A stretch of DNA of 24,000 nucleotides, taken from Lentzea pudingi (GTDB lineage: Bacteria > Actinomycetota > Actinomycetes > Mycobacteriales > Pseudonocardiaceae). This document shows positions 1 through 24,000 of this stretch, in pieces. A model generated the notes under the pieces. The model worked only from the letters and a program-made list of their open reading frames with translations, did no database searches and was not told where the DNA came from. Numbering within the stretch: the first letter of the stretch is position 1; each line of letters begins with the position of its first letter. Position numbers and translations under genes: made by a program. Location of the stretch: positions 178,480 through 202,479 of the forward strand of contig NZ_BMNC01000004.1 in assembly GCF_014646255.1 (NCBI RefSeq), given 5' to 3'.

Positions 1-834
1 GTCCTTGTCCTTCAGGGTGTCGATGATGATCCCGTTGCCGTCCGAGTGCCTGTCGAGCTTCGTCCAGACGACCTTGGTCTCGTTGTCGTGCACCACGTTG
101 CCGGTGATGCGGATCTTGTACTGCGACGGGTCGCCGGGACCTTCGTCCAGCGCGCGCAGGACGGAGATGCCGCTGGTGGCGTACTCGGTGTACCAGGACG
201 TGGAGTTCACCCTGTTGCGGTCGATCGTCACGTGGTCGGCGTCGATGGCCGAGATGCCACCGCCGGGGCAGTGGTGGACGTGGTTGCCGGTGATCTCCAG
301 GTGGTGCGAGGCCTTGCCGGACTTCTCGTCCTTGTAGGCGCCGATGCAGTTGGTGTTGAAGACGGCCTTCTTCTGCCCGGCCTGCTTCCTCGCCTCCTCC
401 AGGCTGATGGACGCGGCGTCGCCCGCCACCTCGAGGCCCCTGACCTTGATGTGGGAGGCGCCGGTGATCCTGACGCCGTGCCACCCGGTGACAGGGGTGA
501 GCACGGGCTTGTGACCGGGGAACGCCTCGTAGGTGATGGGCGCTCCGGGGATGCCGGAGCGGGTGATGTTCACGACGTCGCGGCCCGGCGCGGTCTCCCG
601 GTAGGTGCCGTTCATCAACTGCACCACGTCACCGGGACCGGTGGAGTCGGCAGCCTTCTGAATCGTTTTGAACGGTTGCGCGGCCGACGTTCCCGCGTTG
701 CCGTCCGATCCGGACGGGCTGACGAAGTACGTGGTGGCCGCGGCATTCGCCGTGCCGCCCGAGGCGAGCAGCACCCATGGTGCGGAGCTGACGCTCACCA
801 CGACGGCGAGCCGTAAGAGGCGAAGGGATTTCAC
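1..834 (-). CDS. Secreted right-handed parallel beta-helix repeat protein (pectate-lyase fold), N-terminal part; the gene continues past the left edge
   Basis: Absent from the ORF track because it is open at the window edge. The reverse complement reads GTG(834) KSLRLLRLAVVVSVSSAPWVLLASGGTANA/AATTYFVSPSGSDGNAGTSAAQPFKTIQKAADSTGPGDVVQLMNGTYRE...LEITGNHVHHCPGGGISAIDADHVTIDRNRV...IRITGNVVHDNE. This gives a signal peptide with an ANA cleavage site, the 'YFVSP.GSD.N.G....PF.TIQ.A' cap, and repeated I.GN.V turns typical of beta-helix proteins. A purine-rich SD, AGGAAGGAAG (847-838), lies 3 nt before the GTG. The frame stays open to position 1 (278 codons). Confidence 0.75.
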   Translation of the reverse strand, partial: MKSLRLLRLAVVVSVSSAPWVLLASGGTANAAATTYFVSPSGSDGNAGTSAAQPFKTIQKAADSTGPGDVVQLMNGTYRETAPGRDVVNITRSGIPGAPITYEAFPGHKPVLTPVTGWHGVRITGASHIKVRGLEVAGDAASISLEEARKQAGQKKAVFNTNCIGAYKDEKSGKASHHLEITGNHVHHCPGGGISAIDADHVTIDRNRVNSTSWYTEYATSGISVLRALDEGPGDPSQYKIRITGNVVHDNETKVVWTKLDRHSDGNGIIIDTLKDKD

Positions 835-1039
835 GTGCTTCCTTCCTGAGGCGACACGGTTCGCGTCCTCGCCCGTTCGGTCGCGGGGCGCGAGTGTGCC
901 GGACGTCCTGTGCTCCCGCAACCCTCCGGTCGGAGGCGTCCAAACGGGGCACTGGCAGGGTCGAGTTCGTTGTGGTGGAACAAAAACCGCTGGTCGGGGA
1001 GTGTGGTACGGCGAGGGCCCCCAGCCGGTTGCCGCTCGT

Positions 1040-1055
1040 GGGAAAAGCTTTTCCC
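1040..1055. promoter_or_regulatory. Perfect 16-bp palindrome GGGAAAAGCTTTTCCC, candidate LacI-family operator (O1)
   Basis: Read directly; it is its own reverse complement. It lies in the 511-bp divergent intergenic region between the beta-helix gene (start 834, minus) and the LacI-family gene (start 1346, plus). A second copy with the same half-sites is at 1217-1232. Confidence 0.45.
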
Positions 1056-1178
1056 GAGGAGACGCGGAGGATCGTAACCGATGCCCGCCGCGTTGTTCAG
1101 GGGGTATGCCTTGTGTTGCGGTGCAAAGCGTTTCATGTGGACTGACGTGCGTCTTCTGGGTGGAAGGCAAGTCCTGTC

Positions 1179-1208
1179 TTGAAATCAGCGTTCCGGCATG
1201 CCTAGAGT
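1179..1208 (+). promoter_or_regulatory. Candidate housekeeping-type promoter: -35 TTGAAA (1179-1184), 18-nt spacer, -10 TAGAGT (1203-1208)
   Basis: Matches the actinobacterial TTGACN-N17/18-TANNNT pattern. It is oriented toward the LacI-family gene, and operator O2 begins 9 nt downstream of the -10 element. Confidence 0.35.
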
Positions 1209-1216
1209 GGTAGCGC

Positions 1217-1232
1217 GGGAAAACATTTTCCC
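1217..1232. promoter_or_regulatory. GGGAAAACATTTTCCC, second operator-like inverted repeat (O2)
   Basis: It has the same 7-bp arms as O1 (GGGAAAA / TTTTCCC); only the central dinucleotide differs (CA versus GC). It sits over the predicted transcription start of the candidate promoter at 1179-1208. Confidence 0.45.
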
Positions 1233-1345
1233 AAGCCTTGCCGACGACTCGCCGCCGGCCGGTGCCGGGCGGTGCCGGACGGCCGGGAACCACTGGTCCG
1301 GGGTGGACTGGGTGGGCGGCGGCTTGGTCCGTAGGATCAGCGGGC

Positions 1346-2398
1346 GTGGAGGGAAACGCGACGCTGTTCGACGTGGCACGGGTGGCAGGGGTGTCCCTGG
1401 CGACCGCGTCGAGGGCGATCAACGGCAGTGCTCGGACGGTGGGCGCGGAACTGCGCGAGAAGGTGCTGCGGGCCGCGCAGGAGTTGGACTACTCCCCGAA
1501 CGTGGCTGCCAGGGCGATGAAGCGCGGCCACGCCGAGGTGGTCGGCATGATCGTCCCCGACATCGCGGACCCCTACTTCTCGGGCATCGCCTCGGGGGTC
1601 ATGAAGGCCGCCGACGAGCAGGGCCTGATGGTGTCGATCGCCAGCACGCGCCGGCAGAGCAGCCGGGAAGCCGAGTACCTGGAGGGATTCCGCCGCCAGC
1701 GCAACCGCGCGGTCATCCTCGCGGGCAGCCGCACCACCAGCCGTGCCGAGGTCGACCGCCTGCGCGCCGAGGTCGACCGCTTCGAGGCGCAGGGCGGCAG
1801 GGTCGCGGTGGTGAGCCAGCGCAAGCTCCCGGTGGACACCGTGGTCGTGGAGAACCGCCAGGGCGCCAGGGCGCTGGCGGCGGACCTCGCCGGACTGGGC
1901 TACCGCGACTTCGTCGTGCTCGCCGGCCCCCGCGACCTGCTCACCGCCAAGGACCGGCTCGACGGTTTCCGGACGGGTCTCGCCGACCACCGCGTCGAAC
2001 TGGCCAGGGAGAGGGTCGTCAACGGCGAGTTCAGCAGGGACGGTGGCTTCCAGGCGATGGAGCAGGTCCTGGACGAGCGCGACGACATCGACTGCGTGTT
2101 CGCCGTCAACGACGTCATGGCGCTCGGGGCGATCGCGGCCATCCGTTCGCGGGGACTCGACGTACCCCGCCACCTGTCGATCGCGGGCTTCGGCGACATC
2201 TCGACGCTGCGGGACATGTCGCCGCGGCTGACGACCGTGCGGGTGGACCTCGAGAAGTTGGGGCGCCTGGCGCTGGAGATGATCTTGTCGGACGGTGGGG
2301 GCGTGCCGCGCACCCACCGGGAGAAGTGCCAGGTGGTGCGGGGGTCCAGCACCCCTGGCCGGAAACCCGCCGGCCGCGGGGCGGCAGCGAGGAAATGA
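1346..2398 (+). CDS. LacI/GalR-family transcriptional repressor
   Basis: Track ORF 1238..2398. The N-terminal HTH is 'ATLFDVARVAGVSLATASRAINGSARTVGAELREKVLRAAQELDYSPNVAARAMK', followed by a periplasmic-binding-protein-like sugar-binding core (VGMIVPDIADPYF..., FAVNDVMALGA). I prefer the in-frame GTG at 1346 (350 aa, normal family length); the 36 codons upstream are G/P/W/T-rich and not HTH-like. Confidence 0.9.
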   Translation: MEGNATLFDVARVAGVSLATASRAINGSARTVGAELREKVLRAAQELDYSPNVAARAMKRGHAEVVGMIVPDIADPYFSGIASGVMKAADEQGLMVSIASTRRQSSREAEYLEGFRRQRNRAVILAGSRTTSRAEVDRLRAEVDRFEAQGGRVAVVSQRKLPVDTVVVENRQGARALAADLAGLGYRDFVVLAGPRDLLTAKDRLDGFRTGLADHRVELARERVVNGEFSRDGGFQAMEQVLDERDDIDCVFAVNDVMALGAIAAIRSRGLDVPRHLSIAGFGDISTLRDMSPRLTTVRVDLEKLGRLALEMILSDGGGVPRTHREKCQVVRGSSTPGRKPAGRGAAARK

Positions 2399-2442
2399 CC
2401 GCAACGCGGTCGCGGGCCGAGGCGGTAGATGCGCAAGGCCCT

Positions 2443-2997
2443 TCACGCTCCTCGTCGAACTCCCATCTCCTCCATGGTCAGCCTCAACGCCTTCAGCCCG
2501 AAGTGGACCCTGCTGCGCAGGGTCGCCTGTGGCACGCCCAGTTCGGCGGCCACCTCGCGGTACGACCTGTCGCGCAGGTAGGTCTCGACCAGGGCGGTCC
2601 GCTGGTCCGAGCTGATCCGCAGCAGCGCGACCTGCACCAGGCGCCGGTCGATCGCGGTGCCCGCGATGTCGGTGCTGACCTCACCGGCCGCGGCGGCGGC
2701 TCTCATCGCGGCGGCGATCCGCTTGTCGTGGCGCAGTCGCGAGCGGACCTCGTCGATCACCACGTTGCGAGCGATGGTGAACAGCCACACGCGAACGGTG
2801 GCCAACTCGGGCTTGAAGCCGCCCGCGGACTTCCACGCCCGCAGGAACACCTCCTGCACCGCCTCTTCCGCCGCGCAGCCGTCACCCAGCTGCCGCACTG
2901 CGAAGCGGTGCAACTCCGGCGCGTGCAAGGCGTAGACCTCCCGGACCCTGAAGCTGCCGTGCAGGTCGGGGCTCTGTCGACTGCCGATGTCCGCCAT
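2443..2997 (-). CDS. ECF (group 4) RNA polymerase sigma-70 family factor
   Basis: 184 aa. Region 2 reads 'HAPELHRFAVRQLGDGCAAEEAVQEVFLRAWKSAGGF...RVWLFTIARNVVIDEVR'. Region 4 reads 'SDQRTALVETYLRDRSYREVAAELGVPQATLRSRVHFGLKALR'. The SD GGGGAG lies 4 nt before the ATG. Confidence 0.9.
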   Translation of the reverse strand: MADIGSRQSPDLHGSFRVREVYALHAPELHRFAVRQLGDGCAAEEAVQEVFLRAWKSAGGFKPELATVRVWLFTIARNVVIDEVRSRLRHDKRIAAAMRAAAAAGEVSTDIAGTAIDRRLVQVALLRISSDQRTALVETYLRDRSYREVAAELGVPQATLRSRVHFGLKALRLTMEEMGVRRGA

Positions 2998-3065
2998 GAG
3001 CTCCCCGTCGCCGTTCCTGCGGGGGATTCGAGACCGCGGACATGACGGATGGGTGATTTCGTCCT

Positions 3066-3097
3066 GTTTTCAACGCGACGGGTGGTCCGGTCGTAAA
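3066..3097. promoter_or_regulatory. Candidate back-to-back ECF-type promoters sharing one -35 region
   Basis: Plus strand: TTCAAC (3069-3074), N17, CGTAAA (3092-3097), about 35 nt upstream of the DUF4394 ATG. Minus strand: GAAAAC (3071-3066), N18, CGTCAT (3047-3042), upstream of the ECF sigma gene. Both fit the generic ECF 'AAC...CGT' pattern. This is motif-by-eye only. Confidence 0.3.
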
Positions 3098-3131
3098 CAC
3101 CTGCGACCACAACCCACACCGGGAGAACACC

Positions 3132-3983
3132 ATGCGTATTGCTCGCACGACTGCGCTCGTGGGCGCGGCAGCACTGCTCATGACCGCACTCGGCGCCACG
3201 CCCGCGTCGGCGTCGGCCGACCAGCCCCGTGTCCACCTGCTGACTTCCGACGGAGTCCTGAGCACCAGGAGCTGGTCGTCCCCGTTGCTGTCCCAGCAGC
3301 GCGTCCGCGTCAGCGGGCTCAAAGCCCGCGACCGGCTGATCGGCATGGACGTGCGGCCCGCGACCCGAGCGTTGTACGCGATCGCTGCCTCTGGCCAGCT
3401 CTACGTCCTCGACCCGCGCACGGGCAAAGCGACCGCGGTGGGCGCGCCCGCCGCGATCACGGGAACGGCCGTGGGCTTCGACTTCAACCCGGCCGTGGAC
3501 CGCATCCGCCTGGTCGCGACCAGCGGCCAGAACCTGCGGCTGCACCCGGACACCGGGGCGGTGGCGGCCGTCGACACACCACTCGCCTATGCCCAGGGAG
3601 ACCGCGCCGAGGGCAGCACTCCGCAGGTTTCCGGCGCCGGCTACACCAACAGCGTCGCCGGTGCGACGTCCACCACCCTCTACGACCTGGACAGCCGCAG
3701 GGACACCCTCGTCACGCAGGGCACGGTCGCGGGCGCGACCCCGGTCGTGTCCCCGAACACCGGACAGCTGTTCACCGTCGGCGGCCTCGGCCTCGACATC
3801 GCCAAGACCAACGGCTTCGACATCGCCACCGTGGGCGGACGCGACTCCGCCATGGCCGCGGTGCAACCCGACTTCTCGTTGCTGGGCGGATCGCTCCTGG
3901 TGAAGGTCAGCCTGACCACCGGCCGCGCCTCGGTCGTCGGCCTCGCCGGAGGTGACGTCGTAGGACTCGCGTTCGCCCGCTGA
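3132..3983 (+). CDS. Secreted DUF4394 domain protein
   Basis: 283 aa. The signal peptide is MRIARTTALVGAAALLMTALGATPASASA. The body contains 'LIGMDVRPATRALYAIAASGQLYVLDPRTGKAT', 'GFDFNPAVDRIRLVATSGQNLRLHPDTG', 'AGYTNSVAGATSTTLYDLDSRRDTLVTQ' and 'NGFDI', the repeated motifs I associate with DUF4394. The SD GGGAGAA precedes the ATG. Confidence 0.8.
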   Translation: MRIARTTALVGAAALLMTALGATPASASADQPRVHLLTSDGVLSTRSWSSPLLSQQRVRVSGLKARDRLIGMDVRPATRALYAIAASGQLYVLDPRTGKATAVGAPAAITGTAVGFDFNPAVDRIRLVATSGQNLRLHPDTGAVAAVDTPLAYAQGDRAEGSTPQVSGAGYTNSVAGATSTTLYDLDSRRDTLVTQGTVAGATPVVSPNTGQLFTVGGLGLDIAKTNGFDIATVGGRDSAMAAVQPDFSLLGGSLLVKVSLTTGRASVVGLAGGDVVGLAFAR

Positions 3984-3995
3984 GCCGGCCGCGAA

Positions 3996-4028
3996 CGGCC
4001 GCCGCGGACTCGAGGCCCGCGGCGGCCG
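3996..4028 (+). terminator. GC-rich hairpin downstream of the DUF4394 gene (candidate intrinsic terminator)
   Basis: CGGCCGCCGCGG (3996-4007) pairs with CCGCGGCGGCCG (4017-4028), giving a 12-bp stem and a 9-nt loop, 13 nt after the stop codon. There is no U-tract, which is common in actinomycetes. Confidence 0.35.
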
Positions 4029-4132
4029 GGGCCCTGATCACTTGCGGGTCGCGGTGGCGGCAGCAGGAAGTTCCGCTCGATCGTGACGCAGGGCAGCCGA
4101 ACCGCCGAGCGGGCGTCGAGCGAACACAGGAA

Positions 4133-4618
4133 GTGAGGACCGTGCTCCCGAACGACCAGCCCGGCGACGAACCGGGACTCCTCTCGCAGGAGCTGGACCT
4201 GGACCGTCCGAGACCGTCGATCGCGGCGGTCAGGGACTGGACCAGGGACGGGCTGAGCGGCCTGGACGAAGACGTCCTGGAGGACGTCGTGCTGGTGATC
4301 AACGAGCTGGTGAGCAACGCGTTCGACCACGGCCTGCCCCCGCGCCGGATCAGGCTGCACCGGTCCAGCGATCTCCGCCTGGTCCGGGTGGAGGTCGACG
4401 ACGCCTCGCTCGACACGCCGGTCGTGGGCGCCTCACGCCTCAACGCCGACCGCGGCCGGGGATTGATCATCGTCGATCGGCTGGTCAAGGGGTGGGGGGT
4501 CGTGGACCAGCCGGCCGGCAAGACCGTCTGGGCGGAGGTCGACGCGGTGCTTCCAGTAGGTCGCGACGAGCCTTCTCGACACGATCACCCGACGCTGACC
4601 GCCCGCAGCGTGTCATAG
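4133..4618 (+). CDS. RsbW/SpoIIAB-like anti-sigma factor / serine kinase (HATPase_c only)
   Basis: 161 aa. The N-box is 'VVLVINELVSNAFDHG', followed by 'RLVRVEVDDAS' and the G-box-like 'DRGRGLIIVDRLVKGWGV...GKTVWAEV'. An in-frame alternative GTG is at 4142. Confidence 0.8.
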   Translation: MRTVLPNDQPGDEPGLLSQELDLDRPRPSIAAVRDWTRDGLSGLDEDVLEDVVLVINELVSNAFDHGLPPRRIRLHRSSDLRLVRVEVDDASLDTPVVGASRLNADRGRGLIIVDRLVKGWGVVDQPAGKTVWAEVDAVLPVGRDEPSRHDHPTLTARSVS

Positions 4619-4748
4619 AGCGGACGCGGGTCGGCTGGGCCGTGGCCGCGCGGCGGGCAGTCCGGCAGCGGTCGAGCTCGGCGTTGATCATGTGCGGCCG
4701 CGTGGCAGCTCTTACGCTCGGAACGCGTCCTGTCGCACTGAGGATCGA

Positions 4749-5162
4749 ATGTCGTTGCCGAGCAGAAGGCCAGGAACTCCGATGGACCCCACAGTTCGGG
4801 CCGCGTCGGTCACCGTCAGCGCAGCCGAGCACTCCGACGTGCTGGTCGTGCGGCTGTCCGGCGACCTGGACGCCGAGTCCGCCGTCGCGGCGCAGGCCGC
4901 GCTGGTCGAGATGACCGACGGGCTGATCCCGCCCGCACGGGTCGTCCTCGACCTGACAGCGGTGGACCTGCTGTCAGCAGCCGGTGTCCGCGTTCTGCAA
5001 GGCCTCGTCGGCACGTTCGCCGAGCGGAACGTCGGTGTTCGTCTCGCGGCGGACCCGGACAGCCTCGTGCACTCGATGGTGAGGCTTGCTCTGCAGGACC
5101 ACGGAATCGGTGTTCACACCAGCGTGTCAGACGCCCTCCGTGCCAGGTGTTCAGGCAGGTGA
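4749..5162 (+). CDS. STAS-domain anti-sigma-factor antagonist (RsbV/SpoIIAA-like)
   Basis: Track ORF 4692..5162. The STAS core is 'VLVVRLSGDLDAESAVAAQAAL...RVVLDLTAVDLLSAAGVRVLQGL...VGVRLAADPDSLVHSMVRLALQD'. ATG 4749 is preceded by GAGGA, and ATG 4782 is preceded by AGGAA; either could be the start. Confidence 0.8.
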   Translation: MSLPSRRPGTPMDPTVRAASVTVSAAEHSDVLVVRLSGDLDAESAVAAQAALVEMTDGLIPPARVVLDLTAVDLLSAAGVRVLQGLVGTFAERNVGVRLAADPDSLVHSMVRLALQDHGIGVHTSVSDALRARCSGR

Positions 5163-7115
5163 CCACGGCAGGTCGACGAGATCGAGGACGAAGGCCGCCG
5201 GACTGCCGCGGTGGGCGATCAACACCGGTTCGTGGTGATGTGCGGCGAGTTGCCCGGCGAGGTCGTAGAGGATCCGCACGCCCGCGCTGAGCAGGTGGGA
5301 GACCTCGGACAGGTCGACGGTCAGGGGCAGCACGCCGCCTCGGGAGGCGAGGAACAGGTGGCGTGCGAACTCGGTCGAGGTCATCGCGTCCACTGGGCCG
5401 TGCACGCGTACGACCGCCGTGTCCGGGCCTTCCACCGTCTCGACGCGGAACGCCGGGGAGGGCTCCTCGTGCGAGGCGTCGGGGCTCGTGCCGGAGGCGA
5501 GCATCGGGGGTTGGCGGATGCGGTGCCGGAAGGTCACCGTGGTGCCGCGCGCGCCTGGTGGCTCGCCGGCGCGTTGCGGGGGATGGGTGACGGTGACCTC
5601 GTCGACGAGTTGCTGGCACAGCATCAGGCCACGTCCTCTGTCGGTGCTGCCGGGGTCCGCCGCACGCCAGCGGCCCTCGTCGCCGACGCGGAGTTCGCAG
5701 ATGCCGTCGGGTGTCAGCTGTGCGGTGATCAGGACGGTGCCCTGCCGGCCTGGCGGGTAGGCGTGTTCGGCCGTGTTGGTGGTCGCTTCGCCGACGGCGA
5801 ACTCGAGGACCTCCCGGTCTCGTCGGCCCGCGTTGACGCCGGCCAGCCAGTCCCGGATCTCGCGCCGGGCGAGAGCCAGGTTGGAGAGCGTGCTGGCGAA
5901 CCGCACCGACAGCGGTGGCACCGGCTCGGCCAGGCGCTGGACCGCGAGGGTGGTGACGTCGTCGCGGTAGCCGGTGCGGGTGAGCAGGTCGATGGTGAGC
6001 CGGCAGACTCGTTCGACCGCCTGATCAGTCTCGGTGTGGGGCAGCACGCGGTTCATCGCGGCGTCCGCAGCCAGCGTGGCGAGTTCGACAGCGGCTTCGC
6101 CCGGTGTGCGGCCGGGCCGTTCGACCAAGCCGTCTGAGTACAGCAGGACCAGGTCGTCGGGGGCGAGGCGAGCAGTGGACAGAGCGGGGGAGCGGCCCAC
6201 ACCGAGTGGCCCGCTCGTCGGACCGCTCAGGAACTCGGTGGTGCCGTCCGCTCGGACCACGAGCGGCGGTGGGTGGCCGCACGAGCTGTAGGACAACTCT
6301 CCTGTCCGCGGATCGAGCTTGACCACCGCGAGTGTGGCGGCGTGCAGGGCCCGGTGACCCGCGGCGAAGGAATTGGTCTGCTCGAGCGCGCTGAGCAGGT
6401 CGTCGTTGGTGTGCAACAGGAACGCCAGGACCGTGCGCAGCTGGCCCATCGCCGCCGACGCGGTGACGCCGCTTCCCGCGACGTCACCCACCGCCAGGAC
6501 GACGGCGCCGTCCTTCAGCGGGATGGCGTCGAACCAGTCACCTCCGGCGGTGGGGCCGTGCTCGCCGGCCAGGTACCTCGCGGCGATCCTGGCCTGCGGC
6601 AGCACCGGCAGCGATGTCGGCAACAACGCGGCTTGCAGCTCCGCGACCCCACGGCCGCGCCGATCCCGGACCTGCTCGGTGACGTCGACGGCGTACGCCG
6701 AAACGCCGCGAACCGCCCCGTCGTCGTGGAAGTACGGCTCCATCACGAGATCGACGAAGGCCTCCACCGGCCTACCGGCGGCACGATCGACCTGGACACC
6801 CCACTCACCGACCGTGTGCGGCTCTCCTGTGACGTAGACCCGGTCGATCCCGGCCTGGACTCGTCGGCCCTCCAACCCCGGCAGCAGCTCACGGGCCGCC
6901 AGGCCCACGGGTTCGGAGACCCCGGCGAATCTGCGGAAGGCTTCGTTCGCCGCGACCAGCCGCTGCTCAGGCCCTTCCCAGGCGGCGAGCGCCGGCGACG
7001 ACTCGTCGAACCGGTCACGCACGACGTGCGGATCGCCGACGCGCCGCAAGTGCGTGGCGTCGTCGCGCCGCGATTCCGGTCCCATATCCGCTAGACGTAC
7101 CCAGCCTCGCGTCAC
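5151..7115 (-). CDS. Multidomain partner-switching protein: PAS - PP2C/SpoIIE phosphatase - RsbW-like HATPase - STAS (Rv1364c-type architecture)
   Basis: 654 aa. The N-terminus is PAS-like (ALAAWEGPEQRLVAANEAFRRFAG...). PP2C motifs are 'GGDWFDAIPL...LAVGDVAGSGVTASAAMGQLR', 'LLYSDGLVE' and 'YRDDVTTLAVQRL'. The kinase N-box is 'EFAVGEATTNTAEHAY', followed by 'DRGRGLMLCQQLVDEV'. The C-terminal STAS is 'AVVRVHGPVDAMTSTEFARHL...LTVDLSEVSHLLSAGVRILYDL'. An alternative start is the ATG at 7085. Confidence 0.9.
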   Translation of the reverse strand: MTRGWVRLADMGPESRRDDATHLRRVGDPHVVRDRFDESSPALAAWEGPEQRLVAANEAFRRFAGVSEPVGLAARELLPGLEGRRVQAGIDRVYVTGEPHTVGEWGVQVDRAAGRPVEAFVDLVMEPYFHDDGAVRGVSAYAVDVTEQVRDRRGRGVAELQAALLPTSLPVLPQARIAARYLAGEHGPTAGGDWFDAIPLKDGAVVLAVGDVAGSGVTASAAMGQLRTVLAFLLHTNDDLLSALEQTNSFAAGHRALHAATLAVVKLDPRTGELSYSSCGHPPPLVVRADGTTEFLSGPTSGPLGVGRSPALSTARLAPDDLVLLYSDGLVERPGRTPGEAAVELATLAADAAMNRVLPHTETDQAVERVCRLTIDLLTRTGYRDDVTTLAVQRLAEPVPPLSVRFASTLSNLALARREIRDWLAGVNAGRRDREVLEFAVGEATTNTAEHAYPPGRQGTVLITAQLTPDGICELRVGDEGRWRAADPGSTDRGRGLMLCQQLVDEVTVTHPPQRAGEPPGARGTTVTFRHRIRQPPMLASGTSPDASHEEPSPAFRVETVEGPDTAVVRVHGPVDAMTSTEFARHLFLASRGGVLPLTVDLSEVSHLLSAGVRILYDLAGQLAAHHHEPVLIAHRGSPAAFVLDLVDLPWSPA

Positions 7116-7124
7116 CTATGCGTG

Positions 7125-8699
7125 TCAGTCGCTGCCCTGATGGTCAGGGCGCGCGGACGCGGCACGATCGACGCGCTCGTACACCGCCAGCACCTCCTGG
7201 CCGAGCTTGTCACGCGCGTAGCGCGCCATCACACGGTCACGCGCGGCGATGCCCAACTCCTCCCTCAGCGTCTGGTCGGCGAGCAACCGCCGGAGCGTCC
7301 GAGCCAGAACACGAGGTTCACGTGGCGGTACGTGCAGGCCGGTGATGTTGTGCACGACGATGTCCTCCAGCGCGCCCACCGCGGTGGCGACCACCGGGAC
7401 ACCACACGCCATGGCCTGCAGAGCCACCAGGCCATACGGTTCGGCGGTGGGTACGCAGACCACGACGTCGGCGGAACGCAACAAGACGGGCATGCGGGCA
7501 CGGGGGACTTCGCCGGCGAACGTGACCCGGTCCCGGACCCCCAGGTCGTGTGCGAGCTCGCGCAGCTCCTGAGCGACCGTGCTGGACCTCGGGTTGTCTC
7601 CCGCGATCACCAGCTCGACGGTCTCGAGCGCGGGCAGGCACGCGATGATGTCCGCGAAATCGGTGCCGCGAAAGAATTTCCCGACGGTGACGAGACGTTG
7701 CAGCGCTCCCCGGGCGGCGACCGGGCCGTCCGGGTGGAAGTGCTCCACGTCGACTCCGGACGGGATCATGGAGACCTGGATCCGGCGCACGCCCTGTCGC
7801 CACATCTCGGAGGCTTCCGGTGAACTGGCCGCCACGACCCATGAGGCCTTGCGCGCGACGAGCCTTTCGACGTCGGCGCGCTGCTGGATCTCCTGCGCAC
7901 TGACCGCGTTGTAGGAGTGCACGACAGGGATCCAGGTCCGGCGAGAACCGATGGCGGCCGCCAGTCCGGACGTCCAGTGGTGCGTGTGCGCGATGTCCGG
8001 CGGACGCGACCTCCAGCGTTGTGCGAGGAACTGCGCGAACTCTTCGAGGTGAGGCACGACCTCGTCCTCGGTGAGCCGGCGGGCAGGCCCTGCCGGCACG
8101 TGCACCACCTCGTACCCGTCCTCGGTGCGGACGCGATCCGGAGCTCGGGGATCGTCCCGCCGGGTGTAGACGACCACTTCGTGCCCGAGGCCGCGCAGGG
8201 CTGCCGCCAGCTGTGCGACGTGCGTCCCCTGCCCGAGATCGTCAGCGAGCGGGCTGGCCTGCTCGGACACCAGGGCGATCCGCATCGACGCCCGTCCGGC
8301 CCTGCGCGCCACGCGGATCGCGTCCGACAGGGTTTCGTGTCGTGAGAAGTTTTCAGCCAACCCGGCGACCTGAAGCGTTCGCGTGATGTGCGCTCCAGGC
8401 GTGACGAGATGAAGCGGGATGTCACGGCTCCGCGCGTGCTGTTGGATTTCCATGAGCGCGTTGATGCCGGACGAACTGAAGTAGGACACCTGGCCGAGGT
8501 CGACGACGACGGCGTGGGGACACGTCTCCACCTGAGCCGCCAGCTCCGCGACCAGCGCGGGAGCCGTGCTCAGGTCGACCTCTCCCGCAACGGAAACGAT
8601 CGATATCCCGCCATCGAGTGTCGTGCCCACCGACCAATCCTCGGGCACGTCGAAAAGAGGGTCCCGCATCTCGATCGCTCCCTTGTGCCGGGACGTCAT
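7125..8699 (-). CDS. STAS domain fused to a GT4-family (GT-B, MshA/PimA-like) glycosyltransferase
   Basis: 524 aa. The STAS domain (about aa 20-125) reads 'ISIVSVAGEVDLSTAPALVAEL...AVVVDLGQVSYFSSSGINALMEI...IPLHLVTPGAHITRTLQVAGL'. The GT4 part starts at M139 with 'MRIALVSEQASPLADDLGQGTHVAQLAAALRGLGHEV', followed by 'THHWTSGL', 'VTFAGEV', 'ADVVVCVPTAEPYGLVALQAMACGVPVVATAVGALEDIV'. An alternative start is the ATG at 8669, preceded by AAGGGAG. Confidence 0.9.
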   Translation of the reverse strand: MTSRHKGAIEMRDPLFDVPEDWSVGTTLDGGISIVSVAGEVDLSTAPALVAELAAQVETCPHAVVVDLGQVSYFSSSGINALMEIQQHARSRDIPLHLVTPGAHITRTLQVAGLAENFSRHETLSDAIRVARRAGRASMRIALVSEQASPLADDLGQGTHVAQLAAALRGLGHEVVVYTRRDDPRAPDRVRTEDGYEVVHVPAGPARRLTEDEVVPHLEEFAQFLAQRWRSRPPDIAHTHHWTSGLAAAIGSRRTWIPVVHSYNAVSAQEIQQRADVERLVARKASWVVAASSPEASEMWRQGVRRIQVSMIPSGVDVEHFHPDGPVAARGALQRLVTVGKFFRGTDFADIIACLPALETVELVIAGDNPRSSTVAQELRELAHDLGVRDRVTFAGEVPRARMPVLLRSADVVVCVPTAEPYGLVALQAMACGVPVVATAVGALEDIVVHNITGLHVPPREPRVLARTLRRLLADQTLREELGIAARDRVMARYARDKLGQEVLAVYERVDRAASARPDHQGSD

Positions 8700-8784
8700 C
8701 GAGCTGAATGCTTAACCCGAGAAGCCGCTGAACGCTACCGACCGTAGCCCCCTCGCAACGCTGCCCACAAGCCGAGAAGTGTGA

Positions 8785-8810
8785 GTTTGACTTTCGCTGA
8801 GAACGGGTAT
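8785..8810 (+). promoter_or_regulatory. SigB/SigF-type promoter: GTTTGA (8785-8790) - N14 - GGGTAT (8805-8810)
   Basis: Read directly. It matches the general-stress sigma consensus (Bacillus SigB GTTTaa-N12-15-GGGtAt; Streptomyces SigB GNNTN14-16GGGTAC/T; mycobacterial SigF GTTT...GGGTAT). It lies about 75 nt upstream of the STAS gene start at 8886 and is oriented toward the STAS and RsbW-like pair. Confidence 0.5.
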
Positions 8811-8840
8811 GTCCACCGACGACCGATATGCTCAGGAAAT

Positions 8841-8854
8841 CTGATCGCGATCAG
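8841..8854. promoter_or_regulatory. Perfect 14-bp palindrome CTGATCGCGATCAG in the STAS gene leader
   Basis: Read directly; it is self-complementary. It lies between the SigB/F-type -10 element and the GTG at 8886. Confidence 0.3.
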
Positions 8855-8885
8855 TTGGCCATTCGGCAGGGAAGAGGCCTTCGGT

Positions 8886-9251
8886 GTGACTGAGCCAGCC
8901 CCGAGCGTGCAGCCGATTTCCGTCGGGATCAGCCAAGTCGGCGACCAGGTGTCGGTGGCGTCCATCGCCGGTGAGATCGACATGCTGACCGAAGCGGTGG
9001 TCCGGGACGCGGTCCGCTGCCAGCTCGCGGCAAAACCGCGCTTGCTCGTGCTGGACCTGACCGAGGTCGGGTTCATGGCGTCGTCCGGGCTCGACCTGAT
9101 CCTGCAGATCCAAGCTCGCGCGCTTGAACAGGGCACTCGCCTCTCCGTGGTCGCGAACCAGGGTTCCGTGCGCCGCCTTCTGAGTGTGAGCGGCGTCGAC
9201 ACCGCCGTGGACCTGCATCACGATCTCGGCTCGGCTCTGCGGTCGTGCTGA
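8886..9251 (+). CDS. STAS-domain anti-sigma-factor antagonist (RsbV/SpoIIAA-like)
   Basis: Track ORF 8781..9251, but its first 35 codons cover the promoter. The GTG at 8886 is preceded by GGAAGAGG. The STAS core is 'VSVASIAGEIDMLTEAVVRDAV...LLVLDLTEVGFMASSGLDLILQI...RLSVVANQGSVRRLLSVSGV', with a canonical phosphorylatable Ser in the 'ASSG' motif. Confidence 0.85.
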   Translation: MTEPAPSVQPISVGISQVGDQVSVASIAGEIDMLTEAVVRDAVRCQLAAKPRLLVLDLTEVGFMASSGLDLILQIQARALEQGTRLSVVANQGSVRRLLSVSGVDTAVDLHHDLGSALRSC

Positions 9252-9392
9252 GTGGCCGGTCAGAATGTGGATCTCGTGATGAGAACTCAACCGAAAACGG
9301 GTTTGGACTCGCTTTGCAGGTGATTGTGGCGAGAACTGGTCACCGTCGTGGTGAGATGCGGTGGATCAGCGAACGTGGAGGCAAGATCGCTC

Positions 9393-9851
9393 GTGACCAT
9401 CGCCGATGAGGACGCCGCGTCATTGGTCGTCGACCTTCCGGTCGAGCGCGAATCGCTGGTGCCCGATGTGCGCCGCGAGGTCGATGCGGCATTGCGCGAC
9501 CTGGGAGAGGATCACCGTTACGACGTGCTCCTCGTCGTGACCGAACTGGTGAGCAACGTCCTGGACCACACGGCCGGCCCCGGCCGGCTTCGAGTTCTTC
9601 GCGGCGACGCTCCCTGCGAGGTCTCGGTGGAAGTCGACGACACGTCGTCCGCGCGGCCGCGTCATGGCCGATCGAGGCTGGGCCCGCACCGCGGCAAGGG
9701 GATGGTGGTCGTGGGCAACGTCTCGAACGACTGGGGGACGAGACCGGGACCGGAGAGCGGTAAGACCGTCTTCGCGGTGATCCGATGTGGCGACGGTGCG
9801 ACGTCGGCCGCCCCATGCGAGCCCTCGGACGGCGTCCACTACGGAGTCTGA
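9393..9851 (+). CDS. RsbW/SpoIIAB-like anti-sigma factor / serine kinase (HATPase_c only)
   Basis: Track ORF 9324..9851 (TTG start). The N-box is 'VLLVVTELVSNVLDHT', followed by 'EVSVEVDDTS' and 'HRGKGMVVVGNVSNDWG...GKTVFAVI'. I prefer the GTG at 9393, with GGAGG 11 nt upstream; GTG 9375 or TTG 9324 are possible. Confidence 0.8.
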   Translation: MTIADEDAASLVVDLPVERESLVPDVRREVDAALRDLGEDHRYDVLLVVTELVSNVLDHTAGPGRLRVLRGDAPCEVSVEVDDTSSARPRHGRSRLGPHRGKGMVVVGNVSNDWGTRPGPESGKTVFAVIRCGDGATSAAPCEPSDGVHYGV

Positions 9852-9931
9852 TGGATGAGCACGACGATCAGAACGACCCAGCTGACCAGAGCGGTCACCA
9901 GGACGATCCTCAGTAGTTTGTTGCTGGACAA
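9839..9931 (-). CDS. Possible 30-aa single-TM hydrophobic peptide (below the ORF-track size cut-off)
   Basis: The reverse complement reads GAGGA-ttcccc-TTG TCC AGC AAC AAA ..., which translates to (M)SSNKLLRIVLVTALVSWVVLIVVLIHQTP*. It has a good SD and spacing and a continuous hydrophobic core. It lies 158 nt downstream of corA on the same strand and overlaps the 3' end of the RsbW-like gene by 13 nt. There is no other support. Confidence 0.25.
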   Translation of the reverse strand: MSSNKLLRIVLVTALVSWVVLIVVLIHQTP

Positions 9932-10089
9932 GGGGAATCCTCGTGGAAATCGGTGGTGGAAGGCGGAGGTTCCACTGCGTGGCCGCCTTGAGGTCGTGAC
10001 CCGGTTACGCTGAAGGCTCCTTCATGCGCCAGAGGCGCACAAGCACGTGGCTGTCGCGTGTTCGGCTGATCCCCCGGGGCACACGCCGA

Positions 10090-11139
10090 TCACAACCACC
10101 GGTTGCGCTTGAACATCCGGTAGAGCACCAGGCACGCGATGAGGATCATCGACAGGACTAGTGGATAGCCGTATCTCCAGCGCAGCTCCGGCATGTGGTC
10201 GAAGTTCATGCCGTAGACGCCGACGACCATCGTGGGCACCGCGATGATCGCGACCCAGGAGGAGATCTTGCGCATGTCGTTGTTCTGCTGCAACGACACC
10301 TTCGCCAGCGTCGCGTTCACGAGGGTGGTGAGCAGTTCGTCGAAACTGACAAGTCGCTCCACCACGATGGTCAGGTGGTCGTTGACGTTGCGGAAGTACG
10401 AGTGCAGCATCTCGGGAACCAGCGGGCCGCAGTGGTCCTCGCTGAGCTTGCGCAGCGGGCCGGTCAGCGGCATGACCGCGCGGCGCAGTTCGGTGAGTTC
10501 CCGTTTGAACAGGTACATCTGTTCCACGCCGATCTCGCTGTGCGGAGCGAACACCGCGGTCTCGATCACGTCGACGTCGCCTTCGAACGCCTCGACGACG
10601 GCGAGGTAGTCGTCGACGACGCGGTCGGCGATGGCGTGCAGCACCACCGCCGGTCCTGCGGCCAGCCGGGCGGGCTGGTCCTCCAGCTCTCTGCGGAGCT
10701 CGCCGAGCGGAGAGTGGTCGCCGTGCCGGACGGTGATGACGTAGTCGCGGCCGAGGAACACCATGATCTCGCCCGATTCGACGATCTCGTTGGCCGTGGT
10801 GGGGGACTCGTGTTCGACGTAGCGCACCGTCTTGAACACGGTGAACAGGTTGTCCGCGTAGAGCTCCAGCTTGGGCCGCTGGTGAGCGTGCACCGCGTCT
10901 TCCACGGCCAGCTCGTGCAGTCCGAACGCTTCGGTCACGTCCCGGATCTGCTCGGCGTCGGGAGCGAAGAGGCCGATCCAGACGAAGCCGGTTCCGCGAT
11001 CGCGCACCTCGGCGACCGCCTCGGCCGGTGACCGGTCGCCCGGCACGCGAGCGCCGTCGACGTAGATGCCGCAGGCCACCACCGGGTCGCGCTCTGCGGG
11101 CAACAGCCCACCTGGACTCACGCCTGCGGAAGTCGTCAT
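10090..11139 (-). CDS. corA: CorA-family Mg2+/Co2+ transporter
   Basis: Track ORF 10090..11169. The C-terminus reads 'ISSWVAIIAVPTMVVGVYGMNFDHMPELRWRYGYPLVLSMILIACLVLYRMFKRNRWL', with the signature YGMN motif between two TM helices. The cytoplasmic N-domain has typical length. ATG 11139 (MTTSAG...) is preceded by GGGAAG. Confidence 0.92.
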   Translation of the reverse strand: MTTSAGVSPGGLLPAERDPVVACGIYVDGARVPGDRSPAEAVAEVRDRGTGFVWIGLFAPDAEQIRDVTEAFGLHELAVEDAVHAHQRPKLELYADNLFTVFKTVRYVEHESPTTANEIVESGEIMVFLGRDYVITVRHGDHSPLGELRRELEDQPARLAAGPAVVLHAIADRVVDDYLAVVEAFEGDVDVIETAVFAPHSEIGVEQMYLFKRELTELRRAVMPLTGPLRKLSEDHCGPLVPEMLHSYFRNVNDHLTIVVERLVSFDELLTTLVNATLAKVSLQQNNDMRKISSWVAIIAVPTMVVGVYGMNFDHMPELRWRYGYPLVLSMILIACLVLYRMFKRNRWL

Positions 11140-11215
11140 AGCGGCGATCTTCCCTCGACAGAAGACCAATCGAACGCCGTCTGGCTATTCTTACGCGATC
11201 CTTACGCCGCGACGA

Positions 11216-13488
11216 TTACGGCAGTTGAACGCCGACGACGCAGGTGTCGTCGTCGGTGTTGGACTCGCCGTGTGCGAGCAGGTGGTCGAGCAGCTCGTCC
11301 AGGTTCGACGCCGGCGTTCGCGCTGCCTCGCACAGGTGGTCCAGGCAGTCGTCGAGCGGAACGTCCCTGCGCTCGACCAGGCCGTCGGTGTACAACAGCA
11401 GGGTGTCACCCGGTTCCAGCTGCAGCTGACCCTCCTCATAGGACGGTTCGGCGAGGGCGCCGAGCAGCACACCGCGCAGCATCGGCAGCAGTTCGGCGTC
11501 GCCGTCGCGGATCAGCACCGGCGGCAGGTGGCCCGCGCGGGCCCAGCGCAGGACGCGGGTGTGCGGATCGTAGAGGCCGCAGATCGCGGTCGCGATGATG
11601 TTGTCGCTGAGGTGGTGCGCCACGAGGTTGAGCCACGTGAGCAGTTGCGCGGGGCCGGCGCCGGTGGCGGCGAGCCCGCGCAGTGCGTTGCGCAGCACCA
11701 CCATGCCAGTCGCGCCCTTGATGCCGTGGCCGGTGATGTCACCGACCGACACGAGGATCTGCTTGGTGGGCAGGACGACGGCGTCGTACCAGTCGCCGCC
11801 GACGAGCTCCTCCTGCGCGGCGGGCCGGTACCGCACCGCCACGCGCAGTCCGAACGCGTCGATCGTGGGGTGTGTCGGCGGCATGATCACTTGCTGGAGC
11901 TGCAACGTGAGCGTGTTGCGCTCCAGGGATTCCTGCTCGGTGATCGCGAGCTGGTCCTGCGTCGCGGACAGCGCGACCTCGGTCCAGTGCTGGGCGGACA
12001 CGTCCTGGTACGCCCCGCGGACGGCGAGCAGTTCGCCCTGTGAGTCGAGCACGGGCTCGGCGATCACCCGCACGTGCCTGGTGACGCCGTCCGGGCGTTG
12101 CAGGCGGAACGCCGTCGACGCCTGCTGCCGGTCCCGCAGGACGTTGTGCACGAACCCGTTGAGCGAGAGGACGTCGTCGGGGTGGGCGTGTGCCGCGATC
12201 TCCGCCAGGGGCACCGGATCGGTGCCGGGTGCGAGCCCGTACAGGGCGTACAACTGGCTGTTCCACATGATCCTGCCGCTGTGACGTTCCTCCTCGAAAC
12301 CACCGACACGGCCGAGTCGCTGCGCGTGTTGCAACAGGTTCGCCAGACGGGCCGTCTCGTCCTGCGCCCTCCACACGACCAGGACCAGCGCACCGTGCCT
12401 GGTGATGCTCACACTGGCCGCGACCGTGAGCGGCACCTCGTCGATGAGCGCCGCGAGGGTCATGCGCTCGGCCCGGAACGATTCGCCGGTGGCGTGCACG
12501 TGCTCGATCTTGTCGAACAGGTTTCCTTCGGCCGAGGCCAGCGGGTAGGCCTCCAGCAGTGACTTGCCCGCGATCGCGGAGCGCGGCCTGCCGGCGAGGT
12601 CGACGAACCCGCGGTTCACGTGGTGCACCCGGAAGTCGGCGATCGTGCCGTCGGGCGAGATCTCCGGTCCGAGCACGAGAGCGGGGTCGAGCAGCCCGTC
12701 GGCGAGGTCGACGAGTTCGGACGGCGCCCGCGCGAGATTCGGTGCCGCGGTGCTGTCGAGGGTGGCGGCGCACAGCTGCGCCAGCGCTTCCACCTGTTTG
12801 TGCACGCTCAGGGACTGGGGCGCGAGCGGAGCAGGCCAGCAGATCTCCAGCACGCCGGCGATCCGCCCGCCGGTCCCGGCGGGGACGGCGACGCGGCCGG
12901 GCAGGCCCGGGCCGATCGACGGCAGGCCTGACTCGTCGAGGTCGACGATCCACACGGCGTCCCGCTCGACCAGCGCGCGGCGGGCGGGAGTCGACACACC
13001 GGGCGGGACGTAGTGCCAGCGGCTCGCCTCGCCCGGCTCGAACCCGGCGTGCCCGGCGAGCGTCAGCGACGCGTCGGAACCCGCTGACCAGATCGCCACC
13101 GCGCTCGCGCCCAGGGGTGCGAGCGCGTGGGTGAACAGGGACTGCGCGACGGCCTGCGTGTCATCGGCGCCCAACGCGCCGCTCTCCGCGGTCCGCAGCC
13201 GGACCGCGGTCGTTCTGCTCGGCTCGTCGGGCACCGCGGTGAGGGTGTCGCCGGACACCTCGTTGATGATCTCCACGGCGAGCGTGAGCTGTGTGATGCC
13301 TGCCTGCTCGGCGAGCAGCGCGAGCTGTTCGGCGGCCTGTGCCGGGCCGCAGCGCAGCCGTTCGACGAGCACGCCTTTGGCGAGTTCCACCAGCGCCCGG
13401 CCGTCCGCGGTGGCCCGCACCTCGTCCATCTCCCTGCTGAGCCGGTCGATCGTGCTCACGAGCCGGTTCACGGCAGGCTGACCGGCGG

Positions 13489-13492
<4 letters not shown>
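11216..13492 (-). CDS. ANTAR - GAF - PAS - PAS - PP2C/SpoIIE phosphatase multidomain protein
   Basis: Track ORF 11216..13519. The N-terminal ANTAR domain is 'VSTIDRLSREMDEVRATADGRALVELAKGVLVERLRCGPAQAAEQLALLAEQAGITQLTLAVEIINEV'. It is followed by a GAF-like region and two PAS-like regions ('LVLGPEISPDGTIADFRVHHVNRGFVDLAG', 'GRIMWNSQLYALYGL...FRLQRPDGVTRHVRVIAEPV'). The C-terminal PP2C reads 'VGGDWYDAVVL...VSVGDITGHGIKGATGMV', 'LLLYTDGLVE', 'DDDTCVVGVQL'. The preferred GTG at 13492 overlaps the upstream TGA (GTGA). Confidence 0.9.
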
Positions 13493-18033
<4,541 letters not shown>

Positions 18034-18164
18034 CCGCACTTCCTCCACTGCCTGGCTGGAACGACGTGGAGGCAGACCTGTGTCTTCAAGTGCACCTCGT
18101 TCGACCATGAGATTACTGGACCCGGGGTGCGTTCCGGACGGCTGGACGACGTCCGGCTCCGTGC

Positions 18165-18953
18165 TCAGGACCGGGTCACGGTGTCGAGCAGGTTCTTCGC
18201 GACGTCACGGAGTTTCGTGTTCTCGTGCTGCGACTGCTCCACGAGCATCTCGAAGGCTTCGTCGGCGTCGCAGGAGTGCACGGCCATCAGGACGCCCTTC
18301 GCCTGGTCGATGACGGCCCGCGACACCAGGGCCTGTTCCAGGTTGGCGATGTGGTCGCTGGTGCGCTTCCAGCGGTGGGCGCTGGCGATCGTGGTCGACG
18401 CCGCCGTCGTGAAGAGCCGCATGAGCCCCTCGTCGAACGGGTCGAAGGCCGCGGCCGTGTAGCTGTAGACGTTGAGCGACCCGAGGTGCTTCTCCTCGCC
18501 GGGCTTCGAAGCCGGCAGCAGAACCGGCACCGACAGGTAGGCCCGGATGCCGTGCTCGCTCGCCGACGCCTCGAACTCCGGCCACTCGTCGAGGTGTTCA
18601 CCGACAACCGCGCGCACGGCCTGCAGAGTACGTGCGGACTCCAGGCACGGACCTCGATCGGCGCTGTACTGCTTCTCGTCGACCTCGTTGAAACGGGCGT
18701 TCGTGGAGGCCGCGGTCCGCGGTTGCGCCAGATCCACCACCGACACCGTCACCGCGTCGGCGTCGGGAATCGCTCTGGCCGCGGTGTCCGCGAGTCTCTG
18801 CAGAGCGGTGTTGAGCGGCTCCTCGCCGGTGAAGGAGTCGCGGAGCACCGTCAGCGCCTCGGTGGTCTCGTCCAGGCGAGCGAGGGCGTCAGGGCGCCCG
18901 CCGTCGCTCGACCCGCTCGAGGAGCGGTCGAACGCGCGCGTTTCATCGGCCAT
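18165..18953 (-). CDS. GAF + ANTAR domain RNA-binding regulator
   Basis: 262 aa. The GAF-like core is 'ALQRLADTAARAIPDADAVTVSVVD...YLSVPVLL...LGSLNVYS'. The C-terminal ANTAR is 'ANLEQALVSRAVIDQAKGVLMAVHSCDADEAFEMLVEQSQHENTKLRDVAKNLLD'. The SD GAAGAGGA lies 7 nt upstream of the ATG. Confidence 0.9.
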   Translation of the reverse strand: MADETRAFDRSSSGSSDGGRPDALARLDETTEALTVLRDSFTGEEPLNTALQRLADTAARAIPDADAVTVSVVDLAQPRTAASTNARFNEVDEKQYSADRGPCLESARTLQAVRAVVGEHLDEWPEFEASASEHGIRAYLSVPVLLPASKPGEEKHLGSLNVYSYTAAAFDPFDEGLMRLFTTAASTTIASAHRWKRTSDHIANLEQALVSRAVIDQAKGVLMAVHSCDADEAFEMLVEQSQHENTKLRDVAKNLLDTVTRS

Positions 18954-19067
18954 GCCGCGGTCCTCTTCAACCGGAGGGAACTGAGTCCACGGCGCCGCTG
19001 TTTGACGTCGTCAGCGCATCGTACGGGGGCGATCAGGATGCGGTGGCGTCTGTTCGGCCGACTGGAA

Positions 19068-19120
19068 CCGGGCCGGCGCGGGGAGCTGCGATGTTTCAAC
19101 TTCCCCGCGCCGGGGCCCGG
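19068..19120. other. Long imperfect GC hairpin (17 paired bases, 17-nt loop) between the SARP gene and the GAF-ANTAR gene
   Basis: GGCGCGGGGA (19075-19084) pairs with TCCCCGCGCC (19102-19111). CCGGGCC (19068-19074) pairs with GGCCCGG (19114-19120) across a 2-nt bulge. It lies 195 nt downstream of the SARP stop, so it is a possible terminator or insulator, but its function is unproven. Confidence 0.3.
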
Positions 19121-19314
19121 CCGGTCTGCTCGTAGGCAGGCCTACCGTGCTCACGCGCACGTGCACGGCGTTGACTCAGTACCCGTCCGGCGTCGATCTC
19201 ACTCCTGAACGGATCATTCGTGACGACGGGCTGCGCGGAGTCGTGCCCTGGGGCCTGCCCGGCGGGTTCGCACAACGGGCCTGCCGCACGGCGGCGCCGT
19301 CCGCTCGCCGCTCG

Positions 19315-22074
19315 TCAAAGATCCTGCCCGGTCCGTTCGGGCAGGGCGTCGAGTTGCTTCCGGACGCGCTCCGCCTCCTCGGTCCTGCCTTGCTGCCGGT
19401 AGATCTCCAGCGCCTCCTGCCACACCGCACGCGCCTGGTCGTGCTGGCCGAGCGCGGCGTGCGGCGCGCCCAGTCCGGCCAGGGCCTCCGCGATCCCGTA
19501 GTCGTAGATGAGTTCTCGTTGCAGCGCCAGGGAATGCCGGTAGTGGTCGACGGCCAGCGCGTGGTCGCCGGCGAGGTGGGCGATGTAGCCGAGGCTGTCC
19601 AGCACCCCTGCCTCACCGGACGGGTCGTCGTGCTCGCGGTAGAGCTCCAGAGCGGCCAGGCAGTGCTCACGCGCCACGTCGTGCTGACCGAGCCGGGCGG
19701 CGAACCAGCCGACGCCGTTGAGCGATCCGGCCTCCCAGACCCGGTTGCCGAGCGCGCGGCAGAGCTCCAGGGAACGGACCGAGTGCTCCAAGGCGCGCGC
19801 GTCGTCTCCTTGTTGCTCGTACGCCCTGGCCAGGGCTGTGTGGGTGTGGGCCTGCGCGGTCTGGTCGTGTTGCCGCTCGGCCAGGACGAGAGCGCGCAGG
19901 AGGTGGTGGAGGGCCTGCCGGTGCCGGCCGAGGTCGGCGTTGGCGAGTCCCAGCTGGCGGTGGCCGAGCACGGTGGCGGCCACGTCGGGTCCCTGCTCGC
20001 TCGCGACCAGCCCGGTCTCCCAGGCACGGATCTGGGCGTGGTGGTGTCCGCGGAGCTGGTGGAAGGTGGACAGCGACCACGCCAGCTGCCAGACGGCGCG
20101 GCGCCACCCCAGTGCCGCGGTGGCGTGCTGGGCCGCCAGCAGACAGGCGTGCTCCGCGTCGAACCACGCCATGGCCGCCGCTGTGTCGGGCAACGGCTGA
20201 GGGGTGTGGCTCGGTCCGTCGAGCTCGATGTCCACGCGGTGCGGATACAGGAGGCGATCGGCGGCATGGGCGGTGTGCAGGTAAAAGCCGATCACCCGGC
20301 GCAGCGCCGACTCCCGCGCCTCCCCGTCCAAGGTGCGGTGCGCGACGTCCGCGGCGTAGTGGCGGATCAAGTCGTGCATCCCGTAACGGCCTTCGGCGCC
20401 CTGGCTGATGAGCGACGCCTGTTCGAGACCGCGCAGCGCGGTCCTGGCCTTGGCCTGGGACAGACCGGTCAACGCCGCGGCGCCGGGCAGGCCGATGCCC
20501 GGTCCCGGCGCGATGGCGAGCAGTCCGAGCACCTCGGCCTGCTCACCGGTCAGCGCGGTGTAGGACAACGACAGCACGGCGGGCAGGCTCGCGACGGGGT
20601 CTCCCTCGTCGAGCACGTCCAGCAGGCTTTCGCGCAACTCGGCCGTGAGCGCGGACAGCGACGTCCCGGGACAGGTGTGCACGCGTCCCGCGATGATGCT
20701 CAACGCGAGCGGGTAGCCGCCGCACAGCTCCACCAGTTCATCGGCGGCGTCGTGCTCCGCTTCGACCTGCGCGGCTCCGAGCCTCGCGACGAGCAGGTCC
20801 CGGGACGCGGTGTCGCTGAGGGCGTCGAGGACCAGGTGCCGGGCGCCGTGCCCCGTGGCCAGTCCGGGCATCCGGTTGCGGCTGGTCACCAGCACCGCGC
20901 ACGACGTGCCGCCCGGCAGCAGCGGGGTGACGTGGGCGGTGTCGGCGGCGTTGTCGAGGACGAAGAGCATCCGCCTGTCCGCGACGAGGCTGCGGAACAA
21001 CGCGCTCTGGGTGTGCGGGTCGGCCGGGATGCGGCCGGGCTCGATCCCGAGGGCGTCGAGGAACCCGCGTACGGCAGCGGCAGGGGACAACGCGCCGCCG
21101 TCGGGGCTGAAGCCGCGCAGGTCGACGTGCAGCTGGCCGTCGGGGAACCGATGGGCGTGCTGGTGCGCCCAGTGCAGAGCGAGCCAGGACTTGCCGATAC
21201 CGCCGGAGCCGACGACGGCCATGATGGAGGAGCGGTCCAGGAGGGAGTCCAGGGCGGTCAGCTCGTCCTGACGGCCGAGGAACGGCGCGGGCGTCATCGG
21301 CAGCTGCCGGGGAGTCGCGTTCCGGGACTCGCCGGCGGGAACGTGATCGGCGGTCAGCAACTGCTGGTGCAGGTCCTGCAACGCGGCGCCGGGCTCGGTG
21401 GCGAGCTCCTCGCGCAGGCGCGCCCGGAACCTCCGGTAGAGGTCCAGCGCGTCGCTGGTGCGGCCGGCCTGCCGCAGCGCCAGCATGTGCTGACCCGTCA
21501 CCCGCTCGTCCAACGGCAGCTGTGCGCCGCGTGCGGACAGCACGCCCACCAGCTGAGCACCTCTTCCGCGACGCAGCAGGGCGTCGGCCAGGTCGTGCTC
21601 GGCCTCCAGCCGCTCCTGCGACAGCCTGTCGCGTTCGGCTTCCGCCCACTCGCCGTTCACGCCGGTCAGCGGCTGGCCCTTCCACAGCGCCAGCGCCTCG
21701 TTCCACAGGCTCACCGCCTCGCCGTCCTCATCGCGCGCACGGGCGCACAGTGCGCGGAACTGCTGCAGGTCCGTCACCGGTTCGGTGTCGGCGAGCAGGG
21801 CGTAGCCGCCGGAACGGGACGCGATTCTCACACCGGTCCCCGCCTCGGCCAGCGCTCGGCGCAGCCGGGAGATGTAGCTGTGCAGGACCGTCCGTGACCG
21901 GTGCTCCGCGTCCGCTCCGGAAACCCGCACGACCAGACGGTCCACCTGCACGACTCGGCCCCAGTCGAGGGCGAGCGCGGCCAGTACGCACCGTTGCTTG
22001 GGCGTGCCCAGATCGACCGGTCGCCCGTCGACCTCGGCACCGACCTCGCCCAGCAGGCGAACCACCACTGCCAC
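19315..22074 (-). CDS. AfsR/SARP-family regulator (OmpR-type wHTH + BTAD + NB-ARC ATPase + TPR)
   Basis: 919 aa. The N-terminus 'VVRLLGEVGAEVDGRPVDLGTPKQRCVLAALAL...' is a SARP DNA-binding domain. The BTAD reads 'LWKGQPLTG...ERLEAEHDLADALLRRG...LDERVTGQHMLALRQAGRTSDALDLYRRFRARLREELATEPGAALQDLHQQLL'. The Walker A is 'MAVVGSGGIGKSWLA', followed by 'MLFVLDNA', 'VLVTSR' and 'CGGYPLAL'. The C-terminus holds TPR repeats. The GTG start has GGGGAG 7 nt upstream. Confidence 0.92.
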   Translation of the reverse strand: MAVVVRLLGEVGAEVDGRPVDLGTPKQRCVLAALALDWGRVVQVDRLVVRVSGADAEHRSRTVLHSYISRLRRALAEAGTGVRIASRSGGYALLADTEPVTDLQQFRALCARARDEDGEAVSLWNEALALWKGQPLTGVNGEWAEAERDRLSQERLEAEHDLADALLRRGRGAQLVGVLSARGAQLPLDERVTGQHMLALRQAGRTSDALDLYRRFRARLREELATEPGAALQDLHQQLLTADHVPAGESRNATPRQLPMTPAPFLGRQDELTALDSLLDRSSIMAVVGSGGIGKSWLALHWAHQHAHRFPDGQLHVDLRGFSPDGGALSPAAAVRGFLDALGIEPGRIPADPHTQSALFRSLVADRRMLFVLDNAADTAHVTPLLPGGTSCAVLVTSRNRMPGLATGHGARHLVLDALSDTASRDLLVARLGAAQVEAEHDAADELVELCGGYPLALSIIAGRVHTCPGTSLSALTAELRESLLDVLDEGDPVASLPAVLSLSYTALTGEQAEVLGLLAIAPGPGIGLPGAAALTGLSQAKARTALRGLEQASLISQGAEGRYGMHDLIRHYAADVAHRTLDGEARESALRRVIGFYLHTAHAADRLLYPHRVDIELDGPSHTPQPLPDTAAAMAWFDAEHACLLAAQHATAALGWRRAVWQLAWSLSTFHQLRGHHHAQIRAWETGLVASEQGPDVAATVLGHRQLGLANADLGRHRQALHHLLRALVLAERQHDQTAQAHTHTALARAYEQQGDDARALEHSVRSLELCRALGNRVWEAGSLNGVGWFAARLGQHDVAREHCLAALELYREHDDPSGEAGVLDSLGYIAHLAGDHALAVDHYRHSLALQRELIYDYGIAEALAGLGAPHAALGQHDQARAVWQEALEIYRQQGRTEEAERVRKQLDALPERTGQDL

Positions 22075-22172
22075 GACACCGCTCCCCGCCTCGAACCCGT
22101 TCCGTGATCATGGCAGCACGGAGCGAGACGGTGCACGAGTACGGCGGTGATCGAGCTTCTGGCGGCGAACGG

Positions 22173-22197
22173 CCCGCCGATGGACCCCATCGGCGGG
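22173..22197 (-). terminator. Perfect 11-bp-stem hairpin downstream of the secreted-protein gene
   Basis: CCCGCCGATGG (22173-22183), loop ACC, CCATCGGCGGG (22187-22197). It lies 24 nt beyond the stop at 22221 on the minus strand and upstream of the SARP start. Confidence 0.4.
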
Positions 22198-22220
22198 CTG
22201 CTCGGGTCCTGGAGGTGAGC

Positions 22221-22829
22221 TCAGCGAATTCGGTTGATGCAGCCCGCGATGGCGACGGCGAGTGCGATCCTCGGGTTCTCGGCGATGTAGGCCGGGTCGT
22301 TTCCGGCCGCCTTCACGATCGCGTCCCGGGCGCCGTGCAGGCAGCGGGTCGCTTTGCGCAGGGACCAGACGCCGGCCTTCTTGGCGGCGTCGACGATCGA
22401 TCGCCAGTTGTTCTTGACGAACTTGAGGATCTCGGACAACGGGAGTTTCCCGGGCGTGTCGATCGCGCCCTTCTCCATCTCGTTGATCTGCTTGATGCTG
22501 AGCCGGAACGCCGCCACAGCCTCGGCGTCGAGGGCTGCCACCACGTGGTCGGGTGCGTTCAACGACATGCCGTCATCGGTGATGGTGACGTAGGGCTCGA
22601 GGGCCTCGGCCGCGATCGCCACCTCCTGCGGCTTGCGCGCCTCCAGCTCCGCGACGTGGTCGAAGATGGGTTCCTTCGCCATCTGGCTGCCGGCGGTCGC
22701 GGACTCCGTCCGGCTTTCCAGGGCCGCTGTCGCCGCTCCGGTCGTCGCGGCCAGTCCGATCGTCGAGACGAGCGTGAGTGCGACGGCGGTGATCAGACCG
22801 CGACGACGGCCCATGCTGTTCCTGGACAT
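22221..22829 (-). CDS. Secreted hypothetical protein (family not recognised)
   Basis: Track ORF 22221..22931. The ATG at 22829 is preceded by AAGGAGAG. The N-terminus 'MSRNSMGRRRGLITAVALTLVSTIGLAATTGAATA/A' is a signal peptide with a Tat-like RR. The mature part is helical and charged (KQINEMEKGAIDTPGKLPLSEILKFVKNNWRSIVDAAKKAG), with two Cys near the C-terminus. Confidence 0.6.
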   Translation of the reverse strand: MSRNSMGRRRGLITAVALTLVSTIGLAATTGAATAALESRTESATAGSQMAKEPIFDHVAELEARKPQEVAIAAEALEPYVTITDDGMSLNAPDHVVAALDAEAVAAFRLSIKQINEMEKGAIDTPGKLPLSEILKFVKNNWRSIVDAAKKAGVWSLRKATRCLHGARDAIVKAAGNDPAYIAENPRIALAVAIAGCINRIR

Positions 22830-22962
22830 TGTTGCTCTCCTTGGCTGGCCCTCAGTGGAAATCATTGATTCGTATCCTTTTCGCGGCAGAGGCGAGGATT
22901 CGAACAATGTGAACGTAGCGAATGTGTTCACTCCCGTCCCTGTCCCGAAGTACGGTCTTCGG

Positions 22963-23661
22963 TCATCTGGTCTGGGGTGATCCTGTCCGTTGGAGCAGGG
23001 TCATCACCTGGCGGCGATCCCGCAGTTCGAGTTTCATGAGGATGTTCGACACGTGGTATTTGACGGTGCGCACGGTCACTGTCAGCCGGGCCGCGATGTC
23101 CCGATTCGAATCGCCGGTGGCGACCAGGGACAGCACTTCTCGCTCACGTCTGGTCAACCCGTCGAGGTCCACTCCGGCCTCTTCCGCTGCCGCGGAATCC
23201 ACGAAGCTGTCCATCACATGACTTGCGAGAGACGGCGCCAGGAACGCTTGCCGCGCTACGGCCGCCCTGACCGCCGCGATGATCTCCTCGGTGGGCCCGT
23301 CCCGGAGGGCGACGGCTCTCGCTCCGGCACGCATCAGCGGGATCAAGGCGTCGTCGTCGTCGTCCCGTCGCGTCAGGGCCACCACTCGTTTTCCGACGCC
23401 GGCCGCCTCCCGGCACCAGCGCACCGCCTTCCAGCCGGCCGCTGTGCAGTCGATGACCACGACCTCCGCGTCCGACGGCGCACACAGGTCCTGGGCGGCT
23501 GTGGTCGCGCGAACGTTCATCACGCCTGGCAGACAGCGCACCACCTCCATCAATCCGACGCGAAAAGCCGTGTGTTCCATGCTGAGCAGAACCTTCGTGG
23601 TCCGCGGACGGACGTGTGCCTCCCTGCACAGCCCGCTCGACATGGATCGTGGATGGTCCAT
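22963..23661 (-). CDS. LuxR/NarL-family regulator with an atypical (degenerate) receiver domain
   Basis: Track ORF 22963..23829. The ATG at 23661 is preceded by GGGGA. The C-terminal HTH is 'LTRREREVLSLVATGDSNRDIAARLTVTVRTVKYHVSNILMKLELRDRRQV'. The N-terminal REC-like fold has 'KVLLSMEH' where a canonical receiver has 'VLLVDDH', although 'VVVIDC' and 'VVALT' are retained. Confidence 0.85.
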   Translation of the reverse strand: MDHPRSMSSGLCREAHVRPRTTKVLLSMEHTAFRVGLMEVVRCLPGVMNVRATTAAQDLCAPSDAEVVVIDCTAAGWKAVRWCREAAGVGKRVVALTRRDDDDDALIPLMRAGARAVALRDGPTEEIIAAVRAAVARQAFLAPSLASHVMDSFVDSAAAEEAGVDLDGLTRREREVLSLVATGDSNRDIAARLTVTVRTVKYHVSNILMKLELRDRRQVMTLLQRTGSPQTR

Positions 23662-23954
23662 GCAAGTTCCCCCTGCGATCTGGTGCGGCAGCTCGTCCGG
23701 GCACTCCTCGCCGGAGGTCGTCCGAACAGCTGGGGCAACCGTGCGCCACTGATCTTGCAAAGATCGTGTGGCGGTCTTGAACCCGCAGTTCAGGCCTTTC
23801 AGGTCGGGTTTCGGCGCCCCATCCGCCACTCGGTCAGGGGTGTCGTGGAACCCGGGCCGTCGCGTTCGATTTCGCTCGACGGGAACATTCGGTTGAGCCG
23901 ATGTGCCGCGCCGTACGTACCCCCGGTCATGCGCCGCTTGAACGAGGAGTACGT

Positions 23955-24000
23955 ATGACGCACCGCGTGACGGACAGACGGAAGTTCCGCCTGATCGCTT
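23955..24000 (+). CDS. Start of an ORF running off the right edge (possible Tat-signal N-terminus)
   Basis: GAGGAG lies 5 nt upstream of ATG 23955. The translation is MTHRVTDRRKFRLIA..., with an RRxF Tat-like motif. Only 15 codons are visible. Confidence 0.3.
   Translation, partial: MTHRVTDRRKFRLIA

Follow-up and report, generated by a model that had tools for sequence, protein, structure and literature searches.

A 5.7-kb island of Lentzea pudingi encodes a cluster of partner-switching proteins, among them a rare protein in which a STAS domain is joined to a GT4-like domain. The island occupies positions 4133-9851 of the window, the whole stretch of 24,000 nucleotides that was analysed. We favour, with a probability of roughly 0.55, the reading that it serves a SigB/SigF-type partner-switching network as an accessory hub of several components, that the putative sigma factor is encoded elsewhere in L. 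pudingi and that the GT4-like protein is a phospho-switchable partner in this network.

Few signalling families of actinomycetes are as expanded and as poorly understood as partner-switching modules, whose inputs and non-sigma outputs are mostly obscure. Three independent kinds of genomic evidence point to the GT4-like protein as a recurrent extra component of such switches: its fusion to STAS in Lentzea, a conserved gene neighbourhood and a shared SigB/F-type motif.

Gene content of the island

Genes were chosen by third-position GC and domains were assigned with Pfam. The inventory given in an earlier note on this DNA was borne out: four STAS, three RsbW-like (HATPase_c_2) and one PP2C modules lie in 4133-9851, and two stand-alone pairs of RsbW-like and STAS genes, in opposite gene orders, bracket a pair of genes on the minus strand. 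The same note had described an ECF sigma gene (2443-2997) as the only sigma gene in the window; Pfam confirmed this, and neither Pfam nor a SigB/F/G query on the six-frame ORFs of the 24 kb detected a SigB/F-type sigma gene.

The clustering of these genes is not due to chance. Six partner-switch genes are packed into 5.7 kb, whereas the 5-10 kb flanks of 80 actinobacterial unfused GT4 loci, used as control, held about one partner-switch ORF per 64 kb (11 in 702 kb).

Two other genes of the window are possibly associated with the island, according to their Pfam domains. The first, a second PP2C gene (11216-13519, minus strand) located 1.4 kb beyond the island, encodes an ANTAR-PAS-PAS-PP2C (SpoIIE) protein; an ANTAR-PP2C gene divergently adjoins the GT4-like gene at locus L061. 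The other encodes a GAF-ANTAR protein (18165-18953, minus strand), and GAF-ANTAR genes with 30-34% identity to it at the protein level adjoin GT4-like genes at loci L003, L058, L086 and L087. No Rfam family, known ANTAR targets included, was found in the window, and a scan of positions 3900-10200 for sigma-70 promoters and intrinsic terminators yielded nothing above chance. Regulator genes are generally abundant in the wider window, as judged by Pfam.

The STAS-GT4-like fusion protein

The fusion gene is located on the minus strand. The ORF was first called at 7125-8699; the true start is M11 (8669), common to all seven fused homologues (7/7) and to the NCBI model, and the gene thus spans 7125-8669 and encodes 514 aa. 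Pfam identified a STAS domain (60.1 bits) at the N-terminus, residues 19-117, and Glyco_trans_4_4 / Glycos_transf_1 matches, with 92.6 and 108 bits for the N- and C-terminal GT4 domains. The STAS domain carries the canonical phospho-Ser motif as SSSG, and the alignment showed the canonical serine to be kept in 7 of the 8 members of the fused family. In L. pudingi, then, the GT4-like protein has gained a STAS domain at its N-terminus, and the canonical serine of this domain is a phosphorylatable one. The sequence matches an L. pudingi protein at 100%; with seven other fused clusters found, the fusion is a rare one, carried by only about eight protein clusters.

An AF2 model of the fusion protein (pLDDT 90.8, pTM 0.80) gave sucrose-phosphate synthase (SPS, 6KIH) and MshA (3C4Q) as top Foldseek matches (TM-score normalised to the target, TMt, 0.84-0.86); the C-terminal part is modelled with high confidence as a GT-B fold. 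The top PDB match of the GT4 domain was TeSPS (E 3e-45). Neither identity was retained. The score against the MshA equivalog TIGR03449 was 141.2 bits, for a cutoff of 462.5, and the donor-site residues differ; since this score is far under the cutoff, the name 'D-inositol-3-phosphate glycosyltransferase' that JGI gives to homologues is unreliable. No substrate could be assigned. No further sugar-biosynthesis or export genes were seen near the fusion gene when Pfam was applied to the ORFs of the window.

Residues of the donor site were mapped by motif and checked against SPS and MshA alignments and the TeSPS mutagenesis data (PMC7264703). The fusion protein, like the fused family as a whole, retains the sugar-contacting His and the first Glu of EX7E (TeSPS H158 and E331); this Glu is lost in the partner-switch-associated relatives of Micromonosporaceae and Streptosporangiaceae. 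At the Gly-Gly loop, the diphosphate clamp (GRxxxxKG) and the second, ribose-binding Glu of EX7E, the fusion protein reads LG, K...TD and Q, respectively, and neither the loop, nor the Arg/Lys clamp, nor the ribose-binding Glu is conserved in the fused family or in its nearest unfused relatives. The full canonical donor-binding set (GG, R, KG, E) was present in none of 26 fused or partner-switch-associated GT4s, versus 56 of 63 GT4 relatives located in heptose-type glycan clusters.

A flat claim that the fused GT4 is catalytically dead had to be tempered. In TeSPS, activity is abolished by mutation of H158 or E331, and Arg-to-Ala mutants keep some activity (PMC7264703); with the essential His and Glu retained, the fusion GT4 may still have enzymatic activity and provide a genuine local output. 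Its residues make it more likely that the GT4-like domain is a ligand- or protein-binding switch partner, or a regulated enzyme with unusual donor binding, than that a standard glycosyltransferase is the sole output.

The Rv1364c-type regulator

The fusion gene lies 9-39 bp upstream of a gene for an Rv1364c-type regulator (5151-7115, minus strand), the gap varying with the start chosen: the ORF codes for 654 aa, and the NCBI start (7085) gives 644 aa. Pfam assigned PAS_4, SpoIIE (125 bits), HATPase_c_2 (67.8 bits) and STAS (28.9 bits) to the product, that is, a PAS-PP2C(SpoIIE)-GHKL Ser kinase-STAS architecture. Residues 167-541 matched the phosphatase-kinase structure of Rv1364c (PDB 3KE6, E 3.5e-68), and the PAS structure 3K3C was matched with E 3e-22. 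More than 1200 relatives were found at E<=1e-30, and the four-domain architecture occurred in 120 of 120 among the matches listed. The protein is a full-length Rv1364c homologue, with a very common architecture.

Alignment to the Rv1364c phosphatase domain showed the PP2C motifs GGDWFD, GDVxG, DG and DD to be present; the kinase domain carries E..N..H, DEGRW and RGRGL, and the STAS domain has a serine at the canonical column (LSAG). Rv1364c itself is reported to phosphorylate and dephosphorylate its own STAS domain and to bind SigF in vitro (PMC7693655, citing Greenstein 2009 and Misra 2019).

Stand-alone RsbW-like and STAS proteins

RsbW-like protein 1 (4133-4618, plus strand; HATPase_c_2, 41.6 bits, with an NCBIfam RsbA-family match) and RsbW-like protein 2 (9393-9851, plus strand; HATPase_c_2, a borderline 26.6 bits for a cutoff of 27.4) are paralogues (45% identity, E 7e-20). 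Both have the N-box and the G2 box and lack the glycine of the G1 box, which reads VDDAS and VDDTS, respectively; this glycine is likewise missing in the Lentzea relatives L004, L006 and L016. Because of the missing glycine, the two proteins may be mainly binding partners rather than kinases, the reading of the ATP site being one of motif inspection, as PDB gave no significant match to the stand-alone RsbW-like protein. In L004, a close relative of these proteins (E 2e-46) is encoded beside the STAS-GT4 gene. M. smegmatis has three RsbW homologues with distinct functions: one is an anti-sigma factor, one only a kinase and one an antagonist of the anti-sigma factor (PMC7693655).

STAS 1 (4749-5162, plus strand; Pfam STAS, 47.6 bits) has, in the alignment of the four STAS domains, an alanine at the canonical phospho-Ser column of the DLSxVxF(M/I)DSSG-type motif and a serine one residue earlier (LLSAAG), and is nearest to the STAS domain of the Rv1364c-like protein (35% identity). 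STAS 2 (8886-9251, plus strand; Pfam STAS, 49.1 bits, also passing the NCBIfam anti-sigma antagonist cutoff) has the canonical phospho-Ser (MASSG). Its gene is divergent from STAS-GT4, and its product is nearer to the GT-fused STAS than any other paralogue is (31% identity, E 3e-15).

Conservation of the gene neighbourhood

Co-occurrence of the six genes as a unit, raised in the earlier note, was not found in related genomes. The conserved core consists of the STAS gene at 8886, divergent from an operon of the GT4-like and Rv1364c-like genes, in this order, and it is shared with two other Lentzea species (L086 and L087). Both have, on one strand, an unfused GT4-like gene and then an Rv1364c-like gene, and the divergent STAS of L087 is an orthologue of the 8886 STAS (57% identity). 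In L. pudingi the core is flanked by the two paralogous RsbW-like/STAS pairs. Fused copies recur near PP2C and RsbW-like genes in L003 and L004.

A profile search of genome contigs with the fused alignment provided 80 unfused GT4 loci for a neighbourhood test; the matches listed were all unfused relatives, the Lentzea fused loci not being among them. Within 2.5 kb of the GT4 gene there were 26 partner-switch ORFs, distributed over 16 of the 80 loci; beyond 5 kb, each zone held 5-6 such ORFs in 4 of the 80. At least three, and possibly four, families of actinobacteria show this association of GT4-like and partner-switch genes, which weakens as the distance grows. A single clade for all partner-switch-associated GT4s found no support: the neighbour-joining tree placed them in separate Pseudonocardiaceae, Streptosporangiaceae and Micromonosporaceae clades.

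Sigma factor genes and promoter motif

The absence of a SigB/F-type sigma gene from the island holds but is not unusual, since a lack of nearby sigma genes is normal in actinomycetes. Rv1364c and rsfA of M. tuberculosis also map away from sigF. In actinomycetes, RsbW, RsbV and PP2C homologues are several-fold more numerous than SigB homologues, S. coelicolor having 45, 17 and 44 of them, respectively, for 9 of SigB, and anti-sigma genes that have been characterised are often far from the sigma gene (PMC8346170).

SigB/F/G sigma genes were found beside GT4-like genes elsewhere. In L058, L062 and L063 the sigma gene is accompanied by RsbW-like, STAS, GAF-ANTAR and PAS-GAF-PP2C genes in addition to the GT4-like gene, and in L061 the GT4-like gene is followed by the sigma gene; the sigma factors of L058 and L061 scored 272 and 289 bits, respectively, for a TIGR02980 cutoff of 234. 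These loci belong to Streptosporangiaceae and Dactylosporangium, outside the family of Lentzea, and no sigma gene was seen within 10 kb of the partner-switch-associated loci of Lentzea and Micromonospora. An adjacent group-3 sigma gene in relatives, from which the window would derive by rearrangement, was what the earlier note had set against its own view; such genes do exist, yet in distant families and not beside rearranged copies of the island.

A SigB/SigF-type promoter-like motif, GTTT-N16-GGGTA, which is a short consensus, was located at 8785-8809 on the plus strand, 77 bp upstream of the 8886 STAS gene. The window contains two matches, versus 0.05 expected; the second (12521) is inside a gene on the opposite strand, and 8785-8809 is the only match in any intergenic region of the island. 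Even relaxed searches found no motif upstream of the STAS-GT4 operon, the RsbW1-STAS1 pair or the other island genes. Among 19 partner-switch-associated loci, the motif lies at most 90 bp upstream of the GT4-like gene in five (L014, L058, L061, L062 and L063), versus 0.13 expected, and it also precedes the orthologous STAS gene of L087 and GAF-ANTAR genes in L003, L086 and L087.

Proposed mechanism and alternative explanations

In the proposed hub, the PAS-controlled kinase and the phosphatase of the Rv1364c-like protein would determine how far the local STAS modules are phosphorylated, possibly with the help of the nearby ANTAR-PP2C protein. Candidate substrates are its own STAS domain, that of the GT4-like protein and the 8886 STAS. 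STAS modules, when unphosphorylated, would capture RsbW-like proteins, the stand-alone ones being putative anti-sigma factors or, as RsbW3 of M. smegmatis, antagonists of an anti-sigma factor. This capture would free a distant SigB/F/G-family sigma factor, which would then transcribe at least the STAS(8886)-RsbW2 operon from the GTTT-N16-GGGTA promoter, forming a feedback loop. We infer all protein-protein and phosphorylation steps of this scheme.

The earlier note had left two options, targets encoded elsewhere or a local output through the glycosyltransferase. The SigB/F-type motif before the 8886 STAS and the sigma-adjacent GT4-like loci of Streptosporangiaceae and Dactylosporangium favour the former. 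In the latter, independent of any sigma factor, STAS-GT4 would be an active glycosyltransferase turned off when the Rv1364c-like kinase domain or the RsbW-like proteins phosphorylate its STAS serine, and turned on by PP2C. This option has a direct precedent in All4160/HenR of Anabaena, a STAS-fused sugar transferase under an RsbW-like kinase and a SpoIIE-type phosphatase (PMC13555669), and would fit the canonical serine of 7/8 fused members, the 9-39 bp between the fusion and the kinase/phosphatase genes, the PP2C or RsbW-like neighbours of the fused copies in L003 and L004, the TeSPS-essential His and first Glu (PMC7264703) and the high-confidence GT-B model. We consider it a serious rival, although clearly less probable than the hub: neither the fused family nor the unfused relatives closest to it conserve the Gly-Gly loop, phosphate clamp and ribose Glu, which are near-invariant in glycan clusters, the Micromonosporaceae and Streptosporangiaceae relatives lack even the essential Glu, other sugar-biosynthesis or export genes were not found nearby, and related loci hold SigB/F/G sigma genes and SigB/F-type motifs. 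The catalytic fold of All4160 (Bac_transf) is also a different one, so that the analogy is functional only.

That the six genes form no functional unit, being independent paralogues of abundant actinomycete families brought together by chance and serving separate pathways, is improbable. Dozens of such genes occur per actinomycete (PMC8346170), the wider window is rich in regulators and the six-gene arrangement is not conserved; this explanation would nevertheless have to account for a gene density far above the control, for a three-gene core conserved across three Lentzea species, for STAS physically joined to a GT4-like domain in eight clusters and for an association that recurs across families and falls with distance. 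Control of the ECF sigma factor (2443-2997) by the RsbW-like proteins has very little chance of being correct. To our knowledge, HATPase_c_2 anti-sigma factors bind group-3 sigma factors, or sigma-66 in Chlamydia, and not ECF sigma factors, which weakens this explanation; moreover, a DUF4394 gene separates the ECF sigma gene from RsbW-like gene 1, and in L003, L004, L086 and L087 the relatives of the GT4-like, Rv1364c-like and RsbW-like genes are found without an ECF sigma gene. In its favour are the distance of only 1.1 kb to RsbW-like gene 1 and the lack of a co-transcribed anti-sigma gene, the next gene downstream coding for a LacI-type regulator on the other strand.

Within the preferred reading of a hub with a distant sigma factor, we tentatively suggest a role for the GT4-like protein, one that is possible although short of probable: a GT4-derived lineage that kept the sugar-contacting residues and lost those binding the nucleotide diphosphate could serve as a sugar- or metabolite-sensing input, or as an adaptor, of actinobacterial SigB/F networks, in Lentzea as a STAS-fused 'sensor plus anti-anti-sigma'. 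The GT4-like domain would then be a testable input for SigB/F-type stress signalling and a previously undescribed part of the circuits by which actinomycetes respond to general and osmotic stress. As an enzyme, in contrast, it would represent a second, mechanistically distinct case of direct control of glycan or glycoside synthesis by a partner switch.

Comparison with known systems

Rv1364c of M. tuberculosis has the same PAS-PP2C-GHKL kinase-STAS order and the same size as the 654-aa protein, and the Rv1364c/RsfA (Rv1365c) locus also has additional stand-alone STAS and RsbW-like genes adjoining it and no sigma gene. Unlike Rv1364c, the Lentzea regulator is co-operonic with a GT4-like gene bearing its own STAS domain and is flanked by two RsbW-like/STAS pairs, and its cognate sigma factor is still putative. 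Multiple RsbW homologues with divided roles are also a feature of the M. smegmatis SigF network (PMC7693655).

The SigB-family networks of S. coelicolor (RsbA/RsbB, BldG, PrsI/ArsI, OsaC) are similarly many-to-many, with RsbW, RsbV and PP2C homologues greatly outnumbering sigma factors and with regulator genes often distant from the sigma gene; OsaC is likewise a multidomain protein with RsbW-like kinase, PAS and PP2C (PMC8346170, PMC10117811). We found no description in the literature of a GT4-like component or of a STAS-GT4 fusion in these networks.

In Vibrio fischeri, the STAS protein SypA is also controlled by a combined RsbW-like kinase/PP2C protein, SypE, and the pair acts on polysaccharide production and not via a known sigma factor (PMC4517449, PMC10120452). 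SypA consists of a stand-alone STAS, however, and a receiver domain is present in SypE where the Lentzea regulator has PAS. This proteobacterial system belongs to a polysaccharide locus of 18 genes; the Lentzea island has no glycan genes around it.

The closest parallel to the fusion protein itself is All4160 of Anabaena PCC 7120 (STAS + Bac_transf; kinase Alr3423, phosphatase HenR), reported in Mol Microbiol in 2026 by authors who describe this combination as essentially cyanobacterial (PMC13555669). In both proteins an N-terminal STAS with a phosphorylatable serine is joined to a sugar-transferase-type domain, and modification is expected from an RsbW-like kinase and a SpoIIE-type phosphatase; the Anabaena module needs no sigma factor. 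The domain of All4160 is Bac_transf (PF02397, polyprenyl-phosphate sugar-phosphate transferase) and that of Lentzea is a GT-B GT4, and because the catalytic domains differ the two fusions arose independently. Unlike All4160, the Lentzea GT4 has a degenerate donor site and relatives that sit with SigB/F/G sigma genes. This recurring link between partner switching and a GT4-like domain with a degenerate donor site looks new.

Gene content of the island

Since the G+C content of the window is about 70%, raw ORF lists are full of spurious frames, and genes were chosen by third-position GC and then scanned with Pfam. The island comprises an RsbW-like gene with a HATPase_c_2 domain (4133-4618, plus strand), a STAS gene (4749-5162, plus), a gene coding for a PAS_4-SpoIIE-HATPase_c_2-STAS protein (5151-7115, minus), a fusion of STAS to a GT4 glycosyltransferase-like region (Glyco_trans_4_4 and Glycos_transf_1; 7125-8699, minus), another STAS gene (8886-9251, plus) and a second RsbW-like gene (9393-9851, plus). 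The last scored 26.6 bits with Pfam, slightly below the cutoff; its product is 45% identical to the 4133 RsbW-like protein (E 7e-20). The true start of STAS-GT4 is M11 (8669), shared with all fused homologues and with the NCBI model. This procedure upheld the STAS, RsbW-like and PP2C inventory of the earlier note, and a second PP2C gene (ANTAR-PAS-PAS-SpoIIE; 11216-13519, minus) was found slightly beyond the span described there. Control flanks of 80 actinobacterial loci carry about one partner-switch ORF per 64 kb, as opposed to six in 5.7 kb in the island, so the clustering is not due to chance.

The lack of a SigB/SigF-type sigma gene was likewise confirmed: none of the six-frame ORFs of the window was related to a SigB/F/G query, and the sole sigma gene by Pfam is of the ECF type (2443-2997, minus). 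This gene is without a co-transcribed anti-sigma gene and is divergent from a gene for a secreted DUF4394 protein (3132-3983, plus; Pfam 239 bits).

To the right of the island, an apparent minus-strand operon (10090-18953) contains, in this order, a GAF-ANTAR gene (18165-18953), a gene for a 1539-aa hybrid kinase with seven HAMP repeats, GAF, HisKA, HATPase and receiver domains (13489-18108), the ANTAR-PAS-PAS-PP2C gene, which overlaps the kinase gene by 31 nt, and corA (10090-11169). In layout, the HAMP-array kinase and its PAS/PP2C neighbour recall the Streptomyces osmoadaptation genes osaA/osaC (PMC10117811). At the left edge, a partial ORF (2-337, plus; third-position GC 0.97) had no Pfam match and is followed by about 900 bp without a convincing coding frame (338-1237) and by a LacI-type regulator gene (1238-2398). 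A 236-aa ORF (22221-22931, minus) with good coding statistics and a predicted signal/TM-like N-terminal region belongs to no Pfam family and sits in a patch of lower GC (about 0.66).

Partner switching without an adjacent sigma gene

The 654-aa four-domain protein is homologous over its full length to Rv1364c of M. tuberculosis (3KE6, E 3.5e-68; PAS domain 3K3C, E 3e-22), which both phosphorylates its own STAS domain and dephosphorylates it, and which binds SigF in vitro (PMC7693655). The four-domain protein and STAS-GT4 each match an L. pudingi protein with 100% identity. Rv1364c-like proteins are common: more than 1200 relatives were found at E<=1e-30, and all 120 examined among the matches listed have the four-domain architecture. 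Partner-switch genes without an adjacent sigma gene are the rule in actinomycetes, and the lack of one here is therefore, by itself, unsurprising. S. coelicolor has 45 RsbW, 17 RsbV and 44 PP2C homologues versus 9 SigB homologues, and RsfA and similar anti-sigma factors target sigma factors encoded elsewhere (PMC8346170).

In the Rv1364c-like protein, the N, G1 (DEGRW) and G2 boxes of the kinase domain are all canonical. The two stand-alone RsbW-like proteins, like their relatives in Lentzea, read (D/E)D(A/S/T)S where DxGxG/W is expected; judged by this motif, they may be poor kinases acting chiefly by binding. The three RsbW homologues of M. smegmatis serve as an anti-sigma factor, as a kinase only and as an antagonist of an anti-sigma factor, respectively (PMC7693655).

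Conservation of the locus

Comparison of the contexts of fused and Rv1364c-like homologues showed that the six genes, whose co-occurrence as a unit had been raised in the earlier note, are not conserved as such in related genomes. Fused STAS-GT4 genes, found in Lentzea and in soil metagenomes, make up only some 8 protein clusters, and their neighbours vary: RsbW-like, PAS-PP2C and DinB genes precede the fused gene in L004, TctABC transporter genes in L005 (a contig of just 6 kb), and in L003 it lies between a GAF-ANTAR gene and a PP2C plus GAF-ANTAR pair. L001 (L. chajnantorensis; fused gene at 10001-11524) has a stand-alone STAS gene and a second degenerate GT4 gene 1.5 kb away. Apart from the short L005 contig, it is the sole genomic fused locus in which neither a kinase gene nor a PP2C gene lies within 10 kb, and its fused protein is the only one with Pro in the canonical phospho-Ser column (VSLSPCG).

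A conserved core was found by anchoring the comparison on the Rv1364c-like gene. In L. kentuckyensis (L086) and Lentzea sp. NEAU-D13 (L087), an unfused gene for a 381-aa GT4-like protein lies directly 5' of the nearest Rv1364c-like orthologue, on the same strand, with a GAF-ANTAR gene further upstream. A divergent STAS gene in L087 is the orthologue of the 8886 STAS gene (57% identity). The GT-fused STAS itself is most similar to the neighbouring 8886 STAS (31% identity, E 3e-15), which is consistent with duplication of STAS followed by fusion to the GT4-like gene. The RsbW-like/STAS pairs on either side are additions specific to this lineage, although L004 has a close relative of the stand-alone RsbW-like proteins next to its fused gene.

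In Lentzea sp. CA-135723 (L088), a 1034-aa SARP-TPR gene (4835-7939) replaces the GT4-like gene directly upstream of the Rv1364c-like orthologue. The window also encodes a SARP (BTAD)-NB-ARC-TPR regulator (19315-22074, minus), and the pairing may be a recurrent association.

GT4-like genes beside partner-switch genes

Eighty unfused GT4 relatives among the matches listed, from species-representative genomes, were searched with iterated STAS, HATPase_c_2 and PP2C profiles. In four distance zones with comparable amounts of DNA, partner-switch ORFs numbered 26 (16 loci) at 0-2.5 kb from the GT4 gene, 16 (12 loci) at 2.5-5 kb, 5 (4 loci) at 5-7.5 kb and 6 (4 loci) at 7.5-10 kb. Two kinds of locus were distinguished. 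Glycan-cluster loci, with their GT9 heptosyltransferase, HldE-like and epimerase genes, are essentially without partner-switch genes, whereas partner-switch-associated loci contain no glycan genes. In the latter, Streptosporangium and Nonomuraea show RsbW-like, STAS, GAF-ANTAR and PAS-GAF-PP2C genes followed by GT4; in Dactylosporangium GT4 is faced by ANTAR-PP2C and in Micromonospora by a STAS-HATPase_c_2 fusion (all by Pfam). Neighbour joining placed the partner-switch-associated GT4s in separate clades by family, and the fused copies among other solitary Lentzea GT4s.

The fusion in seven Micromonospora loci (L040, L048, L049, L052, L060, L068 and L077; about 8000-9900, minus) joins antagonist and kinase in one chain; in the product of the divergent GT4-like gene the first Glu of EX7E, an essential residue, is missing, and all but L077 have an extra stand-alone HATPase_c_2 gene about 3-5 kb away. 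Across Actinomycetota (Mycobacterium, Streptomyces and Arthrobacter included), the canonical GT4 genes of the glycan-cluster subset (within L007-L085) share conserved clusters with genes for a GT9 heptosyltransferase, an HldE-like PfkB+cytidylyltransferase, an epimerase and an SDR protein; this is apparently a glycan locus of heptose type with a wide distribution.

The donor site of the GT4-like domain

Donor-site residues were mapped through TeSPS and MshA alignments. The full canonical set (GG loop, H.H motif, GRxxxxKG and EX7E) was found in 56/63 glycan-cluster GT4s and was missing from all 26 sequences that are fused or associated with partner switching; it is likewise absent from the closest 25-30 database homologues, those of L086 and L087 included. 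The window protein reads LG / H.H / K...TD / E...Q. In TeSPS, H158 and E331 are indispensable, the terminal phosphate of UDP is bound by R249 and R253, with reduced activity left in Arg-to-Ala mutants, and E339 binds the ribose (PMC7264703). Hence the Lentzea fused family has kept the sugar-contacting catalytic pair and lost the nucleotide-diphosphate contacts. The essential Glu is also missing from the Micromonospora and Streptosporangium relatives, which on these residues are most likely inactive. The GT4-like fold is intact (AF2 pLDDT 90.8, pTM 0.80; Foldseek target-normalised TM-score 0.84-0.86 versus SPS and MshA). Identity of STAS-GT4 as MshA was rejected (141 bits, cutoff 462).

Link to SigB/F-type sigma factors

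In the GT4-like loci L058, L062 and L063 the RsbW-like gene has a three-region sigma gene next to it, and in L061 such a gene follows the GT4-like gene; the sigma factors of L058 and L061 passed the SigB/F/G subfamily cutoff. In the window, GTTT-N16-GGGTA at 8785-8809, 77 bp 5' of the 8886 STAS gene (0.05 expected per window), matches the promoter quoted for M. smegmatis SigF, GTTT-N17-GGGTAA (PMC7693655). This motif also precedes the orthologous STAS gene in L087 and GAF-ANTAR genes in L003, L086 and L087. It lies no more than 90 bp ahead of the GT4-like gene in 5 of 19 partner-switch-associated loci, where 0.13 would be expected, versus 2 of 61 glycan-cluster loci. No SigB/F-type motif was found upstream of the other island genes. 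A second exact match (GTTT-N18-GGGTA; 12521-12547, plus), which falls within the coding sequence of the ANTAR-PP2C gene but on the other strand, is either a chance match or an antisense promoter.

Proposed role of the island and precedents

The earlier note had proposed either targets encoded elsewhere or a local output, the glycosyltransferase; its observation was confirmed and this interpretation is supported in part. The best-supported reading makes the island an accessory hub in a partner-switching network of the SigB/F type, with the sigma factor encoded elsewhere and the conserved GT4-like protein as a direct participant. The L. pudingi protein would join the switch through its own phosphorylatable STAS, its GT4-like domain being either an input or adaptor, or a regulated enzyme.

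No description of GT4-like components of actinobacterial partner switches was found in the open-access literature. New and specific here are the fusion of STAS to GT4 and the recurrence, beside SigB/F-type modules, of a GT4-like partner with a degenerate donor site; both can be tested experimentally. The nearest functional precedent of the Lentzea STAS-GT4 protein is Anabaena All4160/HenR/Alr3423, in which a STAS and a Bac_transf domain are fused and phosphorylation of the STAS switches a polysaccharide enzyme (PMC13555669). The catalytic fold of All4160 differs from that of the Lentzea GT4-like domain, indicating that the Lentzea fusion arose independently.

Follow-up and report, generated by a model that had tools for sequence, protein, structure and literature searches.

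The question raised by this locus, part of a 24,000-nt window of DNA from Lentzea, a non-pathogenic genus of soil actinomycetes, is whether a sensor, a phosphatase, a kinase, and an antagonist read in one polypeptide form a partner switch like that described for Rv1364c of Mycobacterium tuberculosis and, if so, on which partner such a switch would act. Rv1364c (653 aa; PDB 3ke6, 3k3c, 3k3d, and 3kx0) has been studied as a regulator of SigF in M. tuberculosis and was called unique to pathogenic mycobacteria in a 2022 review (PMC9138534). Its PAS domain binds unsaturated fatty acids (PMC4159695), phosphorylation and dephosphorylation of its Ser600 are reported to take place within the protein, and autophosphorylation and autodephosphorylation of its STAS domain as well as SigF binding have been described (PMC9138534, PMC7693655). 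A preliminary description of the window had put the length of Rv1364c at about 653 aa, in agreement with the published account (PMC9138534). It had also assigned the Lentzea protein, hereafter the target, to the Rv1364c type, and this assignment is upheld here: the homology is collinear over the whole chain, the fold matches 3ke6 and 3k3c, the catalytic motifs are intact, and the Ser at the phospho-position is invariant.

The PAS, PP2C, RsbW-like HATPase, and STAS domains that had been read in a single chain were all recovered in a Pfam search, each above its gathering cut-off (Table 1). The same four domains occur in the same order in Rv1364c, which is nearly equal in length, and the two chains are collinear throughout. 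The PP2C and kinase domains of Rv1364c (3ke6) matched residues 167-541 of the target at E 3.5e-68, the PAS domain proved to be a homologue of the Rv1364c domain that binds fatty acids (3k3c, E 2.8e-22), and a Mycobacterium colombiense homologue aligned end to end, including the STAS domain (37% identity, 648 columns, E 1e-108). It should be noted that the identity of ~37% to Rv1364c refers to a full-chain comparison made by way of the PDB chains and the M. colombiense homologue. In Foldseek comparisons, an AlphaFold model of the target (pLDDT 86.3, pTM 0.71) matched 3ke6 with a TM score of 0.91 (rmsd 2.6, 376 columns), with PP2C and kinase aligned as one unit and in the same mutual arrangement, while the modeled PAS domain matched 3k3c and 3k3d with TM scores of 0.80-0.88.

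The motifs quoted in the preliminary description (GGDWFD, GDVAGSG, SDG, DDVT, E..TN..EH, and HLLSAG) were each found as written. Conservation was assessed in an alignment of 120 sequences that included the target; catalytic residues are given here in the numbering of a 644-aa protein, and domain ranges in Table 1 in that of a 654-aa protein (an offset of 10). The metal-binding Asp residues of the PP2C domain (D183, D186, D201, D318, D375, and D376) are kept in the target and are Asp in 118-120 of the 120 sequences, and the kinase N-box (E433/N437), G1 box (D469/G471), and G2 box (G484/G486) are invariant. As had been claimed, the C-terminal STAS domain retains a Ser at the phospho-position: the candidate residue, S600 (S610 in 654 numbering; codon 5286-5288), is invariant in 120/120 sequences and aligns with Ser601-602 of mycobacterial homologues of 654-655 aa as well as with the Ser-x-Gly position of other STAS domains. 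It is inferred to be the equivalent of Ser600 in the 653-aa Rv1364c, an exact correspondence deduced from the lengths of the proteins.

Although the frame of the open reading frame is intact from GTG 7115 (5151..7115, minus strand, 654 aa), the gene almost certainly begins at ATG 7085 and encodes 644 aa, judging from comparison with its homologues. All 119 aligned homologues begin at a Met matching M11 of the longer reading, and two orthologous loci carry an in-frame TGA between an upstream 'WVR' and the ATG. The GTG start was thus rejected, as it would add 10 residues absent from every homologue, and the apparent conservation of 'WVR' was likewise rejected as coding signal, these residues being the translated image of a conserved GGGTAC box. 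The 654-aa frame noted earlier exists, but the protein read from it is shortened. The revised start also moves the gene away from its upstream neighbor, a gene encoding a STAS domain fused to a family 4 glycosyltransferase domain (STAS-GT): the TGA of that gene ends 9 nt before GTG 7115, the distance originally reported, and 39 nt before ATG 7085.

Table 1. Positions of the target gene, its domains, and neighboring features in the window (residue ranges of the four domains in 654-aa numbering)
Feature	Position	Strand	Details
Target CDS (P0003)	5151..7085	-	644 aa from ATG 7085; stop codon 5151-5153; Rv1364c-type protein
PAS domain of target	6666..7007	-	residues 37-150; Pfam PAS_4, 39.4 bits
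PAS-PP2C linker helix of target	6633..6680	-	16 residues; modeled as helix 136-154
SpoIIE-type PP2C domain of target	5934..6512	-	residues 202-394; Pfam SpoIIE, 125 bits
RsbW-like GHKL Ser kinase/anti-sigma domain of target	5577..5900	-	residues 406-513; HATPase_c_2, 67.8 bits
C-terminal STAS domain of target	5199..5441	-	residues 559-639; Pfam STAS, 28.9 bits
SigB/SigF-type promoter-like element	7097..7121	-	GCATAG-N13-GGGTAC; -10-like box starts 17 nt before ATG 7085
STAS-GT4 gene (P0002), upstream of target	7125..8699	-	Pfam: STAS 29-127, then GT4 (Glycos_transf_1 / Glyco_transf_4)
Free STAS gene, convergent with target	4692..5162	+	overlaps target 3' end by 12 nt; Ala at phospho-position
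Free STAS	8781-9251		paired with its own RsbW-like neighbor
RsbW-like gene	9324-9851
ANTAR-PAS-PP2C gene	11216-13519

Homologues with the architecture of the target number more than 1,300 in databases and are spread across many actinobacterial genera. Those annotated as 'SpoIIE family protein phosphatase' in Lentzea, Geodermatophilus, Blastococcus, Actinoplanes, Actinomadura, Pseudonocardia, and Mycobacterium share the domain order at 630-720 aa, and the nearest are 47-72% identical to the target. The individual activities and the logic are also those of the RsbU/RsbP-RsbW-RsbV and SpoIIE-SpoIIAB-SpoIIAA systems of Bacillus subtilis, which likewise combine a PP2C phosphatase, a GHKL Ser kinase/anti-sigma factor, and a STAS protein, and the STAS domain of the target carries a Ser where SpoIIAA has Ser58. 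In B. subtilis, however, the modules are separate proteins encoded with a sigma factor, whereas the target joins them in one chain and a search of the 24,000-nt window for a SigB/F-type sigma gene found none. The family is widespread and the target protein is ordinary among its members; what is unusual about the locus is its gene neighbors, which differ from those of Rv1364c in that a STAS-GT4 gene lies upstream.

Three departures of the target from its homologues should nevertheless be recorded. Its PAS-PP2C linker is the shortest among the 120 sequences, in which the modal length is 32 residues (89/120), and is 16 residues shorter than that of Rv1364c. In the PP2C domain, a Ser takes the place of H205 (codon 6471-6473), yielding GDVAGSG where Rv1364c has GDVVGHG, and in the STAS domain A599, directly before S600, is replaced by Leu, where Rv1364c has Ala/Gly. 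The short linker, H205S, and A599L were each found in none of the other 119 sequences; taken together, they indicate that control by the PAS domain or substrate handling may differ in the target from that in its homologues.

The 39-nt gap upstream of the target bears on the earlier proposal that closeness to the STAS-GT gene implies co-transcription. In a consensus scan, neither a sigma-70-type promoter nor an intrinsic terminator was found in this gap, and read-through from the STAS-GT gene may therefore still occur. The gap does, however, contain a promoter-like element resembling in shape mapped promoters of Streptomyces SigB homologues (e.g., GCATAA-N14-GGGTAT; PMC8346170), so that co-transcription, while possible, is not the sole option. 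All four closest orthologues share the GGGTA (-10) box; in a fifth locus (G002) the -35 box has diverged. Further, GGGTAY sites number 8 in the window against an expectation of ~24, and the three that have a GNNT box at suitable spacing are all intergenic. The target gene thus probably has its own SigB-type promoter.

The reading that best accommodates these observations, with a probability of roughly 0.7, is that the target is a soluble one-chain partner switch that cycles phosphate on Ser600 of its own STAS domain, likely has a SigB/F-type partner, and probably has its own promoter. The PAS domain would serve as sensor, like that of Rv1364c. Extrapolating from the Rv1364c literature, the kinase domain would phosphorylate Ser600 in the STAS of the same protein, either intramolecularly or between the two chains of a dimer, and the PP2C domain, under PAS control, would remove the phosphate. 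The phosphorylation state of Ser600 would then determine whether the kinase/anti-sigma domain is taken up by the STAS domain or is available to hold a partner. That partner would most likely be one of the genome's two SigB/SigF-type sigma factors, whose genes lie outside the window, on contig C17, and score above the cut-off of TIGR02980 (SigB/F/G type). Transcription from a SigB-type promoter in the 39-nt gap would give a very short leader and close a feedback loop, and the transcript may also arise by read-through from the STAS-GT gene. The surroundings of such a switch are crowded, with four STAS and three RsbW-like modules forming a local network in the window. Among these, the closest relative of the target's STAS (35%) is the convergent free STAS, whose gene is retained in synteny at the locus of the closest orthologue.

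The STAS-GT gene suggests a different partner. It is possible, but unlikely in our estimation, that the main output of the target is the neighboring GT4-like protein and not a sigma factor, in which case Ser76 in the STAS domain of the STAS-GT would be a trans substrate of its kinase and phosphatase, or its kinase domain would bind that STAS, so that phosphorylation would switch the sugar-transferase-like protein. The nearest precedent for such a link is in Anabaena sp. PCC 7120, where a partner-switch-like module comprising a PP2C phosphatase and an RsbW-type kinase (HenR/Alr3423) acts on the N-terminal STAS of the sugar transferase All4160; fusions of STAS with sugar transferases have been called rare outside cyanobacteria (PMC13555669). 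The STAS-GT shares the layout of All4160, an N-terminal STAS followed by a transferase domain, and its Ser76 aligns with the phospho-position. However, All4160 has a 'Bacterial sugar transferase' domain whereas that of the STAS-GT is GT4, with Gln replacing the second Glu of the EX7E motif and with altered GG and GRLxxxKG motifs; the two do not fall in the same family, and the kinase and phosphatase of All4160 are separate proteins encoded elsewhere. The loss of the second Glu also suggests that the GT domain may not be an enzyme, which weakens the case for it as an output. In favor of a link, the target and STAS-GT genes lie on one strand with no terminator-like site between them, and a GT4-like gene is directly upstream of Rv1364c-type genes at 11 of 14 Lentzea loci. 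This pairing is found in two separate GT clades, and gaps of -20 to +21 nt in the paralogue group suggest translational coupling of the GT and switch genes there. Moreover, G017 and G021 carry STAS-GT orthologues next to different PP2C genes. Against it, the STAS domain is confined to this genome's copy among the paired Lentzea GT genes, being absent from the GTs paired with orthologues and paralogues of the target, and none of the four other STAS-GT genes adjoins an Rv1364c-type gene; a conserved pairing of STAS-GT with Rv1364c-type genes was rejected on these grounds. The idea that the family generally has a GT4 gene directly upstream was also rejected, as no GT was directly upstream of the Rv1364c-type gene at any of 30 loci examined outside Lentzea. 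The STAS of the STAS-GT is, in addition, nearer to the free STAS that has its own RsbW-like neighbor (31%, E 2.5e-14) than to the STAS of the target, to which it matches weakly (E 0.002).

This last resemblance also favors another reading, again an unlikely one, in which adjacency reflects shared transcription or the inheritance of an old GT-plus-switch pair with no direct link at the protein level, and the STAS-GT would be served instead by the RsbW-like and ANTAR-PAS-PP2C proteins encoded in the window. Consistent with this, in the close relative G017 a poly-HAMP kinase (94% identity) and an ANTAR-PP2C (87%) are followed directly by the STAS-GT in a row that lacks an Rv1364c-type gene, and here a SigB-type promoter-like box separates the STAS-GT from the target. 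Yet the pairing of GT and switch persists across deep divergence (35-58% identity between GTs and 41-72% between switches) with tight or overlapping junctions, a pattern not readily explained unless the two are functionally linked. A further proposal, which we regard as rather doubtful, is that the Lentzea GT4-like proteins, their catalytic motifs eroded, are standing partners of Rv1364c-type switches as ligand sensor, scaffold, or output, given the pairing at 11 of 14 loci, in two GT clades and often with overlapping junctions, and that a STAS domain was gained here that plugs into the kinase and phosphatase. It is more improbable still that the target is a derived, partly uncoupled switch in which the changes in linker, H205, and A599 altered or removed sensor control or self-phosphorylation, leaving mainly a constitutive activity, whether as phosphatase, kinase, or binding protein, in the crowded local network. 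Published work assigns allosteric control of this phosphatase family to the linker helix, in dimeric form, with predictions that include Rv1364c (PMC12143880), and in the target this linker is halved, a gap of 16 residues that appears also against the mycobacterial homologue. Each of the three changes is unique among the 120 sequences, and the GT gene is fragmentary in the closest orthologous locus (G052), suggesting a module in flux. Nonetheless, the frame is intact with a third-position GC of 0.86, the catalytic and nucleotide-binding residues are all retained, and linkers of other family members vary from 22 to 57 residues. In SpoIIE itself, the residue naturally corresponding to H205 is presumably Ser, which also counts against uncoupling.

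The self-contained switch with a likely sigma partner thus remains the favored reading, and its significance extends beyond Lentzea. The more than 1,300 homologues show that a one-chain switch of this kind, rather than being restricted to pathogenic mycobacteria, is in general use among actinobacteria, including soil genera that are harmless and tractable. Two leads emerge from the locus, neither of which alters the classification of the target protein. The half-length linker between sensor and phosphatase provides a natural variant that could serve to probe how, in the published model, the linker controls PP2C, and the recurrent GT4-like partner gene in Lentzea, here fused to a STAS domain, may point to an output other than a sigma factor. 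If the GT4 partner reading were true, the locus would represent a GT4-based analogue, in actinobacteria, of the HenR/All4160 system of cyanobacteria and would add a non-sigma output to the Rv1364c family.

The minus-strand frame of the Rv1364c-type gene holds 654 open codons when counted from GTG (5151..7115), and its third-position G+C is 0.86 in a window of about 70% G+C, the value expected of a real gene of this genome. As the preliminary description had proposed, PAS, PP2C, RsbW-like kinase and STAS domains lie in one chain, all four above the Pfam gathering score, and every motif that it quoted is present as written; NCBIfam returned sub-threshold matches only, to anti-sigma and anti-anti-sigma models. 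The neighbour likewise reads as a STAS domain followed by a GT4 glycosyltransferase fold (STAS-GT). The start had been placed too far upstream. The public gene call (P0003) has 644 aa, residue 11 of the 654-aa reading aligns with the first Met in all homologues (alignments of 14 and of 120 sequences), and two orthologous loci (genomes G048 and G042) have an in-frame TGA between an upstream 'WVR' and the aligned ATG. The GTG at 7115 is thereby ruled out and the gene is 5151..7085, its ATG standing 39 nt, rather than 9 nt, from the STAS-GT stop codon (7127-7125).

Features of the Rv1364c-type gene and its surroundings (domains in residues of the 654-aa reading)
Feature	Position	Strand	Remark
Rv1364c-type gene (target)	5151..7085	-	P0003
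STAS-GT gene	7125..8699	-	P0002
PAS_4	37-150	-	Pfam, above gathering score
SpoIIE-type PP2C	202-394	-	Pfam, above gathering score
HATPase_c_2, RsbW/SpoIIAB type	406-513	-	Pfam, above gathering score
STAS	559-639	-	Pfam, above gathering score
SigB/SigF-type promoter-like element, GCATAG-N13-GGGTAC	7121-7097	-	inside STAS-GT/target gap
GNNT-N14-16-GGGTAY	8805-8810	+	before free STAS gene 8781 / RsbW-like pair
GNNT-N14-16-GGGTAY	19179-19184	-	before GAF-ANTAR gene

Among solved structures, sequence searches with the PAS, PP2C and kinase domains matched Rv1364c entries only, namely 3ke6 (PP2C and kinase; E 3.5e-68, target residues 167-541) and 3k3c, 3k3d and 3kx0 (PAS; E about 3e-22). A Mycobacterium colombiense homologue is collinear with the target, also in the STAS part (37% identity, 648 columns). 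The AlphaFold2 model, which used 120 sequences (pLDDT 86.3, pTM 0.71), had 3ke6 as its top Foldseek match (TM 0.91, rmsd 2.6), and since this single match spans 376 columns, the predicted mutual arrangement of PP2C and kinase agrees with that structure; the PAS structures of Rv1364c matched at TM 0.80-0.88. Residues that are invariant or nearly so among 120 sequences are kept (644 numbering) in the PP2C domain (D183, D186, D201, D318, D375, D376), in the kinase N-box (E433/N437), G1 (D469/G471) and G2 (G484/G486) boxes, and at S600. In Rv1364c (653 aa), the protein's own kinase domain phosphorylates Ser600 and its own phosphatase domain removes the phosphate again (PMC9138534; PMC7693655). In mycobacterial homologues of 654-655 aa the equivalent serine lies at 601-602, within DLSxVTHLGSAGV, and judged through these alignments the equivalence of target S600 to Rv1364c Ser600 is well supported. 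Collinear homology, the match to 3ke6 and the retained catalytic and phospho-acceptor residues thus bear out the earlier assignment, and the target is a further member of the known Rv1364c-type family.

This one-chain architecture is common. A total of 1,331 database proteins match the target at E <= 1e-20, the best 120 of them all four-domain proteins of 630-720 aa, and loci with target-type genes were found in Geodermatophilus, Actinoplanes, Actinomadura, Pseudonocardia, Dactylosporangium, Mycobacterium and Thermoleophilaceae. A 2022 review described Rv1364c as restricted to pathogenic mycobacteria (PMC9138534); with more than 1,300 homologues across Actinomycetota, that restriction no longer holds. 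Of 51 Lentzea genomes, 14 yield a match at E <= 1e-60, and four have clear orthologues (57-72% identity). The source genome also encodes a paralogue (L048, G000:C1:950237-953569; 38% over PP2C, kinase and STAS) in a 902-codon open frame, with a GT4-like gene and additional STAS genes as neighbours.

Tblastn searches of same-genus loci with the window's domains as queries placed a GT4-like gene directly 5' of the Rv1364c-type gene, on the same strand, in 11 of 14 Lentzea loci (L031, L032, L036-L043 and the window, 7125-8699); outside Lentzea, none of 30 loci had a GT4 gene upstream. Identity is 35-58% for the GT and 41-72% for the switch. The paired GTs form two clades; their products are still recognised as GT4 by Pfam, and many lack the first Glu of EX7E, the GG loop and the GRLxxxKG motif, while the window's STAS-GT has Gln for the second EX7E Glu. 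The GT-switch gap is 30-40 nt in the orthologue group, with a promoter-like box inside, and -20 to +21 nt in the paralogue group, a spacing that suggests translational coupling there. None of the GTs paired with orthologues or paralogues of the target carries a STAS domain, and full-length STAS-GT genes in four other Lentzea genomes have no Rv1364c-type gene nearby; the source genome is therefore the only one among those searched that joins the two. In a closely related genome (G017), STAS-GT directly follows an ANTAR-PP2C gene that is 2.5 kb away in the window. The contiguous genes there (L044:1016-9530) are a poly-HAMP kinase (94%), ANTAR-PAS-PP2C (87%) and STAS-GT (64%), and the 17.5-kb stretch showed no CorA, free STAS/RsbW-like pair or Rv1364c-type gene. 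The island in the window is a mosaic. At the closest orthologous locus (G052, L030:274-1037), where the orthologue is 72% identical, the GT gene preceding it matches piecemeal in two frames, misses roughly 90 residues and seems to be in decay; the contig ends just upstream, where any STAS part would lie.

The claim of co-transcription with STAS-GT is weakened by the 39-nt gap and its promoter-like box, though read-through may still occur. Across 4600-9400 a consensus scan found no sigma-70-type promoter, and the gap itself is free of terminator-like sites. The GGGTA box begins 17 nt 5' of the ATG, a spacing identical in all four orthologues, three of which share the GCAT box. On both strands of the window GGGTAY is rarer than expected (8 sites versus about 24 in shuffles), and only three sites have GNNT 14-16 nt upstream, all intergenic: the gap element and the two others tabulated, which suggests a putative local SigB-type regulon. 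Mapped promoters of the Streptomyces coelicolor SigB homologues have the same shape (for example GCATAA-N14-GGGTAT), with near-invariant GGG and A at position five, and their transcription starts are some 6-10 nt downstream (PMC8346170). The target gene may thus have its own stress-sigma promoter and a leader of a few nt, which would fit with the absence, on inspection of the sequence, of a Shine-Dalgarno near its ATG.

The best-supported reading is that the target is a self-contained Rv1364c-type partner switch, in which the kinase domain would phosphorylate its own STAS and the PP2C domain would reverse this; domain set, fold and catalytic residues come from the target, the phosphorylation cycle from the Rv1364c literature. 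The kinase/anti-sigma domain would likely partner one of two SigB/F/G-type sigma factors, whose genes score above the family cut-off and both lie on another contig. One SigB/F/G-type gene (G000:C17:136319-138307) adjoins a 275-codon frame matching the target's kinase and STAS (36%), possibly a fused anti-sigma/antagonist beside its sigma factor. Action in trans on STAS-GT, which would not exclude a self-contained switch, is plausible if somewhat unlikely. Its precedent is the Anabaena set of HenR, Alr3423 and All4160 (PMC13555669), the last a sugar transferase with an N-terminal STAS like STAS-GT, but of a family different from GT4. The closest relative of the GT's STAS is the free STAS 8781-9251 (31%, E 2.5e-14), which precedes an RsbW-like gene, and that of the target's STAS is the free STAS 4692-5162 (35%), so the GT's STAS does not stand out by similarity as a substrate of the target. 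The latter gene (+) is convergent with the target, shares 12 nt with its 3' end, and encodes Ala at the phospho-position with Ser one residue earlier; a convergent gene of this type also occurs in the closest orthologous locus (L030:3105-3497). The free RsbW-like proteins (4133-4618 and 9324-9851, both +; 45% mutual identity) lack the D-x-G that aligns with the G1 box of the target kinase and may bind partners without kinase action.

A changed sensor coupling in this copy of the switch is a less probable proposition still. It would stem from three features each unique among 120 homologues: a PAS-PP2C linker (6633-6680, -) of 16 residues, the shortest found (second shortest 22, mode 32 in 89 of 120); H205S in GDVVGHG (codon 6471-6473, -), where the others have His (110), Gln (7) or Arg (2); and A599L before the phospho-Ser (codon 5289-5291, -), where 118 have Ala. 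The 16-residue linker gap recurs in alignment with the M. colombiense homologue. Despite these changes, the reading frame is uninterrupted and every catalytic residue is retained, which argues against it. In the AlphaFold2 model the linker is one helix (136-154), and allosteric control in this phosphatase family has been proposed to run through a dimeric linker helix, in work that includes Rv1364c predictions (PMC12143880). The locus is of moderate interest for its Lentzea-wide GT pairing, the unique combination with STAS-GT, the gap's promoter-like box and the halved linker; the last may offer a natural test case for the model of PP2C control through the linker.

What the first reader, a model, noticed from the sequence alone, without database searches (positions are those of the whole stretch)
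7125..8699. STAS (anti-sigma antagonist) domain fused to a GT4 glycosyltransferase: a possible enzyme output for partner switching
A single uninterrupted ORF joins a complete RsbV/SpoIIAA-type STAS domain to a full-length MshA/PimA-like GT-B glycosyltransferase. The STAS domain keeps the phosphorylatable Ser position ('VDLGQVSYFSSSG', aligning with SpoIIAA 'DLSFMDSSG'). The gene is embedded among three RsbW-like kinases, three other STAS modules and a PP2C phosphatase, and sits 9 nt upstream of the Rv1364c-like gene. Classical partner switching controls a sigma factor. Here the phosphorylation-switchable module is covalently attached to a sugar transferase, which suggests stress-gated control of a glycosylation reaction (cell envelope, a compatible solute such as a glucosyl/inositol derivative, or a thiol) instead of, or alongside, transcription. 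I do not know of a characterised STAS-regulated glycosyltransferase.
Basis: partly seen in the sequence, partly recalled or inferred. Interest (0 to 1): 0.85.

Follow-up and report, generated by a model that had tools for sequence, protein, structure and literature searches.

The report
STAS switch fused to dead glycosyltransferase
A soil actinomycete (Lentzea) gene really does join a phosphorylation-switch (STAS) domain to a sugar-transferase fold, but that fold has lost its catalytic residues, so it is more likely a binding or sensing part of a stress-signalling module than a regulated enzyme.

Summary
A single 514-524 codon ORF (7125..8699, minus strand; probable start 8669) encodes a complete STAS domain followed by a GT4/GT-B fold. 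It is 100% identical to a Lentzea pudingi protein. Ten protein clusters keep the fusion.

Aligned with T. elongatus sucrose-phosphate synthase, C. glutamicum MshA and strictly conserved unfused paralogues, the fused GT domain has lost five shared active-site features. These are the GG-loop glycine, the catalytic His (now Asn), the two donor-phosphate-binding basic residues, and the second Glu of EX7E (now Gln). The domain is nevertheless more conserved than the STAS domain. Known inactive GT-B carbohydrate binders (GtfB, Asp1) show the same signature.

Comparably degenerate GT4 paralogues in Micromonosporaceae, Streptosporangiaceae, Dactylosporangium and Mycobacterium lie beside STAS, RsbW-like and PP2C genes. 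Canonical paralogues almost never do: 15/23 versus 1/37 within 2 kb. One Lentzea genome carries the split form, STAS then GT4, as adjacent genes.

A STAS-regulated sugar transferase is already characterised (Anabaena All4160, 2026), with a different catalytic fold.

Verdict: a new variant of a known kind, best read as a pseudo-glycosyltransferase recruited into partner switching. Interest 0.6.

The parts
7125..8669 (-). Coding sequence of the STAS-GT4 fusion protein. It is 514 aa from the probable start at 8669; the open frame extends to the ATG at 8699, giving 524 aa.
   Evidence: 100% identical to NCBI Lentzea pudingi P0001. AAGGGAG lies 8 nt upstream of the ATG at 8669, and orthologues start at the same Met.
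8319..8615 (-). STAS domain (aa 29-127 of the 524-aa frame).
   Evidence: PF01740 E 2e-16 and PF13466 E 1.5e-15. TIGR00377 above its cutoff. PDB hits 4qtp, 8ih8 (RsfB), 4hyl and 1sbo. AF2 block-mean pLDDT is 83-94 over this stretch.
8472..8474 (-). Codon of the predicted phosphorylatable serine: the middle S of 'SSSG', S76 in the 524-aa numbering and S66 in the 514-aa numbering.
   Evidence: Aligns with the Ser of RsfB 'LGSVG' and of TM1442 'MDSAG'. Conserved in 9/10 fusion orthologues; P0006 has SPCG. Phosphorylation itself was not tested.
8286..8318 (-). Short linker. The last STAS helix runs almost directly into the first beta-strand of the GT fold.
   Evidence: AF2 model: helix 114-125, then strand 130-134 (514-aa numbering), block-mean pLDDT 84-96, pTM 0.83.
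7743..8234 (-). N-terminal Rossmann half of the GT-B fold (Glyco_transf_4). Its degenerate features: 'DDLGQGTHV' with a 5-aa deletion in place of 'GGVDAGGQNVHV'; the catalytic-His position is Asn264 (codon 7908-7910); a 10-aa deletion follows it; and the TeSPS R105 position is Glu.
   Evidence: Pfam. Alignments.
7236..7673 (-). C-terminal Rossmann half (Glycos_transf_1). Its degenerate features: 'VGKFFRGTDF' in place of 'VGRLVPRKGF' (K341 at codon 7677-7679, just upstream of this span; T346 at codon 7662-7664), and 'AEPYGLVALQAMACG' in place of 'YEPFGIVPLEAMACG' (E420 kept at codon 7440-7442; Q428 at codon 7416-7418).
   Evidence: Pfam. Alignments.
5151..7115 (-). Downstream gene, 9 nt after the fusion's stop: PAS - SpoIIE/PP2C - HATPase_c_2 (RsbW-like) - STAS, an Rv1364c-like one-chain partner-switching module.
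   Evidence: Pfam. Same strand with a 9-nt gap. Co-transcription is inferred.
8781..9251 (+). Divergently transcribed stand-alone STAS protein.
   Evidence: PF01740 E 5e-13.
9324..9851 (+). RsbW-like kinase/anti-sigma candidate downstream of that STAS gene.
   Evidence: HATPase_c_2 at 26.6 bits, just under the cutoff of 27.4. 41-44% identical to RsbW-like ORFs beside degenerate GT4 genes in other Lentzea genomes.
4133..4618 (+). RsbW-like kinase/anti-sigma candidate.
   Evidence: HATPase_c_2 E 1.5e-10.
4692..5162 (+). Stand-alone STAS protein downstream of the RsbW-like gene.
   Evidence: PF01740 E 1.5e-12.
11216..13519 (-). ANTAR - PAS - PAS - SpoIIE/PP2C phosphatase, a candidate cognate phosphatase. 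In L. cavernae its orthologue lies directly upstream of the fusion gene.
   Evidence: Pfam. In L088, HK -> ANTAR-PAS-SpoIIE -> fusion, with a 162-nt gap on the same strand.
13489..18108 (-). Hybrid histidine kinase (7 x HAMP, GAF, HisKA, HATPase_c, REC) upstream of the ANTAR-PP2C gene. The pair is conserved next to the fusion in L. cavernae.
   Evidence: Pfam. L088.

Best explanation
The gene encodes a partner-switching component. An N-terminal SpoIIAA/RsbV-type STAS domain carries a phosphorylatable serine (S66 in the 514-aa numbering). A very short linker ties it to a GT4 (GT-B) domain that no longer works as a nucleotide-sugar transferase.

Shown:
- The fusion, its conservation, and the intact STAS phospho-motif.
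- The loss of the donor-binding and catalytic residues, while the fold stays under stronger constraint than the STAS domain.
- The recurrent genomic linkage of similarly degenerate GT4 paralogues with STAS, RsbW-like and PP2C genes.
- A split STAS -> GT4 gene pair in another Lentzea genome.

Inferred:
- Neighbouring RsbW-like kinases phosphorylate S66, and a SpoIIE-type PP2C removes the phosphate. The candidates are the co-transcribed Rv1364c-like protein or the syntenic ANTAR-PAS-PP2C.
- The pseudo-GT domain acts as a binding module, either for a sugar, sugar-phosphate or glycan ligand, or for a protein partner. The conserved replacements (His -> Asn, Glu -> Gln, Lys/Arg -> Glu) look like a remodelled pocket rather than decay.
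- In that role it either feeds a metabolic or envelope signal into the switch, or carries the switch's state to a non-sigma target such as the active paralogue of the heptose cluster.

Whether the domain is an input or an output is not resolved by the data.
For: Domains and conservation:
- Domains and ORF.
- The fusion is kept in 10 clusters.
- In 1.84 billion representative proteins, only one 50%-identity cluster spans both the STAS and the GT N-terminus.
- The GT domain is better conserved than the STAS domain: 68% versus 56% mean pairwise identity, and 130/376 versus 20/114 invariant positions.

Active site:
- Seven of the eight donor-side and catalytic positions examined, plus acceptor-side K164, are identical in TeSPS, MshA and at least 9 of the 10 canonical paralogues aligned. 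The other two, TeSPS R253 and R105, stay basic in the canonical paralogues (R253 is Phe in MshA). Only 3 of these 11 positions are kept in the fusion clade.
- In TeSPS, H158A and E331A are inactive and R249A is the weakest of the Arg mutants (PMC7264703).
- The same signature, two basic residues lost and Glu -> Gln, defines the inactive carbohydrate-binding GT-B proteins GtfB and Asp1 (bioRxiv 10.1101/219105).

Structure:
- The AF2 model has pLDDT 92.2 and pTM 0.83 with a 4-residue linker.
- The GT part superposes on TeSPS and on UDP-bound MshA with TM 0.85-0.87.

Linkage to partner-switching genes:
- A STAS, RsbW-like or PP2C gene lies within 2 kb of 15/23 degenerate GT4 genes versus 1/37 canonical ones (Fisher p = 1e-7).
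- Pfam confirmed the neighbours in Streptosporangium, Dactylosporangium, Micromonospora, Lentzea and Mycobacterium.
- Split version: the closest free STAS (P0123, 45% identity) lies 158 nt upstream of a degenerate GT4 (50% identical to the query GT) and beside GAF-SpoIIE and RsbW-like genes.
- Partial synteny with L. cavernae: HK -> ANTAR-PP2C -> fusion.
Against: - No experiment. 'Inactive' is inferred from sequence, and the query itself keeps E331 (Glu420) and has Lys at the R249 position.
- An unusual donor or mechanism cannot be excluded.
- One fusion orthologue (P0006) lacks the phospho-Ser, so phosphorylation cannot be the universal switch.
- The immediate gene context of the fusion is not conserved across all five genomes examined. 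Two of them (L001, L089) have no PP2C within the DNA read.
- Actinomycete genomes are rich in partner-switching genes, and the loci compared are not phylogenetically independent: roughly 7-8 independent contexts.
- The NJ bootstrap could not resolve how many times degeneration arose.
- The inter-domain arrangement rests on pTM alone. No PAE or coordinates were available.
Confidence: 0.58

Rival explanations
1. The GT4 domain is an active retaining glycosyltransferase whose activity is gated by phosphorylation of the fused STAS domain, as shown for Anabaena All4160. Stress signalling would then directly control a glycosylation step.
For: - The complete GT-B fold is predicted with high confidence and in a closed, ligand-bound-like conformation.
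- The first Glu of EX7E is kept as E or D, and R178 is kept.
- The domain is strongly conserved.
- There is a direct experimental precedent for a STAS-fused sugar transferase under kinase/phosphatase control (PMC13555669).
Against: - The catalytic His, the GG-loop glycine, the Arg and Lys that hold the donor diphosphate, and the ribose-binding Glu are all replaced.
- The replacements differ between orthologues at the Arg and Lys sites.
- TeSPS H158A is inactive.
- The precedent uses a different catalytic fold (Bac_transf, PF02397), which is not found here.
Confidence: 0.2
2. The STAS domain is not used as a phospho-switch here. It serves as a constitutive docking, oligomerisation or nucleotide-binding domain for the GT-like domain, and the nearby partner-switching genes are unrelated neighbours in a signalling-rich region.
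For: - P0006 has Pro at the phospho-Ser position.
- Two of the five genome contexts (L001, L089) lack a PP2C within the DNA read; L089 has only an RsbW-like gene about 4 kb away.
- STAS domains in SulP transporters act without phosphorylation (established knowledge; PMC8256260).
Against: - The Ser is conserved in 9/10 orthologues, within a canonical DLxxVxFxxSSG context.
- The gene is 9 nt from a PP2C-kinase-STAS gene.
- Three of five contexts carry SpoIIE genes.
- The split version sits between a GAF-SpoIIE gene and an RsbW-like gene.
Confidence: 0.12
3. The fusion is a recent, lineage-restricted accident with a decaying GT domain and no selected function.
For: - It is restricted to one young clade, a single 50%-identity cluster.
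- The catalytic residues are lost and variable.
Against: - Ten clusters at 56-68% identity to the window protein keep an intact frame.
- 130 of 376 GT positions are invariant, so the domain is better conserved than the STAS domain.
- New residues are conserved at former active-site positions: Asn, Gln and an invariant Glu.
Confidence: 0.05

Closest known systems
Anabaena sp. PCC 7120 All4160 (and All2285, Synechocystis XssP): STAS-fused sugar transferases under partner-switching-like control (Harada, Matsuoka and Ehira 2026, PMC13555669)
   Same: - An N-terminal STAS domain with a conserved phosphorylatable Ser (S74 there, S66 here) is fused to a sugar-transferase-type domain.
- RsbW-like kinases and SpoIIE-type phosphatases are encoded in the genome or neighbourhood.
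- The output is not a sigma factor.
   Different: - The C-terminal domain there is Bac_transf (PF02397, a phosphoglycosyl transferase) and is genetically required for polysaccharide synthesis. Here it is a GT4/GT-B fold lacking the catalytic and donor-binding residues.
- The lineage is cyanobacteria versus Pseudonocardiaceae.
- The authors report the STAS + Bac_transf architecture as rare outside cyanobacteria.
Catalytically inactive GT-B proteins GtfB and Asp1 of the streptococcal accessory Sec system (bioRxiv 10.1101/219105)
   Same: - A GT-B fold retained with two active-site basic residues lost and an essential Glu replaced by Gln.
- They function as carbohydrate or substrate-binding partners rather than as transferases.
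   Different: - They carry an extra extended beta-sheet domain.
- They act in adhesin glycosylation and export.
- They have no STAS domain and no link to partner switching.
- No detectable close sequence relationship was seen here; resemblance to GtfB or Asp1 themselves was not tested.
Retaining GT4 enzymes: T. elongatus sucrose-phosphate synthase (6KIH) and C. glutamicum MshA (3C4Q/3C48)
   Same: - They are the best sequence and structure matches for the GT part: E 1.7e-45 and 2e-27 by sequence, TM 0.85-0.87 by structure.
- Same two-Rossmann fold, and the acceptor-phosphate Arg (TeSPS R178) is kept.
   Different: - GG loop, catalytic His, donor-phosphate Arg and Lys, and the second Glu of EX7E are not kept.
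- 5-aa and 10-aa deletions lie in active-site loops.
- The MshA equivalog model scores 141 bits against a cutoff of 462.5.
Classical and non-classical partner switching: SpoIIAA/AB, RsbV/W, M. tuberculosis Rv1364c, V. fischeri SypA/SypE, P. aeruginosa HsbA-HsbD (PMC8256260, PMC5085249)
   Same: - STAS protein, RsbW-type kinase and PP2C phosphatase gene sets.
- There is precedent for non-sigma outputs: SypA acts on an unknown target in polysaccharide and biofilm formation, and HsbA acts on a diguanylate cyclase.
   Different: - In those systems the STAS protein is a free single-domain protein. Here it is covalently tied to a GT-like domain.
- No group-3 sigma factor gene is present in the window.
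Canonical actinomycete paralogue in the GmhB-GT9-GT-GT4-GmhA-HldE (heptose) operon (e.g. Saccharothrix longispora P0041)
   Same: About 50% identical to the GT part of the fusion. It is the evident evolutionary source of the degenerate paralogues.
   Different: - It keeps all the shared active-site residues (7/7 of the scored key positions in 35 of the 37 canonical loci; 6/7 in the other two).
- It sits in a sugar-nucleotide biosynthesis operon.
- It almost never has partner-switching neighbours.

Membership tests
STAS / anti-sigma-factor antagonist (SpoIIAA/RsbV type) | Profile match above the curated thresholds | tested here: met
   PF01740 scores 60.1 bits (cutoff 22.6) and covers profile positions 7-106 of 106. 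PF13466 scores 57.6 bits (cutoff 29.2). TIGR00377 scores 56.9 bits (cutoff 53.45).
STAS / anti-sigma-factor antagonist (SpoIIAA/RsbV type) | Conserved phosphorylatable Ser in the DSSG-type loop at the start of helix 2 | tested here: met
   The middle S of 'SSSG' aligns with the Ser of RsfB (8ih8) and TM1442 (1sbo). It is kept in 9/10 fusion orthologues.
STAS / anti-sigma-factor antagonist (SpoIIAA/RsbV type) | Cognate RsbW-type kinase and PP2C phosphatase | tested here: inconclusive
   Three HATPase_c_2 modules and two SpoIIE domains are encoded within 5 kb. Which one acts on this STAS domain, if any, cannot be told from sequence.
STAS / anti-sigma-factor antagonist (SpoIIAA/RsbV type) | Reversible phosphorylation and antagonism of an anti-sigma factor | not testable with these tools
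   Needs in vitro kinase and phosphatase assays and interaction tests.
CAZy GT4 retaining glycosyltransferases (MshA / SPS / PimA type) | GT-B fold with Glyco_transf_4 and Glycos_transf_1 halves | tested here: met
   Pfam E 1e-25 and 5e-31. AF2 pLDDT 92. Foldseek TM 0.85-0.87 to 6kih and 3c4q.
CAZy GT4 retaining glycosyltransferases (MshA / SPS / PimA type) | N-terminal Gly-Gly loop contacting the donor phosphate | tested here: not met
   'DAGGQNVHV' becomes 'DDLGQGTHV' with a 5-aa deletion. The first Gly is L/F/H across the clade.
CAZy GT4 retaining glycosyltransferases (MshA / SPS / PimA type) | Catalytic His of the 'T-x-H' strand end (TeSPS H158) | tested here: not met
   Asn264 in the query; N/D/Y/T across the fusion clade. 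TeSPS H158A is inactive (PMC7264703).
CAZy GT4 retaining glycosyltransferases (MshA / SPS / PimA type) | Arg and Lys of 'GRxxxxKG' binding the donor diphosphate | tested here: not met
   'VGRLVPRKGF' becomes 'VGKFFRGTDF'. Arg is K/D/E/G and Lys is T/N/S/G/D across orthologues.
CAZy GT4 retaining glycosyltransferases (MshA / SPS / PimA type) | EX7E motif | tested here: not met
   The first Glu is kept (E in 5/10, D in 5/10). The second Glu is Gln in 8/10, Ala in 1 and Glu in 1.
CAZy GT4 retaining glycosyltransferases (MshA / SPS / PimA type) | Glycosyl transfer from a nucleotide sugar | not testable with these tools
   Needs an enzyme assay.
MshA (D-inositol-3-phosphate glycosyltransferase) equivalog | TIGR03449 score above the trusted cutoff | tested here: not met
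   141 bits against a cutoff of 462.5.
STAS-fused sugar transferase of the All4160 type | N-terminal STAS with phospho-Ser fused to a sugar transferase | tested here: met
   compared with PMC13555669.
STAS-fused sugar transferase of the All4160 type | C-terminal Bac_transf (PF02397) phosphoglycosyl transferase domain | tested here: not met
   No PF02397 hit; the C-terminal part is GT4.
Inactive carbohydrate-binding GT-B proteins (GtfB / Asp1 type) | GT-B fold with loss of two active-site basic residues and Glu -> Gln | tested here: met
   compared with 10.1101/219105.
Inactive carbohydrate-binding GT-B proteins (GtfB / Asp1 type) | Extended beta-sheet domain and partnership with GtfA or the accessory Sec system | tested here: not met
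   The AF2 secondary structure shows no extra domain, and there are no such genes in the window. This is a resemblance of mechanism only, not membership.
Anti-phage defence GT4 (PF20706 GT4-conflict / PADLOC systems) | Match to a defence-system model | tested here: not met
   PADLOC gives no hits for the fusion or its five neighbours. The weak PF20706 hit (34 bits) is shared with the housekeeping paralogues.

The most novel reading that the evidence does not exclude
Degenerate GT4 domains are a previously unrecognised, recurrent component of actinomycete partner-switching modules. In this reading they are pseudo-glycosyltransferases derived from a heptose-cluster enzyme. They would either sense a sugar, sugar-phosphate or glycan signal and pass it to the STAS / RsbW-like / PP2C switch, or serve as the switch's non-sigma target. 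The Lentzea STAS fusion and the split STAS -> GT4 pair would be the Rosetta-stone evidence for a direct physical partnership.
Probability: 0.35. Interest if true: 0.75.

Novelty: new variant of a known kind. Interest (0 to 1): 0.6.

Why it matters
Partner switching is usually pictured as a way to free or capture a sigma factor, and how these modules reach other targets is an open question. Actinomycetes encode dozens of orphan STAS, RsbW-like and PP2C proteins.

This gene gives a concrete, testable physical link between a STAS switch and a non-sigma domain. The comparative data suggest that a whole set of 'glycosyltransferase' annotations in actinomycete genomes are in fact regulatory pseudoenzymes.

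If the GT-like domain binds a sugar nucleotide, sugar phosphate or envelope glycan, it would connect cell-envelope or carbon status to stress signalling. If it is instead an active enzyme, it would extend the 2026 cyanobacterial finding of direct STAS control over glycosylation to a second enzyme fold and a second phylum.

It is also a caution for annotation. The protein is named either 'anti-sigma factor antagonist' or 'D-inositol-3-phosphate glycosyltransferase' in public databases, and neither name describes it.

Tried and rejected
- A homologue search with the STAS part alone returned only two weak hits and not even the self cluster. The word index performs poorly on short queries, so one search was wasted.
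It did yield 80 paralogue loci, which became the canonical-versus-degenerate comparison.
- Apparent N-terminal extensions of the match in L070 and L054 were checked. They are chance upstream frame, not STAS fusions.
- Exact look-ups of P0009, P0010 and P0011 found no contigs. P0009 and P0013, at first taken as the 'nearest unfused' relatives, turned out to be fusions with short start calls.
- A structural census against AFDB50 was not possible because the library was unavailable.
- Defence-system reading (PF20706 hit): rejected.
- MshA/mycothiol reading: rejected.
- ANTAR-target or other RNA element upstream of the gene: no Rfam hit, and the 5' region folds no better than shuffles, z = -0.5.
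- The promoter and terminator scan was uninformative.
- NJ with 100 bootstraps could not decide whether the degenerate clades arose once or several times, so no claim is made.
- dN/dS was not attempted, because the orthologues with DNA in hand are too divergent (about 60-68% amino-acid identity) for synonymous sites to be informative.


Full report
**1. What is in the sequence**

The minus-strand ORF 7125..8699 is uninterrupted at 524 codons. Its codon-position GC is 0.74/0.49/0.83, as expected for a real gene in a 70% GC genome.

- Pfam places a complete STAS domain at aa 29-127 (PF01740, E 2e-16, profile positions 7-106 of 106).
- The two halves of a GT4/GT-B fold lie at aa 156-319 and aa 343-488 (E 1e-25 to 5e-31).
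- The protein is 100% identical to an NCBI protein of Lentzea pudingi that starts ten codons later. The ATG at 8669 has AAGGGAG 8 nt upstream, and all orthologues start at that Met. The protein is therefore most likely 514 aa.
- The Rv1364c-like gene (PAS-PP2C-kinase-STAS) begins 9 nt after the stop codon.

**2. The fusion is real but rare**

Eight 90%-identity clusters in the first search carry both domains. Two apparent 'unfused nearest relatives' (P0009, P0013) are the same genes with short start calls. Their longer database versions, P0271 (L. cavernae) and P0270 ('Nocardia' sp. NRRL S-836), are full fusions.

I searched all 1.84 billion representative proteins with aa 11-200 (the STAS domain, the linker and the first GT strand-helix units). 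Exactly one 50%-identity cluster spans both parts (E 4e-61). Every other hit among the best 150 matches only the STAS part or only the GT part.

The architecture is therefore confined to one young clade, named genomes of which are all Lentzea or close relatives. Independent STAS-GT-B fusions with unrelated domains elsewhere cannot be excluded by this design.

**3. The STAS half looks fully functional**

- It matches mycobacterial and other anti-sigma antagonist structures (4qtp, RsfB 8ih8, 4hyl, TM1442).
- The residue aligned with their phosphorylatable Ser is the middle Ser of 'SSSG' (codon 8472-8474).
- This Ser is kept in 9 of 10 fusion orthologues. L. chajnantorensis has SPCG.

**4. The GT half is not an ordinary enzyme**

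The best sequence and structure matches are T. elongatus sucrose-phosphate synthase (6KIH, E 1.7e-45, TM 0.85) and C. glutamicum MshA (TM 0.86-0.87). It is not MshA: TIGR03449 scores 141 bits against a cutoff of 462.5.

About 50% identical unfused paralogues are widespread in actinomycetes. They sit in a GmhB-GT9-GT-GT4-GmhA-HldE operon. These 'canonical' paralogues keep 'DAGGQNVHV', 'T-Y-H-A-L-G', 'VGRLVPRKGF' and 'YEPFGIVPLEAMACG' almost without change.

I aligned TeSPS, MshA, ten canonical paralogues and the ten fusion proteins with L-INS-i. Seven of the eight donor-side and catalytic positions, plus acceptor-side K164, are identical in TeSPS, MshA and at least nine of the ten canonical paralogues. 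R253 and R105 stay basic in the canonical paralogues; MshA has Phe at R253. In the fusion clade:

| Position (TeSPS numbering) | Fusion clade |
|---|---|
| First Gly of the GG loop | L/F/H, with a 5-residue deletion before it |
| H158 | N/D/Y/T |
| R249 | K/D/E/G |
| R253 | variable |
| K254 | T/N/S/G/D |
| E331 | E or D |
| E339 | Q in 8, A in 1, E in 1 |
| R105 (acceptor side; Lys in MshA and the paralogues) | invariant Glu |
| K164 | variable |
| R178 | kept in 9 of 10 |

A 10-residue deletion also follows the H158 position.

In TeSPS, H158A and E331A abolish activity. R249, which makes two ionic bonds to the UDP terminal phosphate, gives the weakest of the Arg mutants. E339 holds the ribose hydroxyls (PMC7264703).

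The domain is not decaying. It is more conserved among the fusion orthologues than the STAS domain: 68% versus 56% mean pairwise identity, and 130/376 versus 20/114 invariant positions. Several former active-site positions have acquired new conserved residues (Asn, Gln, Glu).

The AF2 model is confident, with pLDDT 92.2 and pTM 0.83. The last STAS helix runs into the first GT strand through about four residues.

Loss of two basic residues plus Glu -> Gln is exactly the signature reported for the catalytically inactive, carbohydrate-binding GT-B proteins GtfB and Asp1 (bioRxiv 10.1101/219105). From this I infer, but cannot show, that the domain does not transfer sugar from a nucleotide donor and has been remodelled into a binding module.

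**5. Degenerate GT4 paralogues travel with partner-switching genes**

The genome scan returned 80 paralogue loci. Scoring seven key positions splits the GT genes cleanly into canonical (6-7 of 7 kept) and degenerate (0-5 of 7 kept).

A STAS, RsbW-like or PP2C gene lies within 2 kb of 15 of 23 degenerate genes but only 1 of 37 canonical genes. Within 5 kb the counts are 18/23 and 2/37 (Fisher p = 1e-7 and 5e-9).

Pfam confirmed representative neighbours:

- **Streptosporangium:** STAS / GAF-ANTAR / PAS-GAF-SpoIIE, then the GT 164 nt downstream on the same strand. In a second species a MEDS protein lies in between.
- **Dactylosporangium:** ANTAR-SpoIIE is divergent, and a group-3 sigma factor lies downstream.
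- **Nine Micromonosporaceae species:** an RsbW-like HATPase_c_2 gene lies within 5 kb of the GT in all nine. Where checked with Pfam it is a 244-254-aa protein, with a weak N-terminal STAS match in L077, transcribed divergently and as close as 73 bp.
- **L. aerocolonigenes:** an RsbW-like gene lies 442 bp away.
- **Mycobacterium persicum:** a STAS protein -> CheR-PAS -> GT operon.

The loci are not phylogenetically independent; I count about 7-8 distinct contexts. Within Micromonosporaceae the contrast is 9/9 degenerate versus 0/6 canonical. NJ bootstrapping could not resolve whether degeneration happened once or several times.

**6. A split version exists**

The free STAS protein most similar to the fused one (P0123, 45% identity, Lentzea sp. 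CA-135723) shares the N-terminal 'DDWS' motif. It is encoded 158 nt upstream of a degenerate GT4 gene on the same strand.

- That GT4 is 50% identical to the query GT, with no GG loop, no Arg or Lys, and the first Glu replaced by Ala.
- The pair is flanked by GAF-SpoIIE, an RsbW-like gene and two ANTAR proteins.
- In the NJ tree this GT is sister to the clade containing the fusions.

Adjacent genes in one genome and a fusion in its relatives is the classical sign that the two proteins work together.

**7. Context of the fusion itself**

Synteny is only partly conserved.

- **L. cavernae:** the order is 7xHAMP hybrid kinase -> ANTAR-PAS-SpoIIE -> fusion, with a 162-nt gap. The same kinase and ANTAR-PP2C pair is in the window at 13489..18108 and 11216..13519, with CorA, an RsbW-like gene and a STAS gene inserted between it and the fusion.
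- **Lentzea sp. NPDC005914:** the fusion lies between GAF-ANTAR genes and a SpoIIE gene.
- **L. chajnantorensis and NRRL S-836:** the fusion lies next to TerC and near a second degenerate GT4 in a DUF3152 operon. A free STAS gene is adjacent to that GT4 in L. chajnantorensis only. No PP2C lies in the DNA read.

**8. Comparison with what is known**

[quoted passage not shown] It is inactivated by phosphorylation of Ser74 by the RsbW-like kinase Alr3423 and reactivated by the SpoIIE-type phosphatase HenR (PMC13555669). The fusion had been noted in a 2021 review (PMC8256260).

That transferase is a Bac_transf phosphoglycosyl transferase, a different fold. It is genetically required for polysaccharide synthesis, and the authors describe the architecture as rare outside cyanobacteria.

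Other non-sigma outputs of STAS proteins are also known: SypA, and HsbA acting on the diguanylate cyclase HsbD (PMC8256260, PMC5085249). No paper in the library combines STAS, GT4 and anti-sigma. No curated NCBIfam model covers the degenerate paralogues.

**9. Verdict**

- Observation: confirmed.
- Interpretation: partly supported. The fusion, the phospho-switch and the partner-switching setting hold. 'Regulated enzyme' is doubtful, and 'no precedent' is wrong.
- Best explanation (confidence about 0.58): a phospho-switchable STAS domain rigidly tied to a pseudo-glycosyltransferase that serves as a ligand- or protein-binding module of a partner-switching network. Whether it acts as input or output is unresolved.
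- Main rival (about 0.2): a still-active, STAS-gated GT4.
- Novelty: a new variant of a known kind.
- Interest: 0.6. The fusion alone is a narrow lineage curiosity. The recurrent coupling of degenerate GT4 paralogues with partner-switching genes is a new and directly testable lead.

Noticed in passing
window 11216..13519 (-); also L061 7429..10074, L088 5563..7839: An ANTAR (RNA-binding antiterminator) domain is fused to PAS domains and a SpoIIE/PP2C phosphatase. The architecture recurs in L. cavernae; in Dactylosporangium an ANTAR-SpoIIE protein without detected PAS domains sits next to a degenerate GT4. GAF-ANTAR or other ANTAR proteins also flank the fusion or a degenerate GT4 in the window (18165..18953) and in L003, L014, L039, L058, L062, L063, L086 and L088. 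This hints that ANTAR-mediated RNA control belongs to the same modules.
   Followed up: partly
window 13489..18108 (-): A 1539-aa hybrid histidine kinase with seven HAMP/HAMP_2 repeats, GAF, HisKA, HATPase_c and a receiver domain. It lies directly upstream of the ANTAR-PP2C gene, and its stop overlaps the annotated start of that gene by about 31 nt. The pair is conserved in L. cavernae (L088 1031..7839).
   Followed up: partly
window 13639..18462 (+): A 1607-codon ORF lies on the strand opposite the histidine kinase gene. Its codon-position GC (0.91/0.44/0.70, against 0.68/0.43/0.94 for the kinase frame) marks it as a shadow ORF, not a gene.
   Followed up: yes
L004 7625..13832 (Saccharothrix longispora): The catalytically intact paralogue sits in a conserved operon: HAD phosphatase (GmhB-like) - GT9 heptosyltransferase - short GT - GT4 - SIS isomerase (GmhA-like) - PfkB/cytidylyltransferase (HldE-like) - SDR. 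This is an ADP-heptose-type glycoconjugate cluster in a Gram-positive actinomycete. I did not identify its product.
   Followed up: no
L077 8879..9613 (-), L040 8057..8821 (-) and other Micromonosporaceae loci: A 244-254-aa protein with an RsbW-like HATPase_c_2 domain in its C-terminal half is transcribed divergently from the degenerate GT4 in the loci checked. Pfam finds a weak N-terminal STAS match in L077 only. Where that holds, antagonist and kinase would be in one chain.
   Followed up: partly
L013 3876..7890 (-) (Mycobacterium persicum): An apparent operon: a 254-aa STAS-containing protein -> CheR methyltransferase fused to PAS domains -> a degenerate GT4 (which also has Gln at the second EX7E Glu) -> an AraC regulator. 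A canonical GT4 paralogue lies 5 kb away in the same locus.
   Followed up: partly
L086 4786..5946 (+) (Lentzea sp. CA-135723): A 386-aa protein combines a weak STAS match with GAF and ANTAR domains, directly upstream of the split STAS -> GT4 pair. A 685-aa GAF-HTH(AraC)-ANTAR protein lies nearby.
   Followed up: no
L062 8730..9869 (+) (Streptosporangium vulgare): A MEDS-domain protein (PF14417) is inserted between the PAS-GAF-PP2C gene and the degenerate GT4. It is absent from the otherwise syntenic L058.
   Followed up: no
window 4692..5162 (+) and 5151..7115 (-): The 3' ends of the convergent STAS gene and the Rv1364c-like gene overlap by 12 nt.
   Followed up: no
window 2443..2997 (-) and 3132..3983 (+): An ECF-type sigma factor gene is divergent from a DUF4394 protein gene. 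It is the only sigma factor gene in the window. No group-3 (SigB/SigF-type) sigma gene accompanies the many RsbW-like and STAS genes.
   Followed up: no
window 19315..22074 (-), 22963..23829 (-), 1238..2398 (+): Further regulators crowd the window: an AfsR-like SARP/BTAD-NB-ARC-TPR protein (919 aa), a LuxR-family protein and a LacI-family repressor. The region is unusually dense in signalling genes.
   Followed up: no
public annotation of P0001-P0008, P0009/P0271, P0013/P0270: The same protein family is named 'anti-sigma factor antagonist', 'D-inositol-3-phosphate glycosyltransferase', 'glycosyltransferase' or 'hypothetical protein' in different sources. In two genomes alternative start calls hide the STAS domain altogether.
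   Followed up: yes

What the first reader, a model, noticed from the sequence alone, without database searches (positions are those of the whole stretch)
10090..18953. One co-directional string: GAF-ANTAR, poly-HAMP hybrid kinase, ANTAR-PP2C, CorA
Four minus-strand genes run with short gaps. There are 131 nt between the GAF-ANTAR stop and the kinase ATG. The kinase stop and the ANTAR-PP2C start share a 4-nt GTGA overlap (13492-13489), which suggests translational coupling. There are 76 nt between the PP2C stop and the corA ATG. Two ANTAR (RNA-binding antiterminator) domains, a hybrid kinase with no separate Hpt or cognate response regulator, a Mg2+/Mn2+-dependent PP2C phosphatase and a Mg2+ channel in one unit is not a described system. 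It is reminiscent of the Streptomyces coelicolor osaA/osaC osmoadaptation genes (a large sensor kinase next to a multidomain RsbW-PAS-GAF-PP2C regulator of SigB, as I recall them). Here, however, an ANTAR domain replaces the RsbW-like domain, and the string lies 240 bp from the partner-switching island. This suggests a signalling route from the poly-HAMP kinase to STAS dephosphorylation and/or RNA-level control.
Basis: partly seen in the sequence, partly recalled or inferred. Interest (0 to 1): 0.7.

Follow-up and report, generated by a model that had tools for sequence, protein, structure and literature searches.

The report
Conserved poly-HAMP kinase plus phosphatase pair
Only the two middle genes of the reported four-gene string form a real unit: a giant soluble sensor kinase and a multi-sensor protein phosphatase that stay together across soil actinomycetes, probably feed stress-response sigma-factor switches, and have not been studied.

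Summary
The coordinates, domain calls, 131-nt and 76-nt gaps and the GTGA stop/start overlap are all correct. The window comes from a Lentzea-like actinomycete.

The four genes are not one conserved unit. In 80 of 80 related loci from nine genera, the poly-HAMP hybrid kinase lies directly upstream of the ANTAR-GAF-PAS-PAS-PP2C gene on the same strand. The start overlaps the kinase stop in 29 of 80, including all Lentzea and Nocardia. CorA occurs in 0 of 80, and downstream only in a 97%-identical relative. A GAF-ANTAR orthologue occurs in 0 of 80. Lentzea kinase genes carry their own conserved upstream leader whatever gene precedes them.

The phosphatase's ANTAR domain is divergent. It keeps 2 of 11 EutV RNA-contact positions, and I found no ANTAR target motif nearby. 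Partner-switching genes (STAS, RsbW/T-like, extra PP2C) cluster next to the pair: 35 of 80 loci have one within 2 kb, and density falls about tenfold by 4-5 kb.

The best reading is a two-gene stress-sensing cassette that feeds sigma-B-type partner switching. How the kinase reaches a phosphatase that has no receiver domain is unknown. It is a new variant of kinase-to-PP2C systems (RsbK/RsbY, RsfS/RsfR, OsaA/OsaC). The Mg2+ and RNA-control ideas are unsupported.

The parts
13489..18033 (-). Soluble poly-HAMP hybrid histidine kinase (1514 aa), first gene of the conserved pair
   Evidence: Pfam finds 7 HAMP + 7 HAMP_2, GAF, HisKA, HATPase_c and Response_reg. The best PDB match is the AskA poly-HAMP structure 9trk, E 3.7e-86. 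H970, the G1/G2 boxes, DD1399-1400, D1445, T1474 and K1496 are present, and no TM-like segment was found. A homologue lies directly upstream of the PP2C gene in 80/80 loci at 74-93% identity.
15904..17961 (-). Poly-HAMP array (about seven ~92-aa di-HAMP modules)
   Evidence: Pfam HAMP/HAMP_2, 7 stretches each; PDB 9trk/9trj.
15412..15819 (-). GAF domain of the kinase
   Evidence: Pfam GAF_2, E 1e-21.
14443..15153 (-). HisKA + HATPase_c catalytic core
   Evidence: Pfam; the HELRTP H-box is at aa 970.
13864..14400 (-). Degenerate (pseudo-)receiver region between the catalytic core and the receiver domain
   Evidence: Weak match only, to receiver structure 3c3m, E 0.0012. Pfam did not detect it.
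13513..13851 (-). C-terminal receiver (REC) domain with intact phospho-acceptor pocket
   Evidence: Pfam Response_reg, E 3e-29; DD, D, T and K motifs.
13489..13492 (-). GTGA: the kinase stop overlaps the phosphatase start
   Evidence: Sequence. The same 4-nt overlap is called in L081-L084 and annotated by PGAP in S. fungicidicus p1. An overlapping candidate start exists in 29/80 loci.
11216..13492 (-). ANTAR-like / GAF / PAS / PAS / PP2C (SpoIIE-family) phosphatase (758 aa), second gene of the conserved pair
   Evidence: Pfam. There are 1752 homologues, with >60% identity across Lentzea, Nocardia, Streptomyces and Nonomuraea. The catalytic Asp motifs GGDWYD, GDITGHG, TDGL and DDDT are invariant in 16 homologues.
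13265..13423 (-). Divergent N-terminal ANTAR-like three-helix domain, preceded by a long helix
   Evidence: Pfam ANTAR 35.4 bits (cut-off 27.3). The AF2 model has helices 5-46, 50-64 and 68-85. The family profile hits only EutV 6wsh, at E 0.067, and 2 of 11 RNA-contact positions are kept (PMC8934654). It shows no BLASTP similarity to the neighbouring GAF-ANTAR's ANTAR.
12743..13222 (-). GAF domain of the phosphatase protein
   Evidence: AF2 model with pLDDT >90 here. Foldseek finds GAF folds 1f5m and 3ci6, E ~1e-8.
11225..11764 (-). PP2C (SpoIIE) catalytic domain
   Evidence: Pfam SpoIIE, E 3e-47. The closest solved structure is Rv1364c, 3ke6, E 9e-19.
18034..18120 (-). Leader of the kinase gene, conserved within Lentzea. 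It holds a -10-like TAATCT (18115-18110), the block GAGGTGCACTTGAA, an anti-SD CCTCCAC (18072-18066) and the SD GGAGGA (18046-18041).
   Evidence: Alignment of 9 Lentzea loci that have different upstream genes. nhmmer E 1e-17 to 1e-22 in the 8 other Lentzea loci aligned (all of which were used to build the model, so these scores are partly circular) and no significant hit in the 76 other loci searched (71 from other genera, 5 further Lentzea). The RNAalifold structure is weak.
18134..18156 (-). Hairpin CCGGACG-N9-CGTCCGG, 8 nt after the GAF-ANTAR stop. It is a possible U-tract-less terminator.
   Evidence: Sequence and fold. The consensus terminator scan, which requires a T run, does not call it.
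18165..18953 (-). GAF-ANTAR protein (262 aa). It is an independent neighbour, not part of the conserved pair.
   Evidence: Pfam ANTAR 76 bits + GAF. It matches PAL 6hmj and NasR 4akk. No orthologue lies next to the pair in 80 loci or in the two close relatives whose contigs reach upstream of the kinase, L081 and L082.
10090..11139 (-). CorA-family Mg2+/Co2+ channel. It is a lineage-specific neighbour, not part of the conserved pair.
   Evidence: Pfam CorA, E 4e-53. TIGR00383 scores 177 bits, below its 200.75 cut-off. The YGMNF motif is present. It is absent from 80/80 loci and present only in the 97% relative L084.
8781..9851 (+). STAS anti-sigma antagonist (8781-9251) and RsbW/RsbA-like kinase (9324-9851). 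This is the nearest partner-switching pair, convergent with corA.
   Evidence: NCBIfam TIGR00377 at 60 bits (cut-off 53.45) and an RsbA_anti_sig hit; Pfam HATPase_c_2.

Best explanation
The functional unit is a two-gene operon, not four genes.

Gene 1 is a soluble poly-HAMP/GAF hybrid histidine kinase, the same kind as Myxococcus AskA, Streptomyces OsaA and fungal group III kinases. Gene 2 starts on the kinase's stop codon. It encodes a multi-sensor PP2C phosphatase with an N-terminal coiled-coil and divergent ANTAR-like bundle, followed by GAF, two PAS domains and an active-looking SpoIIE-type catalytic domain.

**Shown:** the pair is kept together, in this order, across at least nine actinomycete genera. 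Nothing else is kept with it. Partner-switching genes (STAS, RsbW/RsbT-like kinases, further PP2Cs, sigma-B-type sigmas) accumulate right beside it.

**Inferred:**
- The kinase senses a cytoplasmic physical stress, most likely osmotic or ionic, by analogy with OsaA and the fungal kinases.
- The PP2C dephosphorylates phospho-STAS antagonists encoded in trans. Here these would be the STAS, STAS-glycosyltransferase and fused PAS-PP2C-RsbW-STAS genes at 5151-9251. This would modulate sigma-B-like sigma factors or STAS-fused enzymes.
- Neither protein has an Hpt domain and the phosphatase has no receiver domain. The kinase therefore most likely controls the phosphatase by protein contact: its own phosphorylated C-terminal receiver docking on the phosphatase's N-terminal helical domain. 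This last step is the weakest.

The GAF-ANTAR and corA genes are separately evolving neighbours. CorA may still be read through in this one lineage.

My confidence differs by part: about 0.9 that the conserved unit is the two-gene pair and the other two genes are incidental; about 0.55 that the PP2C feeds partner switching; about 0.3 for direct receiver-to-ANTAR-like docking. The overall figure given is for the model as a whole.
For: - Kinase-PP2C adjacency holds in 80/80 loci.
- All-against-all clustering of flanking ORFs finds only these two conserved clusters; the next largest covers 13 loci.
- Flanking genes have random orientation: 35+/35- upstream, 39+/38- downstream.
- An overlapping or <=~100-nt junction is available in essentially all loci. 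A 4-nt or 1-nt overlap is available in 29/80, including 7/7 Lentzea and 14/14 Nocardia. PGAP annotates a 4-nt overlap in S. fungicidicus.
- Lentzea kinase genes have their own conserved leader.
- Catalytic motifs are intact in both proteins.
- Among immediate neighbours, HATPase_c_2 occurs 7 times downstream and 10 upstream, STAS 6 and 4, sigma-70 r2-r4 4 and 3, and SpoIIE 2 and 7.
- A partner-switching ORF lies within 2 kb in 35/80 loci. Density falls from 3.28 per 10 kb at 0-1 kb to 0.28 at 4-5 kb.
- S. fungicidicus p1 and five chromosomal Streptomyces loci carry STAS, RsbR/S/T-like genes and two PP2Cs directly downstream on the same strand.
- No response regulator or Hpt recurs beside the pair in actinomycetes. 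The S. coelicolor review reports that the genome has no Hpt proteins (PMC9739842).
- Precedents for a kinase controlling a PP2C that acts on a STAS protein are RsfS/RsfR (PMC10950880) and RsbK/RsbY (PMC4574943).
- In alpha-proteobacteria, the 59%-identical kinase is likewise followed at +10 or -14 nt by a signalling partner whose N-terminus is a receiver domain.
Against: - There is no experimental evidence for co-transcription, for an interaction, or for the PP2C's substrate.
- The partner-switching association is absent in most Nocardia (2/14) and Nonomuraea (1/6) loci at my detection sensitivity.
- Actinomycete genomes are rich in such genes. The distance-decay control covers only 5 kb.
- I found no fusion protein joining a receiver domain or the kinase to the ANTAR-GAF module among 150 representative hits. 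The docking step therefore has no Rosetta-stone support.
- The ANTAR domain passes Pfam's threshold, so RNA binding is not excluded.
- The stimulus is inferred only by analogy.
Confidence: 0.55

Rival explanations
1. One reading: all four genes form one operon. It would link a poly-HAMP kinase, two RNA-binding ANTAR regulators, a Mg2+/Mn2+-dependent PP2C and a Mg2+ channel.
For: All four genes are co-directional with short gaps. No consensus terminator lies on the minus strand between them. The 97%-identical relative also has corA after the PP2C gene.
Against: - CorA is absent from 80/80 loci and from the 87%, 88% and 90% relatives.
- A GAF-ANTAR orthologue is absent from 80/80 loci and from both close relatives whose contigs reach upstream of the kinase (L081, L082).
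- The kinase has its own conserved leader with a -10-like element inside the 131-nt gap.
- A G+C hairpin follows the GAF-ANTAR stop.
- No M-box or other Rfam element precedes corA.
Confidence: 0.05
2. The phosphatase protein is a genuine ANTAR RNA-binding regulator. Its N-terminal ANTAR binds dual-hairpin RNAs elsewhere in the genome. The GAF/PAS sensors, and perhaps the kinase, control RNA binding, with PP2C as a second output.
For: Pfam ANTAR scores above the gathering threshold, at 35.4 vs 27.3 bits. R32 and K39, the equivalents of EutV R142 and K149, are invariant. Paralogous ANTAR-GAF proteins score up to 57 bits per ANTAR copy. ANTAR targets in actinomycetes are diverse and usually unlinked to the protein gene (PMC8164766).
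Against: - Nine of 11 EutV RNA-contact positions are replaced. These include E160->P and Y164->A (60- and 55-fold loss when mutated in EutV) and M172->E (essential) (PMC8934654).
- phmmer with the single sequence finds no solved ANTAR protein.
- No dual-hexaloop motif occurs in the window (0 vs 2.1 expected) or in the four leaders.
- The N-terminal position is atypical for an ANTAR output domain.
Confidence: 0.15
3. The kinase and phosphatase share an operon but do not signal to each other. The kinase phosphorylates an unlinked orphan response regulator (OsaB-like). The PP2C responds only to its own GAF/PAS inputs.
For: The phosphatase has no receiver domain. No fusion links the two proteins. 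OsaA/OsaB/OsaC are adjacent yet not co-transcribed and act partly independently (PMC10117811). Orphan regulators are common in actinomycetes (PMC9739842).
Against: Strict adjacency in 80/80 loci, with frequent stop/start overlap, across families that share no other neighbour. This argues for stoichiometric co-production and a joint function.
Confidence: 0.2
4. The PP2C acts on the kinase itself. It would remove Ser/Thr phosphates from the HAMP array or the receiver region as a reset or adaptation device, and would not act on STAS proteins.
For: The genetic coupling is tight. Authors have suggested that post-translational modification of poly-HAMP arrays tunes them (PMC13446029). Most Nocardia and Nonomuraea loci lack a nearby STAS gene.
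Against: The catalytic domain is closest to partner-switching phosphatases (Rv1364c, RssB, SpoIIE). STAS and RsbW/T genes are enriched locally. No Ser/Thr kinase is conserved with the pair.
Confidence: 0.1

Closest known systems
Streptomyces coelicolor OsaA/OsaB/OsaC osmoadaptation genes (SCO5748/5749/5747), and the uncharacterised paralogous hybrid kinase SCO7327 ('OsaD')
   Same: Both have a large cytosolic hybrid kinase with many HAMP domains and no Hpt partner, in an actinomycete. Both sit next to a multi-domain PAS/GAF/PP2C regulator tied to sigma-B control (PMC9739842, PMC10117811). SCO7325, close to SCO7327 by locus number, is an anti-sigma antagonist. This matches the kinase-PP2C-STAS order seen in S. 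fungicidicus.
   Different: As described in the literature, OsaC carries an N-terminal RsbW-like domain that binds SigB. Here the N-terminus is ANTAR-like. The Osa locus has a response regulator, OsaB, and its genes are not co-transcribed. Here there is no regulator and the two genes overlap. I could not retrieve the S. coelicolor sequences, so whether this pair equals SCO7327/SCO7326 remains unverified (one search did not return them).
Poly-HAMP histidine kinases: Myxococcus xanthus AskA and fungal group III hybrid kinases (Nik1/Os-1/Drk1)
   Same: All have a soluble array of concatenated di-HAMP modules in front of a HisKA-HATPase-REC core. The match to the AskA structure 9trk is E 3.7e-86. 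[quoted passage not shown]
   Different: The fungal kinases pass phosphate to Ypd1 (an Hpt protein) and then Ssk1. Here there is no Hpt, and the conserved partner is a PP2C phosphatase. This kinase also carries a GAF domain and a pseudo-receiver.
Two-component control of PP2C phosphatases that act on STAS proteins: Bacillus cereus RsbK/RsbY and Mycobacterium smegmatis RsfS/RsfR
   Same: All have a sensor kinase (RsbK is also a hybrid with HAMP and GAF) encoded next to a PP2C phosphatase that sets the phosphorylation state of an anti-sigma antagonist (PMC4574943, PMC10950880).
   Different: RsbY and RsfR receive the phosphate on their own N-terminal receiver domain. The phosphatase here has none, carrying ANTAR-like, GAF and two PAS domains instead. 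Any kinase-to-phosphatase link must therefore work differently.
ANTAR regulators (EutV, NasR, AmiR, PdtaR/Rv1626)
   Same: The three-helix ANTAR signature passes Pfam's threshold in both window proteins, and a coiled-coil helix leads into it.
   Different: In the known regulators ANTAR is the C-terminal RNA-binding output. In the phosphatase it is N-terminal and keeps 2/11 RNA-contact positions, and no target motif lies nearby. The separate GAF-ANTAR protein is much more canonical (76 bits; hits PAL and NasR).
Alpha-proteobacterial poly-HAMP kinase + REC-kinase pairs (Rhizobium pRL12, Methylocystis pGW6_2)
   Same: The kinase is 59-60% identical over ~1470 residues. It is immediately followed (+10 nt or -14 nt) by a co-directional signalling partner.
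   Different: The partner there is REC-HisKA-HATPase-REC or REC-HWE_HK-REC, not a phosphatase. Its N-terminus is a standard receiver domain.

Membership tests
Poly-HAMP histidine kinases (AskA / OsaA / fungal group III type) | Long array of concatenated, highly similar di-HAMP modules | tested here: met
   7 HAMP + 7 HAMP_2 stretches; AskA 9trk at E 3.7e-86 and 9trj at E 3.5e-40.
Poly-HAMP histidine kinases (AskA / OsaA / fungal group III type) | Soluble protein, no membrane-spanning segment | tested here: met
   The highest 19-residue Kyte-Doolittle mean is 1.85. It falls in a charged GAF strand ([19 protein letters not shown]), so no TM-like segment was found. This is a simple hydropathy test only.
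Poly-HAMP histidine kinases (AskA / OsaA / fungal group III type) | HisKA-HATPase_c core followed by a receiver domain (hybrid kinase), with intact H, G1, G2 and Asp sites | tested here: met
   Pfam; motif positions H970, 1129, 1159 and D1445.
Osa system of Streptomyces (OsaA/OsaB/OsaC) | OsaB-type response regulator (REC + coiled coil) encoded after the kinase | tested here: not met
   The gene after the kinase is the PP2C in 80/80 loci. Response_reg is not among the recurrent neighbour families.
Osa system of Streptomyces (OsaA/OsaB/OsaC) | PP2C regulator with an N-terminal RsbW-like anti-sigma kinase domain (OsaC) | tested here: not met
   Pfam finds no HATPase_c_2 in the 758-aa protein. 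Its N-terminus is ANTAR + GAF.
Osa system of Streptomyces (OsaA/OsaB/OsaC) | Orthology of the kinase to SCO5748 (OsaA) or SCO7327 (OsaD) | not testable with these tools
   S. coelicolor sequences were not retrievable. A search from a Streptomyces homologue returned no S. coelicolor entry in its top 120.
ANTAR RNA-binding regulators | ANTAR domain above Pfam's gathering score | tested here: met
   PP2C protein 35.4 bits and GAF-ANTAR 76.3 bits, against a cut-off of 27.3.
ANTAR RNA-binding regulators | Conservation of the RNA-contacting residues defined in EutV (R142, K143, K147, K149, E160, Y164, R168, M172, N173, R175, R177) | tested here: not met
   The PP2C protein keeps only R32 and K39. 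P50, A54 and E62 replace E160, Y164 and M172 (PMC8934654). The alignment is weak (E 0.067) but anchored on the invariant AKG motif. GAF-ANTAR keeps 4/11, which is inconclusive for that protein.
ANTAR RNA-binding regulators | Dual stem-loop target RNA with A1/G4 hexaloops near regulated genes | tested here: not met
   The strict scan of the window found 0, against 2.1 +/- 1.3 in shuffles. The relaxed scan of -200..+30 around the four starts found 0, against a background of 0.83. No Rfam match. Targets elsewhere in the genome could not be searched.
Partner-switching PP2C phosphatases (RsbU / RsbP / SpoIIE / Rv1364c type) | SpoIIE-family PP2C domain with the metal-binding aspartates | tested here: met
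   Pfam SpoIIE, E 2.8e-47. D567, D570, D585, D703 and D747-749 are invariant. The best solved relative is Rv1364c.
Partner-switching PP2C phosphatases (RsbU / RsbP / SpoIIE / Rv1364c type) | STAS substrate and RsbW-type kinase encoded in the neighbourhood | tested here: inconclusive
   Present in the window (8781-9851, 5151-8699) and within 2 kb in 35/80 loci, with about tenfold distance decay. Absent in most Nocardia and Nonomuraea loci.
Partner-switching PP2C phosphatases (RsbU / RsbP / SpoIIE / Rv1364c type) | Dephosphorylates a phospho-STAS protein | not testable with these tools
   This needs biochemistry.
Two-component-controlled PP2C (RsbK/RsbY, RsfS/RsfR) | Receiver domain on the phosphatase that accepts phosphate from the kinase | tested here: not met
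   Pfam finds no Response_reg in the phosphatase or in 10 sampled relatives of its N-terminal module.
CorA Mg2+/Co2+ channels | CorA domain with two C-terminal TM helices and the GMN motif | tested here: met
   Pfam CorA, E 4e-53. The YGMNF motif and a hydrophobic C-terminus are present. TIGR00383 scores 177 bits, below its 200.75 equivalog cut-off.
   Kinase + PP2C in 80/80, CorA in 0/80, GAF-ANTAR orthologue in 0/80. Only the 97% relative keeps corA.

The most novel reading that the evidence does not exclude
An ANTAR domain has been exapted from RNA binding to protein-protein signalling. In this reading, the phosphorylated C-terminal receiver of the poly-HAMP hybrid kinase docks in trans on the phosphatase's N-terminal coiled-coil/ANTAR-like bundle. 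That would be the REC-ANTAR pairing of PdtaR/EutV split across two overlapping genes. Docking would switch the PP2C dimer on or off.

This would give Hpt-less cytosolic poly-HAMP kinases (probably including the orphan SCO7327/OsaD) a direct, receiver-less route into sigma-B partner switching. It would be the actinomycete counterpart of the fungal group III kinase-to-HOG osmostress pathway.
Probability: 0.2. Interest if true: 0.75.

Novelty: new variant of a known kind. Interest (0 to 1): 0.5.

Why it matters
Reviews of Streptomyces signalling state that the cascades of the cytosolic hybrid kinases OsaA and SCO7327 are unclear, and that no Hpt protein exists (PMC9739842). Bacterial poly-HAMP kinases in general are described as poorly characterised (PMC13446029).

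This analysis shows that one such kinase is locked to a specific PP2C phosphatase gene in every genome sampled, often by stop/start overlap. The kinase is 74-93% identical across actinomycete families and 59% identical to rhizobial homologues. The pair also sits beside partner-switching modules. Together these give a concrete, testable downstream partner and output for this kinase class.

The work also flags a widespread N-terminal ANTAR-GAF module whose ANTAR has lost most RNA-contact residues. This matters for anyone counting 'ANTAR regulators' in actinomycete genomes.

Finally, it removes a misleading lead: the Mg2+ channel and the second ANTAR protein are incidental neighbours.

Tried and rejected
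1. **Four-gene operon.** Rejected by synteny.
2. **Local ANTAR target RNA.** Rfam at E<=1 gave only two chance miRNA hits. The strict and relaxed dual-hexaloop scans found nothing. The seed sequences of the published actinobacterial ANTAR model are not in the held supplement, which has coordinates only, so I could not build a covariance model.
3. **Structured RNA in the 131-nt and 76-nt gaps.** The fold z-scores are 0.23 and 0.00. The Lentzea leader has conserved sequence blocks but only a weak consensus fold (-8.6 kcal/mol). The anti-SD/SD pairing cannot show covariation because the SD side is invariant.
4. **Rosetta-stone fusion of REC or kinase to the ANTAR-GAF module.** None appeared among 150 representative hits. 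Four hits with an N-terminal extension were checked: three carry no REC (unassigned sequence or an extra GAF) and the fourth, P0330, gave no Pfam match at all.
5. **Mapping to S. coelicolor SCO7327/SCO7326.** The key papers are not held. A homologue search seeded from S. griseoflavus returned no S. coelicolor protein. Only indirect support was found: SCO7327 is called 'OsaD' and SCO7325 is a STAS protein.
6. **Consensus promoter/terminator scan.** It found no sigma-70-type promoter and no T-tract terminator on the minus strand. This is uninformative in a 70% G+C actinomycete.
7. **Specific NCBIfam names for the kinase or phosphatase.** None reached a curated cut-off.

Full report
**1. What is in the window**

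The window is about 70% G+C. Its proteins are closest to Lentzea (Pseudonocardiaceae), with the phosphatase 87-97% identical to Lentzea entries.

Minus-strand genes across the finding, with Pfam evidence:
- CorA, 10090-11139.
- A 758-aa ANTAR / PAS / PAS / SpoIIE-PP2C protein, 11216-13492.
- A 1514-aa kinase, 13489-18033, with 7 HAMP + 7 HAMP_2, GAF, HisKA, HATPase_c and one receiver domain.
- A 262-aa GAF-ANTAR protein, 18165-18953.

The neighbours are as follows.
- Upstream lie an AfsR-like SARP (BTAD-NB-ARC-TPR, 19315-22074) and a LuxR-type gene.
- Downstream lies a dense partner-switching island:
  - a STAS antagonist at 8781-9251 (+);
  - an RsbW/RsbA-like kinase at 9324-9851 (+);
  - a STAS-glycosyltransferase fusion at 7125-8699 (-);
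  - an Rv1364c-like PAS-PP2C-RsbW-STAS fusion at 5151-7115 (-);
  - another RsbW-like gene at 4133-4618 (+).

**2. Checking the observation**

- The kinase ATG at 18033 has a GGAGGA 7 nt upstream and lies 131 nt after the GAF-ANTAR stop. Other Lentzea kinases align from residue 1 at this start.
- The kinase TGA overlaps a GTG at 13492. Lentzea homologues are annotated from exactly this start.
- The corA ATG at 11139 is 76 nt after the PP2C stop.
- Both enzymes look active. The kinase has its H-box, G1 and G2 boxes and the receiver DD/D/T/K residues. The phosphatase has all PP2C aspartate motifs, invariant in 16 homologues.
- Neither has a membrane-like segment.
- Between the catalytic core and the receiver, the kinase has a weak pseudo-receiver.
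- An AlphaFold model of phosphatase residues 1-270 has pLDDT 83.7. It shows a long helix (5-46) and two further helices, which form the ANTAR-like bundle, followed by a GAF domain that Foldseek confirms.
- The full architecture is therefore ANTAR-like / GAF / PAS / PAS / PP2C.

**3. What is conserved**

I collected 80 loci encoding relatives of the phosphatase from one-genome-per-species collections. They come from Lentzea, Nocardia, Streptomyces, Nonomuraea, Streptosporangium, Actinomadura, Kitasatospora, Umezawaea and Streptoalloteichus.

- tblastn with all window proteins shows the kinase directly upstream, on the same strand, in 80/80 loci at 74-93% identity.
- CorA is present in 0/80.
- A GAF-ANTAR orthologue is present in 0/80. 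Only two 33%-identical hits turned up, and they lie elsewhere in their loci.
- All-against-all clustering of flanking ORFs finds just two conserved clusters, the kinase and the phosphatase. The next largest cluster covers 13 loci.
- The nearest flanking genes are on either strand at random.

Close relatives tell the same story.

| Relative (identity) | Locus | Downstream of PP2C | Other notes |
|---|---|---|---|
| 97% | L084 | corA | contig too short to show upstream genes |
| 90% | L083 | dehydrogenase | contig ends inside the kinase gene |
| 88% | L082 | RsbW-like gene | no GAF-ANTAR upstream |
| 87% (L. cavernae) | L081 | STAS-glycosyltransferase | no GAF-ANTAR upstream |

The conserved unit is therefore the kinase-phosphatase pair alone.

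**4. Operon structure**

- A start codon overlapping the kinase stop by 4 or 1 nt is available in 29/80 loci: 7/7 Lentzea, 14/14 Nocardia, 7/48 Streptomyces and the one Actinomadura locus. Elsewhere the first in-frame start is usually within about 100 nt.
- PGAP independently annotates a 4-nt overlap in Streptomyces fungicidicus plasmid p1.
- Upstream of the kinase, nine Lentzea loci with unrelated upstream genes share a ~95-nt conserved stretch. nhmmer gives E 1e-17 to 1e-22 in the eight other aligned Lentzea loci. All of these were used to build the model, so the scores are partly circular. There was no significant hit in the 76 other loci searched, 71 of them from other genera.
- This stretch contains a TAnnnT -10-like element (window 18115-18110), two conserved blocks, and a CCTCCAC that can pair with the Shine-Dalgarno.
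- This places a promoter and leader for the kinase inside the 131-nt gap.
- Together with a 7-bp G+C hairpin just after the GAF-ANTAR stop, this argues that GAF-ANTAR is a separate transcription unit.
- The leader's consensus fold is weak. I treat the SD-sequestering hairpin as a possibility only.
- Whether corA is read through in this strain cannot be decided from sequence.

**5. The ANTAR question**

- The GAF-ANTAR protein is a conventional ANTAR protein. It scores 76 bits and matches PAL 6hmj and NasR 4akk.
- The phosphatase's ANTAR is not conventional. It scores 35 bits, gets no solved ANTAR by phmmer, and shows no BLASTP similarity to the neighbouring ANTAR.
- A 27-sequence family profile finds only EutV in the whole PDB, at E 0.067.
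- In that alignment, anchored on the invariant AKG motif, only 2 of the 11 residues that contact RNA in the EutV-RNA structure are kept. E160, Y164 and M172, whose mutation most damages binding (PMC8934654), are replaced by P, A and E.
- As a caution, the canonical-scoring GAF-ANTAR keeps only 4 of the 11. EutV residues are therefore an imperfect yardstick in actinomycetes.
- No dual-hexaloop target motif occurs in the window or in the four leaders, and Rfam finds nothing.
- The ANTAR-GAF module is nearly always N-terminal in its relatives. It is combined with PAS-PAS-PP2C, duplicated, or preceded by another GAF, and is never fused to a receiver or to the kinase.
- RNA-level control by the phosphatase is thus unsupported, though not excluded.

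**6. What the pair connects to**

- Pfam scans of the immediate neighbours in 70 (upstream) and 77 (downstream) loci show that the most frequent families are HATPase_c_2 (RsbW/RsbT-like), STAS, SpoIIE, group-3 sigma-factor regions and MEDS.
- A phmmer screen of six-frame ORFs finds a STAS, RsbW/T-like or PP2C ORF within 2 kb in 35/80 loci: Lentzea 6/7, Streptomyces 26/48, Nocardia 2/14 and Nonomuraea 1/6.
- Density falls from 3.28 per 10 kb at 0-1 kb to 0.28 at 4-5 kb.
- In S. fungicidicus p1 and five chromosomal Streptomyces loci, the pair is followed on the same strand by a STAS gene, RsbR/RsbS/RsbT-like genes and two more PP2Cs.
- No response regulator or Hpt recurs.
- The PP2C domain's closest solved relatives are partner-switching phosphatases (Rv1364c, RssB, SpoIIE).

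**7. Mechanism**

- *Shown:* a conserved, tightly linked two-gene cassette; enzymes that look intact; local enrichment of partner-switching genes.
- *Inferred from known families:* poly-HAMP kinases of fungi and OsaA act in osmotic stress (PMC13446029, PMC10117811). PP2Cs of this family dephosphorylate STAS antagonists. Kinases can control such PP2Cs (RsbK/RsbY, RsfS/RsfR).
- *Speculative:* the phosphatase has no receiver and there is no Hpt. The kinase's own phosphorylated receiver may therefore act in trans on the phosphatase's N-terminal coiled-coil/ANTAR-like bundle, the domain type that is natively wired to receiver domains in EutV and PdtaR.
- *A suggestive parallel:* 59-60%-identical kinases on Rhizobium and Methylocystis replicons are likewise followed at +10 or -14 nt by a partner gene. 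That partner's N-terminus is a receiver domain, in a REC-kinase-REC arrangement. The downstream partner is the conserved principle, and its N-terminal module differs by phylum.

**8. Comparison with what is known, and novelty**

- The kinase is a member of the poly-HAMP kinase family (membership features met).
- The locus is not an Osa locus. It has no OsaB-type regulator and no RsbW-like domain on the phosphatase.
- It is probably the counterpart of the uncharacterised S. coelicolor orphan hybrid kinase SCO7327 ('OsaD'), which is close by locus number to the STAS gene SCO7325. I could not verify that.
- It works like RsbK/RsbY or RsfS/RsfR but fails their defining feature, a receiver on the phosphatase.
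- I found no paper describing an ANTAR-PP2C protein or its pairing with a poly-HAMP kinase. NCBIfam has no specific model for either protein.
- I rate it a new variant of a known kind, of moderate interest. The reported four-gene 'system', its Mg2+ theme and its RNA theme are not real features of the conserved unit.

Noticed in passing
window 18034-18120 (minus strand); L001-L002, L004-L007, L081, L082 upstream of the kinase: A ~95-nt leader is conserved across Lentzea species that have unrelated upstream genes. It has a TAnnnT -10-like element, a conserved GAGGTGCGCTTGAA block, and an anti-SD CCTCCAC that can pair with the SD GTGGAGG. This may be a translational switch on the kinase gene.
   Followed up: partly
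window 4133-9851: A dense partner-switching island. It contains an RsbW-like gene (4133-4618 +), an Rv1364c-like fused PAS-PP2C-RsbW-STAS protein (5151-7115 -), a STAS domain fused to a GT4 glycosyltransferase (7125-8699 -), a STAS antagonist that only NCBIfam detected (8781-9251 +), and an RsbW/RsbA-like gene (9324-9851 +). STAS-GT4 fusions recur next to the kinase-PP2C pair in other Lentzea and Umezawaea loci (L002, L008, L081). This hints that a glycosyltransferase is under partner-switching control.
   Followed up: partly
L086 (Rhizobium ruizarguesonis pRL12) 4768-12754; L087 (Methylocystis rosea pGW6_2) 5614-12532: The kinase has 59-60%-identical homologues over ~1470 residues on replicons of alpha-proteobacteria (109 Rhizobium records) and other phyla. 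There it has 11+11 HAMP domains and three receivers. It is followed at +10 or -14 nt by a REC-HisKA-HATPase-REC or REC-HWE_HK-REC gene. This level of conservation across phyla is unusually high for a signalling protein.
   Followed up: partly
L085 (Streptomyces fungicidicus plasmid p1) 3367-16477; also L027, L047, L057, L067, L073: In one Streptomyces lineage the pair is embedded in a stressosome-like array. Two RsbW-like genes lie upstream. Downstream on the same strand lie a STAS gene, RsbR-like, RsbS-like and RsbT-like genes, an ATP-binding PP2C and a further PP2C.
   Followed up: partly
window ~19066-19123 (minus strand): A very stable long G+C hairpin (GGCCGGGCCCCGGCGCGGGG...CCCCGCGCCGGCCCGG) lies between the SARP stop (19315) and the GAF-ANTAR start (18953). 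The 376-nt region folds better than shuffles (z = -2.4). It is probably the SARP terminator, or a 5' element of the GAF-ANTAR transcript.
   Followed up: no
L001-L080, kinase genes: tblastn coverage of the kinase clusters at about 1.00, 0.92, 0.86 and 0.80. This fits orthologues that differ by whole ~92-aa di-HAMP modules, although tblastn may also have split the repetitive alignment. Such copy-number change within the array between species has been proposed for poly-HAMP kinases.
   Followed up: no
window 8001-11000: G+C dips to 0.65 over corA and the STAS/RsbW pair, against 0.69-0.72 on either side. corA is missing at this position in all but the closest relative. Both points fit a recent insertion or rearrangement downstream of the PP2C gene.
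   Followed up: partly
P0272, P0313, P0309 (representative-library hits): The N-terminal ANTAR-GAF module also occurs as tandem (ANTAR-GAF)x2-PAS proteins of 940-1085 aa, and as GAF-ANTAR-GAF. These architectures place ANTAR at the N-terminus or in the middle, unlike all characterised ANTAR regulators.
   Followed up: no

Follow-up and report, generated by a model that had tools for sequence, protein, structure and literature searches.

A kinase-paired SpoIIE/PP2C phosphatase of Lentzea pudingi with an N-terminal ANTAR fold that lacks most RNA-recognition residues

SigB of the Bacillus cereus group is reportedly controlled by the RsbK-RsbY pair, a hybrid kinase and a receiver-PP2C phosphatase (de Been et al. 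2010, as cited in PMC12143880). In Streptomyces coelicolor, OsaC modulates SigB (PMC9739842, PMC10117811, PMC12143880), and the hybrid kinases of this organism have no HPt partners and feed cascades that have been termed unclear (PMC9739842). N-terminal sensors of the PPM phosphatases control the enzyme dimers through a coiled-coil linker, an arrangement proposed to be general (PMC12143880). The residues with which ANTAR domains contact RNA have been probed by substitution: in EutV, Y164A and E160A cause 55-fold and 60-fold losses of binding, M172 is essential (M172A), and a triple substitution of N173, R175 and R177 also cuts RNA binding, with R142 and E146 making the hydrogen bonds that join two ANTAR domains (PMC8934654); in NasR, W362A, R366A and N373A abolish or strongly reduce RNA binding (PMC7496416). 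We have analyzed a 24,000-nucleotide stretch of the Lentzea pudingi genome (the window) in which these themes meet in a single phosphatase gene and its neighbours (Table 1).

The longest open reading frame for the phosphatase in the ORF list spans 11216..13519 on the minus strand, and the homologues favour the GTG at 13492 as the start, with the Lentzea orthologues opening with MTTGQ… at this position. The alignment of orthologues thus bears out the gene coordinates given in the initial annotation, and it places the start upstream of the ANTAR region, conservation being apparent already from R10/L11, upstream of the ANTAR core. Codon differences among 77 related loci are most numerous at third positions (2555, with 1362 at first and 969 at second positions), an excess that indicates translation of the N-terminal region, and 1530 of the differing codons differ synonymously only.

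Table 1. Positions of the phosphatase gene, its predicted domains and neighbouring genes in the window
Feature	Positions	Strand	Details
ANTAR-GAF-PAS-PAS-PP2C phosphatase gene	11216..13492	-	758 aa; GTG start; stop codon 11216-11218
Heptad (coiled-coil) helix and ANTAR three-helix bundle	13256..13477	-	Residues 6-79; Pfam, AlphaFold, Foldseek
Pfam ANTAR core	13265..13423	-	PF03861
Predicted GAF	12749..13222	-	Residues 91-248; Pfam matches in orthologues and AlphaFold, none in the query itself
PAS-A	12314..12721	-	Residues 258-393; PAS_4/PAS matches, AlphaFold, structural matches to LOV-PAS proteins
PAS-B	12002..12307	-	Residues 396-497; PAS_3/PAS_9 matches, AlphaFold
Helical linker, PAS-B to PP2C	11885..11992	-	Residues 501-536; candidate coiled-coil signal transmitter
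SpoIIE/PP2C (PPM) domain	11225..11863	-	Residues 544-756; PF07228, all metal-binding motifs, structural matches
Soluble hybrid histidine kinase, partner gene	13489..18108	-	1539 aa; Pfam
Canonical GAF-ANTAR protein	18165..18953	-	262 aa; 56 nt upstream of the kinase gene
STAS and RsbW-like pair, candidate local substrate	8781..9851	+	Pfam
Second RsbW-like (4133..4618) and STAS (4692..5162) pair	4133..5162	+	Pfam

The initial annotation had read the protein as an ANTAR domain, normally a C-terminal output domain, followed by GAF, two PAS domains and an intact-looking SpoIIE/PP2C domain, and it had quoted ANTAR motif strings. We agree on the usual position of ANTAR, the strings are present in the protein, and the layout is confirmed by Pfam, AlphaFold and invariant motifs. 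Pfam matches, whose residue numbers count from the GTG at 13519, place ANTAR (PF03861) at residues 33-85 (E=9.4e-9; 35.4 bits against a cut-off of 27.3; model positions 2-54 of 54), PAS_4 at 294-391, PAS_3 at 417-502 and SpoIIE (PF07228) at 586-765 (E=2.8e-47; 161.6 bits). Pfam detects no GAF in the query at E<=1, and neither a Response_reg nor a HATPase_c_2 domain; PF13185 is matched in many orthologues (with PF01590 also among the orthologue matches), and the AlphaFold secondary structure of residues 91-248 is compatible with a GAF domain. Residues 80-93 form a disordered linker between ANTAR and GAF in the AlphaFold model. The model has two helices (501-514 and 519-536) between PAS-B and PP2C, and this linker is among the most conserved segments (majority frequency 0.87); by analogy with RsbU and RsbP it is a candidate for signal transmission (PMC12143880). 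The closest structures to the PP2C domain are the phosphatase domains of Rv1364c (30% identity) and RssB (E about 1e-12). The motifs GGDWYD (565-570), GD..GHG (584-590), TDG (702-704) and DDT (748-750) are invariant in 70 homologues, and we take them to bind metal as in RsbU and SpoIIE; the product is apparently an active PPM/PP2C serine phosphatase of the RsbU/SpoIIE type.

The AlphaFold model of the N-terminal 80 residues (pLDDT 85.6) contains three helices (6-46, 50-64 and 68-79), and its nine top PDB matches in Foldseek are all ANTAR domains (AmiR, EutV, PAL, Rv1626, NasR), with a query-normalised TM-score of 0.77 and an rmsd of 1.3 Å to EutV 6wsh; as modelled, the N-terminal ANTAR fold is real. 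Fold comparison was needed for this assignment: a single-sequence search of the PDB with the N-terminus gave nothing relevant, and the family profile has EutV as its sole match (E=0.059). Pfam ANTAR scores in the phosphatase family (33-48 bits) are about half those of single canonical domains (59-78 bits). Hydrophobic residues in the orthologue consensus at 8, 11, 15, 18, 22, 25 and 29 follow a 3-4 spacing, and this, together with homology to EutV and AmiR, suggests that the domain, modelled here as a monomer, dimerises. Column majority frequency is 0.80 in the bundle, 0.79 in PP2C and about 0.5 in the linkers, with 71% identity in the bundle between Lentzea and other genera and with R32, E44-R45-L46 and C48 among the invariant residues; selection on the ANTAR domain is as strong as on the catalytic domain.

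The ANTAR core can be aligned without gaps with EutV and with canonical actinobacterial ANTAR domains, and the RNA-contact positions are substituted consistently throughout the phosphatase family, across four actinomycete orders. The aromatic residue (EutV Y164, NasR W362) is Ala54, the plug residue (EutV M172, Gln in most ANTARs) is Glu62, NasR N373 is Gly65, R/K177 is Thr67, EutV R168 (NasR R366) is Ala58, EutV E160 is Pro50 and EutV S171 is Ala61. Retained are R32 (EutV R142, NasR R340), E36 (EutV E146) and K39 (EutV K149); the R142/E146 dimer-contact pair is thus kept, and among the canonical RNA-recognition residues only R32 and K39 remain, so that the family falls outside the recognition signature. 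This ANTAR domain is therefore without most of its RNA-recognition residues, and an RNA-binding reading is weakened. The initial annotation had proposed that RNA is an input to the phosphatase, or that one sensor core drives both antitermination and STAS dephosphorylation; these proposals find no support in this family, given the replaced contact residues.

The most informative fact about the locus, overlooked in the initial annotation, is the invariable pairing with a kinase gene. In all 78 of the 78 loci with enough flanking sequence, the gene directly upstream, on the same strand, encodes a homologue of the kinase, at 74-76% identity for the Streptomyces loci listed. The kinase stop codon and the phosphatase start overlap by 4 nt (GTGA) in the window, as they do in loci L003 and L006, and no terminator-like site was found between the two genes. 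Pfam matches to the kinase comprise seven HAMP and seven HAMP_2 domains, GAF, HisKA, HATPase, a receiver-like region and a receiver, and the H-box (SHELRTPLN) and the receiver are intact. The terminal receiver is closest to PleD, DivK and the receivers of hybrid kinases.

The window also contains genes for partner switching. The STAS gene at 8781..9251 (49 bits) carries the motif FMASSGL, and the adjacent RsbW-like gene at 9324..9851 matches HATPase_c_2 with 26.6 bits, just under the 27.4 cut-off; the STAS protein is a plausible substrate of the phosphatase. In total the window encodes four STAS and three HATPase_c_2 domains, with two STAS/HATPase_c_2 pairs and two fusion proteins. A SigB-like sigma factor gene, or a STAS and MEDS-HATPase pair, flanks the kinase and phosphatase genes in some genera. 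Across genera, however, only 9-16 of the 87 loci have a STAS, MEDS-HATPase or sigma gene within 10 kb of the pair, and STAS, anti-sigma and sigma genes adjoin it in about 10-16 of 87, which leaves the STAS protein as a candidate substrate only.

We favour, with a probability of slightly more than one half, the interpretation that this is a kinase-coupled, multi-sensor partner-switching phosphatase in which the ANTAR fold now serves dimerisation or docking in place of RNA binding. The loss of the RNA-contact residues makes a role of the domain in dimerisation or in docking with the kinase more likely. The N-terminal module would provide parallel dimerisation and protein docking in place of RNA-binding antitermination, and its likeliest docking partner, suggested by gene adjacency, would be the adjacent kinase, for whose terminal receiver no phosphotransfer partner is known. 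The helical linker between PAS and PP2C would carry signals of the kinase and of the phosphatase's own GAF and PAS domains and thereby turn the phosphatase dimer on or off, and the phosphatase would in turn dephosphorylate STAS anti-anti-sigma proteins of a SigB-type partner-switching network. A more specific version, in which the phosphorylated kinase receiver docks in trans on the RNA-blind ANTAR domain and coiled coil, as a 'split' receiver-ANTAR arrangement acting without HPt or response regulator, is tentative and probably does not hold. An origin of the pair from a split receiver-ANTAR regulator was considered and set aside, as no ANTAR regulator is among the top 60 matches of the kinase receiver. 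The resemblance of this receiver to generic hybrid-kinase receivers and not to those of ANTAR regulators also counts against docking, as does the finding of no natural kinase-ANTAR fusions among database proteins: frameshifts or miscalled fragments account for the few proteins in which ANTAR is matched at a distance from the N-terminus, and P0160, which opens with the receiver tail MPGDREKSLASG, continues with out-of-frame read-through. Residual distance correlations between the kinase and phosphatase domains are all negative, with method artefact dominant, and are given no weight here.

Continued RNA binding by the N-terminal ANTAR domain, whether canonical or specific to the family and whether as an input or as one of two outputs, we consider unlikely, despite an ANTAR fold with an above-threshold Pfam score, very high conservation of the domain and the retention of K39 and of R32, the counterpart of the essential NasR R340. 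Moreover, the canonical signature is complete in a sister group with N-terminal ANTAR domains, to which the PP2C fusion P0260 (ANTAR 70 bits) belongs; this makes N-terminal RNA binding ancestrally plausible, and the conserved domain could bind nucleic acid through a different surface, with R32, K39, R45 and R47 remaining. Against this, the family has replaced the aromatic stacking residue, the plug (Met or Gln), the Asn and the basic side chains in the loop between helices 2 and 3, and in EutV and NasR one change of this kind is enough to abolish binding or lower it strongly; the net charge of the segment is -4. The window also has no match in an Rfam scan at either gathering or E<=1 thresholds, and a custom scan of it for A1/G4 dual hexaloops, the kind of target that ANTAR proteins recognise, found 0 where 1.5 were expected.

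It is still less probable that the RNA-blind ANTAR domain forms heterodimers with canonical ANTAR regulators, titrating or recruiting them and linking antitermination to the phosphatase pathway. The heptads and the R/E dimer-contact pair are suited to this, and a canonical ANTAR gene is nearby in the window, in Saccharothrix (L005) and in Nocardia (L003); the neighbouring GAF-ANTAR protein of the window (ANTAR 76.3 bits, plus GAF) keeps the canonical signature RAVIDQAKG…EAF…SQ..NTKLRDVA. However, just 5 of 87 loci have a GAF-ANTAR homologue within 10 kb, and a single one has a PAS-ANTAR homologue, whereas the kinase is always present; chance proximity is likely because actinomycete genomes carry several ANTAR genes, and the neighbouring GAF-ANTAR gene is local context rather than a conserved partner. 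We regard as very improbable that the fold is an inert cap or evolutionary leftover, with regulation only through GAF, PAS and the kinase: the lost RNA-binding residues and the disordered linker that sets ANTAR apart from the remaining protein would fit, but the standing of the bundle as the protein's most conserved part, the 1530 codons with synonymous differences only and the retention of ANTAR in at least 581 species speak against it.

This last figure is a lower bound on the species-representative actinomycete genomes that encode the layout, and ANTAR with SpoIIE is common to 118 of the 120 best database matches. The layout is thus common and already catalogued in soil actinomycetes; SpoIIE is among the domains named in a figure legend on the 11 most abundant Pfam ANTAR architectures in a 2025 review (PMC12591593). 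The architecture is already known, so spotting it is no discovery. Literature queries for ANTAR with SpoIIE or PP2C returned no functional study, the 'PP2C' query being swamped by matches to 'Antarctic'. The 'ANTAR protein SSDG_04087' of S. pristinaespiralis, which has a bald phenotype, belongs to a different family: it is the receiver-ANTAR regulator PdtaR-p. The pseudokinase PsmA/SCO4009 is another hybrid kinase and has no HAMP array. As a lead only we note SCO7327 as a candidate Streptomyces counterpart of the phosphatase; SCO7325 and SCO7328 are homologues of RsbV and RsbW, respectively.

Under automatic annotation such proteins appear as 'ANTAR domain-containing protein' or 'antitermination regulator', labels that can mislead in a widespread family without the RNA-binding residues, and counts of actinomycete ANTAR regulators and searches for their RNA targets should leave this phosphatase family out. 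The fixed gene pair offers a candidate output for Streptomyces hybrid kinases with unclear downstream signalling, and an ANTAR-fold module would extend the set of N-terminal domains that control PPM phosphatases. If docking of receiver on ANTAR in the split form were true, a two-component kinase would be wired straight into a partner-switching cascade, and the target of signalling by the orphan poly-HAMP hybrid kinases of actinomycetes would be explained.

The N-terminal module shares with EutV, AmiR, NasR, Rv1626/PdtaR and the GAF-ANTAR proteins the coiled-coil helix, the three-helix bundle and the R/E dimer contact; it differs from canonical ANTARs, which are C-terminal outputs, in being N-terminal, fused to an enzyme and of roughly half their score, and in the replacement of the RNA-contact signature (aromatic, S-Q/M, N, K/R). 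As in phosphatases of the RsbU/RsbP/RsbZ/Rv1364c type, a helical linker connects the PAS and GAF sensors with PP2C. For this protein no counterpart of RsbT or RsbQ is known, and ANTAR is not among the N-terminal domains of the PPM class discussed in PMC12143880 (PAS, receiver, GAF, HAMP and RsbU-N). OsaA and OsaC of S. coelicolor (SCO5748/SCO5747) likewise combine a cytosolic hybrid kinase of very large size, rich in HAMP domains, with an adjoining GAF/PAS/PP2C regulator; the N-terminus of OsaC, however, is an RsbW-like kinase domain that binds SigB, where the present phosphatase has an ANTAR fold, and the osa genes are reported to be transcriptionally uncoupled, whereas the kinase and phosphatase genes described here overlap. 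RsbY accepts the phosphoryl group on its own N-terminal receiver, whereas the Lentzea phosphatase has no receiver and carries ANTAR-GAF-PAS-PAS instead, and in contrast to RsbK its kinase is soluble with a long poly-HAMP array. In RsbK-RsbY too, a HAMP/GAF/HisKA/HATPase/receiver hybrid kinase gene stands beside a PP2C phosphatase gene, whose product is likewise expected to act on a STAS anti-anti-sigma factor.

Three starts are possible for the phosphatase gene in this window (G+C ~70%): GTG 13519, GTG 13492 and the ATG at codon 31. When the protein is aligned with 21 orthologues, the Lentzea proteins begin 'MTTGQ…' where GTG 13492 stands, and this codon shares bases with the TGA stop of the upstream kinase gene as GTGA; the gene therefore spans 11216..13492 and encodes 758 aa, as in the initial annotation. 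This start precedes the ANTAR region, and the alignment does not support the feared start downstream of it. The ANTAR-coding region is translated, as indicated by DNA differences among 77 related loci that pile up at third codon positions (2555 vs. 1362 and 969) and by conservation of the phosphatase family that begins 5' of the ANTAR core.

Pfam matches (residues counted from GTG 13519) include ANTAR at residues 33-85 (E=9.4e-9, 35.4 bits with a cut-off of 27.3, full model length), PAS_4 at 294-391 (33.4 bits), PAS_3 at 417-502 (37 bits) and SpoIIE at 586-765 (E=2.8e-47). There is no Pfam GAF match in the window phosphatase itself; GAF is matched in many orthologues, and the secondary structure that AlphaFold gives for residues 91-248 is compatible with a GAF domain. 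A prediction for the N-terminal 80 aa shows three helices (pLDDT 85.6), and its nine top PDB matches are ANTAR proteins only (AmiR, EutV, PAL, Rv1626 and NasR), with a query-normalised TM-score of 0.77 and an rmsd of 1.3 Å for EutV. The N-terminal ANTAR first recognized by eye is thus borne out by both profile and predicted structure. None of the four PP2C metal-binding motifs varies among 70 homologues, and the nearest structural matches of the phosphatase domain are Rv1364c and RssB. The protein has an ANTAR fold and an intact PP2C domain, and belongs to the PPM SpoIIE/RsbU family and, structurally, also to the ANTAR family.

RNA binding by this domain, as initially proposed, is a separate question. 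The ANTAR cores of the phosphatase family, EutV and canonical actinobacterial ANTAR proteins (including the GAF-ANTAR protein encoded in the window itself) align without gaps, so residue positions are directly comparable. Phosphatase R32, E36 and K39 are kept relative to EutV R142 (NasR R340), E146 and K149, and replacements are seen at P50 (EutV E160), A54 (Y164, NasR W362; usually Phe), A58 (R168, NasR R366), A61 (S171), E62 (M172; usually Gln), G65 (R175, NasR N373; usually Asn) and T67 (R177; usually Lys). The EutV-RNA structure shows Y164 stacked on the flipped-out G4, with M172 plugging the hexaloop; affinity drops 60-fold in E160A and 55-fold in Y164A, M172 is indispensable, and changing N173, R175 and R177 together has a drastic effect (PMC8934654). 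NasR binding is lost in R340A, W362A, R366A and N373A (PMC7496416). The phosphatase family carries natural equivalents of several loss-of-function substitutions, consistently in four actinomycete orders, and judged by these residues its ANTAR does not match the functional signature of ANTAR domains that bind RNA. Neither at the gathering threshold nor at E<=1 did an Rfam scan of the window give a match, and no A1/G4 hexaloop hairpin pairs were found in it (1.5 expected). The proposal therefore stands as to the ANTAR fold, but with the RNA-contact residues replaced, RNA binding is poorly supported.

In the EutV dimer R142 and E146 make inter-ANTAR hydrogen bonds (PMC8934654). The helix preceding the phosphatase ANTAR core keeps a hydrophobic 3-4 spacing (positions 8, 11, 15, 18, 22, 25 and 29), and the alignment columns of the ANTAR domain are as conserved (0.80) as those of the catalytic domain (0.79; linkers ~0.5), so the domain is not decaying. 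We infer from the lost RNA-contact signature and the retained strong conservation that the fold has probably been repurposed.

Stronger candidates than the window protein for a phosphatase that does bind RNA come from a sister group whose N-terminal ANTAR domains retain the canonical signature RSRAVIEQAKG…EAF…SQ..N.KL..VA, and the RNA idea may therefore apply there. These database matches of the N-terminal profile (P0260, a 615-aa ANTAR-PP2C protein, with P0243, P0251, P0268, P0266, P0197 and P0257) have Pfam ANTAR scores of 59-78 bits in single-domain and ~100 bits in two-domain members; two proteins (1085 and 938 aa) contain a tandem pair of ANTAR-GAF-PAS units.

The ANTAR-headed PP2C layout is not very unusual, and its presumed rarity is mistaken. 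At least 581 genomes encode a relative (one genome scanned per species), and ANTAR and SpoIIE are both listed in 118 of the 120 best matches (62-97% identity) from a 5.8-billion-protein collection, in Lentzea, Saccharothrix, Nocardia, Streptomyces, Nonomuraea, Streptosporangium and others, annotated as 'SpoIIE family protein phosphatase', 'antitermination regulator' or 'ANTAR domain-containing protein'. In a 2025 review of RNA-binding antiterminators, a figure legend on the 11 most abundant of 149 Pfam ANTAR architectures names SpoIIE as one of their domains (PMC12591593). The profile of the N-terminal 80 aa matches 557 cluster representatives (E<=1e-3), nearly always inside their first ~130 residues, the exceptions being miscalled fragments. 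P0160, P0169 and P0181 are chimeric or frameshifted gene calls that risk being taken for natural fusions, and were ruled out as such; P0160 begins with a kinase receiver tail and then reads into the phosphatase. A literature search found no experimental study of any family member, and the layout is a partner-switching phosphatase variant already present in databases but unstudied by experiment.

The upstream kinase combines seven HAMP and seven HAMP_2 matches with GAF, HisKA (H-box intact), HATPase, a canonical receiver and, ahead of it, a receiver-like region. Homologues of this kinase occupy the position immediately 5' of the phosphatase gene, on the same strand, in 6/6 loci first inspected and in 78/78 loci whose upstream flank measures at least 4 kb (tblastn census), with 74-76% identity to the window copy in the Streptomyces loci displayed. 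Kinase and phosphatase genes share 4 nt in the window and in two related loci (L003, from Nocardia, and L006), and no terminator-like site was found between them. The coupling is fixed, and the kinase is an obligate partner. Across the window and 81 related loci the DHp (HisKA) segment hardly varies between genera (majority frequency 0.96), and the receiver-like region ahead of the last receiver is least conserved (0.69).

The coiled coil and ANTAR bundle may hold the phosphatase as a parallel dimer and/or dock a partner, and GAF, PAS and kinase inputs would pass through the PAS-to-PP2C helical linker, which is conserved (majority frequency 0.87), to act on a putative phosphorylated STAS substrate. 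Such a general PPM scheme is described for RsbU, RsbP, RsbZ, OsaC and Rv1364c (PMC12143880). From gene adjacency we speculate that the kinase's terminal receiver, of generic type, docks with the phosphatase; the idea appeals because HPt proteins are lacking for the hybrid kinases of Streptomyces, whose cascades are called unclear (PMC9739842).

Features of the window
Feature	Coordinates	Strand	Remarks
Several long ORFs	46..3045		No Pfam match
DUF4394 protein	3132..3983	+	
RsbW-like + STAS pair	4133..5162	+	
PAS-SpoIIE/PP2C-HATPase_c_2-STAS fusion	5151..7115	-	654 aa
STAS-GT4 glycosyltransferase fusion	7125..8699	-	524 aa; N-terminal STAS, Glyco_transf_4 + Glycos_transf_1
RsbW-like + STAS pair	8781..9851	+	
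CorA-type Mg2+/Co2+ channel	10090..11169	-	46 nt after phosphatase gene, same strand
Phosphatase ORF	11216..13519	-	ORF listing
Soluble hybrid histidine kinase	13489..18108	-	1539 aa; upstream of phosphatase gene
Canonical GAF-ANTAR protein	18165..18953	-	ANTAR 76 bits; full RNA-binding signature
AfsR-like regulator	19315..22074	-	Trans_reg_C, BTAD, NB-ARC, TPR
LuxR-family regulator	22963..23829	-	

Partner-switching parts are packed unusually densely into the window, with two RsbW-like + STAS pairs in 9 kb; the kinase-like protein of the second (9324..9851) scores 26.6 bits, just under the Pfam cut-off of 27.4. The STAS-GT4 fusion suggests that a sugar transferase takes input of a partner-switching type; Saccharothrix, too, has a GT4 gene near its kinase-phosphatase pair (L005 15726..16946). 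The GAF-ANTAR gene is 56 nt upstream of the kinase gene, and one apparent operon therefore combines a canonical and a seemingly RNA-blind ANTAR. Neighbours other than the kinase differ between loci: within 10 kb at 87 loci there are SigB-like sigma factors (16), MEDS-HATPase (14), STAS (about 10), Receiver-PP2C (7), GAF-ANTAR (5) and CorA (1, the window only). PP2C enzymes require Mn2+ or Mg2+; the CorA adjacency may be incidental.

The 654-aa fusion matches M. tuberculosis Rv1364c in its all-in-one architecture. Although the window phosphatase lacks both the receiver that defines RsbK-RsbY and the RsbW-like N-terminal domain that defines OsaA-OsaC, the kinase-phosphatase pair is most like these systems, in which a hybrid kinase stands beside a PP2C regulator of SigB.
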